Shown: positions 1 through 64,000 of the stretch, piece after piece
Layout: each line of letters starts with the position of its first letter
Numbering within the stretch: position 1 is the first letter of the stretch
The notes under the pieces: model-generated
What the model saw: only the letters and a program-made list of their open reading frames with translations
The model's database searches: none
What the model was told of the DNA's origin: nothing
Source: Thermoplasmata archaeon
Lineage (GTDB): Archaea; Thermoplasmatota; Thermoplasmata; GCA-020350865
Length of the DNA stretch: 64,000 bases
NCBI GenBank assembly: GCA_020348445.1
Contig: CP070751.1
Span: 4,392,901-4,456,900 of the forward strand
Direction: 5' to 3'
Position numbers and translations under genes: made by a program

Positions 1-1367
1 GCCTTATATATTTCACCGTCGTTGTGATTGTCGGTCTCATCATAAATCGTATCTCCAGATCCCTCATCCATATGCCATACTGCAACGGCATCGGGAATTA
101 CTCCCCCACCTGCTGTAGAGCCGCTTCCATTGAATTGAACTACATCTCCTTCGTTTACGGTTTGGTCTGGGCCTGCGTCGGCGGTTGGGGGTTGGGATTG
201 AGGAGGGGAGGGTGTGCCGATGGCGTAGAGGTTACCATCTGAAGAGCCGACATATATCGTGCCATCTGAACCTATCGCAGGAGATGAACACACCTCGCCG
301 CCGGTTGAGAAATTCCATTTCTCAGTTCCATCGGGATTTATTGCATATAGTTTATTGTCATCGGAGCCAATATAAATTGTACCGTCAGAGCTAATTGCAG
401 GTGATGAGCGTATATAATATTCAGTCGTAAAGTTCCATTTCTCTGTACCATCTGGATTAATCGCATACAATTTTCCATCCCAGGAGCCAATATAAATTGT
501 TTCATCAGAACCAATTGCAGGTGAAGAGGTAATAATGTGATCTGTTGAAAAGTTCCATATCTCTGTTCCGTCTGGGTTAATTGCATACAGTTTATAATCA
601 CAAGAGCCTACATAAATTGTACCGTCAGAACCAATTGCGGGTGAAGACCATACCGAACTACCAGTTTTATAACTCCATTTCTCTGTGCCATCCGGATTAA
701 TTGCGTATAAATAATAATAATAGGAACCAATATAAATTGTACCATCAGAGGCAATTGCTGGTGAAGAGTGCAAATCCATAGCAGTTGTGTAACTCCATTT
801 CTCAGTACCATCTGGATTGATTGCATAAAGTATATTGTCCTCAGATCCAACATAAATTGTTCCATCAGAACCGATTGCAGGTGATGATCTCACTTCACCG
901 TTAGTCGAGAAATTCCATTTCTCAGTTCCATCCGGATTGATCGTATGTAGCTTTCTATCCCAACAACCAACATAAATCTCACCGTTGAAACCGATTACAG
1001 GAGAGGAACTTACCCAATAACCTGTCGTAAAATTCCACTTTATCGTACCATCTATATTAATAGCATAGAGTAGACCATCGTGTGAACCCACATAGATGGT
1101 ATTATCGGAACCGATTGTAGGTGATGATTCAATTCTATTATTAGTCGCAAAATTCCACTTTAATTTTCCAGGGTTTGTGCTAGTATCATACGGGCTGAGA
1201 CCTGTATGATTGAGATTTTGCCGGAACATCGGCCACGGGGAATCAGCCAGACCTCCCCCTCCCCCACTCGAACTTGAATCCGGTTCCCCAACATCAAGGG
1301 TTATCGGTGTGGAAGTAGAAGCTAACATAACCAAACATAAAAACAAACTTTCAATCTTGGAATTCAT
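1..1367 (-). CDS. Secreted PQQ-like (BamB-type) 8-blade beta-propeller protein followed by a PKD-type start and a LamG-like segment; runs off the window edge
   Basis: Manual translation from ATG 1367 (SD GGAGAGG) is open to position 1 and is missed by the ORF track because it has no stop. Signal-like MNSKIESLFLCLVMLA, eight 40-aa repeats KWNFxT...SSPAIGSDGTIYVGS.D..LYAINPDGTE, then PTADAGPDQTVNEGDVVQFNGS and VAVWHMDEGSGDTIYD. Confidence 0.85.
   Translation of the reverse strand, partial: MNSKIESLFLCLVMLASTSTPITLDVGEPDSSSSGGGGGLADSPWPMFRQNLNHTGLSPYDTSTNPGKLKWNFATNNRIESSPTIGSDNTIYVGSHDGLLYAINIDGTIKWNFTTGYWVSSSPVIGFNGEIYVGCWDRKLHTINPDGTEKWNFSTNGEVRSSPAIGSDGTIYVGSEDNILYAINPDGTEKWSYTTAMDLHSSPAIASDGTIYIGSYYYYLYAINPDGTEKWSYKTGSSVWSSPAIGSDGTIYVGSCDYKLYAINPDGTEIWNFSTDHIITSSPAIGSDETIYIGSWDGKLYAINPDGTEKWNFTTEYYIRSSPAISSDGTIYIGSDDNKLYAINPDGTEKWNFSTGGEVCSSPAIGSDGTIYVGSSDGNLYAIGTPSPPQSQPPTADAGPDQTVNEGDVVQFNGSGSTAGGGVIPDAVAVWHMDEGSGDTIYDETDNHNDGEIYK
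216..1160 (-). repeat. Eight tandem 120-bp coding repeats (propeller blades)
   Basis: Recurring ccaa.ataaattgt / ccatttctc.gt.ccatc.ggatt motifs at about 120-bp period. Confidence 0.9.
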
Positions 1368-1581
1368 TCTAACCTCTCCCTACCGCCAGCTTGATTGGAA
1401 ACGCCCTTCTAAGTAGCTTTTCGAGGCTTATTGGATATAATGGTTTTATTAAATATTTATAATTTGGCTTTTAAGATACTGTTGCAGGAAGGCACCTGAG
1501 GTGAAAATGTGTTAAAACTCAAAGAAAAATCCAAAAAAGAGCGATTTTGCAATATACGTTATCCTCAAATATCTTTATTAC

Positions 1582-2160
1582 ATGGGGGTATTGGGGAAGA
1601 ATATGGGCTGGGAAGATATAATGGGAGATTGGCGATTTTGGACAACTTCAATTTCAATAATCATGGCTATTGTAATTCTAAAAAGTATTGGGATTAAAAT
1701 GTATAAACCAAAATTCAAAATTATGTATGAAACGGGTCGATTAGATTTTATCAAAACGAAAGATGGCGATATAACGGATTGCAAACTATTTTTTGCTTTA
1801 AATCACACCAATGGTTTTAAGGAAATTCCAATTCCAACTTTTATTAAACGGAATTTTATTAAGAAAGATAGTGTGACCTATGCCTTTCCCGAAAATTTCC
1901 CTTATCGGCGTATAGATAGTCCAATCATTTGGAAATTGGGATATTATAATCATCCATTTTGGTTGTATAGTTGTGAATGTTTCGATTGGGATGGACATAA
2001 ATGGGTGTCAAGAAATTGGAATGAATTATATGCCATTGGAAATTGGGCGTGGTTATTTCTTATGGGGAAATTGAGAAAGAAAGGGTATAAACAAATAAAA
2101 AGATGGAAGAAGGAAATTAAAAAGGAAGAGAAAGAAGAAAAATATAGGACAGTCACATAA
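1582..2160 (+). CDS. Hypothetical Trp-rich membrane-anchored protein; possibly 5'-truncated by a stop at 1513-1515
   Basis: 192-aa ORF with a hydrophobic segment WTTSISIIMAIVIL and a basic C-terminus. The frame continues upstream to SD GAGGTG + ATG 1507 apart from one TAA. Confidence 0.6.
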   Translation: MGVLGKNMGWEDIMGDWRFWTTSISIIMAIVILKSIGIKMYKPKFKIMYETGRLDFIKTKDGDITDCKLFFALNHTNGFKEIPIPTFIKRNFIKKDSVTYAFPENFPYRRIDSPIIWKLGYYNHPFWLYSCECFDWDGHKWVSRNWNELYAIGNWAWLFLMGKLRKKGYKQIKRWKKEIKKEEKEEKYRTVT

Positions 2161-2177
2161 TATTAATAAAACAGAAC

Positions 2178-2244
2178 GAGACAGGAGCATTTCAGATTCA
2201 ACCATATTGACCGTATATTGAATTCTTGTTTATGTTCCTGTCTC
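2178..2244. terminator. Long imperfect hairpin followed by a T-run
   Basis: gagacaggagcat (2178-2190) pairs with atgttcctgtctc (2232-2244), with inner attcaa/ttgaat; T7 follows at about 2254. Confidence 0.45.
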
Positions 2245-2355
2245 CTGTAACGATTTTTTTATATTAAGAGAAATCAAAATATCTGGTAATAAAAATCTAT
2301 TATTGTAACGAAATCGTTAAATGTGCGTTTTGAGTTATAGTTTTTTGCGGTCAAT

Positions 2356-3342
2356 ATGGCAAAAAAGAAAGCATCAAAGATAATTGAAGAATGGCTTGAA
2401 GGAACTGAATTCGATTCAAGAGAAACTTTAGATATAGGCGGGCTTCTATTCTTTCCTGAGGATATCTATAATGAATTAAAATCTGAAAATAAAATAATAC
2501 GAGAAACAAATAAACGATTAAATGAAGAAAATGAAAAATTAAAGGAAAAGATAATTGATTTGGAAAAAAAACATAACATAGAAGGGTTAAAAAAACAATT
2601 AAAAGGTAAAGATATGAAATTCTCAAAACTTAATACTGATTATAATAAACTTAGAGAAAAATTAGAATCTCAAATAGAAGATTTAAAAATAAAATTATCT
2701 GGAAAAGAAAGTGAGATTAAACATTTAACTCGGGAAGTGAAAAGATATAAAATGGATAAAGAAGAATGGTTTACCAGATACCAAAGTAATTTACCACAAT
2801 GGAGTTTAGAATCGTTGGAGGATAAAAAGTATAGTTTTTACGCCTCATGGGTTAATCCTTATTCAAGAAAAACCGAAGGGAAATATATTCCAAAAGATTT
2901 TAATCCACATCATAAAAATAGGATAGAACGTGACAAACGGGATTATTATACTATTTATTATAAGGTTGGAAACAAAAACCGAAGAATAAGACTTCATAAA
3001 TCTTTATTTGAAAAATTAAAAGATGAAATTGAACCAAGAAAGAAAAAAACATTTCAAGTCCAATCCCCAATAGATATAGAAAAAAAAGATTTAATAAAAG
3101 TCGATAATTTAAATCAAATAAAAAAAATATATGCTGAAAAAGGGAAGGCAAGTATGATAACTGATAAAATGGAAAAAATTGCCAATCATTTCTTTGATAA
3201 CAGGGGTATTCCTATATCAACAGGAGAAGTTAAATCTATAGCAAAATGTGATCAAAAAACTATCAATAGACATTTAAATTTCATGAAGGATTTTGGCATT
3301 ATTGAAAAATTAAGTCATGGACAATGGAGAATGCCAGATTGA
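2356..3342 (+). CDS. Coiled-coil protein with a C-terminal winged-helix DNA-binding domain
   Basis: E/K-rich heptad region at aa about 35-135; C-terminal ISTGEVKSIAKCDQKTINRHLNFMKDFGIIEKLSHGQWRM has the HTH + wing pattern. Confidence 0.65.
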   Translation: MAKKKASKIIEEWLEGTEFDSRETLDIGGLLFFPEDIYNELKSENKIIRETNKRLNEENEKLKEKIIDLEKKHNIEGLKKQLKGKDMKFSKLNTDYNKLREKLESQIEDLKIKLSGKESEIKHLTREVKRYKMDKEEWFTRYQSNLPQWSLESLEDKKYSFYASWVNPYSRKTEGKYIPKDFNPHHKNRIERDKRDYYTIYYKVGNKNRRIRLHKSLFEKLKDEIEPRKKKTFQVQSPIDIEKKDLIKVDNLNQIKKIYAEKGKASMITDKMEKIANHFFDNRGIPISTGEVKSIAKCDQKTINRHLNFMKDFGIIEKLSHGQWRMPD

Positions 3343-3754
3343 TTAAAATCTATTTTCATGCCACAATTATGCTATTTTCATTCCACTTTCAATTCCTATT
3401 TAGTTCCATAAATCCAATTTAAATGCAATAACTATGCAATTATGAAACGATATTCGATGGAAAATCCCTTTTAAACCTATAATTCCCTATCTAAAATGTA
3501 AGTAGGCAGGTAGTAATAGAGCCCATCATTAGGGACACGAACCCTGCCTTCTTACTCTTGGTGATGTAATGGGAATGGAAAACTTAAATCTTTCGACAAA
3601 TTGAAAAAGACTATTTTTGACGATTCCACCCTACAAACCACGATTGAGGGCTTTTTAACCCCTAAATGCCCCCAAACAGGGGTGAAGTATATATACCCTA
3701 TACCCCATATGGGTATTGAGAAGGGGCAAAGTGACCCCAAAAGAGGTGGAAAAT

Positions 3755-3889
3755 ATGGAGATAAGGTTGGAAAAAGTAAAGGTAGTAGAAGAAAAGAAAA
3801 TCAGTTCAGACGGGAGAATATACGGCTTGAGCGACTTTGCAGGTTATACCGCAAAGGTGTGCATCATAGAAGGGAGCAAAAAGAAGTAA
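3755..3889 (+). CDS. 44-aa DUF2080-like (AbrB-type fold) transposase-associated microprotein
   Basis: SD GAGGTG then ATG 3755; MEIRLEKVKVVEEKKISSDGRIYGLSDFAGYTAKVCIIEGSKKK*. Below the ORF-track cutoff, in a different frame from the transposase, directly upstream of it. Confidence 0.6.
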   Translation: MEIRLEKVKVVEEKKISSDGRIYGLSDFAGYTAKVCIIEGSKKK

Positions 3890-3954
3890 GAAAAACCTTT
3901 CAAAGTGACCTAAGGGGTGTTTGTGGCACCCCAAAGGTCGGGAGGCTTGATAAT

Positions 3955-4968
3955 ATGGTATCAAACCCCAAAGAAGATATGGAAAAAGAACCTAATAAAA
4001 CCTTTGGAAAAGGTGTGAAGTGTAAGTTTTGTGGAAAGACAAATACAATAAAAAAGGGAAAAAGAAATGGTGTCCAGAGATTTATGTGCAAGGATTGTGG
4101 GAAGTATTTTTTAGATAATGGAAATTTCCCAAGGATGCATGTGGATAAAGATGTAATCAGATTTGCTTTGGATACATATTTTGAGGGATTATCTGTAAGA
4201 AAAGTTGCCAGACAAATAAAGAAGATATGGAATATAGATGTAAATCCTTCAACCATTTATCGATGGATAAGAAAATATGTTCCAATGATAAATGATTACC
4301 TTAAGAAATTCCATCCCTATGCATGGCAACATGATTGGCATAATGATGAGACTATGATCCCTGTGGGTGGGGAGAAAGTCTATTTCTGGGATTTAATTGA
4401 TAGGGATACAAAATTTCTATTATCAGGCTTTGTGAGTGGGAGAGAAAGGAATGTAAAACAAGCTAGAAGGATGTATAAAGAGGCAAGAGATTTGGCTGAT
4501 GGTTTACCTGATGCAGTTTACTGTGATAGAAATCCAACCTATGAGAGGGCATTTCATAGTGTCTTTAAAAAAAGAGATATTGGATTCCACAATAAGATAG
4601 GAATAAGGAGCAAAGAGAATACAAATAATGCAATTGAGAGATTTCATTCTACTCTTAAGGATAGGCTTAAACCAATGAGAGGGATGCAAAATCCTCATGC
4701 AGTTTTGGATGGCTTTAGAATCCATTACAACTATCTTAGGGTGCATCAATCATTAGATGGTCAGACACCTGCACAAGCCTCTGGGATTGATTTACCCTTT
4801 GAAGATGGATGGGGTGATTTAATAGATTGGGCTACTTATAATCAAAATGGAAATATCATTAAATCAAAGCCAAGAAAGGGATGGGAACATAAATTCTGCT
4901 CTGAAAGACAATGGAGAATTAAGAAAGAAAAAGAGATAGATTCATTTATTTCCACAATAAGGGCATAG
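3955..4968 (+). CDS. IS6-family-like DDE transposase/integrase with an N-terminal Zn ribbon
   Basis: CKFC...CKDC ribbon, HTH (LSVRKVARQIKKIWNIDVNPSTIYRWI), catalytic-looking WHNDET, YCDRNPTY and NNAIERFHSTLK. Start placed at ATG 3955 behind SD GGGAGG. Confidence 0.85.
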   Translation: MVSNPKEDMEKEPNKTFGKGVKCKFCGKTNTIKKGKRNGVQRFMCKDCGKYFLDNGNFPRMHVDKDVIRFALDTYFEGLSVRKVARQIKKIWNIDVNPSTIYRWIRKYVPMINDYLKKFHPYAWQHDWHNDETMIPVGGEKVYFWDLIDRDTKFLLSGFVSGRERNVKQARRMYKEARDLADGLPDAVYCDRNPTYERAFHSVFKKRDIGFHNKIGIRSKENTNNAIERFHSTLKDRLKPMRGMQNPHAVLDGFRIHYNYLRVHQSLDGQTPAQASGIDLPFEDGWGDLIDWATYNQNGNIIKSKPRKGWEHKFCSERQWRIKKEKEIDSFISTIRA

Positions 4969-5325
4969 ATTACTATCAATCGGGATTTGTTTTTTACAGT
5001 TATTACATTGTCTACTTTGAGGTTGTTGTTGGAGATGTTCTAATATCTGTTTAGATAGTTTTTGTTGTTGAGATTGAGATTTACCGATAACAATTAAGGC
5101 AAAGCCTATAACCAAAAAAAATACTCCACCTGATACGCAGTTTGTATAATCATCAGTATAATCATCAGTAGGCCTATTAGTGACTGCTTCACTGGTTTCT
5201 TCATTTTCCTTTTCTAAACTTTTACTTATTTCTCCAACTATTGCTATGCTTAAAAACACTATACCTATCACTACGCAAATTATTCCTAGCAATATTGACG
5301 GTTTAGTTTTAATTTCACCCAACAT
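4942..5325 (-). CDS. Two-TM membrane protein with a C-terminal Zn ribbon
   Basis: Two hydrophobic segments; CNNC...CPYC at the C-terminus; SD GAGGGG upstream; 27-bp convergent overlap with the transposase. Confidence 0.75.
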   Translation of the reverse strand: MLGEIKTKPSILLGIICVVIGIVFLSIAIVGEISKSLEKENEETSEAVTNRPTDDYTDDYTNCVSGGVFFLVIGFALIVIGKSQSQQQKLSKQILEHLQQQPQSRQCNNCKKQIPIDSNLCPYCGNK

Positions 5326-5493
5326 ATAACATTCCCCTCACATGATGATAATAATCTGTTGGGTATTTAATAATAGTTGTTATTATGGGTGCCTTCCCGC
5401 AACAGTATCATCAACCATAAAATATTTATATAAAGAACTTCCTTTTAATAATAGTCGGAAAACTCGATAGGTGAATGCGAAAAGGGAGGCTTA

Positions 5494-5817
5494 ATTATTT
5501 CAATAAGAAATAATAAAAAGATTATAACAATAGAAGATTTAATTTTTTTACACCTTTTAAATAATTATCAGAACCAAGATGAATATTATGTTTCGGAATT
5601 ATTAACAGAAGAAGGCATTCAACATGTGATAAATTGTAGTCTTTGCTATATCTCCCGAATATTAAAGAAAATTGAGGAAGAAGGATATGTATATCGAAGA
5701 TTAATGAGAATCGAGAATAAGAAACGAAAACATAATGCATTTTTTTTAACTGACAAAGGATTTAAGCTTGCAGAGAAAATAAGAGAAAAAAATTCGGATC
5801 GAATTGAAAAGATATAA
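5494..5817 (+). CDS. Winged-helix (MarR-like) DNA-binding protein; start uncertain (ATT/ATA, or GTG 5626)
   Basis: Frame open from 5455: ITIEDLIFLHLL...ELLTEEGIQHVINCSLCYISRILKKIEEEGYVYRR...FFLTDKGFKLA. SD GGAGG at 5485-5489 is followed only by ATT codons. Confidence 0.65.
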   Translation: MISIRNNKKIITIEDLIFLHLLNNYQNQDEYYVSELLTEEGIQHVINCSLCYISRILKKIEEEGYVYRRLMRIENKKRKHNAFFLTDKGFKLAEKIREKNSDRIEKI

Positions 5818-6131
5818 CAACAATCTAGTAAAAAATAAGTATAAAAATAATTTATGCATAATTAAAATTCTAATGAATTTTATAGTTAAATTTAACTCAA
5901 AATTAACTTAAATTTAACAACTAGGTATATTAAGATTAAATGTGATTCAAATATTATAATATATAGTTTGAAGGGGGGTGATAGAAGACTAAAGAAAAAA
6001 GTATGGGAACCAGATTTTCTATTTAGTGATTTCTTTGCTATAATTTTTATAGCAACGCAACCGATTGACAGTTTTCGAAAGCATTGGCAAGGAAAAAATC
6101 TAGCATTAAAAATTAATAAGGAGGAAAATAA

Positions 6132-7994
6132 ATGAAAAATGAAATAAAAAGAAAAGCGATAGGAAGAATATTTGCGATTATTTTTGTTGGGATATTTATG
6201 GTACCTGCACTTGCTCCTTCTGTTGTTGGTGATCCATGTGATGTTTGGGAAAGAGATGCTCAAAATGAAATATCCCCTAAGGTTTTGACTGATGAGGTTG
6301 GTATAGGGACAGCAGATCCAGGTGCTATGTTACATGTAGTGGGTGATGTAAAAATCGATTCAGGCGATTTAAATGTTGACTCAGGAACCTTTTTTGTAGA
6401 TGAATCTGGAAATAAAGTTGGTATAGGGACAACTAACCCTGCAGCTTCTTTAGAGGTTGCGGGAAGTGCACATCAAATCATGTTATCAGACAGTGGAGAC
6501 AACTATAATGAAAGAGCATCTTTTGGCCATGTTGACGGAGCCAATGGTGGTGGTTACCTAAGATTATTTAATAACCAGGAAATTCAAAATGTCGGTATAA
6601 GGTCTTACGGAGATAGCTTCTTTAATGGTGGCAATGTTGGAATCGGAACAGTGAATCCAGGTGCATTATTAGATTTATCGTCAAATGGAAATACAAAACT
6701 AAGATTTACAGATACCGTTGTTAGCACATATTATATAAAACACGATGGTGGTGGCGATAGTCTTTCAATTGGTCGTTTAACAGGTGGAGCTGCTATCGAG
6801 AGTGATTATCTTACTATAGATAATGGCAATGTCGGTATTGGAACTGCGGACCCCCAGAGATTGCTACACTTATCACTGGATGGTTCCCCTGAAATTGCTA
6901 TCGAAAACTCATGTGCAGCTACAGACAACAAGGTTTGGAGAATCAGAGGCTCAAGTGGAACAATATCCAATCTTCATTTTGAGACAGTTAATGACGCTTT
7001 CTCGTCTGCAACAAATGTTATGACATTATTAAGAACTGGCAATGTCGGTATCGGAACGCCGGATCCAGGAGATAAACTTGAAGTACGGGGCTCTATTAGG
7101 CTAGACAGTGATTCTTCTGATGGCCCTAATGTAATGCTATATGATAATACTGAGACGCCTTGGGAAATAGATAACTACAATGGACGATTACGTTTCTACC
7201 GCCCTGGTGAAGAGAAGATGACCATCAATTCTGATGGCAATATCGGCATAGGAACTTCAACTACCCCAGCTAACTTAAACATATTCGACGATACATATCC
7301 TTGGATGAATTTCGTGAATACCGCCTCAGGAGGAACATCAAGTGATGGAGTAGGATTAGGTATGACTAATATTAGGGACGGTTTTATCTCAAACGGTGAG
7401 GAAGGAAAAAGTTTGTTATTTCAGACAAAGAATGCAGAGGGCGTTAGTTCTGTTAAACTAGAAATAGAGGGTGATGGTGATGTCGGAATCGGGAGACAGA
7501 ATCCTGTGGCAAAACTGGAGGTTGCGGGAGAAAATCATCAAATCATGCTATCAGACAGTGGAGACTTCTACAATGAAAGAGCATCTATTGGCCATCTTAA
7601 CGACCATGGTGGTTATCTAAGATTATTTAAAGATGATGAAACCCAAACTGTCGGTATAAGGTCTTACGGAGATAGCTTCTTTAATGGTGGTAACGTCGGC
7701 ATTGGGACCACAGACCCTGGTTCAGCTAAGTTAGCTGTGATGGGCGGCAATGTCGGCATTGGTACAACACAACCAGATACAGATTTACATCTCGGTGGTG
7801 ATGGTATTCTCACATTTAAGGCCATGTGGGATATGCCATCAGGAGATCCAAGTGATGATACTTGTTGGTTGTATGTTGACATGGATCGTGATCCTTTAGA
7901 TCAAGGAACTTATTATAGATTAATCTTTGAATGCCCTGGTCCTAGCGAATTTAATAGAATTGTCGTTAAACAAATATATCGTATAGACGATTAA
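6132..7994 (+). CDS. Secreted fibre-like protein with nine G(N/D)(V/I)GIG(T/R)-type repeats
   Basis: SD GGAGG; signal-like IFAIIFVGIFMVPALA; nine xxVGIGT-type motifs resembling tail-fibre-like shaft repeats; internal duplicated module. Confidence 0.75.
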   Translation: MKNEIKRKAIGRIFAIIFVGIFMVPALAPSVVGDPCDVWERDAQNEISPKVLTDEVGIGTADPGAMLHVVGDVKIDSGDLNVDSGTFFVDESGNKVGIGTTNPAASLEVAGSAHQIMLSDSGDNYNERASFGHVDGANGGGYLRLFNNQEIQNVGIRSYGDSFFNGGNVGIGTVNPGALLDLSSNGNTKLRFTDTVVSTYYIKHDGGGDSLSIGRLTGGAAIESDYLTIDNGNVGIGTADPQRLLHLSLDGSPEIAIENSCAATDNKVWRIRGSSGTISNLHFETVNDAFSSATNVMTLLRTGNVGIGTPDPGDKLEVRGSIRLDSDSSDGPNVMLYDNTETPWEIDNYNGRLRFYRPGEEKMTINSDGNIGIGTSTTPANLNIFDDTYPWMNFVNTASGGTSSDGVGLGMTNIRDGFISNGEEGKSLLFQTKNAEGVSSVKLEIEGDGDVGIGRQNPVAKLEVAGENHQIMLSDSGDFYNERASIGHLNDHGGYLRLFKDDETQTVGIRSYGDSFFNGGNVGIGTTDPGSAKLAVMGGNVGIGTTQPDTDLHLGGDGILTFKAMWDMPSGDPSDDTCWLYVDMDRDPLDQGTYYRLIFECPGPSEFNRIVVKQIYRIDD

Positions 7995-8302
7995 ATTTAT
8001 AATATAAAAAAAGATGTCTTTTAAAATAGTATAAACTTAATTAATAAAATAGCTGATTTTATTCTTTTTTCTTTTTATTTTAAATGGTGGGCGAGATATA
8101 TTTACCTTACATTGAATTCATCTTCTATCTTTCAAATCCTGGAAATCATGTAATTACCCCTATTGCATGGTGGTTGATATAATTGGCAAAGGGTATATAA
8201 GCTTGGAAGCTATTTTAGCTATTTAGAAGAAGTCAAAGCCGGAGTTTGAAGAGGTAAAATGTATATTAATAAATGGATATTATTGAAAGGGGGTGATCTA
8301 AA

Positions 8303-8428
8303 ATGAAAATTAAAAATATTTTAAAAATAATTATTGAATTATTTATAATCTTCATCATAATACTGTTATTTGCCATTTTTCCTTCTCCACCATGTTTCTG
8401 GGTTATTATTGGTATGATAGGGGCTATG
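8303..8428 (+). CDS. 41-aa hydrophobic microprotein
   Basis: SD GGGGGTGA then ATG 8303; MKIKNILKIIIELFIIFIIILLFAIFPSPPCFWVIIGMIGL*. Confidence 0.45.
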
Positions 8429-8717
8429 ATATTTTATATGATGCATAAAGAAAGGGATAGATAAATACAAAAGATAGGATAGATCGCTAATACTCGGGTT
8501 TTTAGAGGTTTTTGATTGAAATAAACGGGAAACGAAACATTAGTCAATAGCATTACTACTGTTCATTTAACCTATTATTATGATTTGTTAACGATGAACA
8601 ATTCATACACTGTTCAACTAACCACGAGAGGATATGCTACACATCAATTAAGTTACTGCTCATCTAATTACCAGAAAGCGTTATAGAGATTAAAAATGAA
8701 GGATTATAGATTTAAAT

Positions 8718-9572
8718 TTAAATAACATCTACTTTTTGTCCACAAATCTTGCAATAGGGAGTATCCACAGGTTTTCCACAATATCCACAATAACTTGGAG
8801 TAACTTCTTTAGCGATTTCAGGTTCCTCTTGTCTTTCCTCTAAAATCTTGTGCTCTTTAAGTTCGGTTTCTTTTAGTTTCCGAGAGTCAGACCTCTCGGA
8901 GGATGTATTTTTCAATACTTCTGGCCTTACCTTTTTTACCTTGCGTTTCCTGATCTTTTTAGAGGGACCTTTAGTGGTCGCTTGCTTGTATTTTCGGATT
9001 TTAAATGAGAGAGCAATAAGAAGAACAACGAGAATTATCACCAAAACAAGTAGAATATATAGAGAAATGGAAGTATCCTCAGAAGAAGTTTTAACAAATT
9101 CCTTCGTATAGGTTCTTATTTCATAAACAACATTTACCTCAACACTTCGATTATTGTAATTTACCATAACAAGTTTATATAGATCATGTTCTTTCAAAGT
9201 TACGATATTTTTCGTATATATGACTTCTCGCTCGGACCCATCTATATAATATAAAAACTGCTCAGCTCCGCTTGAAAACAACAAATAATTATCCTCATTC
9301 ATAAACCAGACATTGATGGGAATGCCTTGTTTCACGAGCAATGTGAATACGATCTCGATTTGTTCCCCTTCTTGAAAATTGAAATCGATGAATTGGTAAC
9401 TATATTCCGCGATGGTTATATTTTCATCAAATTTGTCCACATCATATTCTTGATGGTCAGATGCAGCTGTTGATAGAAAAGGTTTTGGCTCTAATGGAAG
9501 AAGAGTGGTTAAAAAAAAGATAAAAAGAGCCAAACATACTATAACTCCCCCACGGTATCTGTTTTTCTTCAT
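8718..9572 (-). CDS. Membrane-anchored hypothetical protein: N-terminal signal/TM, beta-rich exported domain, TM, basic tail, Zn ribbon
   Basis: 284-aa ORF with hydrophobic N-terminus, LYILLVLVIILVVLLIALSF TM, and CGYC...CKIC. Confidence 0.75.
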   Translation of the reverse strand: MKKNRYRGGVIVCLALFIFFLTTLLPLEPKPFLSTAASDHQEYDVDKFDENITIAEYSYQFIDFNFQEGEQIEIVFTLLVKQGIPINVWFMNEDNYLLFSSGAEQFLYYIDGSEREVIYTKNIVTLKEHDLYKLVMVNYNNRSVEVNVVYEIRTYTKEFVKTSSEDTSISLYILLVLVIILVVLLIALSFKIRKYKQATTKGPSKKIRKRKVKKVRPEVLKNTSSERSDSRKLKETELKEHKILEERQEEPEIAKEVTPSYCGYCGKPVDTPYCKICGQKVDVI

Positions 9573-9700
9573 AAAGGTCCCCCATATGTAATCTACTTAT
9601 AATACAGAAAATTTTCGTCAGAAGGCTTGTTTTTTTTGATAAAAAGAATATGACAAGTTACCTTACAGACTTTTTTCCGCGATTCCTACGCAACTAAATC

Positions 9701-12700
9701 TTACAATCCAATTTCCAAGGTTGTTACTGTTACAGCACCATCATCATCCTCTACAACCAGAGTAATCGTGTAAGTTCCAGCTGTAGTATATGCATGCACA
9801 CAAGTATCAGTAACATTCATTGGATTGATGTCCGGACTCGGATATGGATCAGGACTTACTCCGTTGTTGTAGTAGGTGGTCGGTCCTGCAGTTGCACCAT
9901 CACCAAAGTCCCAGGTAAAGGTTAAGTCATCACTACCAGGATCAGTGGCAATTCCCTCGAGGGTAATGTTATGTCCCAATAGATGAGGATTAAGCTCCAC
10001 CTCCCAGGGGTCGATATGGTTCCAGTGGTCGCTGTTCCAGTAGGACTTCCGGACGTTGAATGTATGATGTAAGCGTTTTGAGTCTCCGTCCTCAAAGCCT
10101 ATGTCCACCCATACAGGATTTGCGCCCCAGACGTTGCCGTTCACCCTTGGATCGTTGGGAAGATAATCTATCAGGACAGTATAGGTTTTTGTTACGTCTA
10201 TCCTTGCGCCAACAATGGTTCCAGTTTGCTCGTCAGGATTTCCGGGACGCCTTGTGATCATTGCAGCTAAAATATCTTTTCCGTCCTCAAGAAGATGGAT
10301 TCCCACAGAATGATATTTCTCCCCCGCTATCCTGAGAGTGAGGTCCACATACATGAAGGCCTCGATCTTTACAGTTGGAGCAACGTTTCTAACAATGACA
10401 TTAATTATTATGGATATTTCTCCACCGTCGTCATCCACTACTGTCAAAAGCACATCGAAATTCCCGTTGTCCCCGTATGTATGGGTTGCTGAATCCACAA
10501 TATCCATTGGATTGATCTCTGGGCTCGGATAAGGATCAGGGGATGCACCGTTATTGTAATAGATAGTATTTGTGTCAGATGCTCCATATCCCCAATTCCA
10601 GGTAAAAGTCAGATCATCGCTCCCTGGGTCTGTTGAATGACCCTCAAGTGTTATGGGCGAGCCCTCATCAACTACTTTGATACTTCTATCCACAGAAAGG
10701 GAAGGTGCGACATTGTAAACCGTGACGTTCGTGGTTACTACCATGACTCCATTGTCATCATCTTCCACTGTTAGTGTCACTGTGAATACACCGTTGTCAC
10801 CGTAGGTATGTGTCACGACATCAGTGATGTCCCTGGGATTGATTTCTGGGCTTGGATAAGGATCAGGAGAAACACCATTGTTGTAATAGATTGTAATTGT
10901 GTCAGATGTTCCATCGCCCCAGCTCCAGGTAAATGTGAGATCGTCGCTACCAGGATCTGTTGCATGCCCAGAAAGGGATACAGCCAGGTTCTCATCTGTC
11001 TCGTAGGGTAGCAAGTGATCTATTGTTGGTGCGACGTTGTTTACAGTCACGGTTGTAGTTCTTTGGGTGACTCCATTATCATCATCTTCTACAGTTAAAG
11101 TGACTGTGAAGACACCGTTATCACCATATGTATGGCTTACAGTATCGGTTACAGTAATAGGATTGATTTCAGGGCTGGGATATGGATCAGGGGAAATACC
11201 ATTGTTGTAGTATATCGTGATTGTATCCGAGGTTCCATCTCCCCAATCCCATGTGAATGTCAGATCATCGCTGCCTGGATCTGAAGCAGTCCCAGAAAGT
11301 GTCACTCCGACGTTTTCATCTGTTTCGTAAGTTGAAAGTGGGTCGATTTCAGGAGCGACATTATGGACCGTGATATCTATTGTTATCACAGTGATGTCAC
11401 CGTCGTCATCCTTTACTGTCAGAGTGACTGTGAACACTCCATTGTCTCCATATGTATGACTAACAAAGTCTGTGATATTCATGGGATTGATATCTGGGCT
11501 TAAAGGCGGATCAGGTGAAACACCGTTGTTGTAATAGACAGTCACAGTATCTGAAGTTCCATCCCCCCAGTCCCACGTGAACGTCAGATCATCACTGCCT
11601 GGGTCGTATGCAGTTGCCGAAAGAGATACAGCCTGATTTTCGTCTGTCTCTTCATCGTCCACGGGCTCGATTTGGGGAGCAACGTTATTCACTGTGATAT
11701 TTGTAGTTACCACAGTGGTTCCATTATCATCGTCCTTAACAGTTAAAGTCACAATAAATACTCCGTTGTCTCCATAGGTATGTGTCTGCGAATCAATAAC
11801 ATCCATGGGATTGACATCAGGGCTTGGATAGGGATCAGGAGAAACTCCGTTGTTGTAGTATATTATGACAGTATCGGAAGTTCCGTCACCCCAATTCCAT
11901 GTGAAAGTGAGATCATCGCTTCCTGGGTCTGTGACATGTCCATTCAATGTTATGGGGGTATTTTCGTCTACAACATGATTGTTTAGGGAAACAATTGAAG
12001 GAGCTACATTGTTCACCATCACCAAAAAGACATCGGAACCAGAATCACCGTCGTCGTCTGTAACAGTGACTGTGACAATGAATACTCCATCGTCTCCATA
12101 AACGTGATCTCCTGAAACTGTACCACTTCCATTGATTTCATTTACAACACCGGTATCAGAAGTCCCATCGCCCCAAGCTATGGTGGCAATGTGAGTGTCC
12201 AGCCAGCCGGGATCAAAGAAGGGGCAGGAAATGGATACTGTGTCGCCTTCATATACAGTCCGGTTCTGTCCTGCATCAATTGTGGGTGGCACATTGAGTA
12301 TTGTGACGTTGTAGGAAATTGAATCGGTGGAGCCATCGTCATCTGTTACAGTTAAAGTCACCAGATATACATCGTTATCTCCGTAGATATGGATTGGATC
12401 AGTCAGTGTGCTTGAACCACCGTCTCCAAAGTCCCACATCCAGCCTACAATGAGGTCTGGATAGGATGTGGAATTGTCAGTGAATTGGACAGGTGAGCCC
12501 TCGGACTGCGGCTCTGGAGACCACTGGAAATTGGCAGTGGGTGCCAAATCGCGGATCGTGACATTGTGGGACTTGGAATGTGTAGAGCCGTCATCATCTG
12601 TCACAGTAAGGGTCACGACGTAGGTTCCGTCGTCCATGAAAATGAATTGCGGGTCCTCTTTATCGGATGAATCCAATCCTCCAAAGTCCCATAACCAAGA

Positions 12701-15208
12701 TACGATGACATCAGGATAAGAAGTAGAGAGGTCAGTGAACTGCACAGGGGAGCCCTCATCCTGGGGTTCGGGGGACCAGGAAAATTCGGCCTGGGGAGCC
12801 AAATCGAGTATCGTTATATTGTGCACACAAATATCTTGGGAGCCGTCATCGTCCGTTACCCTGAGGATCACTATGTAAATTCCATGGTCCATGAATGTGA
12901 CCTGGGGATTTGGTTGATTGCTTGTGCCAACACCTACAAAGGTCCACTCCCACGCAACAATTACATCAGGGTAGGAGGTGGAGAGATCTGTGAATTGCAC
13001 AGGCGCCCCCTCGTCCTGAGGTGAAGGAGACCAAGTGAATTTTGCAGTAGGCCCCAAATCGCGGATAGTGACATTGTGGGAAACAGAACTGGATGAGCCG
13101 TCGTCGTCCCAGACAGTGAGGGTCACCATGTAGATCCCGTTGTCCATGAACGTGAATTGAGGATGTTGCAAGTTGCTTGTTCCAAGACCTGCAAAATCCC
13201 AAAGCCAGGCAGTTATATTGCCTGTATCTGAGGTGGAAATATCAGTGAACTGGACAGGCTTTCCCTCATCCTGGGGCTCGGGAGTCCAAATAAAATCTGC
13301 ATCAGGTGCCAAATCCAGTATGGTAACGTTGTGAACGCATGAATCCATGGAGCCGTCATCGTCTATCACCGTTAGCATCACAGGATAAATGCCGTCATTT
13401 GGGAACGTGAACTCTGGATTCTGTTTATTTGATGTGTCCAATCCTGCAAAATTCCATTTCCATCCAACGATATCATCTGGATCTGAGGTGGACAGGTCAG
13501 TGAACTGCACAGGTGATCCCTCGACCTGCGGCTTGGGAGACCAGTCAAATTCTGCATTGGGTCCCAAATCAAGGACAGTGACCCTGAAGTGCTCCTGCGC
13601 AACTCCACTGTCATCATCCTTCACAGTTACTGTGACATCGTATATTCCATTGGAAGCATATACATGCTTCACAACATGTGTAATGTCCATTGGATTTATA
13701 TCAGGACTTGGATATGGATCAGGTGAAACACCGTTGTTGTAGAATATCTTGACTGTATCAGATGTTGTATCACCCCAATCCCATGTGAAAGTGAGATCAT
13801 CGCTTCCTGGGTCCTGAGCCCGGGCTTGGAATGTGCCGATTTCTCCTTCATATAAATGATCAAGGACCGTTACATCTGGGATATGATCTATTTTCGGTGG
13901 AATATTTTGGACCTTTACTATGGCAATTGCAGAGCCACTTGCACCGTAGGAGTCAGTTACAGTTAGTTTGACCTTAAAATTCCCATTATCACCATAATCT
14001 TGATAAATTATGGGTCCGTATTCATCTGTTATTCCATCATCATCCAGGTCCCATTCATAACTTATTATGTAATCGCCATAATCTGTATCTGGATCATATG
14101 AGGCAGAGCCGTTTAGGCAGGCAGTTTCGTTATTTTCCAATATGTTAACATCAGGAACAATTGCCACAGGTGGTCTGTTCACCAAAATCGTTTCCAAAAG
14201 CGGCTTTTCTGATTCTGCATCATTTTTGCCGTTGCCGTTTTTATCAACAAAGGTTCTTGGTAAAAAGATTCTAAGATCGGGATTCAGTACCGGGGTAATT
14301 AATTTGTAACCTATGTACTCAGTTGTGTAATCTGTGGGTTGACTGTCCGGGGTTTCAACAGCGGCGTCGATCTTGTTTAATTTCCATTTTATAGTTATAG
14401 AACCGTCGGAGTTGTTTGTAATGGATAAGGGCGTGTGGGTGAAGCTTGAAGGATCGTAAGAAAACCCAGAGGGGATCTTGTCTGTGACCATGATATTTTC
14501 TGCATCTTCAAATCCGATATTTGTCACCTCAAGAGTGATATTTACCTCATCGCCTATATTGTCAATCTCCTCCCAGAGAGGTAATTTACCCACAACCACT
14601 GTGGGATTTTCTCGCAGATGGTCCCAGATATCGTCCTGTGTGTCTTCGGTGTAATTCTCCATCATGGACCAGAACACATATGGAAATATCTCTCCAGATA
14701 GCGAGATTTCGATGCCATCGTGTGTGTATTCCGAGTCCTCGGTGCACCACCAGGGAGGGGGATCTTCGAGATGCATTGCAACATATTCGCCGTATTTGTA
14801 TGTAAAGGAGCTTCCCGGTGCGATTCTATGGGTTATGGTCAATACTCCGTCCTGGGTTTCGTCGTCAATATCTGGGTCATCCTCATCCATATATGCGGGA
14901 CTCGGGCTCATTAGCAAAATATATTCATCAATTATTATTGTTTTAGATCCATAGTTATAAACTGTATAGGTTCCTCCGTAAGCTCCAAAATTCGTCTGTC
15001 TAACAATGGCATCTCCTTTGGCCCAGGCCTCCCACAGTCTTATATCAGAGGAAAGGGTCCTTATCTGTCCCTCCAAAGGACTGTCAATAGGTGAATCATC
15101 AGAATCCATACTGCTTTGTTCTTCCAACTCAAAAATACCCACCGTCATGGGATTCATGGGGACTACAATCAAGGTCAAAACCAATCCTATCGTCATTATT
15201 TGCCTCAT
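9701..15208 (-). CDS. 1835-aa multi-PKD-domain surface protein with a DUF11-like domain
   Basis: More than a dozen PKD-type units ending (V/T)VTLTVxDDD(G/N), in two classes (DPGSDDLTFTWxWGDG..YYNNG.SPDPYPSP and F.WSP.PQ.EG.PVQFTDxS); ITLEVTNIGFEDAENIMVTDKIPSGF DUF11-like motif. Confidence 0.85.
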   Translation of the reverse strand: MRQIMTIGLVLTLIVVPMNPMTVGIFELEEQSSMDSDDSPIDSPLEGQIRTLSSDIRLWEAWAKGDAIVRQTNFGAYGGTYTVYNYGSKTIIIDEYILLMSPSPAYMDEDDPDIDDETQDGVLTITHRIAPGSSFTYKYGEYVAMHLEDPPPWWCTEDSEYTHDGIEISLSGEIFPYVFWSMMENYTEDTQDDIWDHLRENPTVVVGKLPLWEEIDNIGDEVNITLEVTNIGFEDAENIMVTDKIPSGFSYDPSSFTHTPLSITNNSDGSITIKWKLNKIDAAVETPDSQPTDYTTEYIGYKLITPVLNPDLRIFLPRTFVDKNGNGKNDAESEKPLLETILVNRPPVAIVPDVNILENNETACLNGSASYDPDTDYGDYIISYEWDLDDDGITDEYGPIIYQDYGDNGNFKVKLTVTDSYGASGSAIAIVKVQNIPPKIDHIPDVTVLDHLYEGEIGTFQARAQDPGSDDLTFTWDWGDTTSDTVKIFYNNGVSPDPYPSPDINPMDITHVVKHVYASNGIYDVTVTVKDDDSGVAQEHFRVTVLDLGPNAEFDWSPKPQVEGSPVQFTDLSTSDPDDIVGWKWNFAGLDTSNKQNPEFTFPNDGIYPVMLTVIDDDGSMDSCVHNVTILDLAPDADFIWTPEPQDEGKPVQFTDISTSDTGNITAWLWDFAGLGTSNLQHPQFTFMDNGIYMVTLTVWDDDGSSSSVSHNVTIRDLGPTAKFTWSPSPQDEGAPVQFTDLSTSYPDVIVAWEWTFVGVGTSNQPNPQVTFMDHGIYIVILRVTDDDGSQDICVHNITILDLAPQAEFSWSPEPQDEGSPVQFTDLSTSYPDVIVSWLWDFGGLDSSDKEDPQFIFMDDGTYVVTLTVTDDDGSTHSKSHNVTIRDLAPTANFQWSPEPQSEGSPVQFTDNSTSYPDLIVGWMWDFGDGGSSTLTDPIHIYGDNDVYLVTLTVTDDDGSTDSISYNVTILNVPPTIDAGQNRTVYEGDTVSISCPFFDPGWLDTHIATIAWGDGTSDTGVVNEINGSGTVSGDHVYGDDGVFIVTVTVTDDDGDSGSDVFLVMVNNVAPSIVSLNNHVVDENTPITLNGHVTDPGSDDLTFTWNWGDGTSDTVIIYYNNGVSPDPYPSPDVNPMDVIDSQTHTYGDNGVFIVTLTVKDDDNGTTVVTTNITVNNVAPQIEPVDDEETDENQAVSLSATAYDPGSDDLTFTWDWGDGTSDTVTVYYNNGVSPDPPLSPDINPMNITDFVSHTYGDNGVFTVTLTVKDDDGDITVITIDITVHNVAPEIDPLSTYETDENVGVTLSGTASDPGSDDLTFTWDWGDGTSDTITIYYNNGISPDPYPSPEINPITVTDTVSHTYGDNGVFTVTLTVEDDDNGVTQRTTTVTVNNVAPTIDHLLPYETDENLAVSLSGHATDPGSDDLTFTWSWGDGTSDTITIYYNNGVSPDPYPSPEINPRDITDVVTHTYGDNGVFTVTLTVEDDDNGVMVVTTNVTVYNVAPSLSVDRSIKVVDEGSPITLEGHSTDPGSDDLTFTWNWGYGASDTNTIYYNNGASPDPYPSPEINPMDIVDSATHTYGDNGNFDVLLTVVDDDGGEISIIINVIVRNVAPTVKIEAFMYVDLTLRIAGEKYHSVGIHLLEDGKDILAAMITRRPGNPDEQTGTIVGARIDVTKTYTVLIDYLPNDPRVNGNVWGANPVWVDIGFEDGDSKRLHHTFNVRKSYWNSDHWNHIDPWEVELNPHLLGHNITLEGIATDPGSDDLTFTWDFGDGATAGPTTYYNNGVSPDPYPSPDINPMNVTDTCVHAYTTAGTYTITLVVEDDDGAVTVTTLEIGL

Positions 15209-15450
15209 ACTATTCCTCCCTATTCTTTTTGATATAGGGGTTAACCCCCCATATAGAGGCTTTTTTTCGAATCAAGTGACATATATATGCATAAGGGGGG
15301 TTAATATTTTTGGTTCAGTTGTAAAAATTAAGTTTATTCTTTATAAAGTTTCTATGGTAATTACCACGAAAACACCATGTTATCTTTTTTACCTCCAGAT
15401 GTATCTTTTAAAATAATGAAAAAAAGAGAAATTAAAAAAAAGCAATAAAC

Positions 15451-16845
15451 TCAGGTTCCGGGCCAGAACTGTTCAATGTACTTCTTGTCGATTCTTGTCA
15501 ACTGCTCCTTTGGTAATGTGGACATAAGCTCCCATCCAAGGCCCAGCGTCTCCTCTATGGACCTGTCCTCGTCCTCTGTCTGGGCAATGAATCTTCTTTC
15601 AAAGATGTCGGCGAACTCCAAAAACTTCCTGTCCCTTGGAGTCAAAGCCTCCTCTCCAACAACAGCAACAAGCTCCCTGAGATCAACTCCCTCTGCATAG
15701 GCTGCGTACAACTGATTTGAGACATCGTCGTGGTCCTCCCTTGTCCTGCCCTTTCCAATTCCCTGTTTCATAAGCCTGGACAAACATGGCAGCACATCAA
15801 CAGGCGGTCTTATACCCCTTCTGTGAAAGTCCCTGGAAAGCACTATCTGTCCCTCGGTAATATATCCAGTCAAATCAGGTATCGGATGCGTGATGTCATC
15901 ATCAGGCATTGTTAAAATTGGAATCTGGGTGATTGTGCCCTCTTTCCCAAATATCCTGCCCGCCCTTTCATAGATACTTGCCAAATCTGTATACATGTAT
16001 CCAGGATAGCCTCTTCTTCCTGGAACCTCTTCCCTTGCAGCAGCGATCTCCCTAAGAGCCTCGCAGTAGTTTGTCATGTCAGTTAAGATCACGAGAACGT
16101 GCATGTCATTGTCAAAGGCAAGAAACTCTGCGGCAGTCAAGGCCATCCTTGGAATGATGATTCTCTCGATTGCGGGATCGTCTGCCAAATTCAAGAACAA
16201 AACTGCACGCTCTAAAGCACCTGTTCTCTCAAAGTCATTTATAAAATAATTTGATTCCTCTGCAGTGATTCCCATTGCACAGAACACGACAGCGAACTCC
16301 TCCTCCTGCCCCTTTACCTTTGCCTGTCTTGCAATCTGTGCCGCAAGGCTGTTGTGGGGTAAACCAGAGGCTGAAAATATAGGTAACTTCTGTCCACGAA
16401 CCAGGGTGTTCAATCCATCTATAGTTGAAATTCCACTCTCGATAAACTCCCTTGGATACTCCCTTGCAGAGGGATTAATTGGCTGGCCATTTATGTCCCT
16501 TCTTTCAACAGGTATGATTTCAGGGCCGCCGTCTATGGGCCTTCCAGTTCCGTCAAAGACCCTTCCCAGCATATCAGTTGATACAGGAAGCTTCATTGTC
16601 TCTCCTATGAACCGTACAGAGGTGCCCTTGGTATCAAGGCCTTTTGTGCCCTCGAACACCTGGACAACTGCTGTTTCAGTCCTTGCCTCGAGAACCTGCC
16701 CCAGTCTTTCTGTACCATCTGAAGCCCGAATCCGCACCACCTCTCCAAAGGCCACACCTCGGACCTTCTCAACAACCATAAGGGGACCTGCGATTTCAGC
16801 CACAGTGGTGTACTCCTTGCTTTTTGATGTGTCGAGCATTGCCAT
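15451..16845 (-). CDS. atpB: A/V-type ATP synthase subunit B
   Basis: [37 protein letters not shown]; start moved to ATG 16845 behind SD GGAGGTG. Confidence 0.97.
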
Positions 16846-16846
16846 T

Positions 16847-18619
16847 TCAGTCACCTCCCAAAGAGGCGATCTCATTTTTTATATTCTCTTCGATCTTGGT
16901 AAAAGGGCCTTCAAAATTATCATTTGGTACGGTTGCCATCCTGCCTATGCTCTCCCTGGTCTTCATGCCCTTCAACTTCTCCATCTGAACACCAGTTTCA
17001 ACGGCATCATCCAGAAGATCGTAGTAATTCAGCATTATGCGCATCATCTCGTACTGCTTCTTTGCAGGACAGTAAGTGTCGATATCGTGGAATGCGTTCT
17101 GCTGTAAAAAGTCCTCTCTAATCGCCCTTGCACCTTCCAATACAGCCTGTTCCTTTGGAGGCAGGGCATCAGGTCCAACAAGCTGGATGATCTCCTGTAG
17201 CTCGTTCTCCTTTTGAAGCAGCTGCATTGACTTTCTTCTCATATTGAGCCATTCCCCGCCAATATCCTTTTGCCACCAGTCTTTTACATGATCAACATAA
17301 AGTGAATAGGATCGCAACCAATTGATTGACGGGAAGTGCCTTCTGTCGGCGAGGTCAGCATCCAAGGCCCAGAACACCTTCACGATGCGAAGGGTATTTT
17401 GGGTAACTGGCTCTGAAAAGTCACCGCCAGGTGGAGACACGGCACCAACCACTGTAATTGAACCGAGCTTCTCCTCAGAACCTATGACCTCAACTATTCC
17501 TGCCCTCTCATAGAACTGGGCCAGTCTAGACGCAAGATATGCGGGGTAGCCCTCCTCTCCAGGCATCTCCTCCAACCTTCCCGAAATCTCCCTCATTGCC
17601 TCTGCCCATCTTGAGGTGGAGTCAGCCATCAGGGCCACATCATAACCCATATCTCTGTAATACTCAGCTAAAGTAATACCAGTGTAAACACTTGCCTCCC
17701 GAGCAGCCACTGGCATGTTGCTTGTATTGGCGATGAGCACTGTTCTGTTCATAAGAGGCTCTCCGGTTCTGGGGTCCTCCAGTTTGGGAAATTCCCTGAG
17801 AACGTCAGTCATCTCGTTGCCTCTTTCCCCGCAGCCAACATACACGATTATATCAGCATCGCACCATTTTGCAAGCTGATGCTGCATCACTGTTTTCCCT
17901 GTTCCAAAACCACCTGGGATTGCTGCAGTTCCTCCTTTGGATATTGGAAAGAACGCATCGAAGATCCTCTGGCCAGTTATCAGGGGGAATTTGGGGTCAA
18001 GCTTCTTCTTAAAATGCCTTTCCATACGCACAGGCCACCTCTGGAGCATGGCAATCTCCTTTACTCCAGATGAGGTGTTGATCTTGGCAATCACATCCTC
18101 GACCTTGTAATCACCTTCAGCTGCTATCTCAGCCACCTCTCCCTCAACTCCCCAGGGCACCATGATCCTATGCTCCACAACAGGTGTTTCAGGCACTATG
18201 CCCAAGATATCACCGGGCTGGACCTTTGTGCCCGGGGCAACAGATGGTGTGAAATGCCACATCTTCTCTCTATTTACAGCTGGTATCTCAACCCCTCTTG
18301 CTATGAAATCACCTGTCGCCTCCTTGATCAGAGGCAGGGGTCTTTGGATACCGTCGTAGATCTGGCCCATGAGCCCAGGCGCGAGCTCAACTGAAAGAGG
18401 GATTCCTGTTCTATCCACGGGCTCCCCTGGTACCAAGCCAGTTGTCTCCTCATACACCTGGACTGTCACAGTGTCCTCCTTTAGCTCGATGATCTCGCCG
18501 ATAAGGCGCTCCTTTCCCACCCTGACAACATCGTACATCTTGGCTCCGCGCATCCTGTCAGCAACCACCACCGGTCCTGCGATCTTTATGATGGTTCCAA
18601 TCTCTTCAACTTCATCCAT
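16847..18619 (-). CDS. atpA: A/V-type ATP synthase catalytic subunit A (no intein)
   Basis: P-loop [37 protein letters not shown]. Confidence 0.98.
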
Positions 18620-18655
18620 ATCTACACCACCTTTCTGATTTTATTATCTATCTTT

Positions 18656-18985
18656 CTATTTGACATCGCTTGCCTCGATATCCAGGCCAACAGCCCTTTT
18701 TATGAGAATGCGGATGGGATCCTCCTTTTCCATGGGTCCTCTTTTATCCTGAACCTCTACAATCAGGGGATACAAGGGCCTCTCCTCCCTAAATCTTTGT
18801 ATGTCCTCTCTAAGGGAATGGGCGTACCTTTCAGTGATTATCAGAACACCCATATCGGGGTCTTGCATCACCTCTGCCAGGGCGGTCTTCGCCTCCTCTC
18901 TATTGCCAACTGCGTATAAATCCTTTATCCCGGTAAGTGCGAAACCCATTGTGGTATCCTTGTCCGCGATGACAGAGATCTTCAA
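18656..18985 (-). CDS. atpF: A/V-type ATP synthase subunit F
   Basis: MKISVIADKDTTMGFALTGI...IKRAVG; operon position. Confidence 0.95.
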   Translation of the reverse strand: MKISVIADKDTTMGFALTGIKDLYAVGNREEAKTALAEVMQDPDMGVLIITERYAHSLREDIQRFREERPLYPLIVEVQDKRGPMEKEDPIRILIKRAVGLDIEASDVK

Positions 18986-20154
18986 ATTCCTTCCTCCATA
19001 ATGAGCATGGGCATGATTCTCTCTGGCGATAATCCCTCATGCATTCCCCGAAGCACGGCCTTGATGTTCCTAACCTCGAATTCCTTTGCAACTATGAACT
19101 TTATCGTGGGCCCGGCTGCTATGAGGGCGCTGCTTGATATCTCCTGTGCTTCTGTAAGAAGCAGTTTATCAAGGGCCATCTCAAAGGAGTAGATGCTCCT
19201 TGACACGTTATAATCCTGCATGGCGTTTCTCATGATCTCCAGATACGGAGTGCCCTCCAGTTCTGTTATCATCTCAGGGATGCCCTTTACCTCGATTAAC
19301 TGGCGCAGCTTCCATAAAGCCAGAATCCTGCCACCTTCAACAAGGAAGCGCTCTGTTGTTTGTGGATCAAGACCCTGCTGCTTCGACCTTATTATATGCT
19401 TCAGGTTCGTTATGTCTGCATGCTTGCCTATAAAGAGTGTTACAGTCTCAGAAACAGAGGTATCAACCCTTGTTATCGACAACCGCAGCTCCTTGGAGAA
19501 GAACTGATCAAGTGCGAGATCCAATGCAACGATGTCGTCCTTGTACTCGCCTGCGGTTTTGCTCAATGTGTCACCGAACCTTGTGGATTTAACTGCACTT
19601 ATAACCTCATCAACACTGCCTGCTTCGAGCATGTTCTCTATTATCTCTTCATCTATTTCCTTAACTGGAACGAGCCTCATCTTCAAGTCTTCGAATGACA
19701 TACCGTTTTTCTTGGCACGTAATGCTTTTTTGACCTGCATGGCATCGTATTTGATGAGATAGGCCTCCAAAAACGGCCTTAGGCTCTGAGGATCAGAGGC
19801 GAGCACCTTCTTCAAGAATTCCACATGGGTCAGCTCAATCAGTCTCTCGGCCTCGTCCAATCCCACTTTCTCGATGTTGGGGGGCAGCTTGTACCCCTCC
19901 TTTGATATCTCCAATGCCGCCTCTTGGGAGCTTGACAACTCCAGAAGCTCGGTGAGCCTCTTTTTCGTGACAAAGGGATTTCCCATTGCCCGAAGCCTGG
20001 CATTGGGATACGAGAAGCTGGCAATCGTGATTAGGATATTGAAGTAGCTCATAAGAAGAATGATGGTTATAAGAACAGCGACACCAATAACCAAGAGAGC
20101 AAATGCCAGGGTATCTTTCAATACCAGCTCTTCAATTATTTCCATAAGACCCAA
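18982..20154 (-). CDS. atpC: A/V-type ATP synthase subunit C (d-like) with an N-terminal hydrophobic helix
   Basis: YPNARLRAM, DITNLK..IR, KEFEVRNIKAV; TTG start behind SD GGAGGAG. Confidence 0.93.
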   Translation of the reverse strand: MGLMEIIEELVLKDTLAFALLVIGVAVLITIILLMSYFNILITIASFSYPNARLRAMGNPFVTKKRLTELLELSSSQEAALEISKEGYKLPPNIEKVGLDEAERLIELTHVEFLKKVLASDPQSLRPFLEAYLIKYDAMQVKKALRAKKNGMSFEDLKMRLVPVKEIDEEIIENMLEAGSVDEVISAVKSTRFGDTLSKTAGEYKDDIVALDLALDQFFSKELRLSITRVDTSVSETVTLFIGKHADITNLKHIIRSKQQGLDPQTTERFLVEGGRILALWKLRQLIEVKGIPEMITELEGTPYLEIMRNAMQDYNVSRSIYSFEMALDKLLLTEAQEISSSALIAAGPTIKFIVAKEFEVRNIKAVLRGMHEGLSPERIMPMLIMEEGI

Positions 20155-20155
20155 T

Positions 20156-20764
20156 TTACTCCTCCTTTACCTTGGCTTGTTTTGCTTGAAACAGTATCTC
20201 GGCAACCTCCCTTCGAAGGTCGTTTCTGAGCCTTTCGAGCACACCCTCGAATGTGGCGTCTATTCGTGATGTACCGTCCTTTGCCAAGATCACCAAACCA
20301 CCGATATTATCAAAGCCTTGAGAGGACACCTTTATTCTCGGGTCCACTGCAGATGCTAATCTCTGAACGAGCTGCTGGTCTTTTGCATTGCACAGCACAT
20401 CAAATTCGCTTCCCATTTCTGTTGCAGCACTTTTTAGGGCTGCGCTTATGTAGCGTTCTGTGGAATTTAAATCCACCTCCTTAAGGCGTGCTTCTGCAAG
20501 GGCGAAGGCCTTTGAGATAACGTCTTCCTTTGCATTGAGCATCATCTTTCTGGCTTCAAGTTTCCCCTCGGACGTTGCCCGGCTTCTCTGTATCTTTATG
20601 ACCTTTTCGGTCTCGAGTTCCATGGCCCTTTTCTCCTTTTCAAGCTCTGATTTGGCCTGACTCAATATCTTTTTTGCTTCTTTCTTGGCCTCATCTATCT
20701 GCTGCTTGGCTTTTTGCGATGCGTCCTTTTTAATTCTGCTGGTGATGTTCTCAACTGCCCCCAT
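20156..20764 (-). CDS. atpE: A/V-type ATP synthase subunit E
   Basis: N-terminal coiled coil; IGGLVI...RIDATFE; operon position. Confidence 0.93.
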   Translation of the reverse strand: MGAVENITSRIKKDASQKAKQQIDEAKKEAKKILSQAKSELEKEKRAMELETEKVIKIQRSRATSEGKLEARKMMLNAKEDVISKAFALAEARLKEVDLNSTERYISAALKSAATEMGSEFDVLCNAKDQQLVQRLASAVDPRIKVSSQGFDNIGGLVILAKDGTSRIDATFEGVLERLRNDLRREVAEILFQAKQAKVKEE

Positions 20765-20769
20765 GAAGT

Positions 20770-22632
20770 TCAGCCCCCCATCAATTTGATACCGAACATG
20801 ATCAGTATGGCGATAAGCAATCCAAATATCGCGAATGTCTCTGACATGACTGAGAATATGATGCTCTTCCCAAAGGCCTGGGGATTTCTGGCTGTGGCAC
20901 CGATGCCCGCACTGGCTGTTATACCTTGACCTATGGCAGACAGTCCCGATATTCCTATGGCAAGACCTGCTCCCAAAGCGGCAAGTCCCATGCCTTCAGT
21001 TGCCGTGAATTCCCCAGTGAACATGCCTGTGAATGCCATAAGAAGTATGGCAATGAGCAAACCGTAGATGGCCTGGGTCTCTGGGAGAACAGAGAACACG
21101 ATACCTTTGCCGAACATCTTGGGATCCTCTGCCGTGGCTCCGACACCGCCGCTTGCAGCTATGCCCTGACCTATTGCAGACAAACCCGCGATTCCTATTG
21201 ATAGACCGCAGGCAATGGCCACAAGACCGATTCCAATGCCTTGGTCAACTGCCTCGTTAAGTGATACAATATCCCCTGCAAACAGCCCTCCAAAGGCCAT
21301 AAGAAGTATGGCAACGAGCAGCCCGTATATAGCTTGTGTCTCTGGGAGAACAGAGAAGACAATGCCCTTTCCAAACATCTTGGGATCCTCTGCCGTGGCC
21401 CCGATACCTCCTGACGCTGCAATGCCCTGACCTATTGCAGACAAACCTGCAATTCCAATTGAAAGACCGCAGCCAATTGCAATGAGTCCCACAGCAACAG
21501 AGACCACAGAAAAGTCCTGGGCAAACATGCCTGTGAAGGCCATAAGAAGTATAGCGATGAGCAGTCCATAGATGGCCTGGGTCTCGGGAAGAACAGAGAA
21601 CACAATGCCCTTGCCAAACATCTTGGGATCAGATGCAGTTGCACCTACACCCCCGCTTGCCGCAATGCCCTGGCCTATGGCAGAAAGTCCTGCCACACCA
21701 ATTGAAAGACCGCAGCCAATGGCCACAAGTCCCACTGCTGGAACATTTCTTACTGCCTCAAAGTCTCCCCCGAGAAGGCCAGAGAAGTTCATAAGAAGTA
21801 TGGCCACCAGAAGGCCGTATATGGCCTGGGTCTCAGGTAAAACCGAGAATACTATGCCCTTGCCCAGCATCTTCGGGTCGTTTGCAGTGGCAGATATGCC
21901 ACTTCCAGCTGCAATTCCCTGGCCTATTGCTGAGAGACCAGCTAGGCCCACTGCAAGACCGCAGCCTATTGCAACAAGACCGATTGTGATGGGGATGTCC
22001 CCTCCTGTGCCCCCTAGAAGTCCGCTGTACATGAGTATCATGATGGCAATCAACAGCCCGTAGATGGCCTGGGTCTGGGGCAGGGCCTGGAAGACCAGGG
22101 ATTTTCCGAACATTTCGGGCTTCTCAGCCACTGTGCCGGCCCCTGTAGCACCAGTTATACCAACTCCTATCCCGGCACCCATACCTGCAATTCCAATGGC
22201 AAGGCCTGCTCCGATGGCAGCCAAATATGCCCCTGTGCTCAATTCATCCTTGCCTCTGACCTTGATTGTCACTGTGTCCCTGTCAGAAAGACCGTTTTCG
22301 TCAGTAACCTTGAATTTCACCTCGTAGGTGCCGGCTTCATCATAAGTATGGGTGACATTGCTTGAGGTTTGATTTATTTCATATACTCCATCCCCGTTGA
22401 AATCCCATTTATAATAGAGTATCGTGAAATTGGTTGTGGCAGAGCCAGTTACTGTGAATTCCTCCCCCTCCTGAACCTCCATATCCCCTCCAGCATGGGC
22501 AATGGGTCCATCTTGAGCACTAGCAATGGGTATGACCAGTGATAGTATCAGCACAAACGCACTCAGAAATAGCACGAGGCCAAGGTATTTTCTTTGCCTT
22601 CCCAAACCTGTATTTTCTTTATTTCGGCTCAT
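20770..22632 (-). CDS. atpK: ATP synthase proteolipid (subunit c/K): signal peptide + PKD domain + six c-hairpins
   Basis: Helix-2 motifs PQTQAIYG, four PETQAIYG and SETFAIFG; PKD-like aa about 42-126 (AHAGGD..., YKWDFNGDG, HTYDEAGTYEVKFKVTD); ATGA overlap with the atpI stop. Confidence 0.95.
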   Translation of the reverse strand: MSRNKENTGLGRQRKYLGLVLFLSAFVLILSLVIPIASAQDGPIAHAGGDMEVQEGEEFTVTGSATTNFTILYYKWDFNGDGVYEINQTSSNVTHTYDEAGTYEVKFKVTDENGLSDRDTVTIKVRGKDELSTGAYLAAIGAGLAIGIAGMGAGIGVGITGATGAGTVAEKPEMFGKSLVFQALPQTQAIYGLLIAIMILMYSGLLGGTGGDIPITIGLVAIGCGLAVGLAGLSAIGQGIAAGSGISATANDPKMLGKGIVFSVLPETQAIYGLLVAILLMNFSGLLGGDFEAVRNVPAVGLVAIGCGLSIGVAGLSAIGQGIAASGGVGATASDPKMFGKGIVFSVLPETQAIYGLLIAILLMAFTGMFAQDFSVVSVAVGLIAIGCGLSIGIAGLSAIGQGIAASGGIGATAEDPKMFGKGIVFSVLPETQAIYGLLVAILLMAFGGLFAGDIVSLNEAVDQGIGIGLVAIACGLSIGIAGLSAIGQGIAASGGVGATAEDPKMFGKGIVFSVLPETQAIYGLLIAILLMAFTGMFTGEFTATEGMGLAALGAGLAIGISGLSAIGQGITASAGIGATARNPQAFGKSIIFSVMSETFAIFGLLIAILIMFGIKLMGG

Positions 22633-24911
22633 TTCGGAACCTCCACATATCCCTTTTCGGTCTTCTCAATAACTGTGTGTTCCCTTTCTGCAACAAAGGG
22701 TGAGAACTTCTTGCCTCCACCAGAATAGAATTGACCAAAGAATTCCACATAGTGTAATCTTAATGCATGAATGAATCCGCCAAGGGCCTGAAGCACGGCA
22801 TTTATTATATGGCCAAATATGAATATTATCAGCAAGATCAAGGCAATGGATACAGCAATTGCCCCAATTGCTCCAAATATACCCATGAGAAGGAGCAGAA
22901 TTGATATTCCTTTAATGGCGTTATTTTGCTTTTGAAAGCCCACGGCAATAAGTACTATGCCCACAAGGAAAAGCGCGGCGCAAACAGGCGCCGTAATAGC
23001 AGAAAAAACATCCTTTATGAGGGTCGCGATGATATTTATGGTCATTGCGATTCCAGCTGTTGCAAGTCCAAGGGCAAGTATCCTGGCATAGGAGAGCCAG
23101 TTCCCTATAAAACCTGTGAGGTCAAAGAATCCCAAAGGACCTTTTCTCTTTCTCTTTCCCTCGGGGGATTCCTCGCCAAATTGGAGGAAAACAAGAATCA
23201 AACCGATGATACCGCAGATGTAAGCGGGGATTTTAATGAGCATTGGAAAAGTGAACCAGCCAAAGAATCCACCGAAAACCACAACACCAGCATACTGCAA
23301 AAGGAACCAGGAAACCTGGCTGTAAAGAATATCCCCATATGCCTTTCTTCTTGCATTTTGCCACACTGCCAATATCAATCCCATATTCAGGTGTATGAGC
23401 CCGATGATCAGCGCAAGGACCAGGAGGGGTATGGGATTGTTCATGGAATCCAGCACTATGATGTGATTGGCTCCAATGCCATTGTATGTGACACCCCCGA
23501 TCTCACCAGAATACAGCGCTGGGGTCAGGGGATTGTCCGAAGTGAGGGGCCCCAGATATGAGCCTTGTATTATCCCGAAAATCACGCCCGAGAATCCTAT
23601 CCAAGCCAGTATGACACCCATATCGTACATGCTCTTGCTTACTTTTCCCTGGCCCCTGTAAAGCAGTAACCCTGTCAGAAGCACCAGGGCACCATAGACT
23701 GCATCACCCAGCATTAATCCAAAGAATATCACGAATATGGGACCTAGAATCAGTGTTGGATCAACTTCATGATGGTATGGAAGCGCGAACATCTCGGTGA
23801 GCATCTCAAAGGGCTTTGCCCATCTGGGATTTCGTCTGTATATGGGTATTTCCTCTGAATTTTGCGGATCATTTGAGTAAAGAAAGGACAAACCATCTGT
23901 TTCTTTGTCCACTACCCTTTCCAGTTCTTCTAAGTGTCTTTCAGGGGTCCAACCAGTAACCACGCTGGTCTCCTTTGTCCTTCCAAATTTTGTTTGAGCC
24001 TCTCCCCTGGCCTTGAATATACCGATTTCCTCTCTTATGATGATGAGATCTTTAAGATGTTTCTTTCTAAGTTCTATGAGTTCTTCCCAAAGGGCCTTTC
24101 TTTTTTCTGTGATTTCCTTTGTTCTCTTTTGGATTTCGTCAAGGGCTTCCTGGGGATTTCCTTTGTAATCCTGAAGTGAAAACGATGAAAATACACCTTT
24201 AAGGGAGCTCTCCAAGGCATCTTTTTCATCTATATGGGCAGCAACCACAGCACTGTAGAGCTTCTTTTCGATCTGGTGTGTAAATATCAATGAATCGCGG
24301 ACCTTGCTCACCGAGCTACTGAGCCTTTGCTCGTCTGTTGTTGTTCCCGCCTTCACGATGAGGTATTTGCTTACTCCGAGATATTCCAGCCTTATATCAA
24401 GGGGAGCCAGCATGGAGATTTGCTTTTCATGCTCTGCCAAGGTGGCCCTTTCCTCTGAAATTTCCTCGAGCTTACGTTCGATCTCCGTGATATTTGTTTC
24501 AAGTGCAAATAAAAGCTCCTGCGCATTTTTAATTACCTCGTGAATGCTTTTGGGTTTGACGGTGTATTTGGGAGGAAGCCCTGGGGACAAGAATTCCTTT
24601 ATGGTCTCTCCAAGACCAATTTCTCCCCCTTCCTCTGCCTTTTCGAGAACCTCTATCAACTTGTTGAGCTGTAATTCCAAATCTCCGCATTGTGATGCGA
24701 TTTTATGGGCCTTGGATTGCGAAAGAAGTTTGGCAAAATCCCTTCCCGATTTACCCACATCCACAATTTCGATTAGGCCTGATTCATGAAGACCGTCAAC
24801 GAGTCTTTCGACATAATCATCATGTACTATGATGGATACCTCTTTCATTCTTTCTGGGTAAAGCAACGGTACTCTCCCTCCAATCCTCAAAGAAGGTTTA
24901 GGATCCAACAA
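22629..24911 (-). CDS. atpI: A/V-type ATP synthase subunit I (a)
   Basis: MFALPYHHEVDPT, FGLMLGDAVYG, essential Arg in SYARILAL, HALRLHYVEFF. Confidence 0.96.
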   Translation of the reverse strand: MLDPKPSLRIGGRVPLLYPERMKEVSIIVHDDYVERLVDGLHESGLIEIVDVGKSGRDFAKLLSQSKAHKIASQCGDLELQLNKLIEVLEKAEEGGEIGLGETIKEFLSPGLPPKYTVKPKSIHEVIKNAQELLFALETNITEIERKLEEISEERATLAEHEKQISMLAPLDIRLEYLGVSKYLIVKAGTTTDEQRLSSSVSKVRDSLIFTHQIEKKLYSAVVAAHIDEKDALESSLKGVFSSFSLQDYKGNPQEALDEIQKRTKEITEKRKALWEELIELRKKHLKDLIIIREEIGIFKARGEAQTKFGRTKETSVVTGWTPERHLEELERVVDKETDGLSFLYSNDPQNSEEIPIYRRNPRWAKPFEMLTEMFALPYHHEVDPTLILGPIFVIFFGLMLGDAVYGALVLLTGLLLYRGQGKVSKSMYDMGVILAWIGFSGVIFGIIQGSYLGPLTSDNPLTPALYSGEIGGVTYNGIGANHIIVLDSMNNPIPLLVLALIIGLIHLNMGLILAVWQNARRKAYGDILYSQVSWFLLQYAGVVVFGGFFGWFTFPMLIKIPAYICGIIGLILVFLQFGEESPEGKRKRKGPLGFFDLTGFIGNWLSYARILALGLATAGIAMTINIIATLIKDVFSAITAPVCAALFLVGIVLIAVGFQKQNNAIKGISILLLLMGIFGAIGAIAVSIALILLIIFIFGHIINAVLQALGGFIHALRLHYVEFFGQFYSGGGKKFSPFVAEREHTVIEKTEKGYVEVPK

Positions 24912-25212
24912 TTCTCGTGACTATATGTGAAACAGCTGATTCGATTCGTGTCGAACCATCGGTCTTGATATTCTCGGCCTCGGATTTACCCTGTTTTTGA
25001 ATGTTCTCGGCTTCTATTTTTATCTGCTTTTCTGCATCCTCTAGCTTCGCCTTCATCTCGGATTTGTACCTGGATATTTCCTGCTTATGTGTGGTTTCCC
25101 CTTGGGCCTTGGCACTTTTGATTATCTTATCAGCTTCCTTTTCTGCGTTTGCTATGATGTTCAAGGCCTCCTCTTCGGATTTTTTTACTGCCTCTATTTC
25201 CTTTTCAGCCAT
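24898..25212 (-). CDS. atpH: A/V-type ATP synthase subunit H (G-like stalk)
   Basis: IEAVKKSEEEA..IIANAEKEA alanine/charge-rich helix; first gene of the operon. Confidence 0.88.
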   Translation of the reverse strand: MAEKEIEAVKKSEEEALNIIANAEKEADKIIKSAKAQGETTHKQEISRYKSEMKAKLEDAEKQIKIEAENIQKQGKSEAENIKTDGSTRIESAVSHIVTRIVGS

Positions 25213-25374
25213 GCCATTTATCTCCGTTTTGTTGATTTGGGTGAAATGTCAGTGGGGGTAATAATGTTCACCTTTAAAACGGTTTTTAAGAAAAAACAAG
25301 CCACCAAGTAATTCCTAAATGTATGTCATTATGGAATTCATCAAATTAAAAAATCTGAAAATTCGCATATTAAT

Positions 25375-25734
25375 TTACAATGCTGTTGCAAGATCCCCTG
25401 CTGCCTTCTTGATTTTTGAAGCCAAGGATTCAAAATTATCCTTTGTATTTGTTACAACAACAAGCAGACCCTTGTTACCCGCACTCTCGATAACTATCCT
25501 GGATCTATCCAATTCCACCAAAATGTTCTCAAGCTCTCCCTTAAGTTCGGATATGGCGGTTTCAGCAGAACCCAATAGAATGGCTGACATGGCCACAAAC
25601 GTTTCAAGATGAACTCCATCTGGAGCCTGACCTGAAATGTGCATACCGCTTCTCGAAACCACGACAGAACTCTCAATCTCTGAGCTGCCATTTAGCTCTC
25701 CTAAAATGTCGTTCACAAGCGCGTTATCAACCAT
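25375..25734 (-). CDS. Roadblock/LC7 domain protein
   Basis: IESSVVVSRSGMHI, ETFVAMSAILLGSAE, ILVELDRSRIVI pattern; 119 aa. Confidence 0.9.
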   Translation of the reverse strand: MVDNALVNDILGELNGSSEIESSVVVSRSGMHISGQAPDGVHLETFVAMSAILLGSAETAISELKGELENILVELDRSRIVIESAGNKGLLVVVTNTKDNFESLASKIKKAAGDLATAL

Positions 25735-25978
25735 AAGAATTCCAGCTCCAAACCAAGTTTATCCATGTTTCACATCCCCTTAATGTTGTTATTGTTGATA
25801 AATATTTCGTTCTTTATTTTGTATCAGATAATCAAAAAAGCGACGGAAATGGCCTTATTTTTACCAATTTGAAAAATGTAAATTTCGTTTAAAAATTTTT
25901 ACTTGAATATGTAACACTTAGCATTCATCAAAGTAATATATTTCAAAGTAATTTATTAATATAGAATAACTATTGTTC

Positions 25979-26602
25979 TTACTTGACATTCTTTTTGTAC
26001 CACTCACAAAGATCAGATATTGGGCAAACCTCACACTTGGGATTTATTGGCCTGCATATGGTCTGGCCGAACCTCACGAACATATGGTTTATATCCAACC
26101 AATACTTCCTTTTAAGGATATTCCTGAGTTCTGATTCAGTTTCCTCTGGAGTTTTCGTTTTCACGAGACCTAATCTATTCGAGATTCTATGCACATGGGT
26201 ATCCACGGGAATGGCAGGTATTCCAAAACCAAAGACCAGCACGCAGTTGGCTGTTTTTCTACCCACTGATGGCAGCTGCATGAGCGATTCGAAGTCGTCT
26301 GGAACCTCACCATCGAACCTTTTTAGGAGGATTTCGCTGACCTCCTTGATTTTTCTCGCCTTCACCCGATAAAAACCAGCTGGCTTTATCAACCTCTCTA
26401 TTTTCTTCACATCAGCCTTAGCCAGCTCCTTTATCGAGGGATATACCGAAAGCAGTCTTTGGGATGCGAAATCAGTTTGCTCATCCCTTGTCCTCTGGGA
26501 GATTATCGTGTATATAAGAACCTCAAATGGATCCCTTGGCTCAGAATAAACGTCTTCGGGAAAGTGTTTTTTGAGCCTGCCAAAGAGTTTATCAATATTC
26601 AT
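25979..26602 (-). CDS. nth: Endonuclease III (HhH-GPD, 4Fe-4S)
   Basis: [16 protein letters not shown]6-C-X2-C-X5-C ([17 protein letters not shown]). Confidence 0.95.
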
Positions 26603-26994
26603 GTAAATCGTGGCTGTATCTCAAAGCCTGCATTAAGGTTTTTCGGGGGAGGTTTTTCTCGATTTCTCGAAAATCGTCATCGGTTTTAAGATATTCATCA
26701 ACGATAATCGGACGATAGCCTTTAAATATGACAGGTAATGATATTATTCCCACCATGATAATCAAGCTACGCAATGAAAACGACCTAATTAAGATGTGCA
26801 GGCAGATGGTAATTGTCAGCCACTATCACTCCTATGAACAGTACCGAAGTGGAAATAAAAAAATCGATTTTAAATTAAAATAAATTATTTATTAAAATCC
26901 ACTTCACCTAAGAATTAAATTTGGATTGGGGTTAGGCACTTCGAATAATCTTTAGCTTAAACTCAATTAGAATAAGTCGAATTCTTAGTTTTAA

Positions 26995-27169
26995 TGCGGG
27001 AGCCGGGTGTTTGAGTTTAAGAAGTAATTGACGTCACAGCATAACTCAAACACTAGGCTCCCGCACGAAATAATTTAATATAAAAGAAAAGTGCGGGAGC
27101 CGGGATTTGACACGAATAGAAAGGTGCTTGATACTGCTTAGTATCTCCTTTCATCCTATCAACTCCCGG
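26995..27169. repeat. Two hairpin elements built from copies of the tRNA-Gly 3' end
   Basis: tgcgggagcc(26995-27004)+gtgtttgagtt pairs with aactcaaacac+ggctcccgca(27056-27065); a 19-nt copy tgcgggagccgggatttga at 27092-27110 whose ccgggatttga part pairs with tcaactcccgg (27159-27169). Confidence 0.9.
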
Positions 27170-27217
27170 AAAAAATATAGATTAATTTAATCTCCCTCAG
27201 CTTATAAGATAATTGAA

Positions 27218-27328
27218 TGCGGGAGCCGGGATTTGAACCCGAGTTATAAGCTGTCTACGGCCTTCTTCTGCCAGGCAAAAGAAAGGCTCTTGGCAAGCTT
27301 AAGTGATACCAGACTACACTACACCCGC
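27218..27328 (-). tRNA. tRNA-Gly(GCC) with a 38-nt intron at 37/38 (intron 27253-27290)
   Basis: Cloverleaf GCGGGTG..TAAGC TTGCCAA GCTTA..TCGGG TTCAAAT CCCGG CTCCCGC A after intron removal (73 nt). BHB geometry: bulge CA|A, 4-bp helix TTGC/GTAG, bulge AC|A. Confidence 0.88.
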
Positions 27329-27442
27329 ATAATACGAGCTTCAAGGGAATTATGTTGGGAGTTTTTAATCTTTGTGTTTTTCAATGTGCGAGTACATAGG
27401 ATAGGGGGAAAGGATTTATTTCTGCAAGACAATAGTCCTGCA

Positions 27443-27847
27443 ATGCCCCCTTTCTTAGAAACCATTGCTGTCAAGACAAAATCCAGCTTCGAGATGGTGA
27501 ACATCACAAGTCATGTGAATAAGGTGGTTGCGAAATCGAAAGTTAATCAGGGCAACCTCATGGTGTTCACCCCCCATACCACCACTGCAATAACAATAAA
27601 CGAGGACGAACCAGGACTTGTTGCTGACATTCTAAGAAAAATTTCTGAGTTGGTACCAAAAGGGGAAGGGTATTCCCATGATCGTATAGACAGCAATGCT
27701 CACGCTCATATACTCGCTTCAATAATTGGTCCTTCTGTTTCCATACCAATAATAAAAGGAAAAGCAGCATTGGGCACCTGGCAGTCAATTCTTTTTATCG
27801 AACTCGACGGTCCGCGGAATCGTAGGATCATGGTGCAAATTGTTTAA
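27443..27847 (+). CDS. yjbQ: YjbQ / UPF0047 family (secondary thiamine-phosphate synthase)
   Basis: HTTTAITINE, HDRIDSNAHAHI, LGTWQSILFIELDGPRNR; start reassigned to ATG 27443. Confidence 0.92.
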   Translation: MPPFLETIAVKTKSSFEMVNITSHVNKVVAKSKVNQGNLMVFTPHTTTAITINEDEPGLVADILRKISELVPKGEGYSHDRIDSNAHAHILASIIGPSVSIPIIKGKAALGTWQSILFIELDGPRNRRIMVQIV

Positions 27848-27933
27848 AGCACGCTTTTCTGATAACACTTTCAGAACAAAACCCAAATACTTATTTAAAG
27901 GTAGTTATATACTGATTCTACCGGAGGAACAAA

Positions 27934-28257
27934 TTGCAGCGGAAGACTCAAGGACAACAGACATTTGTTCGATTACGTCTACCAAAAAGAAATGAAGGCG
28001 AAATATTTGGTATAGCAGAGCAGCTTCTGGGTGCCTCCCGCATAAAGGTCATGTGTGCCGACGGGAAATCGAGGCTGGGTCGAATCCCTGGAAAGATCAA
28101 AAAGAGGATGTGGATAAGAGAAGGCGACCTGCTAATTGTCAGACCCTGGAACTTTCAGGATGACAAGGCTGACATAATCTACAGGTACACGAAAACTCAG
28201 GCAAGTTCCTTGAAGAGAAAGAAGTTGTTACCAATTGAATACAATGACATGTTTTAG
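27934..28257 (+). CDS. eif1a: Translation initiation factor aIF-1A
   Basis: [38 protein letters not shown]; TTG start behind SD GGAGG. Confidence 0.96.
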
Positions 28258-28291
28258 TTTGCGTAATTGATTTCAATTTGGGCGGAGTGCA

Positions 28292-29059
28292 ATGAAAGAG
28301 GAGGAGTTATACCGTATTTTGGAGGGTAAGATCCAGGTCTTAGAGAGGCGGGAAAAGAGTGTCGAGGACCGCAAAACCTATGATGAGGTCTTTGACAGAA
28401 ACACCCTCTTGGCAGTGTACAAACTGATTTCCTCGGGTGTGATGGAGACCTTGGACTATCCAATTTCAACAGGAAAAGAGGGAAATGTTTTTTGCGCTAC
28501 TAAAGAAGATGGGAGCCTGCTTGCAGTGAAGATCTACCGCGTTTCAACGTCCACATACAAGAATCTCACAAAATATATCACTGGAGACCCGCGATTTCGG
28601 AACATCCCAAAAGACAGAAGAGGCATAATTTATACCTGGGCCAGAAAGGAATATAAGAATCTATCCCGGATGTCTGCTGCAAAGATAGCGGCTCCCGAGC
28701 CTATTAAACAGATTAACAACGTACTTGTAATGCAATATCTCGGTTCAAAGGAGCAACCCGCACCCATGCTCAAGGATGTTTTATTGGATAATCCAAAAAA
28801 GAGCTATAAGAGCATTTTAAATACGATTAAAAACCTCTATATCAATGCAAAACTGGTACACGGGGATCTCAGCGAGTACAATGTCCTTGTAGAAGACGGG
28901 AAATGCTTTCTCATAGATGTTGGGCAATCAGTGGTATTAGAGCATCCCTTGGCCCAGGAGCTGTTGAAAAGAGATGTCTCAAATATGGCCAGGTACTTTA
29001 AAAAACTGGGATTGGATACAGATGAAGAAGATATGCTTAGATACATCAGGGGGGATTAG
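28292..29059 (+). CDS. rio1: RIO1-type Ser/Thr kinase
   Basis: ISTGKEGNVF, AVKIYR, LVHGDLSEYN, IDVGQSV. Confidence 0.95.
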   Translation: MKEEELYRILEGKIQVLERREKSVEDRKTYDEVFDRNTLLAVYKLISSGVMETLDYPISTGKEGNVFCATKEDGSLLAVKIYRVSTSTYKNLTKYITGDPRFRNIPKDRRGIIYTWARKEYKNLSRMSAAKIAAPEPIKQINNVLVMQYLGSKEQPAPMLKDVLLDNPKKSYKSILNTIKNLYINAKLVHGDLSEYNVLVEDGKCFLIDVGQSVVLEHPLAQELLKRDVSNMARYFKKLGLDTDEEDMLRYIRGD

Positions 29060-29062
29060 AAA

Positions 29063-29608
29063 ATGATGTATGTGAAGATACCTCTTGAGAGGGTGGGCGT
29101 TCTTGTGGGTAAGAACGGGGAGATCAAAAAGAAAATAGAGGATGAAACTGGCACATCCCTTGTTATCGATTCAAAAAGTGGGGATGTAACAGTTGATGAT
29201 TCTAATTCACAGGATCCAATTCTAACTTTGAAGTCAGCTGACATGGTAAAGGCGATAGGCCGCGGTTTCTCCCCTGAGAAAGCCCTGAAGCTGCTTTCTG
29301 ATGAGGTCTTTTTTACGTTGATCGATATAAGGGATTATACTGGAAAGAATCAAAAACATGTGCGTCGGGTCAGGGCCAGGCTCATCGGGACCAAGGGAAA
29401 GACCAGAAAGCTCATCGAGGAGTTAACTGGTGTTTCTGTGTCCATTTACGGCAATACAGTGGGAGTGATAGGGGAAAGCCTTGAGATGAACATAGCAGTT
29501 TCAGCAATAGAGATGCTGCTAAAAGGAAGCGAGCACTCTGCTGTTTACGGTTTTCTTGAGAAGAAACGAAGGGATATTGAGCTTGCAGAGATGGATTTTT
29601 TAAATTGA
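29063..29608 (+). CDS. KH-domain ribosome-biogenesis protein (Dim2/Pno1)
   Basis: RVGVLVGKNGE, AIGRGFSPE, RLIGTKGKTR, GSEHSAVY. Confidence 0.93.
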   Translation: MMYVKIPLERVGVLVGKNGEIKKKIEDETGTSLVIDSKSGDVTVDDSNSQDPILTLKSADMVKAIGRGFSPEKALKLLSDEVFFTLIDIRDYTGKNQKHVRRVRARLIGTKGKTRKLIEELTGVSVSIYGNTVGVIGESLEMNIAVSAIEMLLKGSEHSAVYGFLEKKRRDIELAEMDFLN

Positions 29609-29612
29609 CTAA

Positions 29613-31709
<2,097 letters not shown>

Positions 31710-31743
31710 AGTAATTAATGTGATTGGGTTAATTTAGAAAGGA

Positions 31744-34203
31744 GTGAGAGTATTGGCTGATGAAATCGAAGCAGAGGAAGAGGAGCAAAAACGGGTGATA
31801 TTCCGCTCAATCGAGGACGAGATGAAGACCTCTTACATCGATTATGCAATGAGTGTCATAGTGGGAAGGGCTCTTCCAGATGTCAGAGACGGTCTAAAAC
31901 CCGTTCACAGGCGGATTCTCTATGCCATGCAGGAATCTGGTATGACCCCAACAAAGCCCTACAAAAAGTCCGCCAGAATCGTTGGTGAGGTCCTTGGTAA
32001 ATACCATCCCCACGGGGACATGGCTGTTTACGACTCCATGGTTAGGATGGCCCAGGATTTTTCTTTAAGATACATGCTTATCGACGGCCAGGGTAACTTC
32101 GGTTCAGTTGACGGTGATTCGGCAGCAGCCATGAGATACACCGAATCGCGGCTCAACAAAACAGCCCAAGAGATGCTCGAGGACATCGATAAAAATACAG
32201 TGGATTTCATCCCAAACTACGACGGCTCGTTAAAAGAGCCCGTTGTTCTCCCCTCTAAACTGCCGAACATGCTCATAAACGGCTCATCAGGTATTGCCGT
32301 GGGCATGGCCACCAATATGCCCCCTCATAATCTCGGCGAGGTCGTGGATGGAATCATCCAAATGATCGACGAGCCTGAATCCGACGTAAACGAGATAATG
32401 AAGTTCATAAAGGCCCCAGATTTCCCAACAGGGGGAATAATATGCGGAATAAACGGCGTTCTGAGTGCATATACCCTGGGCAGGGGATTGATTCGCGTTA
32501 GGGCAAAGACAAAAATCGAACAGGGCAAAAAAGACAAGGACCGTATTATAGTCACAGAGATTCCTTATCAGGTAAATAAGTCCAATCTCCTTGAGGCAAT
32601 AGCCAATCTCGTGAAGGATAGAAAGGTCGACGGAATAACTGATTTAAGGGACGAATCAGACAGAAAGGGAATGCGCATAGTAATTGAGCTGAGAAGGGAC
32701 GCCATACCCGATATAATTCTGAAACAGCTCTACAAGCACACCCAGATGCAGACCACGTTCGGAATAATAAATCTCGCCCTGGTGGACAACCAACCAAAGG
32801 TTCTCAGCCTCCCCGATATAATCCATCACTTCATCTCCCACAGAAGGGAGATGGTGAGAAGAAGAACCGAGTTCGAGCTGGACAAGGCCGAAAGGCGGGC
32901 CCACATCCTTGAGGGCCTGATGGTTGCCCTGGACAACATAGACGAGGTCATCAACATAATAAGGAAATCAAAATCCCTTGATAATGCAAGAGATTCCTTG
33001 AAGGCCAAGTTCCTCATAACAGACGAGCAAACAAAGGCGATTTTGGAGATGAGGTTACAAAAGCTCACAGGCCTTGAAAGACAGAATGTAAAGGACGAGC
33101 ACGAGAGTATCAAGAAAAGTATTACCCAGTATCGGAAAATCCTTGAAAGCGACACTGAGATATATGAAATAATAAAGAGCGAGCTTAGGGAAATCAAGGA
33201 GAAATATGGTGATTCCAGACGATCCGAGATCGACTACGAGGCAGCTGACGACTATGACATAGAGGAGCTCATACCAGATGAGGAGGTCGTGGTGACCATC
33301 ACAAATACTGGATACATAAAAAGGCTGCCACTTGACACCTACAGAATTCAAAAAAGAGGTGGGATCGGACTCATGGGCATGGGGACAAAGGAGGAGGACT
33401 ATGTAGTTGACCTATTTGTCACCTCAACCCACAATTACATACTATTTTTCAGCAACAAGGGCAAGGTTTACTGGCTTAAGACCTACAAGATCCCGTCTGG
33501 TGGGCGGCATGCAAAAGGCAAGGCAATAATCAATCTGCTCCCCAGGCTTGATCGGGGCGAGATCATCAACGCCGCCATTTCTGTAGAGGAATTCACCTCG
33601 GCCCAGTACCTCACATTTGTCACCAAGAAGGGAAGAATTAAAAAGACAGTTCTAAGCGCCTACAAGAGGCCCATGATAACAGGAATAAAGGCTGTAACCC
33701 TCCGCGAGAGCGATGAGCTTGTAGAGACAAAGCTCACAAACGGCCAAAAAGAGATCATCATAGCCACTAAAAATGGCCAGGCTGTCAGGTTCCAGGAGGG
33801 TGATGTAAGGCCCATGGGCAGGGTGGCAAGCGGTGTTATTGGAGTAAGGCTCAAAGGTGACGATGAGGTTGTGGGCATGAGCGTTGTAGAGGAGGACTCC
33901 ATACTTCTCACCATCACAGAAAACGGCTATGGAAAGCGCTCTCCTGTTTCCTCTTACAGAAAGACCAAGAGGGGGGCATCAGGAGTTATTACAATCAAGA
34001 CCACGGAGAGAAACGGCAAGGTCGTTTGTACAAAAGAAGTCTCAGCCGACGACGAATTGATAGTTACAAGTCAGAATGGAATGATAATAAGAATCCCTGT
34101 CAGAGGAATCAGCGTCCAGGGCAGGGCCACCATGGGAGTTCGGGTCATGAAAATGAAGGAAGGGGATAGGGTCGTGAGTGTGGCTAGGCTGGTCCAGGAG
34201 TGA
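31744..34203 (+). CDS. gyrA: DNA gyrase subunit A
   Basis: [19 protein letters not shown], catalytic AAMRYTE, GyrA-box-like QKRGGIG, C-terminal beta-pinwheel repeats. Confidence 0.97.
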
Positions 34204-34471
34204 AAAAATATCCCAGGACCCCCCTACAACCACTGAGGATCGTGTATTCATTTGAGGGCATACCTCGGTATTCAAGGTGTTGGAGGTGTGTAGGGGGGGA
34301 GTTATCATCAAATCCTTATAAGATAGCACTTTTGTTGTCATTATCTTAAAAGATACGCACCATCTGGCCGCGTTTTTCCTTGCTATGGTCCCATTATGCG
34401 CCAACTTCGTTTCTCATAAATTCGACAATTATAAATATGTCCTTTATGATTCAACAAATGGAGGGAATTTC

Positions 34472-35296
34472 GTGCGAAACACATCCAGAAATGGCACATT
34501 TTTGGTATGTTCGATATTCATGACTATTTTGGTTTTGTTGAACTTTTTTTGCCCCACATCTGGTGATCCTCAACCATCCTATGCAAACAACATCTTATAT
34601 CTTCATTATGACGATGATCAAGATGGCGATAATAGATCCTGGATGAATGCAAGTGCCGATATGATAAGTGGTGGATATAGTGGAAGTGCGGGAATTGGTT
34701 CCTTTACATTGGACTTTCCAATGAAGCCGTCATTGGACAGAATATTACTCCCTGATCCTGATGTGCAATATAATGTGGTGGTAACACTGCATTTAGATGC
34801 TGACGCGACCAACCCATTAAATCCGATATCACCGTTGCGGAATGTTTGTATAGAATTGAATATAGGCAATAGTCAAACCCGTGCCGAGGCCCCAGACAAT
34901 GTAGACCCAGGCTATATCACTTTCAATCTCCATATAGGAATGAATAGGATTGAAAACGGAACATCAATTCTTCTTACAGTCCATTTTGAAGTGATTGAGG
35001 GCAGTTATAACTTGCATGCCGATGGATCAAGTTTAATTACCTTTTCATTGTTGGAGGATACTGATTTTGATGGAGACCCTGATTCCACTGATTTAGATGA
35101 CGATAATGATGGTTTTACAGATGAGAAAGAAATTGCGGCGGGGACAGATCCAAAGGACCCGAATTCTAAACCGTCCTCGGATGGGGATGACGGAAATGGA
35201 GGTGGATTTGTGTCTCAGTCATGGCCATGGATATTAGGTATTACTGTTTTGATTATCATAGTCCTTGTTGTAGTTTTTGTGTATAAAAAGAGATAA
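34472..35296 (+). CDS. Exported membrane-anchored protein with thrombospondin type-3-like Ca-binding repeats
   Basis: GTG 34472 behind SD GGAGGG; hydrophobic N-terminus; DTDFDGDPDSTDLDDDNDGFTDEKE..GTDPKD; C-terminal TM + KKR. Confidence 0.75.
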   Translation: MRNTSRNGTFLVCSIFMTILVLLNFFCPTSGDPQPSYANNILYLHYDDDQDGDNRSWMNASADMISGGYSGSAGIGSFTLDFPMKPSLDRILLPDPDVQYNVVVTLHLDADATNPLNPISPLRNVCIELNIGNSQTRAEAPDNVDPGYITFNLHIGMNRIENGTSILLTVHFEVIEGSYNLHADGSSLITFSLLEDTDFDGDPDSTDLDDDNDGFTDEKEIAAGTDPKDPNSKPSSDGDDGNGGGFVSQSWPWILGITVLIIIVLVVVFVYKKR

Positions 35297-35299
35297 AAA

Positions 35300-35440
35300 G
35301 GGGCCGCCCAGCCCTGAGGATTAAGAAATAATTGTATTATAATTACAACCGAGGGGCGTAGTGGCTCAAAGTATTAATTTAATTATCAATTTGAATTGAA
35401 CCACGGCGGCCCCACGTATCAATTTAATATAAAATTAGAG
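35300..35440. repeat. Hairpin element built from copies of the tRNA-Pro 3' end
   Basis: ggggccgcccag (35300-35311) equals the tRNA 3' end on this strand and pairs with ggcggcccc (35405-35413); a 26-nt spacer leads to the tRNA. Confidence 0.85.
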
Positions 35441-35515
35441 TGGGGCCGCCCAGATTTGAACTGGAGTACCAGGCTCCCAAAGCCCGAAGGATTGACCAAG
35501 CTACCCCACGGCCCC
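35441..35515 (-). tRNA. tRNA-Pro(TGG)
   Basis: GGGGCCG...CGGGC TT TGG GA GCCTG...TCCAG TTCAAAT CTGGG CGGCCCC A. Confidence 0.95.
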
Positions 35516-35623
35516 AAATGGCATGAGGTGATGTGGGCGAGAATATAGTATCACTCCCTAAAAACTTTACCATGTTTTTTTAAGGGTTTGATAAATAAAA
35601 GAATATAAGTTACCTAGAGCAAT

Positions 35624-36376
35624 ATGGGTTGGATGACCCCTTTCTTTGATGACATTGCAGATATATACGACGAGACGCGTGGCCTCCCAAATGAAACAAT
35701 GAATCATGTTGTTAAAGTCCTTGTAGATCAACTCCAAGATCATAATCCAGTTCTTGAGATAGGGGTTGGAACAGGTAGGCTTGCTAAGCCGCTGCAAAAG
35801 GAGGGAATTGAGGTTTTGGGGATCGACATTTCAGAGATCATGCTGAAAAAGGCTCTGGAAAAAGACCTTGCTAACCTGATACTCGGTGATTGCTGTGCGC
35901 TACCCTTTAAAGGTTCATCCATTGACTCCATAATCAGCGTGCACGTACTTCACCTTCTTGAAGATTACAATATTGCTTTATCCGAGATTGCCAAGGTGGG
36001 AAAAAGAAACTTGATATCCATCCTCTATAAAAAAACGGGATTCAGTGTTCGGGAGGAATTCAGGGAGGCTGTGTCCTCTTGTGGATACAATTTAAAAATG
36101 CCTGGCTTCGGTGAACAGGGCCTAAAAGATATGGTTCCTCCAAAATCGATTGTCCCCATCGAATCCTTTAAAGATAATTTTCTGATAAAAGAGAGAATAA
36201 AGTTCTTGGAAGACAGAAAACATTCCTACACTGAGAAAATTCCTGAGGAAATTCACAAGTCAGCTATTGATTATCTCCTAGAAAAGCATGAAAATGATCT
36301 AGATTCATATCCTGTAAGTGAAATTGAAGTTGTGGTTTGGGATATCGCAGATTTGAAAGGATTCACTGCTTTGTGA
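35624..36376 (+). CDS. Class I SAM-dependent methyltransferase
   Basis: VLEIGVGTGR, GIDIS, GDCCALPF. Confidence 0.9.
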   Translation: MGWMTPFFDDIADIYDETRGLPNETMNHVVKVLVDQLQDHNPVLEIGVGTGRLAKPLQKEGIEVLGIDISEIMLKKALEKDLANLILGDCCALPFKGSSIDSIISVHVLHLLEDYNIALSEIAKVGKRNLISILYKKTGFSVREEFREAVSSCGYNLKMPGFGEQGLKDMVPPKSIVPIESFKDNFLIKERIKFLEDRKHSYTEKIPEEIHKSAIDYLLEKHENDLDSYPVSEIEVVVWDIADLKGFTAL

Positions 36377-36440
36377 TTTAACATTCACCAATAAAATATT
36401 ATTCTGATAGTGTATTCTCATAAGATAATCAGGGGTAGAT

Positions 36441-38270
36441 ATGTTCGAGGTCCTAAAAAGAAATGGCCTGGCAAGAACCGGAAAATGGCTCATTGAAGAG
36501 CAGGATAAGGAAGTGGGAACACCAAATATTCTGTTTTTGAATACTGACAGGATCAAAGCACCGCAGGAGGCTGAGGTTTTAATTGTTGATTCCGAAATCC
36601 CAACTGATTGGCCCTACATCAAATCCGGCCACAGCCTCTTTTCAATATCTGATGATAATATTGATGATTACACTGTCTCACCATATCTTGTTTACCCTCC
36701 CAGCCAAAAAGAGATAAATGATTATGCTGCCAAACTAAATAAGGATAACATAACAAGCAAGGTATTTGTTGTAGCTGGAAAAGATGAATCCATCGCAGAT
36801 TCAGTATCAGATGTGGATGCCGAGGTTTTTGTTCTTCCAAATGCGCCTCATTTGATTACAAGGCCAAGGTCATTTGTTAATACCCTAGTGAACCTGCGAG
36901 AGTCAATCGGATACCAGAGAATGATTTACACTCCGGGATTGGGAACTCCTTCCCATATTGCTCTTTTATTGTACTGTGGTGTAGACCTTATTGATTCCAT
37001 CCCCCTTGTATTGAATGCGAGACTTGGTTACTTTCTTTTCACTCATACCAAACTTCAAAAAGAAGACATAACCGAAGATATCTGCTTTTGCCCTGCTTGC
37101 CGTGAAGGTAAAAAGGATTACGAATCTATTCTGGCCCATAATTATTATGCAGCCCTTTCAGAGCTTAAAACAGTAAGAAATACGATTCATCTGGGTCAAC
37201 TCAGGGAACTTGTTGAGGCACGAGTTCGAGCCGAGCCCTGGATGGTTTCAGTTCTTCGAATCCTAGACAGGGAAAATTACCCATTTTTGGAAAGGAATAT
37301 CCCAGTTTCCGGAGGATCCATAATTGCCACAACCAACGACTCACTCCAAAGGCCAGTAATTATCCGCTTCAGAAACAGAGTCAGGGATAGATACAAAAAA
37401 CCCCAGTCAAAGAAAGTCCTGCTTCTTCTTCCTTGCTCTGCTAAGAAGCCTTATTCGTTTTCGAAAACCCACAGGATCATAAGATCTGCATTTAAAGAAC
37501 TTACAAATAGACATGTGATTCATGACGTTGTGATAACCTCACCTCTGGGTGTCGTGCCAATGGAGGTGGAGCTGTTCTATCCGGCGCAGAACTATGATAT
37601 TCCAGTAACAAGGACCTGGAGCAAGGACGAAATATCCATGATTCAGGAGGGAATTTCCGAGTTTCTGAAAAAGAATCGATACGACGGTATTGTTGTTTAT
37701 TTACCTGAGGATTACAAGTTTGTAGGCGAAGTCCTTGATGACCACACAAATACCTGTATCGATACTACCACATCTTCTGCTTCCCTTGAAAAACTCAAGG
37801 AAGTATTGAATGACCTTGTGCTGCCCTATGATAAGATAGGTGCAAAGAAAGCCATGAGAGAAAGCATGGATTGTTTTGCACGGTTTCAATTCGGGATTGC
37901 AGGAGAGAAACTTGTTAAAGATGCAGAGATAAAGGGGCGCTACCCAAACCTGAGAATAATAAGAGATGGAGTACAAATTGGAATGCTTGTGGGTGATAGG
38001 GGAATGATATCGTTAACGTTAGAAGGTGGTAAGATATTGGCCGAGGAAAATTCTTATCGAGTAAAGATTCACGATTTTCAACCCAAGGGAAGCATTTTTG
38101 CAGTTGGAGTAAAAGATTCCGATGATGAAATTAGAATAGGTGACGATGTTGTGGTTCTCAGGGATAACGAGCTAGTTGGGGTGGGTGTTGCCCAAATGAA
38201 TCCTGATGAGATGATAGAAAGCGAAAGGGGCGAGGCAGTGAGAATTAGGCATCTTGTAAAATCGAAATGA
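36441..38270 (+). CDS. arcS: Archaeosine synthase ArcS (TgtA2) with a C-terminal PUA domain
   Basis: Degenerate TGT-like N-terminus (ARTGK, LRELVE.R.R..P), LLPCSAKKPYSFSKTH, PLGVVPMEVE..YPAQNYDIPVT, PUA tail. Confidence 0.9.
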   Translation: MFEVLKRNGLARTGKWLIEEQDKEVGTPNILFLNTDRIKAPQEAEVLIVDSEIPTDWPYIKSGHSLFSISDDNIDDYTVSPYLVYPPSQKEINDYAAKLNKDNITSKVFVVAGKDESIADSVSDVDAEVFVLPNAPHLITRPRSFVNTLVNLRESIGYQRMIYTPGLGTPSHIALLLYCGVDLIDSIPLVLNARLGYFLFTHTKLQKEDITEDICFCPACREGKKDYESILAHNYYAALSELKTVRNTIHLGQLRELVEARVRAEPWMVSVLRILDRENYPFLERNIPVSGGSIIATTNDSLQRPVIIRFRNRVRDRYKKPQSKKVLLLLPCSAKKPYSFSKTHRIIRSAFKELTNRHVIHDVVITSPLGVVPMEVELFYPAQNYDIPVTRTWSKDEISMIQEGISEFLKKNRYDGIVVYLPEDYKFVGEVLDDHTNTCIDTTTSSASLEKLKEVLNDLVLPYDKIGAKKAMRESMDCFARFQFGIAGEKLVKDAEIKGRYPNLRIIRDGVQIGMLVGDRGMISLTLEGGKILAEENSYRVKIHDFQPKGSIFAVGVKDSDDEIRIGDDVVVLRDNELVGVGVAQMNPDEMIESERGEAVRIRHLVKSK

Positions 38271-39136
38271 GGCAAAACATGATCATGATAAGAACTATGA
38301 AGGATACCGAGATAGAGGCTATACTTTCTCTTCGCAGAAAATTATTTGGAGATTTTTTTGAGAATAGGTTCAGAAATTACATTAAGAAAAATCCAGGCTC
38401 CATTTTGGTAGCTGATTCAGATAACAAGGAGAACAAGATTCTGGGATATGCCTTTGCCTATCCATGGCGCTCTTCGGAGGGAGTGGTGCATCATCTATAT
38501 TCTTCAGATGATCATCAAAACGAGATTGAATGCGAACTTTTAAATCGATTGGAGCAAAACTTTTTAAAAAAAGAGCTTAGAGGTATGAGGATCATGGTAC
38601 GAGAGGATCAAAGGAGCCTCATTAGAAACTTAAATGCTTTGGATTTTAAATTGGAGACAGAGCTTGTGACCTTTGAAAATGATGACTTGACAGCCATGGA
38701 TATATTGGATCTAGGCAACAAAAAAGTCGAACTAAAAGATTTTGAAAATCAGTTCATTGACGATATCATCGAAGTCGAAACCAAATGCTTCAAACCATCC
38801 TGGCATCAGAGCAAAGAGGACTTCCTTTCCTTTGGAAAAAGACAAAATGTTTGGTTCAAAGTGGCTTTTGTGCAAGATGACATGGTGGGTTACCTTCAGA
38901 TCATGGCATCTGGTGGTTTGGGACATCTAGGCAGGGTGGCTGTTCTGCCTGAATATCAAAGAAACGGAATTGGTACGAGAATCGTTTCAGAGGCTATGAA
39001 GTGGTTCAATTTAAAAGAAGTAAAGAAAATCAAACTGAGGAGCCCCCTGGACAATTCTCCAGCGCATAGTTTATATAGGAAGTTCGGATTCAGGGAAATC
39101 GGAAAAGAATTTGATTTTTACAAGAAGTTGGAATGA
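38267..39136 (+). CDS. Tandem (double) GNAT-family acetyltransferase
   Basis: Two GNAT units; the second has RVAVLPEYQRNGIG and AHSLYRKFGF; ATGA overlap with arcS. Confidence 0.88.
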   Translation: MRQNMIMIRTMKDTEIEAILSLRRKLFGDFFENRFRNYIKKNPGSILVADSDNKENKILGYAFAYPWRSSEGVVHHLYSSDDHQNEIECELLNRLEQNFLKKELRGMRIMVREDQRSLIRNLNALDFKLETELVTFENDDLTAMDILDLGNKKVELKDFENQFIDDIIEVETKCFKPSWHQSKEDFLSFGKRQNVWFKVAFVQDDMVGYLQIMASGGLGHLGRVAVLPEYQRNGIGTRIVSEAMKWFNLKEVKKIKLRSPLDNSPAHSLYRKFGFREIGKEFDFYKKLE

Positions 39137-41079
39137 TCATGAAAAAGCCCATTTTTGCGGTGTTCATAATATGTACTTTACTTGCATGTCCTATCCAAGG
39201 AGGGGATGAAATTGTTCTGGATAATGAAGAAGAGGGGCCTATAACACCTCTTGATTACTATGAAGATTACATCGAGATAATAGGTGATGGACATATGCAT
39301 TCTAGTCACAAGGGTGGCGCAAGTAATGTTCACGAGATGGCCCAAAAGGCCCAAGAAAGAGGTTTGGACTGGATCTTCATCACCGATTACAATACAATCG
39401 CTGCAAAGCAGGATTGCTTAGATGAAACCAATTATACCTTCATCTGCGGTTTAGGTGAAGAAGTAATGGTTTTGGAGAACGGTAACTATACCAACGAAAT
39501 AATTGCCTGGGGTATTGATTTAGTGATCCATGGACAGGTGGACAATAATTATACAGTCGGTGATGTAATAGACAGAATTCATGAACAAGGAGGACTTGCG
39601 TACATTCCCCATCCACTGGCACCTGACGATGACGACAATTACGATTACTTTGGAGTCTATGATGACTTCGACGCCATGAGTATCTATCATGGGTATGCAG
39701 GATTCAATGATGATCCATTTATCCCTCAATTGAGAATGGATGGAAACGCCCTTAGAAAATGGGACGAGTATTTGACCAATGGTTATCGAAAAACCGCATT
39801 GGGGGAAAGCGATTGCAAGAACGCAGATAACACCCCAGATTACGGCAGTGTGGATTACAGGAGAGGAGCCGTGGGTTATCCTCGTAACTATATTTACGCC
39901 AGGGAATTTAGTGTTCGCGGTATCGTAGAGGCCGTCAGACATGGCCGAATATATATTTCAGATGGTCCAACAATGAACTTCACAATAGATGGTAAGATCA
40001 TGGGAGATACCATATACTCGAGTGCCCAAAAGACCTTAAATATCAGTGTTACAGGTAATGCAATTGAGGCATCTGATGTCAGGATCATCAGCAATGGTGG
40101 GGGAGTAATTTATTCTGAGCTGGTCTCTTCTGGTCCCTTTTCGATTTCATACAGCTATTTGGCAAACACAGACTCCTATTTTCGTGCTGAAATAAGAACA
40201 AATAATAGTGAAACATTCCCTAATCCATTCAAAGGAGAAACCAATATCTCCTTCTCAAATCCAATATTTTTTGATCTGAGTCCATATGAGGAGAATCCCA
40301 ATTCGCCCTCGAACTTAAAAGCCTGGATAAACGGAATCGATGTTGTACTTAATTGGACAGCTTCTGTCTCCCCAGATGTAGTGCATTACAATATTTACAG
40401 AAGTACGACTGAAAATGGATTCGACTTCACATATCCCTATGCTCTAACCTCAAAAACTTCTTGGGTAGATAAAGGTGCAGGTGACGGAGACTCCAATAAC
40501 TATTACTATATTGTCAGGGCTGTCGACAAACAACTTTACAACGATACCAATCTGATTACTGCTGGAAAATATGTCAATTTTTTAAATCAGGGTTGGAACA
40601 TGGTGTCCACTCCGCTTATCCTGACAAAAACTGACGTGAAAAACGTTCTTCAAACTGTGAATGATACCCTCGTAAATGCCCTCACCTATGATTCCTCTGA
40701 TAAAACCGATCCCTGGAAGAGCACAGGTTCAGGTGATTTTATTCAAATTAACAACACCATGGGTTTCTGGTTGTATGTAATTACCTCGGATTACCTGATC
40801 ACAGCCGGTATCATCCCCTCTGTTACAATCATTCAATTGTACCCAGGATGGAATTTCGTGGGTTACCCCTCATACATGAACCGCTCACTGGAAATAGCAT
40901 TAAGCGGTATGAATTGGGAAAGCGTGCAGTTCTTTGACTTAAAAGATATAAAGGGAGATTGCTGGAAGCACAACTCCACTTCAAAACCTGCTCACTTAAA
41001 TGATCTTGATTTGATGACAACTGGAAATGGTTATTGGATATACACCAGCCAAGGTGGCACCTGGACCGTTTTTTCCTAG
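39133..41079 (+). CDS. Exported PHP/CehA-McbA-like metallohydrolase-fold protein with Ig/FN3-like domains
   Basis: Signal peptide; GDGHMHSS, AYIPHP; FN3-like PSNLKA...LNWT..S..V.HYNIYRST; ATGA overlap with the GNAT gene. Confidence 0.75.
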   Translation: MIMKKPIFAVFIICTLLACPIQGGDEIVLDNEEEGPITPLDYYEDYIEIIGDGHMHSSHKGGASNVHEMAQKAQERGLDWIFITDYNTIAAKQDCLDETNYTFICGLGEEVMVLENGNYTNEIIAWGIDLVIHGQVDNNYTVGDVIDRIHEQGGLAYIPHPLAPDDDDNYDYFGVYDDFDAMSIYHGYAGFNDDPFIPQLRMDGNALRKWDEYLTNGYRKTALGESDCKNADNTPDYGSVDYRRGAVGYPRNYIYAREFSVRGIVEAVRHGRIYISDGPTMNFTIDGKIMGDTIYSSAQKTLNISVTGNAIEASDVRIISNGGGVIYSELVSSGPFSISYSYLANTDSYFRAEIRTNNSETFPNPFKGETNISFSNPIFFDLSPYEENPNSPSNLKAWINGIDVVLNWTASVSPDVVHYNIYRSTTENGFDFTYPYALTSKTSWVDKGAGDGDSNNYYYIVRAVDKQLYNDTNLITAGKYVNFLNQGWNMVSTPLILTKTDVKNVLQTVNDTLVNALTYDSSDKTDPWKSTGSGDFIQINNTMGFWLYVITSDYLITAGIIPSVTIIQLYPGWNFVGYPSYMNRSLEIALSGMNWESVQFFDLKDIKGDCWKHNSTSKPAHLNDLDLMTTGNGYWIYTSQGGTWTVFS

Positions 41080-41162
41080 CTAAGAATGGTCTAATCCTCC
41101 CTTTTCACCGAAATTTCTATTAAACCCTATCTCCATGAACCCGCTCCCAAAAAGGTGAAAGA

Positions 41163-42317
41163 ATGTTTGCAGACAGGATGCAGAGAATCGGTCCCTCAGG
41201 GACATTGGTTACGAAAAATTTGGTTGAGAAACTAAAGGCCGAAGGAGTCAATGTTATATCATTTGCCCTCGGCGAGCCAGATTTTACTACTCCAAAGCAC
41301 ATTGTTGAAGCCGCGAATTCTGCCTTAGAAGAGGGATTCACCCATTACACTTCTTCCTATGGGATACCCGAACTTCGCGAGGCAATTGCCGAAAAGAGCA
41401 GAACCGAGAACAAGATACCCTGCAAGACAGAGAATGTTATAGTAACACCCACCAAGTTCGGAATATTTTCATCACTTTTATCATTGGCACAAAAGGGAGA
41501 TGAGGTGATTCTGTCGGATCCTGGATTTGTTTCATATTTTCAGATCATCAATTTTACAGAGGCAAAGATCATTGGAGTGGAGCTCTCTGAGGAAGACGAT
41601 TTCAGATTGCTTTCCGAGAATGTCTCAGAGGCGATAACTCCCAAGACAAAGGTAATTATGCTGAACTCGCCCAACAATCCCACAGGAAGCGTTTCAACAA
41701 AGGAAGACTTAAAGGGCATAGCTGATCTTGCCCAGGATAACGATATTTACATAATCTCAGATGAGGTCTACGAGAAGATCATTTACGATGGCACGCATCA
41801 TTCCATTGCCTCTTTTGATGGCATGTTCGACAGGACTGTGACCCTAAACGGTTTCTCAAAATCCTATGCCATGACCGGATGGCGACTTGGATGGGCAATA
41901 GCAAATGAGGATATAATAAACGCCATCAATAGAATCCAGCAGCACTCATTAACATGCGCAGTTTCTTTTGCCCAGAAAGCAGGTGTTCGCGCATTAACTG
42001 GTTCCCAGGAACCTGTAAAGGAGATGGTGAAGGAGTTTAAGGCAAGACGGGATATATTAGTAGAGGGAATAAACGCGATTCCGAATTTGAGGTGCAGGGT
42101 GCCTCAAGGTGCGTTCTATGTCTTCGTGAAATTCGTTTATGACATGTCTTCAGTTGATTTTTCCAAATTCTTAATAAAGAAAGCCAATGTTGCCGTAACT
42201 CCCGGGTCTGCCTTTGGAATATGCGGTGAAGGTTATATCAGGTTGTCATATGCCACTTCCCGGAAGAATATCACCGAAGGCCTGAAGAGGATCAAAGAGA
42301 CCCTATCTGAGTTGTAG
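41163..42317 (+). CDS. PLP-dependent class I/II aminotransferase (aspartate aminotransferase-like)
   Basis: GEPDF, NSPNNPTG, SDEVY, NGFSKSYAMTGWRLG. Confidence 0.95.
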   Translation: MFADRMQRIGPSGTLVTKNLVEKLKAEGVNVISFALGEPDFTTPKHIVEAANSALEEGFTHYTSSYGIPELREAIAEKSRTENKIPCKTENVIVTPTKFGIFSSLLSLAQKGDEVILSDPGFVSYFQIINFTEAKIIGVELSEEDDFRLLSENVSEAITPKTKVIMLNSPNNPTGSVSTKEDLKGIADLAQDNDIYIISDEVYEKIIYDGTHHSIASFDGMFDRTVTLNGFSKSYAMTGWRLGWAIANEDIINAINRIQQHSLTCAVSFAQKAGVRALTGSQEPVKEMVKEFKARRDILVEGINAIPNLRCRVPQGAFYVFVKFVYDMSSVDFSKFLIKKANVAVTPGSAFGICGEGYIRLSYATSRKNITEGLKRIKETLSEL

Positions 42318-42401
42318 AAATAGTCCCTTCTTTTGATTTTAGTCCTCCATAAAAAATGTTAAGTACTCATACTAAATATCGTTTCTCACGGAGGAGTGAA
42401 C

Positions 42402-42605
42402 ATGGTGGTTTACAAGATAATAGACATTGTAGGAATTTCTGAAAAAAGTTTTGCAGATGCAGCAAAAAACGCTGTTGACGAGGCAGCAAAGACGGTAAGA
42501 GGTGTTAAAAGAGCAGAGGTAGTGAAATTCGATTTGAAGGTGGAAAATGATGCGGTAACCAAGTACAGGGCCGAGGTCAAGGTATCCTTCGAAATCGAGA
42601 AATAG
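42402..42605 (+). CDS. Dodecin (flavin-binding)
   Basis: VYKIIDIVGIS..SFADAAKNAV..A..TVRG...YRAEVKVSF; 67 aa from ATG 42402. Confidence 0.9.
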   Translation: MVVYKIIDIVGISEKSFADAAKNAVDEAAKTVRGVKRAEVVKFDLKVENDAVTKYRAEVKVSFEIEK

Positions 42606-42696
42606 AACTCTAACCAGCTCCTATCATAAAATAAATCAAGGGAGCTTGTAATCTTACCTTTGTCTTTTCCATATTCTTTATAATAAAAATAGATGA

Positions 42697-45600
42697 TTAT
42701 CTTAAAGTTCCTGTCAAGCCACAATGCGGGCACTTGACTGTAGCAGGCTTTATTGCGGCCTCTGTTAGGAAGGATTTTTTACAACCAGGACACCCTATCT
42801 GTTCAGATGTACCTGTAGATGCTTTTGACTCCGATTTATGTTGAACCGTTTTGGAAGTTGAGTCTTGCAAGTTGATTGTCCCCGCAACTTTACAGTTAGG
42901 ACATTGTACTTTAATCGGGCCACCAGTGTTCACCACATTAAATAAATGACTGCACTGTGGGCAGGTGATTTGTATTGTTGCTGATTGAAGTTGCTGCTCG
43001 GGTTGTCGTTGCTCTATTTGGGCTTTTTTTGATTCTACCGTTAAAACAGTGGTACAAAACGGGCATTTGACGTTCATTGTCATACCGATATCATTGACCT
43101 GGAGAAGGTTGTTGCAGATGGAACATTTTACTTGAAAGGTATTTGAGGTTTCGATCTCTGGCTCAGCGATTTCTGACATTGCGTGTTTCTTTTTTGTTAA
43201 AATCAAAATCACAATAATAACCGCGATGACAATGGCTAATAACACGAATAATAGGAAAGACACCGCTGGAAAATCTTCTTCTTTCTCTCTTATAGGCTTA
43301 GGCTCTGTCGTAAACTCTAGCTCGAATTTATCTTCCAACCTTTTATCTACCATATCTTTTGCTGGGGTGCCGATGGAGATTTGGTAAAGTGTATCATACT
43401 CGAGAGAATCCGAAAATGTAAGGATCATGGTCTTATTGTCGTTACTCCATGAACATGAATATTCGATTTGTGGAGATATCGAAAACGCCGATTCGACTGA
43501 CTCAGTATTCATTGGCTCGTTAAATTCTATAATAATCTCTATATTCACGGCAACATCCATTGCTTTATCATTTATTGAAGATGAGACAATAGAAGGAGAG
43601 TATATATCTATCCTAAATGCGAACCATTTTTTATTTATATGGCCTGCAGCGTCCACCGCTATTATTGTGATAGTATAATCACCATCTTCCCATTCTGAAG
43701 TATCGATATCATACGGTTCTTTAAATATCTCCAATGAATCCTGGTTTTTAGAATAATCAACTGAGATTAAGTTTAAATCAGAAATGTCAAAATCAAGGGT
43801 TGAGGCCTGCATTAATAAGGTGTTGTTTTCAGGTGAATTTAGGGTGATCTCTGGCCATGCTGTGTCCTTGGTAAAGACATACTGATCTATGTTACCAATA
43901 CTGGCCAAGTCCACTGCAATGATATCGATTACATATCTCCCGTCTTGCCAATCTTTGGTGTATATGCGATAGGGGAGGGGCAGGAGAATGTATGAATCGT
44001 TGTTTATTCTGTAATAAACCGCATCCAAGTTCTCGTCTGTAATCGTGAAATAGATCTCCATATCCTCCGTAATAATCGTGTTGTTTTCGGGTGAGTTCAA
44101 GGTGATTACTGGAGGTGTCGTATCCTTTGTAAATACGAATTGCTCCCTTCGTAGGTTGCCTGCCAAATCCTCAGCAGTTACTTCGATGACATGTCTTCCA
44201 TCTTCCCAGGAATCTGTGTCGATATTATAGGGGAAGGAGAGGTATAGAACACCATTATCGTCTTTAATATAGCTTACCTCGCCCAGATTGTCATCTGAAA
44301 TCGTGAGATTAATCTCCACATTCCATATAATATAGGAATTATTATGAGGGGAATTCAGCGTAATTGAAGGGGGTGTTGAATCGATGGTGATATTGAACCA
44401 CTGTGTAATTGCATTGCCATGGGTGTCTAATGCATAAATCTCAAGGATATAATTTGCATCTGTCCATTCTGTTGTATCGATGTCATGGGGTGGGGCAAGA
44501 GTTTGTTCTGGCCCGCTGTTCTTCGAGTATGCCACTTTATACAAATTCGGATCTAGGATGGATAAATTAATCAAAGTTCCAGGCTTGATTACAGAATTAT
44601 TAAAAGGTGATACAAGCTCTATGGTTGGAGGGAAATAGTCTGGTACCCACGGAGCTGTTAATGGATAATTGTCTTGGGAATCTGAATCAATAACATAAGC
44701 CTCATCCCCTATTCCGTCGCTACCTAGCTGATCTTGATCTGGACCGTTGTAGTCATCCTCCCCGGTATAATCAGTCCAATAGTTACCACCTGAAGGATAA
44801 CCATCATCCCAGTAATTATCGGTTCCATCATCACATGCTTGTATCGTATTATATTGAATATTGTTGTGGTAAATGTGATTATTTGAGGTATAATCTCTTA
44901 TACTTATGCCCTGATTGTTGTTAAAGGAAATGTTATTATATGTGATTTTATTCTCACTTGCGTCCCAAAGAAAAATACCAACTAAGTTATTTGAGGCAGT
45001 GTTACCTGTGATATTGTTTTCGTTAGAATCCATGATATAGATACCATCAATATTTTCCGAGCAATTATTGTCTGTGATGATGTTACTGTTGGAATTAAAT
45101 ACATAGAGACCGTATATATTATTTAAAGAGAGGTTATTGCCTCTGATGTTATTGTTAGAGGAGAAACCAAGTTCAATGCCAACTGAGGAATATGTAAGCT
45201 CCTGATTTTCAATATTAACGTTCACACAATTTGCGAGAATTACTTGTCCTGCACCGTTAGGAACCGTACTTCCTGTTTGGTTCTTCCAATAATAAATTGG
45301 TTTTCCGTTAACGGTGTTGGATGTATCGATATTGTGTGTATTCCAATGCTCCAGAAGATTACCTTTAATAAAGATACCATTTCCTAACATTGTATTACCA
45401 GTCAGAACATTCTCACTTGAAGACTCAATATAAATACCCTCAAAAAAGGTTGAGGAGATGGTATTGCCGGTTAGTCTGTTTCCATTTGAGTGACCGAGTA
45501 AAATACCATTAGGGTTATCTGAAGCGATGTTACTTTTAATGTCGTTTCTCTCTGAGTGATGGAGAATGATGACATACCAATTATCGTAGAAGTCATTATT

Positions 45601-48600
45601 AGTAATCTTGTTCTCGCTTGAATAATGGAGTTGAATGCCTACATTGTTTTCTAATGCTGTGTTACCTGTAATGTTGTTCCCAATAGAAGAATCGAGATAT
45701 AAACCACAATCGTTATTAAATAAGATGTTATTATAAATTGTATTATAATTTGAATTTATTTTTATTCCGACTTCAAGATAGCTGCTATTCACCAAAGTAA
45801 ATCCGGTCATATTCACAAAATCAGCGTTAATTGTAACTACATCGCCACTTCCTCTACAATCTATTATTGTAGTTTCGCTATTTTCCCCTGTTAAATTTAT
45901 CGTCTTATCAATTATAATATTTTCACAATAAATTCCGGCTGGTACTTCTATCGTATGCCCATCTAAGGTATCAGTATCATCAATCGCCGCCTGGATAGTA
46001 TCAAAGTATTCATCTGTATCGATGTTGTGTACAGGGCCAGGGGGTGGCGGATTCAACCACCCATTCTCGGTAGTATATGGATAGATATCCTGATTTAATC
46101 CGCCCTCTATCGCTCTTGCGTCATCAACAATCCCATCGCTCCCAGGCTGATTTTGATCGGGACCACTGCAATCATCTGGTGTTGTCCAGTCGGACCAGTA
46201 GTTGCCGCCTGAGGGGTAGCTATCGTTCCAGAAGTTAGTGCCTTCATCATAGGCTTGATTTGTATTGTCTATGATGTTGTTGTGATATATCCTGTTGCTG
46301 TTTGATAATGACTCGATAAAGATGCCGTAATAGTTATTCGATACATTGTTGCTAGTTATGTTGTTGTTTGATGAATCGGAAAGATAGATGCCTGGACCGT
46401 TGTTCGAATGAACAGTGTTGCCTATTATCCTATTATTTGATGATGATGAAAGCGAAATGCCATCATCCAAATTGTCTGAAATATTATTGCCTGTTATGTT
46501 GTTATTCGATGACGACCCAAGATATACGGCCACTAAATTGTCCACAAGAGTATTGCCTGTTATTGTATTGTTGTTCGAGGATGAGGAAAGATAGAAACCC
46601 CAATAGATCGATGATATGCTATTGTCTATGATGCTATTGTTTGATGATGAATAAAGATTGATGCCGCAATAATTGTAAAATAGATTGTTAGATGTTATGT
46701 TATTGTTTTGTGATAAACCAAGTCGGATCCCGTCGTAAAAATTGTTCGAAGCATCATTATCTATGATATTGTTGTTAGATGACCCATAAAGAGTGATGCC
46801 ACAGTTATTCCAGGGTACGCTGTTATGAAATACCCTACAGTTACGGACAGTGTAAAGTTCAATTCCTGTGTCATATGGGTCGTCTCCGCTATAGGTAATT
46901 GTAAAGCCTGTGATATTCACCCAATCTGCGGTCACATTGACAACAACTCCGCTAAAGCTTCCATTTATAATGGTGGTATCTCTATCTTCCCCGATCAGAC
47001 TGAGAGTTTTGTAGACCATCACATTTTCATAGTACGTTCCCGCAGAGACCTCTATCGTGTGTCCATCCAAAGTATCAGAATCATCAATCGCCTCCTGTAT
47101 TGTATCGAAGTATTCATTAGTATCAATATTGTGTACCTGGCCAGTTACTGGAATGCTAAGCCATCCACTCTTGATTGTATATGGATAGTTATCTTGCCCA
47201 AAAGCCCCATCTACAACTCTTGGATTGTCAACAATTCCATCATCTCCAGGTTGATCCTGATTTGGACCACTGTAATCATCAGGAGCCGTCCAATCGGACC
47301 AATGGTTGCCGCCTGATGGATAACCGTTGTCCCACAGGTTCCCGATATTCGTATTTTGATATGCCTGATTTGTATTATCAATGAAGTTATTATGATAGAT
47401 TGTGTTGTATGTAGAATCTATAAGATAAATGCCGTAATCATTGTTTGAGGAAATATTGTTATGCGTAATGTTGTTATCTGATGAAGTGTCTATATCTATA
47501 CCACGGGGATTTCCCGTGATATTATTTCCTTTAATCTGGATATTTGAAGTAAATCCAAGGCTTATACCTGAAACATCGTTTGTTGAAATATTATTGTTCA
47601 TAATATAGTTGTAAATTGATGACCAGCTAATAGAAATACCAGAAAATCCGTTGGCTGAAGCATTGTTGTTTAATATAAAATTGTTTGATGATGTTGCGGT
47701 AACTGTAATACCATTCAAATTGTTCAAGATTACATCGTTGTCCAAAACCTGATTGTTGTTAGAAGATTGTCGAATATCGATTCCAACATCATTGTTGGAT
47801 ATATAGTTACCTCTTATTGTGTTATTATTTGCAGCAAGCTGTAGATAGATACCCTGCCTTGAGTTTGTTGAGATGTTGTTTCCCTCAATTATATTGTATG
47901 ATGATGACTCAATATAAATACCGTAACTATTGTTCCGTATCTTGTTACTGTAGATGCCATTGTAATCAGACTCTATCTGTATCCCTGAGTTTGCATCTTC
48001 GCTATTAATTATTGAAAACCCTGTTATATTTACCCAATCAGCGGTGATCCGAATGACATCTCCTATTTCGTTAGCATCAATAATTGTATTGTTCACATCC
48101 TCCCCTATCAGGTTTAATCTTTTACCCACCACAACATTCTCATAATACATCCCAGAAGAGACTTCTATGGTGTGGCCATCTATTGTATCAGGATCATCAA
48201 TTGCCTCCTGGATCATATCGAAGTATTCATCTGTATCAATGTTGTGCACAGGACCTATTGGCGGCTGACTCTGCCACCCGTTCTCAGTCGTATAGGGATA
48301 ATTATCCTGATTTAATCCGCCCTCTATCGCTCTAGCGTCATCAACAATCCCATCGCTCCCAGGCTGATTTTGATCGGGGCCCCTGCAATCATCTGGTGTT
48401 GTCCAGTCGGACCAGTAGTTACCACCAGATGGGTAGTCATCATCCCAGTAGTTGGTGCATTCGTCATGGGCATGAATCGTGTTATCTACGAAATTATTGT
48501 GATAGATATTATTATCGTCTGAAGGCCAATCAACAGAATTAACAGAAATCCCATGGTAGTTATTCGAAATATTGTTAAATTTTATATTGTTGTCGTGTGA

Positions 48601-51600
48601 AAGCATATTAACAGAAATCCCATGGTAGTTATTCGATATATTGTTGTAGGTTATATTGTTATAAGAGGCGCAAAGGAAGTATGTACCATTCTCAGTGTTT
48701 GAATGAATATCGTTGTTCGTAATGTTCGACCAAACGGTAAACATCACCAACATACCATTCTTATTGTTTGAAACATTGTTGAATGTAATATCACTAAAAT
48801 ATGTTGTATCCTGGAGTATACCCCATATGCCATTCGAATGACAGTTATTGTTCGTAATTAAATTATCATACACATGCCAAAATATATAGATACCTACCTG
48901 ATTATTCGAAATGGCATTGTTGTCGCGAATAGTGTTATTGGAAGAAGTCTCGATAAATATTCCGTTGTCCCCGTTCTGAACGGTAAATCCAGAAATATTC
49001 ACCCAATCAGCATATACATAAATCACATTCCCACTCCCTCCTCCATCGATTTTAGTCGTATCCCGATCCTCTCCAACTAGACTTATTGTTTTATTCACAA
49101 TGACATTCTCATAATATGTGCCGCCTGAGGCTTCAATTGTGTGTCCATCCATGGTATCAGGATCATCGATTGCTGCTTGGATTGTATCGAAGTATTCGTC
49201 TGTATCAATGTTGTGGACTGGTTGCCTTTCCCAACCATTTGGTGTTGTGAAAGGGTAATTATCTTGGTTTGAACCGCCCGTGATGGTTCTTGGGTTGTCA
49301 ACAATCCCGTCACTACCAGGCTCATTTTGGCTTGATCCGCTGTTATCATCAGGTGTCGTCCAGTCGGACCAGTAGTTGCCGCCTGAGGGGTAGCTATCGT
49401 TCCAGAAGTTTGTGCCTTCATCATAGACTTGATTTATATTGTCTATGATATTATTGTGGTAAATTCGGTTGTTTGATGATGTTCTGAGATAGATTCCATA
49501 ATCATTGTTTGACATATTATTGTTTATTATGGTGTTGTTTAATGATGTCCAGAGATAGATACCATAATCATTGTTCGAAACATTATTGTTTATTATGGTG
49601 TTGTTTGATGATAAATGAAGATTGATGCAGCGTAAGGTGTTTGATAAATTATTATTTGTTATGGTGTTGTTTGATGACGAGTCAAGAAAGATATTCTCGT
49701 AACTGTTCGATGAAACATTATTACTTGCCATTAAGACATTTTTAGAGTATGCAATCTCTATTCCTATATCAGTGTTGGTTATTTGCAAGTTCCTCACATC
49801 TATATCTGTACAATTAGCTAGAATAAGTTGTCCGAGTGACACACCATCAATATTAATGTCGCTGCAATCCTTGTAGTAATACAATGGCTTTTCGTTCACA
49901 ATATTATTCGTAGGTATATTGTGAGAATTGAAATGTGATTGTTGATCTCCCCAAATACAAATCCCGTCATTGATGAAATTATTGTTGGTAATATTGATAT
50001 TTGATGACCAATGAAGTTCAATGCCAATCCAATTGTTCGATACATTGTTGTTAGTAATGTTGTTGTTTGATGATAAGACAAGAGCAATGCCATATTCATC
50101 ATGTAAATAAACATTGTTGTTAGTGATGTTGTTATTCGGTGATCTGGAAAGAAAAATACCATCCCAGATATTTGAATAAATATTGTTGTTATTGATGTTG
50201 TTGTTTGACGATGAGATAAGAACAATGCCAATAGTATTGTTTGAAACATTGTTGCTTGTTATTATATTGTCGTTTGAGGATGAGTAAAGACCGATGCCTT
50301 CTCCATTTCTCGTAACATTGTTGCCTGTTATCTCGTTATTTGATGATGATACAAAAAAGATACCGTCTACATTGTTTGATGATATCTTGTTATCTATAAG
50401 AAAGCTATTTGATGATGACTCAAAATATATGCCCTGCCCATTGTTAGATATGACATTGTTGTTAACGATCATACAGTTCTGGACTTTGTAAAGCTCTATC
50501 CCTGCATTCCAAAAATCACCTCCGCTATTAGTGAGTGTAAATCCTGAGACATTCACCCGATCAGCGCTCACATTCACGACATCTCCACTCCCCCCTCCAT
50601 CAATTATTGTTGTATCTTTATCCTCGCCAATTAGATTTATACTCTTGTCCACCAATACATTCTCATAATACGGTGCACTGTCATCATAAACATATACCGT
50701 GTCTCCATTGCTCGCATTTTCAATTGCCCATTGTATATGTGTGTAATTTCCAGAACCTGATCCTCCAACATACAAAGTCTTTACTATATCTTCGATACCC
50801 CAATTATCTGAGGAAGATATATCTGCCCATGAGTCTGGCCAGGATTCGTCACTACCATCAGGCCAGTTGAACAATCCCTCCGGATTATCATCGTAACTCC
50901 GAAATTCTATGCCCATGACCTGATCACAATCTATGATATTAAGAAATGAATATGAAATGGAAAGCTCAGCAGTCCAGGTCGAAGCATCAGATGAGGTTTC
51001 GTTCCACACTTCTCCTGCCCACTCATCCACTGGAACTGATTCCCATCCTGAGCCGCTCCCACGATTGATTTCCGATGTACTTACATCCCTTCTGATATAG
51101 AATTGATAATCATCTGGCTGAGGATGTAATTCTCCATTATGTTCAGTATCGATGCCTATTACTATATCATCCCCCCAATAATAGGTTGAATCGATAATGT
51201 GGCTCATAAAATATAATGTATCGTCATCATGTTTTAAATATACATTAATCTCCCCTTGGGCGTTGTAAAATCTGATCGAATTTGCATCATCCCATTCGCC
51301 TGGCGAGATTACACCATCAATTGTAGGTGTGGCTCCAAATCTTACATCAATGGTCGGGATGTATTGGTATTGCCATGAGTCTTCAGAATATAGTGTGATG
51401 TATTCGGGGTAATTTTCGTACACATCGCAATGATCCCCAAAATGCATTTCAATCATCACTTTTGGATAATATGAGGATTTGAAACCGCTGAGATCGAACC
51501 AATTCGCGATCATAGCGATATCTAGGTTAAATAACTCTGAATAACCGTTAGATATGTATTGCTCAAAATCGGCTTGCATATTATCCCCACTGTGATATAT

Positions 51601-52074
51601 CGAAACCACACCACCCCCTAAAGTAAATCTATAGCTATTGTTATCACAAGAACCGTGATATGCTTGGATATTTATGCATAGGATTGATAGGTTCATTCTC
51701 CCATATAATGAAGGGTCCATACGAATAAGTTGTTCTGATGGAACAGATCCTTCCAATTCATCAATAACAAGATTTGGACCGACAACTGTGGCTCCAGTGG
51801 AAGTCGCTATCTGTTCTACAACAGTTGGATTAAAATGATCACCATGTTCGTGGGTAATGAGGATAATATCTGCTTCTGGATTCGAAGCGGCAGGTTGTTG
51901 GATAACATCTGTATAGATTACAGGCCCGATTCCATCATCAATTATAAATTGATCATTATTTATGAATGTAACTGTTATTGTTTCTTCGTTATGAGCCAAA
52001 GCTTCTTGTGAGATTTCAAAAAATGATACTACAGTAAGAAAACACACCAATACTGCAGCGATTACCCTTTTCGT
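42697..52074 (-). CDS. About 3125-aa surface protein: MBL-fold hydrolase, CBM9/DOMON-like domain, repeated NosD/CASH right-handed beta-helix blocks, Ig-like domains, TM, three cytoplasmic Zn ribbons
   Basis: LITHEHGDHF and YHSGD; TPTIDGVISPGEW; many I..N.I..N..GI.L..S..N.I..N repeats; SbsA-like IIIEFNEPMNTES; TM FLLFVLLAIVIAVIIVILIL; six CxxC. 5' end extended to ACG 52074 behind SD GAGGTG. Confidence 0.85.
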   Translation of the reverse strand, partial: TKRVIAAVLVCFLTVVSFFEISQEALAHNEETITVTFINNDQFIIDDGIGPVIYTDVIQQPAASNPEADIILITHEHGDHFNPTVVEQIATSTGATVVGPNLVIDELEGSVPSEQLIRMDPSLYGRMNLSILCINIQAYHGSCDNNSYRFTLGGGVVSIYHSGDNMQADFEQYISNGYSELFNLDIAMIANWFDLSGFKSSYYPKVMIEMHFGDHCDVYENYPEYITLYSEDSWQYQYIPTIDVRFGATPTIDGVISPGEWDDANSIRFYNAQGEINVYLKHDDDTLYFMSHIIDSTYYWGDDIVIGIDTEHNGELHPQPDDYQFYIRRDVSTSEINRGSGSGWESVPVDEWAGEVWNETSSDASTWTAELSISYSFLNIIDCDQVMGIEFRSYDDNPEGLFNWPDGSDESWPDSWADISSSDNWGIEDIVKTLYVGGSGSGNYTHIQWAIENASNGDTVYVYDDSAPYYENVLVDKSINLIGEDKDTTIIDGGGSGDVVNVSADRVNVSGFTLTNSGGDFWNAGIELYKVQNCMIVNNNVISNNGQGIYFESSSNSFLIDNKISSNNVDGIFFVSSSNNEITGNNVTRNGEGIGLYSSSNDNIITSNNVSNNTIGIVLISSSNNNINNNNIYSNIWDGIFLSRSPNNNITNNNVYLHDEYGIALVLSSNNNITNNNVSNNWIGIELHWSSNINITNNNFINDGICIWGDQQSHFNSHNIPTNNIVNEKPLYYYKDCSDINIDGVSLGQLILANCTDIDVRNLQITNTDIGIEIAYSKNVLMASNNVSSNSYENIFLDSSSNNTITNNNLSNTLRCINLHLSSNNTIINNNVSNNDYGIYLWTSLNNTIINNNMSNNDYGIYLRTSSNNRIYHNNIIDNINQVYDEGTNFWNDSYPSGGNYWSDWTTPDDNSGSSQNEPGSDGIVDNPRTITGGSNQDNYPFTTPNGWERQPVHNIDTDEYFDTIQAAIDDPDTMDGHTIEASGGTYYENVIVNKTISLVGEDRDTTKIDGGGSGNVIYVYADWVNISGFTVQNGDNGIFIETSSNNTIRDNNAISNNQVGIYIFWHVYDNLITNNNCHSNGIWGILQDTTYFSDITFNNVSNNKNGMLVMFTVWSNITNNDIHSNTENGTYFLCASYNNITYNNISNNYHGISVNMLSHDNNIKFNNISNNYHGISVNSVDWPSDDNNIYHNNFVDNTIHAHDECTNYWDDDYPSGGNYWSDWTTPDDCRGPDQNQPGSDGIVDDARAIEGGLNQDNYPYTTENGWQSQPPIGPVHNIDTDEYFDMIQEAIDDPDTIDGHTIEVSSGMYYENVVVGKRLNLIGEDVNNTIIDANEIGDVIRITADWVNITGFSIINSEDANSGIQIESDYNGIYSNKIRNNSYGIYIESSSYNIIEGNNISTNSRQGIYLQLAANNNTIRGNYISNNDVGIDIRQSSNNNQVLDNDVILNNLNGITVTATSSNNFILNNNASANGFSGISISWSSIYNYIMNNNISTNDVSGISLGFTSNIQIKGNNITGNPRGIDIDTSSDNNITHNNISSNNDYGIYLIDSTYNTIYHNNFIDNTNQAYQNTNIGNLWDNGYPSGGNHWSDWTAPDDYSGPNQDQPGDDGIVDNPRVVDGAFGQDNYPYTIKSGWLSIPVTGQVHNIDTNEYFDTIQEAIDDSDTLDGHTIEVSAGTYYENVMVYKTLSLIGEDRDTTIINGSFSGVVVNVTADWVNITGFTITYSGDDPYDTGIELYTVRNCRVFHNSVPWNNCGITLYGSSNNNIIDNDASNNFYDGIRLGLSQNNNITSNNLFYNYCGINLYSSSNNSIIDNSISSIYWGFYLSSSSNNNTITGNTLVDNLVAVYLGSSSNNNITGNNISDNLDDGISLSSSSNNRIIGNTVHSNNGPGIYLSDSSNNNITSNNVSNNYYGIFIESLSNSNRIYHNNIIDNTNQAYDEGTNFWNDSYPSGGNYWSDWTTPDDCSGPDQNQPGSDGIVDDARAIEGGLNQDIYPYTTENGWLNPPPPGPVHNIDTDEYFDTIQAAIDDTDTLDGHTIEVPAGIYCENIIIDKTINLTGENSETTIIDCRGSGDVVTINADFVNMTGFTLVNSSYLEVGIKINSNYNTIYNNILFNNDCGLYLDSSIGNNITGNTALENNVGIQLHYSSENKITNNDFYDNWYVIILHHSERNDIKSNIASDNPNGILLGHSNGNRLTGNTISSTFFEGIYIESSSENVLTGNTMLGNGIFIKGNLLEHWNTHNIDTSNTVNGKPIYYWKNQTGSTVPNGAGQVILANCVNVNIENQELTYSSVGIELGFSSNNNIRGNNLSLNNIYGLYVFNSNSNIITDNNCSENIDGIYIMDSNENNITGNTASNNLVGIFLWDASENKITYNNISFNNNQGISIRDYTSNNHIYHNNIQYNTIQACDDGTDNYWDDGYPSGGNYWTDYTGEDDYNGPDQDQLGSDGIGDEAYVIDSDSQDNYPLTAPWVPDYFPPTIELVSPFNNSVIKPGTLINLSILDPNLYKVAYSKNSGPEQTLAPPHDIDTTEWTDANYILEIYALDTHGNAITQWFNITIDSTPPSITLNSPHNNSYIIWNVEINLTISDDNLGEVSYIKDDNGVLYLSFPYNIDTDSWEDGRHVIEVTAEDLAGNLRREQFVFTKDTTPPVITLNSPENNTIITEDMEIYFTITDENLDAVYYRINNDSYILLPLPYRIYTKDWQDGRYVIDIIAVDLASIGNIDQYVFTKDTAWPEITLNSPENNTLLMQASTLDFDISDLNLISVDYSKNQDSLEIFKEPYDIDTSEWEDGDYTITIIAVDAAGHINKKWFAFRIDIYSPSIVSSSINDKAMDVAVNIEIIIEFNEPMNTESVESAFSISPQIEYSCSWSNDNKTMILTFSDSLEYDTLYQISIGTPAKDMVDKRLEDKFELEFTTEPKPIREKEEDFPAVSFLLFVLLAIVIAVIIVILILTKKKHAMSEIAEPEIETSNTFQVKCSICNNLLQVNDIGMTMNVKCPFCTTVLTVESKKAQIEQRQPEQQLQSATIQITCPQCSHLFNVVNTGGPIKVQCPNCKVAGTINLQDSTSKTVQHKSESKASTGTSEQIGCPGCKKSFLTEAAIKPATVKCPHCGLTGTLR

Positions 52075-52309
52075 ATTTTCACCTCACGAATTATCAATTT
52101 ACTTTGCTGGTATATTCAAAATAACCAAGTTCGTCATTATCAGAATAACACTTACTCCAATCGTTACAACCCTTCGGATTCATTACCTTCCCTAAATAGT
52201 AAATGCTCAGTAGGGAATAAATACCTTTGCATACGTAAATCCGTTAAGTTACACTTATCGTAACCTTAATACCAACAAATCTCATTGGGAGCACACAAAA
52301 AGTGGTGAC

Positions 52310-52756
52310 ATGCCGAAATTCGAATACAAATGGATCTCCCCTGTCTCTTTCAGCTGTGAGGGCCTTTCCAAAATTCTTCGCGAGGTATTAGACGAGCTGG
52401 GCTACGTATTCAAAAGGGATCAGGTCGAGAAATACTATGACAAGGTCTATGTGGTCGTACCATTGTTCCGTCTTGCATATGCGTTCAGGTTCATAGTAGA
52501 GGAGCCCTCCAAGTTCACAGTTGATCTGTACGACACCCAACCGACCCACTCGAGTGTCATGCCTTACATGGAGATAGACTCAGTCACAGACGAGAACCTC
52601 AATGACATACAGAGCATGCTTAAACTCGTGGTGGAAAAACTGCCCAGAAAACCCTGGACGTTCACAAAGGGCCAGAGATTGATGCACGGTGCATTGATGC
52701 CGGAGTTTAGAAAGTCAAAAAAAGCTTGGGAAAGAATCGGAGTAAAAACCAAATGA
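52310..52756 (+). CDS. Hypothetical protein (148 aa)
   Basis: ATG-started ORF in an otherwise empty gap, with plausible composition; no motif recognised. Confidence 0.7.
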   Translation: MPKFEYKWISPVSFSCEGLSKILREVLDELGYVFKRDQVEKYYDKVYVVVPLFRLAYAFRFIVEEPSKFTVDLYDTQPTHSSVMPYMEIDSVTDENLNDIQSMLKLVVEKLPRKPWTFTKGQRLMHGALMPEFRKSKKAWERIGVKTK

Positions 52757-52765
52757 TTTTTTTTA

Positions 52766-54880
52766 TCAGCTGAAGATGAAGTATATAGCAACTATTGTAC
52801 CCATTATGGCTTCTCCAACGATAAGCCCCGTTGCTATCATGTAGGTATCAAGGACCTTGATTGTCTTTTGTTTCTCGGTCCACTTCTCCTTTTTAACCTT
52901 TGGCTCCAGCCATTTTTTCTCCCATATATCCCGCATAGCCCCGCCAAATATCATTGGCGTGGTTAACCAGAGAGGGAAGTACATGCCCAGGCCAATTGCG
53001 GTGCCCATTCCTGTGACGATCTCAAGAAGAACTCCAAGTGCAAAGCCTATTAAAAGAAAGGATACGAGCATGCCCATACTAGATCCACCGAGGAAAGTCT
53101 GCACTATGGTCGCGAATGCGTTTGCCTGAGGAGCTACAAGAGGTAACTCTCCCGAGGCTAAAAGCTCGCTGAACATAACTGCAGCCAAAACAGATGCAAT
53201 GGCTCCTGGTATTATCCCTGTGAGCTCGCCCTTCATGAGATGATAAGGCCTGTTGCCGACATAAAGGCCTGATTTGAAATCCCAGATTATATCCCCCTCC
53301 ATTGAAATCGCCCCAGCAAATACAGTTGTTCCTATGAGGACGATAATTGCAGTGGTTTCCTTGGACAGGCCGAGACCCATGAAGACGAGAATCAGCATGA
53401 TGAGAACGATAAAGGAGGTACCTGAAACAGGTTGGGTTCCTGTTTCCCCCATCACCTTCACTGCTATGGCTCCCAAAGCAAAGGTCGTTGAGACGAGCAC
53501 CAAAGAGAATATCAACGATACAAGTGGATTCGAGCCCTCGAAGCCGAACCAGAACAGGAAGAATACAACAATAAAGGTAATGATCGTCATGGGCCATATA
53601 TGCGTTACAGGCCATTCGTACCATCCCCTGCCTTCGATGAAATCCCTTCTTTTCCCTCCCTTTCTTACCGTGAGAACATCTGACATGGCAGATTTGAATG
53701 TTGGGATCATCTTGAGAAGACCTGTGATACCTGCACCTAATATCGTTCCAACTGCAATGGGTCTTGCAACTTTTGCAAAGGCTGCAATGGCAGGGGAAAA
53801 ACCATAACTTCCCAGGCCAGTATAGAACATGGGTTCGCGATAGATGTTCTGGCTGGCATCAAAAATCGGTACACCGATTAACACAGCCATGGGAACTATG
53901 ATAAACCAGGTGATGAAGGTACCGAGGTTTACAAGAATGGATACCTTAAGCTTCATGAACCATCCCAATCCGATCTGGATGGGGATCAATCCAAATCCAA
54001 TATGTGTGTAAGTGGCATCCTCGTAGGGCTGGATTATATTCCCCTTTTCATACCATGCACCTCCCTTAAAAAGTATATCCATGGATGATGCCTGTGGATT
54101 TGGCATGGCAGGGGTTGAATATGCATTGTAGTAGGCAAAGGATTCATCCATACGCCCAACTGGGAAATCCCTGAAGAAGGTGAAGAGCATGGTAAGGCCA
54201 GTCCATTGTGTAAAGAGCCTAAGAGAACGTCTTGCGGAAACCATCTCTCCTTTGACGATATCGTTGGATATGTCCATCAACTGAAGGTTTGGCTCCCAGC
54301 CAGGCATATGTAACGGATCCTCCACCAACCAAACCCTTCTTAGAATTATGAAGTAAAGTGTTCCTAGAATTCCAGTGAAAATCGTGGCAATCAGGGCCAC
54401 CACAAGAACACTGCCGGGCACAGATTCAATTATATTGGTTCCATCTGCCAATATATAGTCTTCTGTTGTTAAAAGATAGATGGCAGGGAACGTGAAAATA
54501 AAACCTGTTCCAATGTAGGTTGCCCCTGTGGAAGCTCCCCCTGCAACATTGATATCGCATGGATGCCATTTCAACGCGGCTCCAATGAGGTACATAATGT
54601 ACCAACCTCCCGAAATGGCAATTCCCACCTTGAGACCCACGTAAGTGGTTATAACAGCAAAGATGGTACCAAGAATTATACCCACCGCTACCTTTTTCCA
54701 GATGAACCTCGAGCGGGAAAAACTCTCCTTCCTGTTCTTTTCCTCGAAGTACTCCTCTAAAACGCCGGTGTTGAGGTTGCTCCACACCTCTTTATCCATG
54801 TAATCGAGGGTGCCTTTTTCTATCTTTTCCAAACCTGCTGCAGTGGGGGCCTCCCTGTACACTGATTTTTTAACAGCCAA
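52766..54880 (-). CDS. OPT/YSL-family oligopeptide transporter (copy 1)
   Basis: YVGLKVGIAIS, FTFPAI, GETGTQPVSG, DFKSGLYVG, APQANAFA; many TM segments. Confidence 0.9.
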   Translation of the reverse strand: MAVKKSVYREAPTAAGLEKIEKGTLDYMDKEVWSNLNTGVLEEYFEEKNRKESFSRSRFIWKKVAVGIILGTIFAVITTYVGLKVGIAISGGWYIMYLIGAALKWHPCDINVAGGASTGATYIGTGFIFTFPAIYLLTTEDYILADGTNIIESVPGSVLVVALIATIFTGILGTLYFIILRRVWLVEDPLHMPGWEPNLQLMDISNDIVKGEMVSARRSLRLFTQWTGLTMLFTFFRDFPVGRMDESFAYYNAYSTPAMPNPQASSMDILFKGGAWYEKGNIIQPYEDATYTHIGFGLIPIQIGLGWFMKLKVSILVNLGTFITWFIIVPMAVLIGVPIFDASQNIYREPMFYTGLGSYGFSPAIAAFAKVARPIAVGTILGAGITGLLKMIPTFKSAMSDVLTVRKGGKRRDFIEGRGWYEWPVTHIWPMTIITFIVVFFLFWFGFEGSNPLVSLIFSLVLVSTTFALGAIAVKVMGETGTQPVSGTSFIVLIMLILVFMGLGLSKETTAIIVLIGTTVFAGAISMEGDIIWDFKSGLYVGNRPYHLMKGELTGIIPGAIASVLAAVMFSELLASGELPLVAPQANAFATIVQTFLGGSSMGMLVSFLLIGFALGVLLEIVTGMGTAIGLGMYFPLWLTTPMIFGGAMRDIWEKKWLEPKVKKEKWTEKQKTIKVLDTYMIATGLIVGEAIMGTIVAIYFIFS

Positions 54881-54974
54881 ATGGATTCCCTCTTAGAAAC
54901 GGGTGAATTACCCAAGTTAATTCATTAAAGATACTTAAAACTTTCACGGTGTTCCTAAAACGAAAGTTGTCTGT

Positions 54975-57026
54975 CTAACCCCCACCAGTAATAAGAGGAA
55001 TGACGAGATAAATCGCAATTATGGTTCCCATGATAGCCTCCCCCACAATGAGACCCGTGGCCATCATATACGTTTGAAGTAATTTCAAGGTCTTCTGTTT
55101 TTCAGACCAGTTCTTTTCCTTGGCCTCGGGCTCCAGCTTTTTCCTCTGCCACCATTCCCTAAGTCCTCCACCAATTATTAAGTTCACAGTTAAGGAAAAT
55201 GGAAGGTACATTCCCAGGCCAAAGGCTGTCCCCATACCAGTCATCAGCTCTGCAAAAACTCCTATTCCTATGCCAATCAAAATCCAGTCCCAGGGAGCAT
55301 TTCCCACTATGATTTGGGTGAAGGTGGCAAAAGCATGTGCCTGGGGAGCCTCCAGGTTCAAGACAGGTGTTCCGTCTGCTTTCATTGTGGAAAGACCCAC
55401 CGATAATATTATGGCTCCAACTGCGGCCACAATGGCGCCAAAGGGTATGGCCGTGAGTTCTGCTTTTGACAGATGGTAGGGTCTGGTTCCAGTGTAAACT
55501 CCGATTTTAAAGTCGAAAATGATATCAGCTGAGAGCGATAAGGCCGTGCCAAAGACAGTGGTGCCGATTAAAGCCATTATCAATGCTGTGGAGGTATCTG
55601 TACCGATTATCTTGAAAACCACGATCAATATTGTTAGAACAATAAAGGATGTGCCCGATACAGGAGTGGTTCCGATCTCACCCATAACCTTTACGCCTAT
55701 TGCACCTAGAACAAAGGTAACCACAATCAATAGAATGCCTATTATAAGGGACTCCAAAATTGGAAAACCACCCACACCAGCAAACATGATCACCACACTT
55801 ATTATCACAACCACCCACATAACAGGGATTTGTGTCATGGGCCACTCGAACCATCCCTTATCCTTTACATAGTCTGTTCTTCCCTCAGTTCCCTTACCTA
55901 GTTTCATAACATCTCCCATTGCAGTTTTAAACACCTTCGCCATTTTTAATAAGGCAGTTACCCCTCCGCCTAAAATAGCACCTATTGCAATGGGCCTTGC
56001 CACCCTGCCTGCAGCAACGAAAGCAGGTCGCGCTGCATCCTGGACAGCAAAATAATCTGTTGTCCCCGGAATCCAGATGGGTACATTGAAACCCACGGCC
56101 ATGGGAACGATAACGAACCATGTGAATATTGAGCCGGATGCAACCAGAAAAGCAGTCCTAAGCCTCATGAACCAGCCTATGGCAATTTCGATTGGGATAA
56201 GGGCCCACCCGAAAAAGGTATATGTGGCATAGGGATGCATTATCAGCCCTTCATGATAATAATCTCCACCAAATACATTATCCAAGGCAGATTTATCGTT
56301 GCTTACAGGAAAATCTCTCAGGAATGTGAAGGCCATTGTGCCTCCTGTCCACATGGCTACTGTTCTAATGGATTTCTTTGCCTGATCAACTGCACCTCTG
56401 GATCTGTCATTTGCAATATCCATGAGTTTGACATAGGCCTGAAAGCCAGGAACAGGCAATGGATCTTCAACAAGCCAGATTCTCCGAAAAATAGTAAAAT
56501 ATAAAACACCCAAAAGGCCACCTAAAATGGCGCATATCATTGCCACTGCAATGGGAGGTACCATTGCCTGTGAAATCAAATAGGTATCTTCCCCCATCGC
56601 ATAATCAGGATGCTGCATCAAAAGGTATATTGCAGGGAATGTGAACACAAATCCTGTACATGTGGAGGAGGCTCCAGTGCTTGCCCCTGATGCAAGGTTG
56701 CATTCTGTTGGATGCCATTTTAGAGCCATTCCTATGAGGTTGACTATATACCAGTTTCCGGCAACTATTATCCCCACCTTTAAGCCGACATACTGGTTGA
56801 TCAACGCGAAAATGATGCCAATAAATATTCCAAATAAAACGTTTTTCCATCTCCATTTGGATCTATAGAACCCCTCGGATCTTGTCTTTTCATTCAGGTA
56901 CTGCTCCAATGCACCTGTGTTGAGATTAGACCACATCTCATCATCAAAATACTCCATTGTCCCTTCTTCGAGTTTTTTTATGCCATCTGCTGAAAGCGGT
57001 TGTCGATATATGGATTTTATAGGCAT
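54975..57026 (-). CDS. OPT/YSL-family oligopeptide transporter (copy 2)
   Basis: YVGLKVG, FTFPAI, GEIGTTPVSG, DFKIGVYTG, APQAHAFA; start set at ATG 57026. Confidence 0.9.
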   Translation of the reverse strand: MPIKSIYRQPLSADGIKKLEEGTMEYFDDEMWSNLNTGALEQYLNEKTRSEGFYRSKWRWKNVLFGIFIGIIFALINQYVGLKVGIIVAGNWYIVNLIGMALKWHPTECNLASGASTGASSTCTGFVFTFPAIYLLMQHPDYAMGEDTYLISQAMVPPIAVAMICAILGGLLGVLYFTIFRRIWLVEDPLPVPGFQAYVKLMDIANDRSRGAVDQAKKSIRTVAMWTGGTMAFTFLRDFPVSNDKSALDNVFGGDYYHEGLIMHPYATYTFFGWALIPIEIAIGWFMRLRTAFLVASGSIFTWFVIVPMAVGFNVPIWIPGTTDYFAVQDAARPAFVAAGRVARPIAIGAILGGGVTALLKMAKVFKTAMGDVMKLGKGTEGRTDYVKDKGWFEWPMTQIPVMWVVVIISVVIMFAGVGGFPILESLIIGILLIVVTFVLGAIGVKVMGEIGTTPVSGTSFIVLTILIVVFKIIGTDTSTALIMALIGTTVFGTALSLSADIIFDFKIGVYTGTRPYHLSKAELTAIPFGAIVAAVGAIILSVGLSTMKADGTPVLNLEAPQAHAFATFTQIIVGNAPWDWILIGIGIGVFAELMTGMGTAFGLGMYLPFSLTVNLIIGGGLREWWQRKKLEPEAKEKNWSEKQKTLKLLQTYMMATGLIVGEAIMGTIIAIYLVIPLITGGG

Positions 57027-57247
57027 TTTATGTCCCTTCTGAAGACAATGGGATATTCTGTAGTAATCCAATACCTGTACTTAAGTTTTATTCGCAAAAA
57101 ACAAGGATTTCCTCGGTATTTTCTCCCCCGTATAGGCGATAAGAGTTAAGAAATCATTTTATCGAGCGCAATTTCTATTTCGCCATATCCAGTATTATAA
57201 CCTATTACCCGTAAATTGTAATAATAATGATTACAATTACTTTGAAT

Positions 57248-57424
57248 ATGGAGCATTTGATTTTCGGTATTGTCACCCTTGTAATCGCACTTGTCTTTGG
57301 AATCGTTCTCGGGGGCTATGCTAAGTATGTCAAAAGGGATAGAAAATTGACCCAGACATTTTCCTTTGTGGCAATTATTGCAACCATTGCCTTCATAATT
57401 TGGGTCTGGTTGTACCTGGAGTGA
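57248..57424 (+). CDS. Small two-TM membrane protein (58 aa)
   Basis: MEHLIFGIVTLVIALVFGIVLGG...FVAIIATIAFIIWVWLYLE. Confidence 0.7.
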   Translation: MEHLIFGIVTLVIALVFGIVLGGYAKYVKRDRKLTQTFSFVAIIATIAFIIWVWLYLE

Positions 57425-57430
57425 TGTTAA

Positions 57431-57904
57431 ATGGATTTAAAAAACCTCGATCCAAAAATGCAGATGCTCCTTTTATGCAAACCCAAAAGAAACGAGGCTG
57501 TAAAGTGGGAAGAAGAGGATGACAGAATCATATTGATTTACCCAAAGAATTTCACTCGCTTTGAGCGATTCTTGCACCGCCATATCGGAGGTCCAGGGAC
57601 TATACGAAGACCCTTGGACGACAAGGGTACATTTATATGGAGGATGTGCGATGGAGACCACAATGTCCATGATATCTGCCAGGCCTCTTACAATGAGTTC
57701 AAGGAGGACATCGAACCTGTATTAAGGAGGGTCTGGGGATTTCTGGAGATCCTGTTGAAACTCAATCTTATAATAATGGAAACGCCAAAGAAAAAAAAGG
57801 ATGATGAAAAGGAAACTGATGTGAAAGAAGAATTGGTTGAAAAAGAAGATTTAGGCGAAAAAGATAAAAATGGTGAGAAAAATGAACAAGGAGAAAAAGA
57901 ATAA
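57431..57904 (+). CDS. PqqD-family / RRE-like protein with a charged tail
   Basis: LDDKGTFIWRMCDGDHNVHDIC....F..D.E....RV..FL..L.K.NLI matches the PqqD winged-helix pattern. Confidence 0.8.
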   Translation: MDLKNLDPKMQMLLLCKPKRNEAVKWEEEDDRIILIYPKNFTRFERFLHRHIGGPGTIRRPLDDKGTFIWRMCDGDHNVHDICQASYNEFKEDIEPVLRRVWGFLEILLKLNLIIMETPKKKKDDEKETDVKEELVEKEDLGEKDKNGEKNEQGEKE

Positions 57905-58052
57905 TATCCAGCGTAAGGTGCTTAGATGTCCACAGTGTGGGGGTACTAACATAATCTACGAGACCGCGCTTATTACAGGATATAAATATCATTGCAAGGA
58001 TTGCGATTATATGGGTGCTTTAATAATTGAGGAGGATGTAACAGAACCATAA
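57870..58052 (+). CDS. Small Zn-finger protein
   Basis: CPQC...YHCKDCDY.GALIIEE; start may be ATG 57882. Confidence 0.75.
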   Translation: MVRKMNKEKKNNIQRKVLRCPQCGGTNIIYETALITGYKYHCKDCDYMGALIIEEDVTEP

Positions 58053-58120
58053 TCAGTATTCTTTCAGAAAGATTTAAGATATCCTAATGTCTATTCGTTA
58101 ATGCGCAAAAGGAGGATATC

Positions 58121-58642
58121 TTGATGGGGAACGGTATTCACTACCGTAATGAAGGGATATATAGAAAATACAGTACATTAGCTGTATGGCTTGTTATCAT
58201 CTCCATAATCCTGGGAGGGATGCTCTCTTTTTCACGACAAGTGTTGGCAGATGATGGCGATTCAGAGGATAACGAAGATTCTGAGGATGAAGATATATTT
58301 GATCTATCCAAATCCCAGATTCTATTGATTTTGGTATTTTTGGTCATTATTCTGCTTATAATAATTATTATACTCCAATTATTTGATACAAAACAATCTG
58401 AAGAACAGGCGATTAAAGAAGATGAGGAATCGGAGAAAGAACAGATTGAGGAGGAAATCCGATGCCCAGAATGCAGTGCATTAGTTGGTTTAACAGAGAC
58501 TGAGTGCCCCTCCTGTGGAATTGAATTTGAGGAGGAAGAAGAAGGGCTTGTGGAGGAAGAGGAACCCGATTATGAGGAAAGTGAAGATATTGACGATGAA
58601 GATGATTATCTCTCGGACGAAGAAATAGAAGAGGTGGAATAA
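58121..58642 (+). CDS. Membrane protein with a cytoplasmic Zn ribbon and acidic tail
   Basis: Signal/TM, second TM ILLILVFLVIILLIIIIIL, CPEC...CPSC, D/E-rich end. Confidence 0.75.
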   Translation: MMGNGIHYRNEGIYRKYSTLAVWLVIISIILGGMLSFSRQVLADDGDSEDNEDSEDEDIFDLSKSQILLILVFLVIILLIIIIILQLFDTKQSEEQAIKEDEESEKEQIEEEIRCPECSALVGLTETECPSCGIEFEEEEEGLVEEEEPDYEESEDIDDEDDYLSDEEIEEVE

Positions 58643-58643
58643 A

Positions 58644-60119
58644 ATGAAAAAAGAACTTACACAAACTATTTTGCTTGTGTGTGTCCTTGTATTGTGTCTT
58701 GGCATCGTCCTTGTCGTGGCATCTGATACTGATGAGGATGAAAAAGAAGAGAAAGAGGTTCATACTCACACCCACGAGGAGTATGTGGACAAAGCAGGAG
58801 ATACCATGACCGGGGATTTGGTGGTGGAAAACCTACATGCAAATGAAGGGATTATGGGTGATGGTAACGGTCTTCGCAATTTGAATGCGAGCATGATAAA
58901 TACCGGTACTATTAACGTGGCAAGACTCCCCTCCAATATCAACGCCGATACCTTGGATGGCCTTCATTCTTCAGGATTTGCATTGGTTGTCCATGATCAT
59001 GATGGTTCATATTATACTAAGACTGAATCAGATGCCAAATATGCTTTGGTGAGTCATTCACATCCTTCAACTGGAGATGCTGATACCTTGGATGGATATG
59101 ATTCAACTTATTTTGCCAACACAACACACACTCATCCACCAGGTGATGCTGCTACTCTGGATGGATATGATTCAGGTTACTTTGCCATTGCTTCTCATAA
59201 CCACGATTCTAGTTATTATCTAAGAACCGAAGTTGATTCAAATTTCCTGGGTCTTAGTGGTGGGACTTTGGTTGGTGATTTGAATTTGCCTAACCTGTAT
59301 GTAAGCGGTGTATTAAGTGGTGATGGGAGTGCTCTTACAAACTTGAATGCAAGCGCAATTACAAGTGGTACCATCGGAATAGCTAGACTTCCTCCGAATA
59401 TAAATGCAGATACTCTGGATAATTATGATTCAACAGATTTTGTTTTGACAACTGATTTTTCAATTCATACAGGAAATCAAAATGCTCACCATAGTAAATA
59501 TACAGATGCAGATGCAGTGGCAGCATGCTCTGGTATCTTTGCTCAAATAGCTCATACTCACAATGCAACCCATATAACTGAAGGGGAATTGGATGAGGCC
59601 AGACTTCCCCAATTATCCATAAATGATACTCAAATTGAAACTGGATTCGGTTTGGTCCCTAGCGGTGCAATAATAATGTGGAACGGAACCACGATACCAG
59701 ATGGTTGGGTTTTATGCAATGGATCCGCCGGTACCCCTGACTTAAGGAGCATGTTCATAGTTGGCTATGATCCAAATGATCCAGATTACAGTTCAATAGG
59801 TTTTACGGGCGGCGAAAAAAGTCATTTATTATTGACAAACGAGATGCCCGCCCATACTCATTCTATCACAGGTACCACTTCTATGGATGGGGATCATAAT
59901 CATGGCTACGATGATAGATATGGTACAGGCACTCGAGAGATTACACCAGCCATAGGTGTGTTTGTTCGTGATGATGCATATACCACAGAACCTAAAACAA
60001 CAAACAATGCGGGAGATCACTCCCATACTGTCACTGGCTCTGCACTTACTACAGGGGGAAGTCAAGCCCACGAGAACAGGCCCCCTTACTATGTCCTGGC
60101 ATTTATAATGAAGCTTTAA
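58644..60119 (+). CDS. Exported tail-fibre-like protein with a phage tail-collar domain
   Basis: Signal peptide; four (N/D)AxTLD(G/N) repeats; many HxH motifs; collar motif VPSGAIIMWNG..IPDGWVLCNG..GTPDLRSMFIVG; end HENRPPYYVLAFIMK. Confidence 0.85.
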   Translation: MKKELTQTILLVCVLVLCLGIVLVVASDTDEDEKEEKEVHTHTHEEYVDKAGDTMTGDLVVENLHANEGIMGDGNGLRNLNASMINTGTINVARLPSNINADTLDGLHSSGFALVVHDHDGSYYTKTESDAKYALVSHSHPSTGDADTLDGYDSTYFANTTHTHPPGDAATLDGYDSGYFAIASHNHDSSYYLRTEVDSNFLGLSGGTLVGDLNLPNLYVSGVLSGDGSALTNLNASAITSGTIGIARLPPNINADTLDNYDSTDFVLTTDFSIHTGNQNAHHSKYTDADAVAACSGIFAQIAHTHNATHITEGELDEARLPQLSINDTQIETGFGLVPSGAIIMWNGTTIPDGWVLCNGSAGTPDLRSMFIVGYDPNDPDYSSIGFTGGEKSHLLLTNEMPAHTHSITGTTSMDGDHNHGYDDRYGTGTREITPAIGVFVRDDAYTTEPKTTNNAGDHSHTVTGSALTTGGSQAHENRPPYYVLAFIMKL

Positions 60120-60221
60120 ATAATAGCTGTTCAAATCAAAGGTAAAATAGTTATTAATATATACCTCAGTCACATTCTACTAACACTTTAACTTATGTAT
60201 TCGTGATCAGGGGAGAAATAC

Positions 60222-62192
60222 ATGGCCGAAGAGCAGGCCCAGGAATCTGAAAAGACAATAGAATCAATGCTCGCCGAGGGGAGGAAGTTCCCTCCAAGCG
60301 ACGACTTTAGAAACAGAGCCAACATAAAAAGCATGGAAGAATACCAGAAATTGTACGATCGCTCTGTTGCCGAGCCCGAGAAATTCTGGGCAGAGATGGC
60401 AGAGGAGCTGTATTGGTTTCGCAAGTGGGATTCGGTCCTTTTGTGGGATCCACCCTTTGCCAAATGGTTCGAGGGTGGTGAGACAAACGTATCCTTCAAC
60501 TGCCTGGACCGCCATTTGAAGACCTGGAGAAAGAACAAGGCCGCAATAATCTGGGAAGGGGAGCCTGGCGATAGTAGAATATTCACATATCATCAGCTTC
60601 ACAGAGAGGTGTGCAAGTTCGCAAACGTATTGAAGAAACATGAGGTTGTAAAAGGTGATAGGGTGTGCCTCTACATGCCCATGATTCCAGAGCTTGCCAT
60701 TGCAATGCTCGCATGCACCAGAATAGGTGCAGTTCACAGCATAGTATTTGGAGGCTTTTCTTCTGACGCACTCAGGGATAGGATCCAGGATAGCGGGGCA
60801 AAGCTCGTCGTAACAAGCGATGGCAGCTTTAGAAGAGGAAAAAGAATACCTTTAAAATCCAACACAGACAGAGCAGTTTCTGTGTGTCCCTCAGTTGAGA
60901 ATGTAATTGTTGTAAACAGGACAAATCTTGAAGTCCGTATGAAAGGACAGCGGGATCACTGGTGGCATGATGTTATGGAGGGGGAATCAGCAGAATGCCC
61001 TCCAACACATATGGAATCCGAGGACCCTCTGTTCATTCTCTATACAAGCGGCACCACGGGAAAGCCCAAGGGTGTGCTTCACACCACTGCTGGATATCTT
61101 CTATATGTGCACATGACTTCAAAATGGGTGTTCGATCTAAAAGAGGAAGACACCTACTGGTGCACAGCCGATATAGGATGGGTAACAGGACACAGCTACA
61201 TCGTCTACGGTCCTCTCTCCAATGGAGCAGCCAGTATAATGTTCGAGGGAGTACCCAACTATCCTTCGCCAGACAGATTCTGGGGTATCGTTGAAAAATA
61301 TGGAGTAAATATATTCTATACTGCTCCAACTGCAATTCGAGCTATAATGAAGGACGGGGATGAATGGCCAGCAAGACATGATTTAAGAAGTCTGAGACTT
61401 CTTGGCAGTGTGGGAGAACCCATAAATCCAGAAGCCTGGATTTGGTACTATAAGGTCATAGGAAAAGAACGCTGCCCCATAGTTGATACATGGTGGCAAA
61501 CAGAGACAGGCGGAATTCTGATATCCCCATTACCGGGGGCAATGGATATCAAACCAGGCTCAGCTGCAAGGCCGATTCCAGGGGTGGTTCCGGTCATTCT
61601 CAGGGAAGATGGAAGTGAGGTGGGAGCAAACGAGGGGGGATATCTTGTTATCAAACAGCCTTGGCCAGGCATGCTCAGGACGCTTTACAAGGACCCTGAT
61701 AGATTCAAGGAGGTTTATTTCAGCAAATATCCTGGATTCTACTTTACAGGAGACGGAGCCAGATTTGACGAAGAGGGCGATTTCTGGCTCATGGGAAGAA
61801 TCGATGATGTTATCAACGTCTCTGGCCACCGCATTGGAACAATGGAGGTGGAGAGCGCCTTGGTGAGCCACGATGTTGTGGCTGAAGCAGCAGTTGTTCC
61901 CATGCCCCATGAGATCAAAGGCCAAGGATTGTATGCCTTTGTCATCCTAAAGGAGGATGTCCAGAAGGAAGAATCCCTAAAAAAACTACTTCGCGCCCAC
62001 GTTTCAAAAGAAATAGGCCCCATTGCCAAGCCAGATAAAATTCAATTTGCAGATGCACTCCCAAAAACAAGAAGCGGAAAGATCATGAGGAGAATTCTGA
62101 AAGTGGTTGCTAGTGGAGAAGAAGACTGCGGTGATACAACCACCCTGGCAGATCCCTCGGTGGTGGACAGATTGTTAAGAGATAGGGTATAA
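60222..62192 (+). CDS. acs: AMP-forming acetyl-CoA synthetase
   Basis: [30 protein letters not shown], acetylatable [11 protein letters not shown]. Confidence 0.96.
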
Positions 62193-62211
62193 AGAACTTG
62201 TAGGTGATAGC

Positions 62212-62904
62212 ATGATGTTGATAGTAAGGTTGATTGTCAAGGAAAATCCAGAGAAGGTGTGGAGCTTTCTTGTAAAGAACCTCAAAGGAAAAGAGACCAA
62301 GAAGGTAAAACCTCTGTATGTATCTCAGCTTCACGGAAAGAACTACATGGGTGTAATCTTCGATGTTGAGAAGATCGACTACATAGTCAAGTTCCTAGTT
62401 CAGCAGATAGGAGGCTGTGAAGAGATAGAAGACACCCAAACCTTGACTCTCATGAAACCTGTATTTTTACCAATTCCAAAGGACAGACCTGAAAATCTTT
62501 GCAGGTTCACCATACACATCAAAGTCGAGCCGCGATATTATCATGATGTGTACAACGAGCTTTTGGATTACAAATACGAAACCAGTGTGTTTCCAACTTA
62601 TGTGGCCTACTCACTGGGAGATTTCGATATAGTTGTTTCAATGCTTGGAGAGGGGATAGATAAGGTGAAGAGCTTTGCAGAAAAAGTCCTTGGCAATATA
62701 AAAGGTGTGGCAGAATTTAAGATATATCCAATAGAAAGATCCGAGCATTTGGCAAGCACTGATACATGGAGAAGACTGCAAAGAAGCCTCCTTCACATTC
62801 CTCCGTGGGTGGGAAAGGATCTAAAAAAACATTTTCTGTACGATTATGAGCTCTCAGTCGAGGATTACTGCAAATTAACGGGTGCTATGATAGACGAATT
62901 ATAA
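62212..62904 (+). CDS. Protein with two Lrp/AsnC-ligand-binding-like (ferredoxin-like) domains and no HTH
   Basis: Two beta-alpha-beta-beta-alpha-beta-like units; YSLGDFDIVVSM...I.KV..F...VL..I.GV matches the Lrp effector-domain pattern. Confidence 0.55.
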   Translation: MMLIVRLIVKENPEKVWSFLVKNLKGKETKKVKPLYVSQLHGKNYMGVIFDVEKIDYIVKFLVQQIGGCEEIEDTQTLTLMKPVFLPIPKDRPENLCRFTIHIKVEPRYYHDVYNELLDYKYETSVFPTYVAYSLGDFDIVVSMLGEGIDKVKSFAEKVLGNIKGVAEFKIYPIERSEHLASTDTWRRLQRSLLHIPPWVGKDLKKHFLYDYELSVEDYCKLTGAMIDEL

Positions 62905-62919
62905 GATGTGTACTCTTAT

Positions 62920-63069
62920 TTAGGCCCCGTCTATGAGTTCTTTCTGTTGCTTGCTCCAGACTTCATTCGGTGTTTTTTTCAACCATTCAACATACAAGTC
63001 AATGAACTTCAAACGTTCCTCGAAATTCCGTTTTCTATCTTCCTCCAATTCCTTTAAATCGAGTTTCAA
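62920..63069 (-). CDS. 49-aa helical microprotein coupled to the nucleotidyltransferase
   Basis: TTG start overlapping the upstream TGA (TTGA); MKLDLKELEEDRKRNFEERLKFIDLYVEWLKKTPNEVWSKQQKELIDGA*. Confidence 0.7.
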   Translation of the reverse strand: MKLDLKELEEDRKRNFEERLKFIDLYVEWLKKTPNEVWSKQQKELIDGA

Positions 63070-63677
63070 TCAGACCACCCAAGATATTGTTTTGCAGAAG
63101 TCTTTGAAACCTCTAGGGCTTCAAGGTGTTTTATAAGTTCTTCTTTATCAAGGTTTTCTTCAAATAATTTGAACAGGAACCTGGCATCCTCGATGTCCTT
63201 TTCAGAGCGCATATACAATTTGTATGCTATCTGTTGTTCCAGCGGCGAAATAGGTAAATTACGTCCGTTGACAACAACCTTAAGGGATTCTAAAAGTGCT
63301 TTTTTATGCAACTCAGTGGTTTCGAATTTCATCTCGACATTTGGTATGAATTTACCCTTTCGTGCAAATCTTAGGGCTGTGCCCTTCGAAAGATAATCAT
63401 CAAAAGCTGTTTTAATATCTGATGTAATGATACATTCAAAGGTCTCGTGGATGTCCTTCCAGAATCCAGTAAATATCTCAAAAGTAACTCTTTCGCAGAC
63501 AACATCGATATCCTCACTGGCCCTATTCCTACCAAATAAAATTGCTAAATAACCTGATAGAAATACATGCTTTATACCCGCCTTAGAAAGACTTTCAGAG
63601 AAACAAAGAGCCAGTTCATCAAGTTTGCTTAGGACCTTGGTAAAGGAAACTACATTGTCTTCAAAGGTTATCTCCAT
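63066..63677 (-). CDS. Nucleotidyltransferase-fold protein (DUF6036/AbiEii-like)
   Basis: FLSGYLAILFGRNRASEDIDV (G...DxD signature); IAYKLYM.SEKD.EDA. Confidence 0.8.
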   Translation of the reverse strand: MEITFEDNVVSFTKVLSKLDELALCFSESLSKAGIKHVFLSGYLAILFGRNRASEDIDVVCERVTFEIFTGFWKDIHETFECIITSDIKTAFDDYLSKGTALRFARKGKFIPNVEMKFETTELHKKALLESLKVVVNGRNLPISPLEQQIAYKLYMRSEKDIEDARFLFKLFEENLDKEELIKHLEALEVSKTSAKQYLGWSD

Positions 63678-63789
63678 TAATAACCACCTAAAAATAATTC
63701 ATTGTGTTCACTGGTATTAGGTGATTTGGGGTTATAAAAGCTTCGTAGGGAGTAAAGTGAAAGTAACTCAATTTTTTTGCTCTTTCTCC

Positions 63790-64000
63790 TCATCCCATCT
63801 TTTTCACAACTTCATTAGCAACCTCAAGTGTGGAGCTTGATCCTCCCATATCGTATGTCTTTACCTTGCCCTCCTCTATGACGGTGGAAACACCTGTTTC
63901 AACCTGTTTGGCGTATTTTATCTCACCCAACCATTCAAGCATGAGTTTACTTGCCAGAATCATGGCAGTTGGATTGACCTTGTACTGCCCAGCGTACTTA
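63790..64000 (-). CDS. C-terminus of an isocitrate/isopropylmalate dehydrogenase family protein (partial)
   Basis: Manual translation KYAGQYKVNPTAMILASKLMLEWLGE...GKVKTYDMGGSSSTLEVANEVVKKMG*. Confidence 0.9.
   Translation of the reverse strand, partial: KYAGQYKVNPTAMILASKLMLEWLGEIKYAKQVETGVSTVIEEGKVKTYDMGGSSSTLEVANEVVKKMG

What the first reader, a model, noticed from the sequence alone, without database searches (positions are those of the whole stretch)
20770..22632. ATP synthase rotor subunit c fused to an exported PKD domain and expanded to six hairpins with five glutamates
Seen: a 620-aa AtpK with a signal-peptide-like aa 1-39 (…IASA|QD), a PKD-like domain at aa about 42-126, and six c-hairpins. 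Hairpin 1 has Q186 in place of the carboxylate. Hairpins 2-6 carry E267, E350, E431, E518 and E598, each preceded by a helix-1 Gln (SAIGQG); hairpins 2-5 have ET..IY, while hairpin 6 has ETFAIF. Hairpins 2/4 (LLVAI) and 3/5 (LLIAI…AFTGMF) alternate, which suggests a recent duplication of a two-hairpin unit. The ATG overlaps the atpI stop (ATGA), so the extension belongs to this gene. Known: archaeal c subunits occur with 1, 2, 3 (Methanocaldococcus jannaschii) or 13 (Methanopyrus kandleri) hairpins, and Q…ET…Y is the Na+-site signature. I am not aware of a six-hairpin form or of a PKD fusion. Inference: a Na+-coupled ring of 2 protomers (12 hairpins, 10 sites, about 3.3 ions/ATP) or 3 protomers (15 sites, 5 ions/ATP), with an Ig-like domain on the outside face of a rotating ring acting as a lumen plug, assembly chaperone or surface tether.
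Basis: partly seen in the sequence, partly recalled or inferred. Interest (0 to 1): 0.88.

Follow-up and report, generated by a model that had tools for sequence, protein, structure and literature searches.

The report
ATP synthase rotor with outside domain
The rotor-ring gene of this archaeon's ATP synthase really encodes an export signal, a small antibody-like (PKD) domain and six fused rotor hairpins with five sodium-type sites; the design is common in uncultured and one cultured Thermoplasmata but I found no paper that describes it.

Summary
The gene lies on the minus strand at 20770-22632. It encodes a 620-aa AtpK with a signal-like N-terminus, a PKD domain (aa 42-125) and six c hairpins, inside an H-I-K-E-C-F-A-B operon.

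It is not a misassembly. The repeats are only 60-85% identical as DNA, the genome is a single contig, and many independent assemblies carry the same gene.

It is not unique. About 57 of 401 sampled genomes of the class have the fusion, with 4, 6 or 12 hairpins. Cultured Aciduliprofundum boonei has it (Aboo_1266). Cultured Methanomicrobiales have six-hairpin subunits without the PKD domain. This scan has already found the same design on other DNA in at least 10 genomes. No searchable paper describes it.

All five sites are complete sodium-type sites, because each site borrows T, Q and Y from the preceding hairpin. Hairpin 6 (ETF..F) and hairpin 1 (no Glu) form the seam between protomers.

Relatives whose single chain is exactly two such six-hairpin units in tandem, plus a dimer model that closes into a ring, favour two protomers: 12 hairpins, 10 sites, about 3.3 ions per ATP.

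The PKD domain is joined to an inner-ring helix, so it should sit at the outer mouth of the ring and turn with it. Its function is not known.

The parts
20770..22632 (-). atpK: rotor subunit K/c, 620 aa, made of signal peptide, PKD domain and six hairpins
   Evidence: ORF and translation. Pfam PKD_4 plus six ATP-synt_C stretches. AF2 model with pLDDT 83.7 and pTM 0.76.
22516..22632 (-). aa 1-39: signal-peptide-like N-terminus (basic stretch, about 20-residue hydrophobic core, ASA|QD). The ATG overlaps the atpI stop.
   Evidence: Sequence. The same kind of N-terminus occurs in all relatives that have the extension. Cleavage is not tested.
22255..22509 (-). aa 42-126: PKD (Ig-like beta-sandwich) domain with three N-x-S/T sequons (N68, N87, N92)
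   Evidence: Pfam. Eight strands in the AF2 model. Foldseek matches to ColH/ColG PKD domains, TM 0.81-0.85. Sequon density.
22009..22230 (-). Hairpin 1 (aa 135-208). It has no site of its own: Q186 replaces Glu and there is no helix-1 Gln. It keeps T187, Q188 and Y191 as donors to site 2.
21766..21984 (-). Hairpin 2 (aa 217-289): Q238, E267, T268, Q269, Y272
21517..21735 (-). Hairpin 3 (aa 300-372): Q321, E350, T351, Q352, Y355
21274..21492 (-). Hairpin 4 (aa 381-453): Q402, E431, T432, Q433, Y436
21013..21231 (-). Hairpin 5 (aa 468-540): Q489, E518, T519, Q520, Y523
20773..20991 (-). Hairpin 6 (aa 548-620): Q569 and E598 form its own site. The donor positions are degenerate (T599, F600, F603). 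This is the seam hairpin that abuts hairpin 1 of the next protomer.
22629..24911 (-). atpI (stator subunit a/I), 760 aa. Its stop overlaps the atpK start.
   Evidence: Pfam V_ATPase_I, E 3.6e-23. Overlap.
24898..25212 (-). Probable atpH (peripheral stalk subunit), 104 aa
   Evidence: Weak V-ATPase_G_2 match, E 0.0048, below the cut-off. An ORF of the same size sits at the same position in L029 and L091.
15451..20764 (-). atpE (20156-20764), atpC (18982-20154), atpF (18656-18985), atpA (16847-18619) and atpB (15451-16875)
   Evidence: Pfam matches, all above cut-off

Best explanation
This is the only rotor (c/K) subunit of the organism's A-type ATP synthase/ATPase.

Biogenesis and topology. The chain is made with an N-terminal export signal. 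The signal puts a small, probably glycosylated PKD domain on the outside of the cell. Twelve membrane helices (six hairpins) follow.

Ion sites. Hairpins 2-6 each hold a complete sodium-type site. A site is built from the hairpin's own helix-1 Gln and helix-2 Glu, plus Thr, Gln and Tyr from helix 2 of the preceding hairpin. Hairpin 1 has no site and only donates ligands to site 2. Hairpin 6 has lost the donor residues that nobody needs. Hairpin 6 therefore abuts hairpin 1 of the next protomer.

Ring size. Two protomers most likely close into a 12-hairpin ring with 10 sites, which gives about 3.3 Na+ per ATP.

Position of the PKD domain. It is tied by about 7 residues to helix 1 of hairpin 1, which is an inner-ring helix. 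The two PKD domains should therefore sit at the outer mouth of the ring's central hole, close to the rotation axis. There they turn with the rotor without sweeping over the stator. They would act as a cap or assembly aid.

Status of each step. Shown: the gene, its domains, the motifs and their conservation. Inferred: export, Na+ specificity, ring size, the position of the PKD domain and what it does.
For: Gene, domains and operon:
- ORF, Pfam matches, operon order and ATGA overlap.
- It is the only ATP-synt_C gene in a one-contig genome.

Not an assembly error:
- The repeats are only 60-85% identical as DNA.
- Two congeners carry the same architecture at 82-87% identity, and so does another MAG with a 4.2-Mb contig (P0021).

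Conservation:
- Junction-spanning matches occur in about 57 of 401 sampled genomes of the class, in six families, with ORFs of about 434-474, 603-667 and 1118-1190 aa.
- The I-K-E-C-F-A operon, with I-K overlap, is the same in a 12-hairpin relative and a 4-hairpin relative.
- A. boonei T469 Aboo_1266 has the same build. Its N-domain matches the PKD profile at 95.7% probability, E 1e-8.

Site geometry:
- Among 55 unique residue patterns from 199 homologues, 24 of 24 internal hairpins without a site follow a hairpin that has lost its donor residues. Only 6 of 286 hairpins with an intact site do. In the opposite direction the count is 4 of 61.
- This is the E. hirae NtpK arrangement, and it is the Na+ rule E[STQ][STQ]xxY written out in bioRxiv 10.64898/2026.10.01.756066.
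- Foldseek matches NtpK (2bl2_A) with TM 0.89.

Ring size:
- L029 and L031 carry one PKD-like N-domain followed by 12 hairpins. Their site pattern is exactly two six-hairpin units in tandem. L034 reads 6+3+3, and 4-hairpin forms also exist.
- An AF2 model of the 1120-aa L029 chain has pLDDT 85.9 and pTM 0.84.
- Thermus V/A-ATPase has a c12 ring whose outer helices face subunit a (PMC6812961).
- Dimer model of aa 130-620, two copies: score 0.68, best of 3 controls 0.00. That mark was reached by 20 of 30 proteins solved as pairs of one chain and by 1 of 23 solved as single chains. The runs agree in at least 97% of contacts, and the partner's pLDDT is at least 86. In each copy both hairpin 1 and hairpin 6 touch the other copy, so the ring is closed. 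c-rings have been solved, so this pass may reflect likeness to known structures.

Export of the PKD domain:
- A signal-like N-terminus is present in all relatives with the extension.
- N-x-S/T sequons occur at 3.34 per 100 aa in the N-domains against 0.12 in the hairpins.
- The N-terminus of a c hairpin lies on the outer side of the membrane (established for NtpK and F-type c subunits).

Selection on the PKD domain: pN is 0.24-0.33 against pS 0.57-0.82.
Against: Na+ specificity is read from a motif only.

A 3-protomer ring could not be modelled because of the size limit. A 24-hairpin ring also fits the 4/6/12 arithmetic.

Relatives in other phyla have 5, 7, 8, 9, 10 or 13 hairpins, so ring size is not universal.

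Model coordinates could not be inspected. The position of the PKD domain relative to the axis is deduced from the short linker and from helix order, not measured.

The hydrophobic core of the signal is long (about 20 residues) and could stay in the membrane as an anchor.

The 12-hairpin forms need only one PKD domain per ring, so pairing of PKD domains cannot be essential.

The PKD domain evolves about ten times faster than the hairpins, so any specific partner or function is unclear.
Confidence: 0.6

Rival explanations
1. Same protein, but three protomers (18 hairpins, 15 sites, 5 ions per ATP) or four protomers (24 hairpins, 20 sites) form the ring.
For: Larger rings exist: E. hirae K10 has 20 hairpins (established knowledge; the 10-subunit ring is cited). 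The trimer could not be modelled, so it was never compared with the dimer. A ring of 24 fits the 4/6/12 series as well as 12 does.
Against: A 12-hairpin single chain cannot build an 18-hairpin ring, yet it replaces the six-hairpin gene in the same operon in sister lineages. The 6+6 tandem pattern of L029 and L031 reads as a fused dimer. The dimer model closes on itself with both seams formed (score 0.68 against controls 0.00; this may reflect likeness to known structures). The 13-hairpin Methanopyrus chain was deduced to be a monomeric rotor (Lolkema and Boekema 2003, cited in PMC2359735).
Confidence: 0.2
2. The N-terminal hydrophobic segment is not cleaved. It stays as a 13th membrane helix, perhaps inside the ring lumen, with the PKD domain looping between it and hairpin 1. 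This would resemble the extra first helix of eukaryotic subunit c'' or the lumen helices of Voa1/Ac45.
For: The hydrophobic core is about 20 residues long, enough to span a membrane. AF2 draws residues 6-37 as one helix. Eukaryotic Vo rings do hold extra helices (composition in PMC10352029; their location is from my own knowledge of the cryo-EM structures).
Against: A small-x-small motif (ASA) followed by Q sits at the end of the core, here and in a congener. The helix has low confidence, pLDDT 43-70. The segment is poorly conserved, 31-49% identity within the genus.
Confidence: 0.25
3. The signal plus PKD domain is only a biogenesis device. It forces the N-out insertion of a 12-helix chain and is trimmed or functionless in the mature enzyme.
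For: The PKD domain evolves fast, about 48-57% identity within the genus against 92-100% for the hairpins. Pfam no longer recognises the domain in several lineages. Six-hairpin subunits of Methanomicrobiales work without it.
Against: The fold-defining residues and the domain length are kept across six families of the class. pN is well below pS. Dense sequons suggest a lasting, glycosylated surface domain.
Confidence: 0.15
4. Assembly artefact: a chimeric join of a PKD gene to atpK, or a collapsed or expanded repeat array.
For: The gene is internally repetitive, and the genome holds many PKD proteins.
Against: The repeats are only 60-85% identical as DNA. The genome is one contig. The same 6-hairpin plus PKD gene appears in dozens of independent assemblies from several sources and in the finished genome of A. 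boonei.
Confidence: 0.02

Closest known systems
Aciduliprofundum boonei T469 Aboo_1266 (ADD09074.1, WP_008083817.1), annotated 'ATP synthase subunit C', 606 aa
   Same: It has a signal-like N-terminus, a beta-rich N-domain of about 100 aa, and six hairpins whose first lacks Glu and whose last is ETF..F. It is 51% identical over residues 13-616. The N-domain is homologous to the PKD domain here (hhalign 95.7%).
   Different: Pfam does not recognise its N-domain. It is a cultured thermoacidophile. I found no paper on this protein.
Six-hairpin subunit K of Methanomicrobiales (Methanolinea mesophila WP_209673029.1, Methanocalculus, Methanofollis fontis; 480-484 aa)
   Same: The residue pattern is identical: GV-QTQ..Y, then four times SQ-ETQ..Y, then SQ-ETF..F. 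Identity is 62-65% over the hairpins. Hairpins 1 and 6 are positional orthologues of those here.
   Different: They have no signal peptide and no PKD domain; the chain starts about 8 residues before hairpin 1.
Multi-hairpin archaeal c subunits described in the literature: Methanocaldococcus jannaschii (3 hairpins, 2 sites) and Methanopyrus kandleri (13 hairpins, deduced monomeric rotor)
   Same: Several hairpins are fused in one chain, they carry sodium-type motifs, and in M. jannaschii one site is lost (PMC2359735; PMC9171764).
   Different: Reviews list 1, 2, 3 or 13 hairpins, not 4, 6 or 12. None has an outside domain. All 13 Methanopyrus hairpins keep Glu.
Enterococcus hirae NtpK (PDB 2BL2), rotor of the V-type Na+-ATPase
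   Same: It is the best structural match, TM 0.89 and 34% identity over a two-hairpin unit. The site geometry is the same: Glu and Gln from one hairpin, Thr and Gln from the preceding one.
   Different: It has two hairpins with one site, ten copies per ring and no ectodomain.
Eukaryotic V-ATPase ring accessories Ac45/ATP6AP1 (yeast Voa1) and ATP6AP2
   Same: This is a likeness in function only. Glycosylated luminal/outer domains and extra helices ride on the c-ring and are linked to its assembly (composition in PMC10352029; location from my own knowledge of the cryo-EM structures).
   Different: They are separate proteins, not fused to c. No homology was found: none of them is among the Foldseek matches listed.

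Membership tests
ATP-synt_C (PF00137) / A-type subunit K | Profile match above the curated cut-off | tested here: met
   353.9 bits against a cut-off of 24, six stretches
ATP-synt_C (PF00137) / A-type subunit K | Helical hairpin with a conserved carboxylate in the middle of helix 2 | tested here: met
   Glu is present in 5 of 6 hairpins and Gln in hairpin 1. The AF2 model shows paired helices.
ATP-synt_C (PF00137) / A-type subunit K | Gene placed between atpI and atpE of an A-type operon | tested here: met
ATP-synt_C (PF00137) / A-type subunit K | Fold like a solved K/c subunit | tested here: met
   2bl2_A with TM 0.89, and yeast and human c subunits with TM 0.8-0.87
ATP-synt_C (PF00137) / A-type subunit K | Assembles into a closed ring | tested here: inconclusive
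   The dimer model closes: score 0.68 against a best control of 0.00. The mark was reached by 20 of 30 proteins solved as pairs and 1 of 23 solved as single chains. This is only a model and may reflect likeness to solved rings.
PKD domain (PF18911 / PF00801) | Profile match above the cut-off | tested here: met
   PKD_4 63.2 bits (cut-off 27); PKD 41.9 bits (cut-off 23.5)
PKD domain (PF18911 / PF00801) | Beta-sandwich fold like solved PKD domains | tested here: met
   4u6t_A, 2y72_A and 4tn9_A with TM 0.81-0.85 and 31-35% identity
Na+-binding c subunits | Helix-1 Gln/Glu plus helix-2 E[STQ][STQ]xxY (rule in bioRxiv 10.64898/2026.10.01.756066) | tested here: met
   Five sites are complete when the T, Q and Y donors are taken from the preceding hairpin
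Na+-binding c subunits | Na+-dependent activity, or Na+ protection from DCCD | not testable with these tools
   This needs biochemistry.
Sec-type signal peptide | n-, h- and c-regions with a small-x-small cleavage site | tested here: inconclusive
   The sequence fits, relatives share it and sequon enrichment fits export. No predictor was available and there are no protein data. The h-region is long.
Eukaryotic Ac45/ATP6AP1-Voa1 ring accessories | Sequence or fold homology of the outer domain | tested here: not met
   No such chain is among the Foldseek matches listed. The likeness is in function only.

The most novel reading that the evidence does not exclude
The PKD domain is a functional rotor cap. 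It would be an archaeal, covalently attached counterpart of the eukaryotic Ac45/Voa1 ring accessories, needed to assemble or seal a 12-hairpin ring. On this reading, the natural series on one 12-hairpin frame is a gearbox that sets the ion/ATP ratio at 3.0, 3.3 or 3.7. The series is three chains of 4 hairpins (9 sites), two chains of 6 (10 sites), and single chains of 12 (9, 10 or 11 sites).
Probability: 0.3. Interest if true: 0.85.

Novelty: new variant of a known kind. Interest (0 to 1): 0.68.

Why it matters
Rotor rings of rotary ATPases are thought of as bare bundles of membrane helices. Reviews list archaeal c subunits with 1, 2, 3 or 13 hairpins.

Here a folded, probably glycosylated domain is welded to the spinning ring on the outside of the cell. 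It is conserved across a large part of the Thermoplasmata.

The related 4-, 6- and 12-hairpin genes occupy the same place in the same operon. This gives a rare way, from sequence alone, to constrain ring size and the ion/ATP ratio. It also offers natural variants for testing how the number of sites tunes the enzyme.

A cultured carrier, A. boonei, makes cryo-EM and biochemistry feasible.

Tried and rejected
- Plus-strand reading of the given coordinates: it is full of stops, because the gene is on the minus strand.
- The repeat finder with a minus-strand reference gave an error and was repeated on the plus strand.
- The look-up of encoding contigs has no record of the exact protein.
- Misassembly or chimera: rejected.
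- 'Recent duplication of a two-hairpin unit': rejected as worded. The alternation exists, but it is old and blurred.
- Surface tether: rejected on mechanical grounds (inference only).
- Literature: eight searches and five papers read. None describes a six-hairpin subunit, a PKD fusion or Aboo_1266. The library excludes most subscription journals, so absence is not proven.
- A three-copy ring and a full-length dimer that includes the PKD domain exceed the 1000-residue limit of complex prediction and were not run.
I therefore could not verify ring closure of the 1120-aa model, nor measure where the PKD domain sits. Only pTM 0.84 is known.
- dN/dS values are rough, because synonymous sites are near saturation.
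- The Pfam hits DNA_polI_exo1 (and PF05927 in the precomputed table) on the hairpin repeats have no stretch that passes on its own. I regard them as spurious.
Full report
**1. The observation**

- The ORF at 20770-22632 is open only on the minus strand. It gives a 620-aa protein, P0001.
- Pfam finds a PKD domain at aa 42-125 (PKD_4, E 2.4e-17). It also finds six ATP-synt_C stretches (E 4.7e-108).
  - Q186, E267, E350, E431, E518 and E598.
  - The motif SAIGQG in helix 1 of hairpins 2-6.
  - PETQAIY in hairpins 2-5, SETFAIF in hairpin 6 and PQTQAIY in hairpin 1.
- The ATG overlaps the stop of the upstream gene as ATGA, and a GGAGG lies just upstream.
- The neighbours on the same strand are a probable atpH, then atpI, then this gene, then atpE, atpC, atpF, atpA and atpB.
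- atpD is not in the operon. It lies about 4.2 Mb away on the same contig.
- The genome is a single contig of 5.16 Mb and has no other c-subunit gene.

**2. It is not an artefact**

- The six repeats are only 60-85% identical as DNA. Collapse or expansion during assembly is therefore unlikely.
- Two congeners (G003 and G002, i.e. L025 and L026) carry the same gene at 87% and 82-83% identity over its full length.
- About twenty further proteins of 79-90% identity have the same Pfam architecture. They come from JGI, NCBI and ENA assemblies. One comes from a 4.23-Mb contig and is named 'PKD domain-containing protein [Thermoplasmata archaeon]'.

**3. How widespread it is**

- The organism is a member of the Thermoplasmata. 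Its nearest named records are uncultured Thermoplasmata MAGs.
- I searched 401 genomes of its class with a query that spans the PKD-to-hairpin-1 junction.
  - Matches covering both sides occur in about 57 genomes of six families.
  - The open frames fall into three size groups: about 434-474 aa, 603-667 aa and 1118-1190 aa.
  - These correspond to 4, 6 and 12 hairpins behind a signal-like N-terminus and a beta-rich domain.
- Named carriers include Candidatus Saliniplasma, Candidatus Natronoplasma and DHVE2-group MAGs.
- G017 proved to be cultured Aciduliprofundum boonei T469.
  - Its Aboo_1266 (ADD09074.1, 606 aa, 'ATP synthase subunit C') has six hairpins and an N-domain.
  - Pfam does not recognise that N-domain.
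  - A profile-profile comparison with the PKD-type N-domains gives 95.7% probability, E 1e-8.
- Six-hairpin subunits without any extension occur in cultured Methanomicrobiales: Methanolinea mesophila, Methanocalculus, Methanofollis fontis and Methanomicrobium.
- Chains of 4-13 hairpins occur in several other archaeal phyla.
- The 4- and 12-hairpin genes sit in the same H-I-K-E-C-F-A operon, with the same I-K overlap.
- So both the six-hairpin form and the PKD fusion are common in sequence databases.
- The literature does not reflect this.
  - Reviews still list 1, 2, 3 or 13 hairpins (PMC9171764; PMC2359735; bioRxiv 10.64898/2026.10.01.756066).
  - None of my searches found a paper on the six-hairpin form, the fusion or Aboo_1266.
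- Earlier agents of this scan reached the same conclusion on other genomes. I derived the results above before reading their notes.

**4. Site geometry and the seam**

- I aligned every hairpin of 199 homologues to one profile and read six positions.
- One pattern recurs almost everywhere.
  - The first hairpin lacks the helix-1 Gln and has Gln for Glu, but keeps T, Q and Y.
  - The middle hairpins have S..Q and ETQ..Y.
  - The last hairpin keeps Q and E but reads ETF/Y..F/L.
- The same pairing is seen at internal positions.
  - 24 of 24 internal hairpins without a site follow a hairpin whose T/Q/Y donors are degenerate.
  - Only 6 of 286 hairpins with an intact site do.
  - In the opposite direction the association vanishes (4 of 61).
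  - These counts are on 55 unique patterns. The sequences are related, so they are not independent events.
- A site is therefore built from a hairpin's own Gln and Glu plus T, Q and Y of the preceding hairpin. This is the arrangement in E. hirae NtpK, which is also the best structural match (TM 0.89). The rule appears in section 2.3 of the 2026 preprint.
- It follows that all five sites here are complete sodium-type sites.
- The F600 and F603 of hairpin 6 are the unused donors for the missing site of hairpin 1. Hairpin 6 must therefore lie next to a hairpin 1 in the ring.

**5. Ring size**

- L029 and L031 are Thermoplasmata MAGs from soda-lake sediments. Each encodes one PKD-like N-domain followed by 12 hairpins. 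Their pattern is exactly the six-hairpin pattern written twice, internal seam included.
- L034 reads 6+3+3. L048 has 12 hairpins with 11 sites. Other lineages have 4 hairpins.
- If the ring size is the same in these orthologous operons, 12 is the smallest number that fits 4, 6 and 12.
- An 18-hairpin ring made of three protomers is excluded for the 12-hairpin chains.
- The AF2 model of the 1120-aa chain is confident as a whole (pLDDT 85.9, pTM 0.84).
- I also modelled two copies of residues 130-620.
  - The score is 0.68 against a best control of 0.00.
  - That mark was reached by 20 of 30 proteins solved as pairs of one chain and by 1 of 23 solved as single chains.
  - The runs agree in at least 97% of contacts, and the partner's pLDDT is at least 86.
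  - In each copy both hairpin 1 and hairpin 6 touch the other copy, so the two chains form a closed ring with two seams.
  - c-rings have been solved, so this pass may reflect likeness to known structures. It does not exclude larger rings.
- A c12 ring is known for the Thermus V/A-ATPase (PMC6812961).
- Two protomers would give 10 sites per turn, about 3.3 ions per ATP.

**6. The PKD domain**

- The AF2 model folds aa 45-126 as an eight-strand sandwich. It matches solved PKD domains of clostridial collagenases (TM 0.81-0.85) and an archaeal S-layer PKD domain.
- Export is supported by three lines of evidence.
  - Every carrier has a signal-like N-terminus.
  - c hairpins have a known N-out topology.
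  - N-x-S/T sequons are about 28 times denser in the N-domains than in the hairpins, 3.34 against 0.12 per 100 aa.
- Within the genus the domain is 48-57% identical, against 92-100% for the hairpins. Its pN is still well below pS (0.24-0.33 against 0.57-0.82). This is the behaviour of a surface-exposed domain that is nevertheless kept.
- The carboxylate helix (helix 2) must face the stator, so helix 1 is the inner helix.
- Only about 7 residues join the last strand (ending at 126) to helix 1 (starting at 133).
- I therefore infer that the domain sits at the outer mouth of the ring's central hole, near the axis. There it can turn without colliding with subunit I.
- A tether to the cell surface would stall the rotor, so I reject that idea.
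- A cap or assembly role is the most economical guess. It would be analogous to the separate Ac45/Voa1 accessories of eukaryotic V-ATPases (composition in PMC10352029; location from my own knowledge). It remains a guess.

**7. History of the repeats**

- Hairpins 1 and 6 form cross-phylum clades of positional orthologues.
- Hairpins 2-5 cluster by lineage.
- In this genus hairpins 3 and 5 are 93% identical. Hairpin 4 is 89-90% identical to both. Hairpin 2 is 78-81% identical to the others.
- Each hairpin is closer to its counterpart in a congener (93-97%) than to its paralogues.
- The 2/4 and 3/5 alternation is real, and it is clearer in the DHVE2 lineage. It is not recent.

**8. Physiological context (weak inference)**

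- The closed genome has no PF00361-type antiporter subunits and no OAD beta subunit. It does have a membrane pyrophosphatase.
- Two congeners, one of them a single 3.2-Mb contig, have no AtpA, AtpB or AtpK at all.
- The enzyme may therefore be dispensable in this genus. It may run as an ATP-driven Na+ pump in a fermenter.

**9. Verdict**

- The finding is a real, conserved and apparently undescribed variant of the A-type rotor subunit.
- It is not unique to this genome and is not a new kind of machine.
- A folded outer domain fixed to a rotor ring, and the 4/6/12 series, would still surprise specialists. Both can be tested in a cultured organism.

Noticed in passing
G001 (whole genome, 1 contig, 3.2 Mb) and G004, same genus as the window's genome: Neither genome gave any match to ATP-synt_C, ATP-synt_ab or this window's AtpA. 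The window's genome and two other congeners have the full operon. This may be loss of the rotary ATPase within a genus. G004 is fragmented and about 80% complete.
   Followed up: partly
G000:C1:246239-246820 (outside the window); window 9701-15208: atpD (central stalk) is not in the operon and lies about 4.2 Mb away. Downstream of atpB there is instead an 1835-aa ORF on the same strand.
   Followed up: partly
whole genome G000: There is no PF00361 (complex I/Mrp-type antiporter subunit) and no OAD_beta. There is one membrane pyrophosphatase, at G000:C1:675393-677354. This hints at a fermentative organism in which the ATPase may work as a Na+ pump.
   Followed up: partly
L032 (PWFW01000126.1): This contig is labelled 'Halanaerobiaceae bacterium' but carries a Thermoplasmata-type multi-hairpin atpK. 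Ten hairpins are visible and the gene is cut at the contig start. The contig is probably mis-binned.
   Followed up: no
L055 / P0100 (805-817 aa): This is a six-hairpin relative whose PKD domain is interrupted by an acidic insert of about 170 aa made of two similar modules.
   Followed up: no
P0029, P0036, P0008, L054 and others (Methanobacteriota and other archaeal MAGs, some labelled Nanoarchaeota): These 7-13-hairpin chains have internal 'dead' hairpins (SQ-QTQ..Y). Each dead hairpin is preceded by a hairpin that lost its Tyr (ETQ..M, ETH..S). This gives many different site counts on similar frames.
   Followed up: partly
window 25375-25734 and 25979-26602 (minus strand): A Roadblock/LC7 domain protein and an endonuclease III homologue lie just upstream of the ATPase operon.
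   Followed up: no
L029 aa 413-448, L048 aa 454-487: Pfam DNA_polI_exo1 scores 47-52 bits over the whole protein on hairpin repeats, but no single stretch passes. This looks like a false positive caused by summing over repeats. The same family appears in the precomputed annotations of some database entries.
   Followed up: no

Follow-up and report, generated by a model that had tools for sequence, protein, structure and literature searches.

Extragenic palindromes of the REP, BIME and REPIN kinds are moved by RAYT Y1 transposases, and the end hairpins of IS200/IS605 elements operate through pairing between a guide and the cleavage sites. Tandem inversion duplications, inverted triplications and the correction of quasi-palindromes are attributed to template switching. 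Archaeal MAGs include integrons as well as attC clusters that lack an integrase gene (PMC9668308), and the tyrosine recombinases of archaea usually act on tRNA genes (PMC8371274).

In the window, the whole stretch of 64,000 nt analysed here, one copy of a non-coding fold-back DNA of about 100 bases lies behind each tRNA gene, tRNA-Gly and tRNA-Pro. The family of these modules is restricted to one genus of uncultured Thermoplasmata archaea. Rfam presented no match to the modules and a literature search revealed no described element corresponding to them, in agreement with the first-pass annotation, which had recognised none; the repeat family is apparently undescribed so far.

Module layout at tRNA-Gly and tRNA-Pro

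In the sense of the tRNA, the module runs from the tRNA 3′ end (D) through an AT-rich spacer of 24–26 nt, an inverted copy of the tRNA's last 10–11 nt (D′) and a conserved hairpin of 47–48 nt (H) to a direct D copy of the last 12–13 nt. The H core is the common, exchangeable part, and the locus-specific part is the host tRNA's last 10–13 nt, present once direct and once inverted; the spacer provides a T-run immediately 3′ of the tRNA. The geometry is fixed, the first unit beginning 34–42 nt past the tRNA end, and tandem units occur, separated by D. H consists of two helices with a 2×2 to 3×3 internal loop between them, one conserved unpaired base and a variable terminal loop, and by direct sequence reading its 3′ arm plus CC(C) resembles a T-loop followed by a T-stem. 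Extra hairpins are present in some module copies.

Table 1. Features of the two tRNA loci, in window positions
Feature	Position	Strand	Basis or remark
tRNA-Gly(GCC), 40-nt anticodon-loop intron	27218..27328	−	Rfam tRNA, 48.5 bits
Type-2 insert, 107 nt	27111..27217	−	other small fold-back element; core GAAAGGAGAT..CCTTTC
Second direct tRNA-Gly end copy, 19 nt (T-loop to discriminator)	27092..27110	−	identical to 27218-27236
Gly spacer, 26 nt, AT-rich	27066..27091	−	tRNA sense: TTTTATATTAAATT, T-run, TATA-like stretch
D′ of Gly, inverted last 10 nt	27056..27065	−	sequence comparison and fold
H at Gly	27007..27053	−	R1 match 26992-27069, 88.1 bits; covariation
Third direct tRNA-Gly end copy, 13 nt	26995..27007	−	3′ arm of outer stem
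tRNA-Pro(UGG)	35441..35515	−	Rfam tRNA
Pro spacer, 26 nt, AT-rich, with TTTTATATTAAATT	35415..35440	−	
D′ of Pro, inverted last 10 nt	35405..35414	−	sequence comparison and fold
hp1, extra hairpin of GTGG..CCAC type	35361..35404	−	nested between D′ and H
H at Pro, 'B' stem variant GCCCCTCGG..CCTCAGGGC	35311..35358	−	R1 match 35296-35373, 55.1 bits
Direct tRNA-Pro end copy, 12 nt, without discriminator	35300..35311	−	

Every string and coordinate given by the first-pass annotation for the two loci is present in the window, base for base. Both tRNA genes lie on the minus strand, so the elements are located 3′ of them, as had been claimed.

The tRNA-Gly of the window ends in GGCTCCCGCA, which gives a U6·U67 mismatch, and the orthologues in three other genomes of the genus end in GGCGCCCGCA. 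The type-2 insert separates this gene from a duplicate of its end. This part had earlier been read as an extra tandem unit; the 19-nt copy of the tRNA end is real, but what accompanies it is a different insert and not a second unit of the same kind. At this locus, the insert and the duplication of 19–20 nt are found in G000 (the MAG of the window) and G001, and the site is empty in G004 and G002. Type-2 relatives were also found at other tRNA ends. The D′ of Gly has two possible pairing partners, 27092-27101 or 26995-27004; it complements the tRNA 3′ strand (A opposite T67) and is no copy of the 5′ strand. H presents here an 11-bp stem with one base unpaired and a loop that starts with GTTAT and ends with TCTTAA. 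The outer stem is formed by 26995-27004 and 27056-27065, and the computed fold of the hairpin as single-stranded DNA reaches −22.3 kcal/mol (z = −7.9).

At the Pro locus, the direct copy starts 4 nt past the stop codon of a convergent gene, and the arms are 35300-35308 and 35405-35414. The loop ends of H are those of the family, and its stem shows compensatory changes among orthologues. The hp1 hairpin, with a spacer-like loop, folds as an arm of its own; it is present with covarying arms in G000, G001 and G004, and missing from G002. As single-stranded DNA, the whole element folds into a three-way junction (−20.8 kcal/mol, z = −3.6). The Gly and Pro spacers are identical at 20 of 26 positions, and at both loci TTAAGAARTAATTG starts 21 nt past the first G of the left arm. 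Housekeeping genes occupy the interval from one tRNA to the other, which indicates that no island lies there.

Distribution, covariation and turnover

Motif counts in the 5.16-Mb MAG revealed five occurrences of the 14-mer AATTTAATATAAAA, four of them in module spacers (Ile, Phe, Gly and Pro), and four of TTAAGAARTAATTG, all in hairpin loops right behind tRNAs (Leu-CAG, Gly, Pro and Arg-CCU); ATTAATTTAAT occurs 11 times, at least five of them in tRNA-flank elements. This genome contains about 65–70 copies of H (65 by nhmmer). Of the 65, 44 are no more than 700 nt from a tRNA call, where chance would give about 1–1.3; 42 of these are on the tRNA 3′ side, and 39 of the 42 keep the tRNA orientation. 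The same design stands behind more than 20 tRNAs of this genome and in all five genomes of the genus, which bears out the conserved backbone with tRNA-programmed arms proposed earlier; the motifs, which might have been confined to these two loci or part of a general AT-rich background, recur at other tRNA loci and in relatives beyond that background. The covariance model R1 gave 28–70 matches per genome in the five genus genomes and none in 76 other Thermoplasmata genomes, and when 185,579 species genomes were scanned for the exact pattern, only four MAGs of the same group contained the element. The design also recurs 5′ of tRNAs, where the hairpin is a different one, and at CCCACC sites that belong to no tRNA.

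In the paired structure, both partners vary in 17 of the 21 pairs, and the observed covariation score was attained in none of 500 shuffles. Mismatches of the G·U and A·C types numbered 20 and 28 in one count and 15 and 20 in another, similar frequencies that give no sign of a selected RNA strand. The two strands fold with the same stability, each being the better one in 31 copies. Loops have flipped between species, and inverted H loops stand at Gly-GCC of G001 and, in G000, at Pro-CGG, Leu-GAG and Ala-GGC. The module signals are therefore DNA-level, given the strand-symmetric mismatches and the inverting loops.

The modules turn over between species: Ala-UGC carries two units in G000 versus one in G001, and Ala-GGC carries a type-2 element in G001 and H in G000. 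The H core has also been exchanged between different tRNAs. The H behind tRNA-Arg(CCU) of G001 is 93% identical to that behind tRNA-Ala(UGC) of G000 and less like every other H of G000, the Arg-CCU copy included; the two present few differences, one of them compensatory (a C-G to T-A pair). D, D′ and the end of the tRNA itself show concerted evolution: the G67>T substitution of tRNA-Gly in G000 is shared by the three direct copies and appears as C>A in D′, while three other species have G/C at these positions. In G002, a composite contains the 5′ part of tRNA-Pro, a Gly-like 3′ end, a Gly-like D′, H and a Pro end copy, with breakpoints at the T-loop/D and H/D junctions, and is apparently an intermediate of arm re-tailoring. 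For the H module itself there was no clean empty-versus-filled site, the candidates having non-alignable flanks or a merely truncated module. Copies of H at orthologous tRNAs are mostly mutual best matches and diverge by about 4–5% in the stems and 16% in the loops; from these matches and the low stem divergence, many copies are old and conserved, a pattern that would agree with a host function as well.

Possible origins of the modules

We propose, with about even confidence, that both elements represent a genus-restricted, non-coding, DNA-level mobile fold-back repeat of the tRNA gene 3′ flank. The module would enter a tRNA gene where the T-loop meets the last 12–13 nt, in a hairpin-dependent, probably single-stranded, site-specific reaction of a putative enzyme that leaves the tRNA reconstituted. 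Two overlapping hairpins, tRNA end/spacer/D′ and D′/H/D copy, may then template each other during replication or repair; this arm-to-arm conversion, which we infer from the sequences, would rewrite the arms to the local tRNA and keep the stems perfect. The retained orientation of 39 of 42 copies counts against a mobile fold-back repeat, being unexpected under free flipping. The many old copies, the missing clean empty-versus-filled site of H and the finding that neither Y1 genes nor tyrosine recombinases are tied to the modules weigh against it too.

That retained orientation suits instead a functional RNA, an unlikely reading in which the hairpins are transcribed either together with the tRNA as its trailer or from a promoter of their own as small RNAs, and the closing stem mimics the acceptor/T-arm helix for a role in the processing of tRNA ends, in quality control or in decoy binding. 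It is consistent with the conserved loop-end motifs and covarying stems, the orthologous copies kept across species with stems better conserved than loops, the T-run and TATA-like motif of the spacer, and an outer stem that equals the acceptor stem together with a portion of the T stem. However, the equal mismatch types on either strand, the same fold stability of both strands and the inversion of loops at orthologous sites where the module is retained leave the tRNA-mimic RNA of the first-pass annotation without support, and the lack of an Rfam match and the occurrence of the design 5′ of tRNAs and at CCCACC sites also argue against it. Inverted triplication of the tRNA 3′ end by local template switching at the T-arm palindrome, with no mobile unit, would explain the direct-inverted-direct order, the likeness of the H 3′ arm plus CC(C) to the T-arm, and, as spontaneous palindrome dynamics, the loop inversions and strand symmetry. 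This is very improbable, and the common core already refutes most of it: more than 20 unrelated tRNA loci and five genomes have the motifs of the H loop and of the spacer, and the linkers, in common, the H stem is independent of the local T-arm, near-identical cores stand behind different tRNAs, and the family is limited to one genus although T-arms are universal.

It also seems improbable that a Y1 HUH nuclease moves these elements as single strands in the manner of REPIN/BIME or IS200/IS605, with D′ as the guide that pairs with a cleavage or target sequence D on both sides and the spacer-D′-H-D unit pasted 3′ of any guide-matching sequence. The position of D′ just 5′ of the hairpin foot, with D upstream (target) and at the element's 3′ end, corresponds to the arrangement of the guide and the cleavage sites in IS608. 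The D-separated tandem units would follow if insertion took place behind the terminal D of the element itself, the hairpin has one conserved unpaired base, and D copies that are direct and inverted in turn, joined by two kinds of linker, resemble BIME arrays. Y1 HUH transposase genes are present in all five genus genomes, including a conserved back-to-back Y1_Tnp pair (80–90% identity). Against it, none of the Y1 genes in these genomes has H in its flanks, those of the pair being unique sequence; the end hairpins of the resident 661-bp IS200 are unrelated to the modules; a 63% identical homologue of the pair occurs in G005, which has no modules; and a 342-aa Y1 protein is found in only three of the five genomes. 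Known guides have 4–5 nt and not 10–11, and the model alone does not account for an H core behind a different tRNA with new arms. A system like that of integrons, in which the hairpins are attC-like sites, the 26-nt spacers empty cassettes, the tRNA end takes the place of attI and a tyrosine recombinase exchanges one strand, is slightly more doubtful. The attC-like topology suggested earlier holds, though for shape only: the D-spacer-D′-hairpin-D order is exactly the one expected if a folded circle exchanged a single strand with its target, and the two helices, internal loop, unpaired base and variable terminal loop agree with it, as do the archaeal integrons and integrase-less attC clusters (PMC9668308) and the preference of archaeal recombinases for tRNA genes (PMC8371274). 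Yet each tRNA has outer arms of its own, which leaves no conserved R box; no ORFs lie between the sites, which are spread over more than 20 tRNA loci and form no single array; and strand exchange alone would leave D′ un-retailored. The MAG shows only two C-terminal integrase fragments; tyrosine recombinases are few, and those of relatives are not linked to modules. Membership among integrons was rejected on the absent R box, cassette ORFs and IntI link.

Comparison with described systems

The modules share with REP/BIME/REPIN and IS200/IS605 sequences the form of gene-less small palindromes in tens of copies per genome, set linkers between copies of alternating orientation, a stretch 5′ of the hairpin foot that may serve as a guide by pairing with the cleavage sites in the flanks, and Y1 genes in each module-bearing genus genome. 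Unlike them, they have no conserved GTAG-type tetranucleotide and flank no Y1 gene, their complementarity covers 10–11 nt and differs at each locus, and they are strictly tied to tRNA ends. With integron attC sites (PMC9668308) they have in common imperfect hairpins of about 60–120 nt meaningful as folded single strands, two helices with an unpaired spacer, one unpaired base and a terminal loop that varies, the order of repeats as around a cassette, and greater similarity within a lineage. The outer box of the modules is, however, unconserved and equal to the local tRNA end, and they are dispersed behind tRNA genes without cassette ORFs, a single array or an attI/intI platform. Archaeal elements with SSV-type and pNOB8-type tyrosine recombinases likewise insert in the 3′ part of tRNA genes, where the tRNA is reconstituted and the displaced partial end copy is left as a direct repeat (PMC8371274). 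The module differs in being gene-less and only about 100 nt long, with a repeat of only 10–13 nt (19–20 nt for the type-2 insert) and an inverted target copy inside. As in template-switch duplications and quasi-palindromes, a short segment stands in direct-inverted-direct order, with perfectly complementary arms, paired positions that change together and loops that flip; the modules differ in a conserved core and spacer common to unrelated loci and species, which shows that the units are not built from local sequence alone.

Architecture of the elements behind tRNA-Gly and tRNA-Pro

The first-pass annotation had described homologous hairpin elements behind tRNA-Gly and tRNA-Pro, and its strings, coordinates and counts at both loci were all reproduced in the window sequence. 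Read in the sense of the tRNA, the two loci share one order: the tRNA 3′ end (D); an AT-rich spacer of 26 nt, which carries TTTTATATTAAATT; D′, in which the last 10 nt of the tRNA recur in inverted form; two unpaired bases; a hairpin of 47–48 nt (H), whose loop begins with GTTAT and finishes with TCTTAA; and a closing direct copy of the last 12–13 nt of the tRNA. In the Pro unit a second hairpin (hp1) is nested between D′ and H. At the Gly locus, an insert of a different kind (type-2), unrelated to the H unit, and a 19-nt duplicate of the tRNA end separate the tRNA from the H unit.

Folded as single-stranded DNA, the elements gave −22.3 kcal/mol (z = −7.9) for the Gly hairpin and −20.8 kcal/mol (z = −3.6) for the Pro element, which takes the form of a three-way junction. 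For the alternative hairpins, in which the tRNA end and the spacer combine with D′, the values are −13.2 and −16.8 kcal/mol (z about −6). The two reported elements are the only matches within the window to R1, a covariance model of the family.

The units, of about 100 nt, contain no ORF, and their neighbouring genes are housekeeping genes. The pair does not bracket an island, since the genes between both tRNAs are also housekeeping ones (aIF-1A, RIO1, a KH protein, gyrase B and A, and others). Just past tRNA-Pro lies a gene whose 609-aa product has partial TGT, DUF5591 and PUA domains and resembles proteins of the archaeosine pathway. The window sits in an unbroken 135-kb piece of its MAG (G000). 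The "single contig" of this MAG, of 5.16 Mb, consists of 354 pieces linked by runs of 100 N; its positions are not chromosomal, and GC skew is therefore meaningless for a replication-strand test.

Positions of the tRNA genes, fold-back elements and neighbouring features in the window and in G000
Feature	Sequence	Position	Strand
tRNA-Gly(GCC), with intron	window	27218–27328	minus
tRNA-Pro(UGG)	window	35441–35515	minus
hp1, second hairpin of the Pro unit	window	35361–35404	
Type-2 insert at the Gly locus, 107 nt	window	27111–27217	
Gene for the 609-aa protein	window	36441–38270	plus
Other type-2 family sites	G000	near 5100148–5100400 and 2192084–2192240	
Other type-2 family sites	loci L047 and L061		
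Twin-hairpin units (examples)	G000	70964, 395423, 1385646, 2191825, 2621040, 3219240, 3473525, 3486794	
Third insert type, behind two tRNA genes	G000	154342, 5034552	
Cluster of about 25 tRNA genes	G000:C1	4640570–4643566	
Back-to-back Y1 HUH pair (locus L084)	G000:C1	4214534–4215446	
Tyrosine recombinase fragments	G000:C1	1864225–1864380, 2412539–2412649	

Size, range and structure of the family

An HMM of H recovered 65 copies in G000. Forty-four of them lie at most 700 nt from a tRNA call, against a chance expectation of about 1.3, and 42 of these 44 are on the 3′ side, with the first units beginning 34–42 nt past the tRNA end. The 14-mers singled out in the first-pass annotation proved to be nearly restricted to module sites. 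In the five genomes of the genus R1 has 70, 37, 48, 32 and 28 matches, all of them lower bounds, and it found no copies in 76 genomes of 46 other Thermoplasmata genera. Among 185,579 species genomes, the exact pattern was confined to four MAGs of this group; one is CP070739, a 3.2-Mb chromosome labelled Methanomassiliicoccales archaeon. True module copies are also present on about 25 metagenome contigs (34 R1 matches), on which a cursory look revealed no partner gene, and the IMG/VR viral contigs gave a single pattern match that R1 did not confirm. Rfam at E ≤ 1 recovered the two tRNAs and no other family; a sub-threshold match to permuted tmRNA reflects merely the succession of tRNA end, loop and inverted end. 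Literature searches gave no description of this hairpin family.

In an alignment of 27 sequences from all five genomes, both sides have changed in 17 of the 21 pairs, a degree of covariation reached in none of 500 shuffles. The observation is real and not a product of chance, and the elements form a new family of small fold-back repeats. Their arms are apparently templated by the host tRNA, by a mechanism resolved only in part. In practice, the family marks this uncultured Thermoplasmata genus.

The strand on which stem mismatches are tolerated bears on whether the signal is one of DNA or of RNA. Mismatches that would be G·U on the tRNA-sense strand number 20, versus 28 that would be G·U on the opposite strand, and an independent count gave 15 versus 20. 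Fold energy is equal on both strands, with 31 copies favouring each, and the loop of H is inverted at the orthologous tRNA-Gly locus of another genome of the genus (G001) and, in G000, at Pro-CGG, Leu-GAG and Ala-GGC. This mismatch symmetry, the equal folds and the flipped loops are traits of a DNA palindrome and not of an RNA selected on one strand. A host function of H may nevertheless be compatible with these data, because H keeps the orientation of the tRNA in 39 of the 42 3′-side copies and because, between orthologous copies, stems are better conserved (about 4–5% changed) than loops (16%).

Several other designs were recognised in G000. Mirror-image units with a GTGG..CCAC hairpin lie 5′ of tRNA-Ala(GGC) and tRNA-Lys. 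A twin-hairpin subfamily, with at least eight aligned units and further probable copies in the HMM list, joins a B-type H to a GTGGCCTAT..ATAGGCCAC hairpin; its units have CCCACC flanks and lie in C/T-rich DNA remote from tRNAs, not at tRNA 3′ ends. The type-2 elements form a second fold-back family, of about 107 nt, with the core GAAAGGAGAT..CCTTTC, and are located at tRNA ends with duplications of 19–20 nt. A third insert type, of about 230 nt, was observed behind two further tRNA genes of G000 and within a module of G001 (locus L060). Outside the window, about 25 tRNA genes, including a second tRNA-Gly(GCC), are packed into 3 kb; nhmmer found no H in this cluster, unlike at the dispersed tRNAs, and the cluster may be a foreign or mobile tRNA array.

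Turnover of the modules and change at the tRNA end

The Gly and Pro modules are found at the same tRNAs in every genome of the genus compared, and for many cores of G001 the closest core in G000 stands at the same tRNA. The number of Ala-UGC units is two in G000 versus one in G001, and that of Leu-UAA units differs between genomes, three versus two. The Ala-CGC module is truncated in G001, and at Ala-GGC there is H in G000 and a type-2 element in G001. G000 and G001 carry the type-2 insert at tRNA-Gly together with its 19–20 nt duplication, and the same site is empty in G004 and G002, two other genomes of the genus; hp1 of the Pro module is missing from G002. For the H module, the comparison of G000 with G001 at Leu-UAG, Arg-UCU and Ala-CGC gave no clean empty site, as flanks were unalignable or the module was truncated.

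The H core is common to several loci and is inserted beside the last 12–13 nt of tRNA genes. The copy behind tRNA-Arg(CCU) in G001 shares 93% identity with one H of G000, the first behind tRNA-Ala(UGC), and is less like every other H of that genome, its Arg-CCU copy included. Among the few differences between the two is a compensatory change of a C-G to a T-A pair. The core thus moves between tRNAs, and the arms are local. A Mantel-type test of core against arm similarity in 11 clean units gave r = 0.32, a value that 107 of 2000 permutations equalled or surpassed.

D, D′ and the tRNA end change in concert, stems compensate and loops invert. The acceptor stem of tRNA-Gly(GCC) has a U6·U67 mismatch in G000 and U6·G67 in three related species. 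D′ is the complement of the tRNA 3′ strand; a copy of the 5′ strand was rejected, as at this mismatch D′ has A, the complement of position 67. Position 67 is G in the three other species, whose D′ carries C; in G000 the tRNA and its two additional direct copies all carry T and D′ carries A, so that a single change has spread to four places, the tRNA gene among them. In G002, a duplicated tRNA-Pro carries a Gly-like last 11 nt, spacer and D′, followed by H and then by the proper Pro end. The Gly-like part is 77% identical to the nearby Gly module, the breakpoints fall at the T-loop/D and H/D junctions, and the hybrid looks like an unresolved intermediate. The tRNA-Gly(GCC) at locus L025 (G002:C66) is without the anticodon-loop intron and has a 27-nt insertion in the T-loop, probably a non-canonical intron.

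Candidate enzymes, proposed mechanism and known systems

Genes for Y1 HUH proteins occur in all five genomes of the genus, including a conserved back-to-back, transposase-like pair, in G000 beside a PIN-domain gene, and no H was found within 3 kb of Y1 genes. The pair is 80–90% identical across the genus; it was rejected as the module enzyme because its flanks are unique, not repeated, and a homologue exists in a module-free sister genus. A 342-aa Y1 protein was rejected because only three of the five genomes encode it, and IS200 was rejected as the source because the LE/RE hairpins of its 661-bp copies bear no relation to H. There are few tyrosine recombinases, none of them linked to modules; the search of G000 (PF00589) gave two C-terminal fragments only. 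These fragments adjoin tRNA-Leu(UAA) and tRNA-Met, as expected for integrase genes split on integration, and the region of the first listed also encodes part of an rve-type integrase and a Y1-domain protein of 342 aa. Neither Cas1 (PF01867) nor a reverse transcriptase was found in G000, which is about 82% complete, so that the negative for Cas1 is no proof of absence.

A unit would enter at the T-loop/D boundary in a hairpin-dependent, probably single-strand reaction, supplying the tRNA with a substitute end and a T-run terminator. The overlapping hairpins, one of tRNA end, spacer and D′ and the other of D′, H and D, could then template each other in replication or repair and correct the arms towards the local sequence; copies leaving the tRNA broken would be lost unless a second gene covers. 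It is possible, if rather unlikely, that the module is a self-retailoring element, a mobile hairpin of about 48 nt beside the last 12–13 nt of a tRNA gene, in which arm-to-arm copying rewrites the flanks and sometimes the tRNA 3′ end, so that any tRNA can host it without a sequence-specific recombinase. If true, a mobile element would here adapt to its targets in a new way, and concerted changes in tRNA acceptor stems would have a new source. With such hairpin templating a tiny gene-less element could colonise a whole gene family without breaking it, and tRNA acceptor ends could be overwritten from a spare copy; templating would also be a route by which chimeric or split tRNA genes might originate. 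The family is also a compact natural system for hairpin extrusion and ssDNA transactions in archaea.

Known systems resemble the modules in part. A pure template-switch triplication is excluded because the H core is shared between loci. By attC logic, the D–spacer–D′–hairpin–D order would be the expected remnant of a one-strand exchange of a folded circle, and an IS200/IS605-type guide model predicts it equally well: guide-paired insertion fits the D / spacer–D′–H–D geometry, and the boundaries fit conservative recombination within D just as well. In architecture the hairpin is like attC sites (PMC9668308), with a 10-bp outer helix, an internal loop of 2×2 to 3×3, an inner helix of 9–11 bp, a single unpaired base following CTTAA, and a terminal loop that varies. 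However, attC sites have conserved R″/R′ core boxes (RYYYAAC / GTTRRRY) at the hairpin base, which modules lack along with cassette ORFs and an integrase platform, their outer arms being the local tRNA end and different at each locus. Moreover, attC sites separate short ORFs beside intI/attI or cluster without an integrase gene, and modules do neither; their intervals are spacers of 24–26 nt or 13-nt linkers, and they occupy more than 20 separate tRNA loci, unlike an integron array. A miniature derived from IS200/IS605 should have end hairpins like those of the resident IS, to which H is unrelated.

In their target and in the reconstituted tRNA, modules resemble archaeal integrative elements (PMC8371274), and as in tRNA-targeting elements the 3′ part of the tRNA stands as a direct repeat at either end. 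Such elements encode their own integrase, whereas the module is gene-less and has an inverted copy of the target. Casposons have a Cas1-family casposase and target duplications of 14–15 bp, and G000 gave no match to PF01867. REP/BIME repeats have a similar array logic, but they flank a single-copy Y1 gene, and no Y1 gene is flanked by H here; their 5′ foot is a fixed GTAG-like tetranucleotide, and the foot of the module follows the tRNA (GTGG, TGCG, GCGG and others). MITEs have terminal inverted repeats and a target-site duplication of fixed length, whereas the repeat flanking the module is always the tRNA end, 10–20 nt long; no parent element was found in the genome, viral contigs or metagenome contigs. 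REP, attC sites, MITEs and similar small palindromic repeats are as a rule recognised by a fixed sequence, whereas the recognisable arms here are copies of the tRNA that they follow and change along with it.
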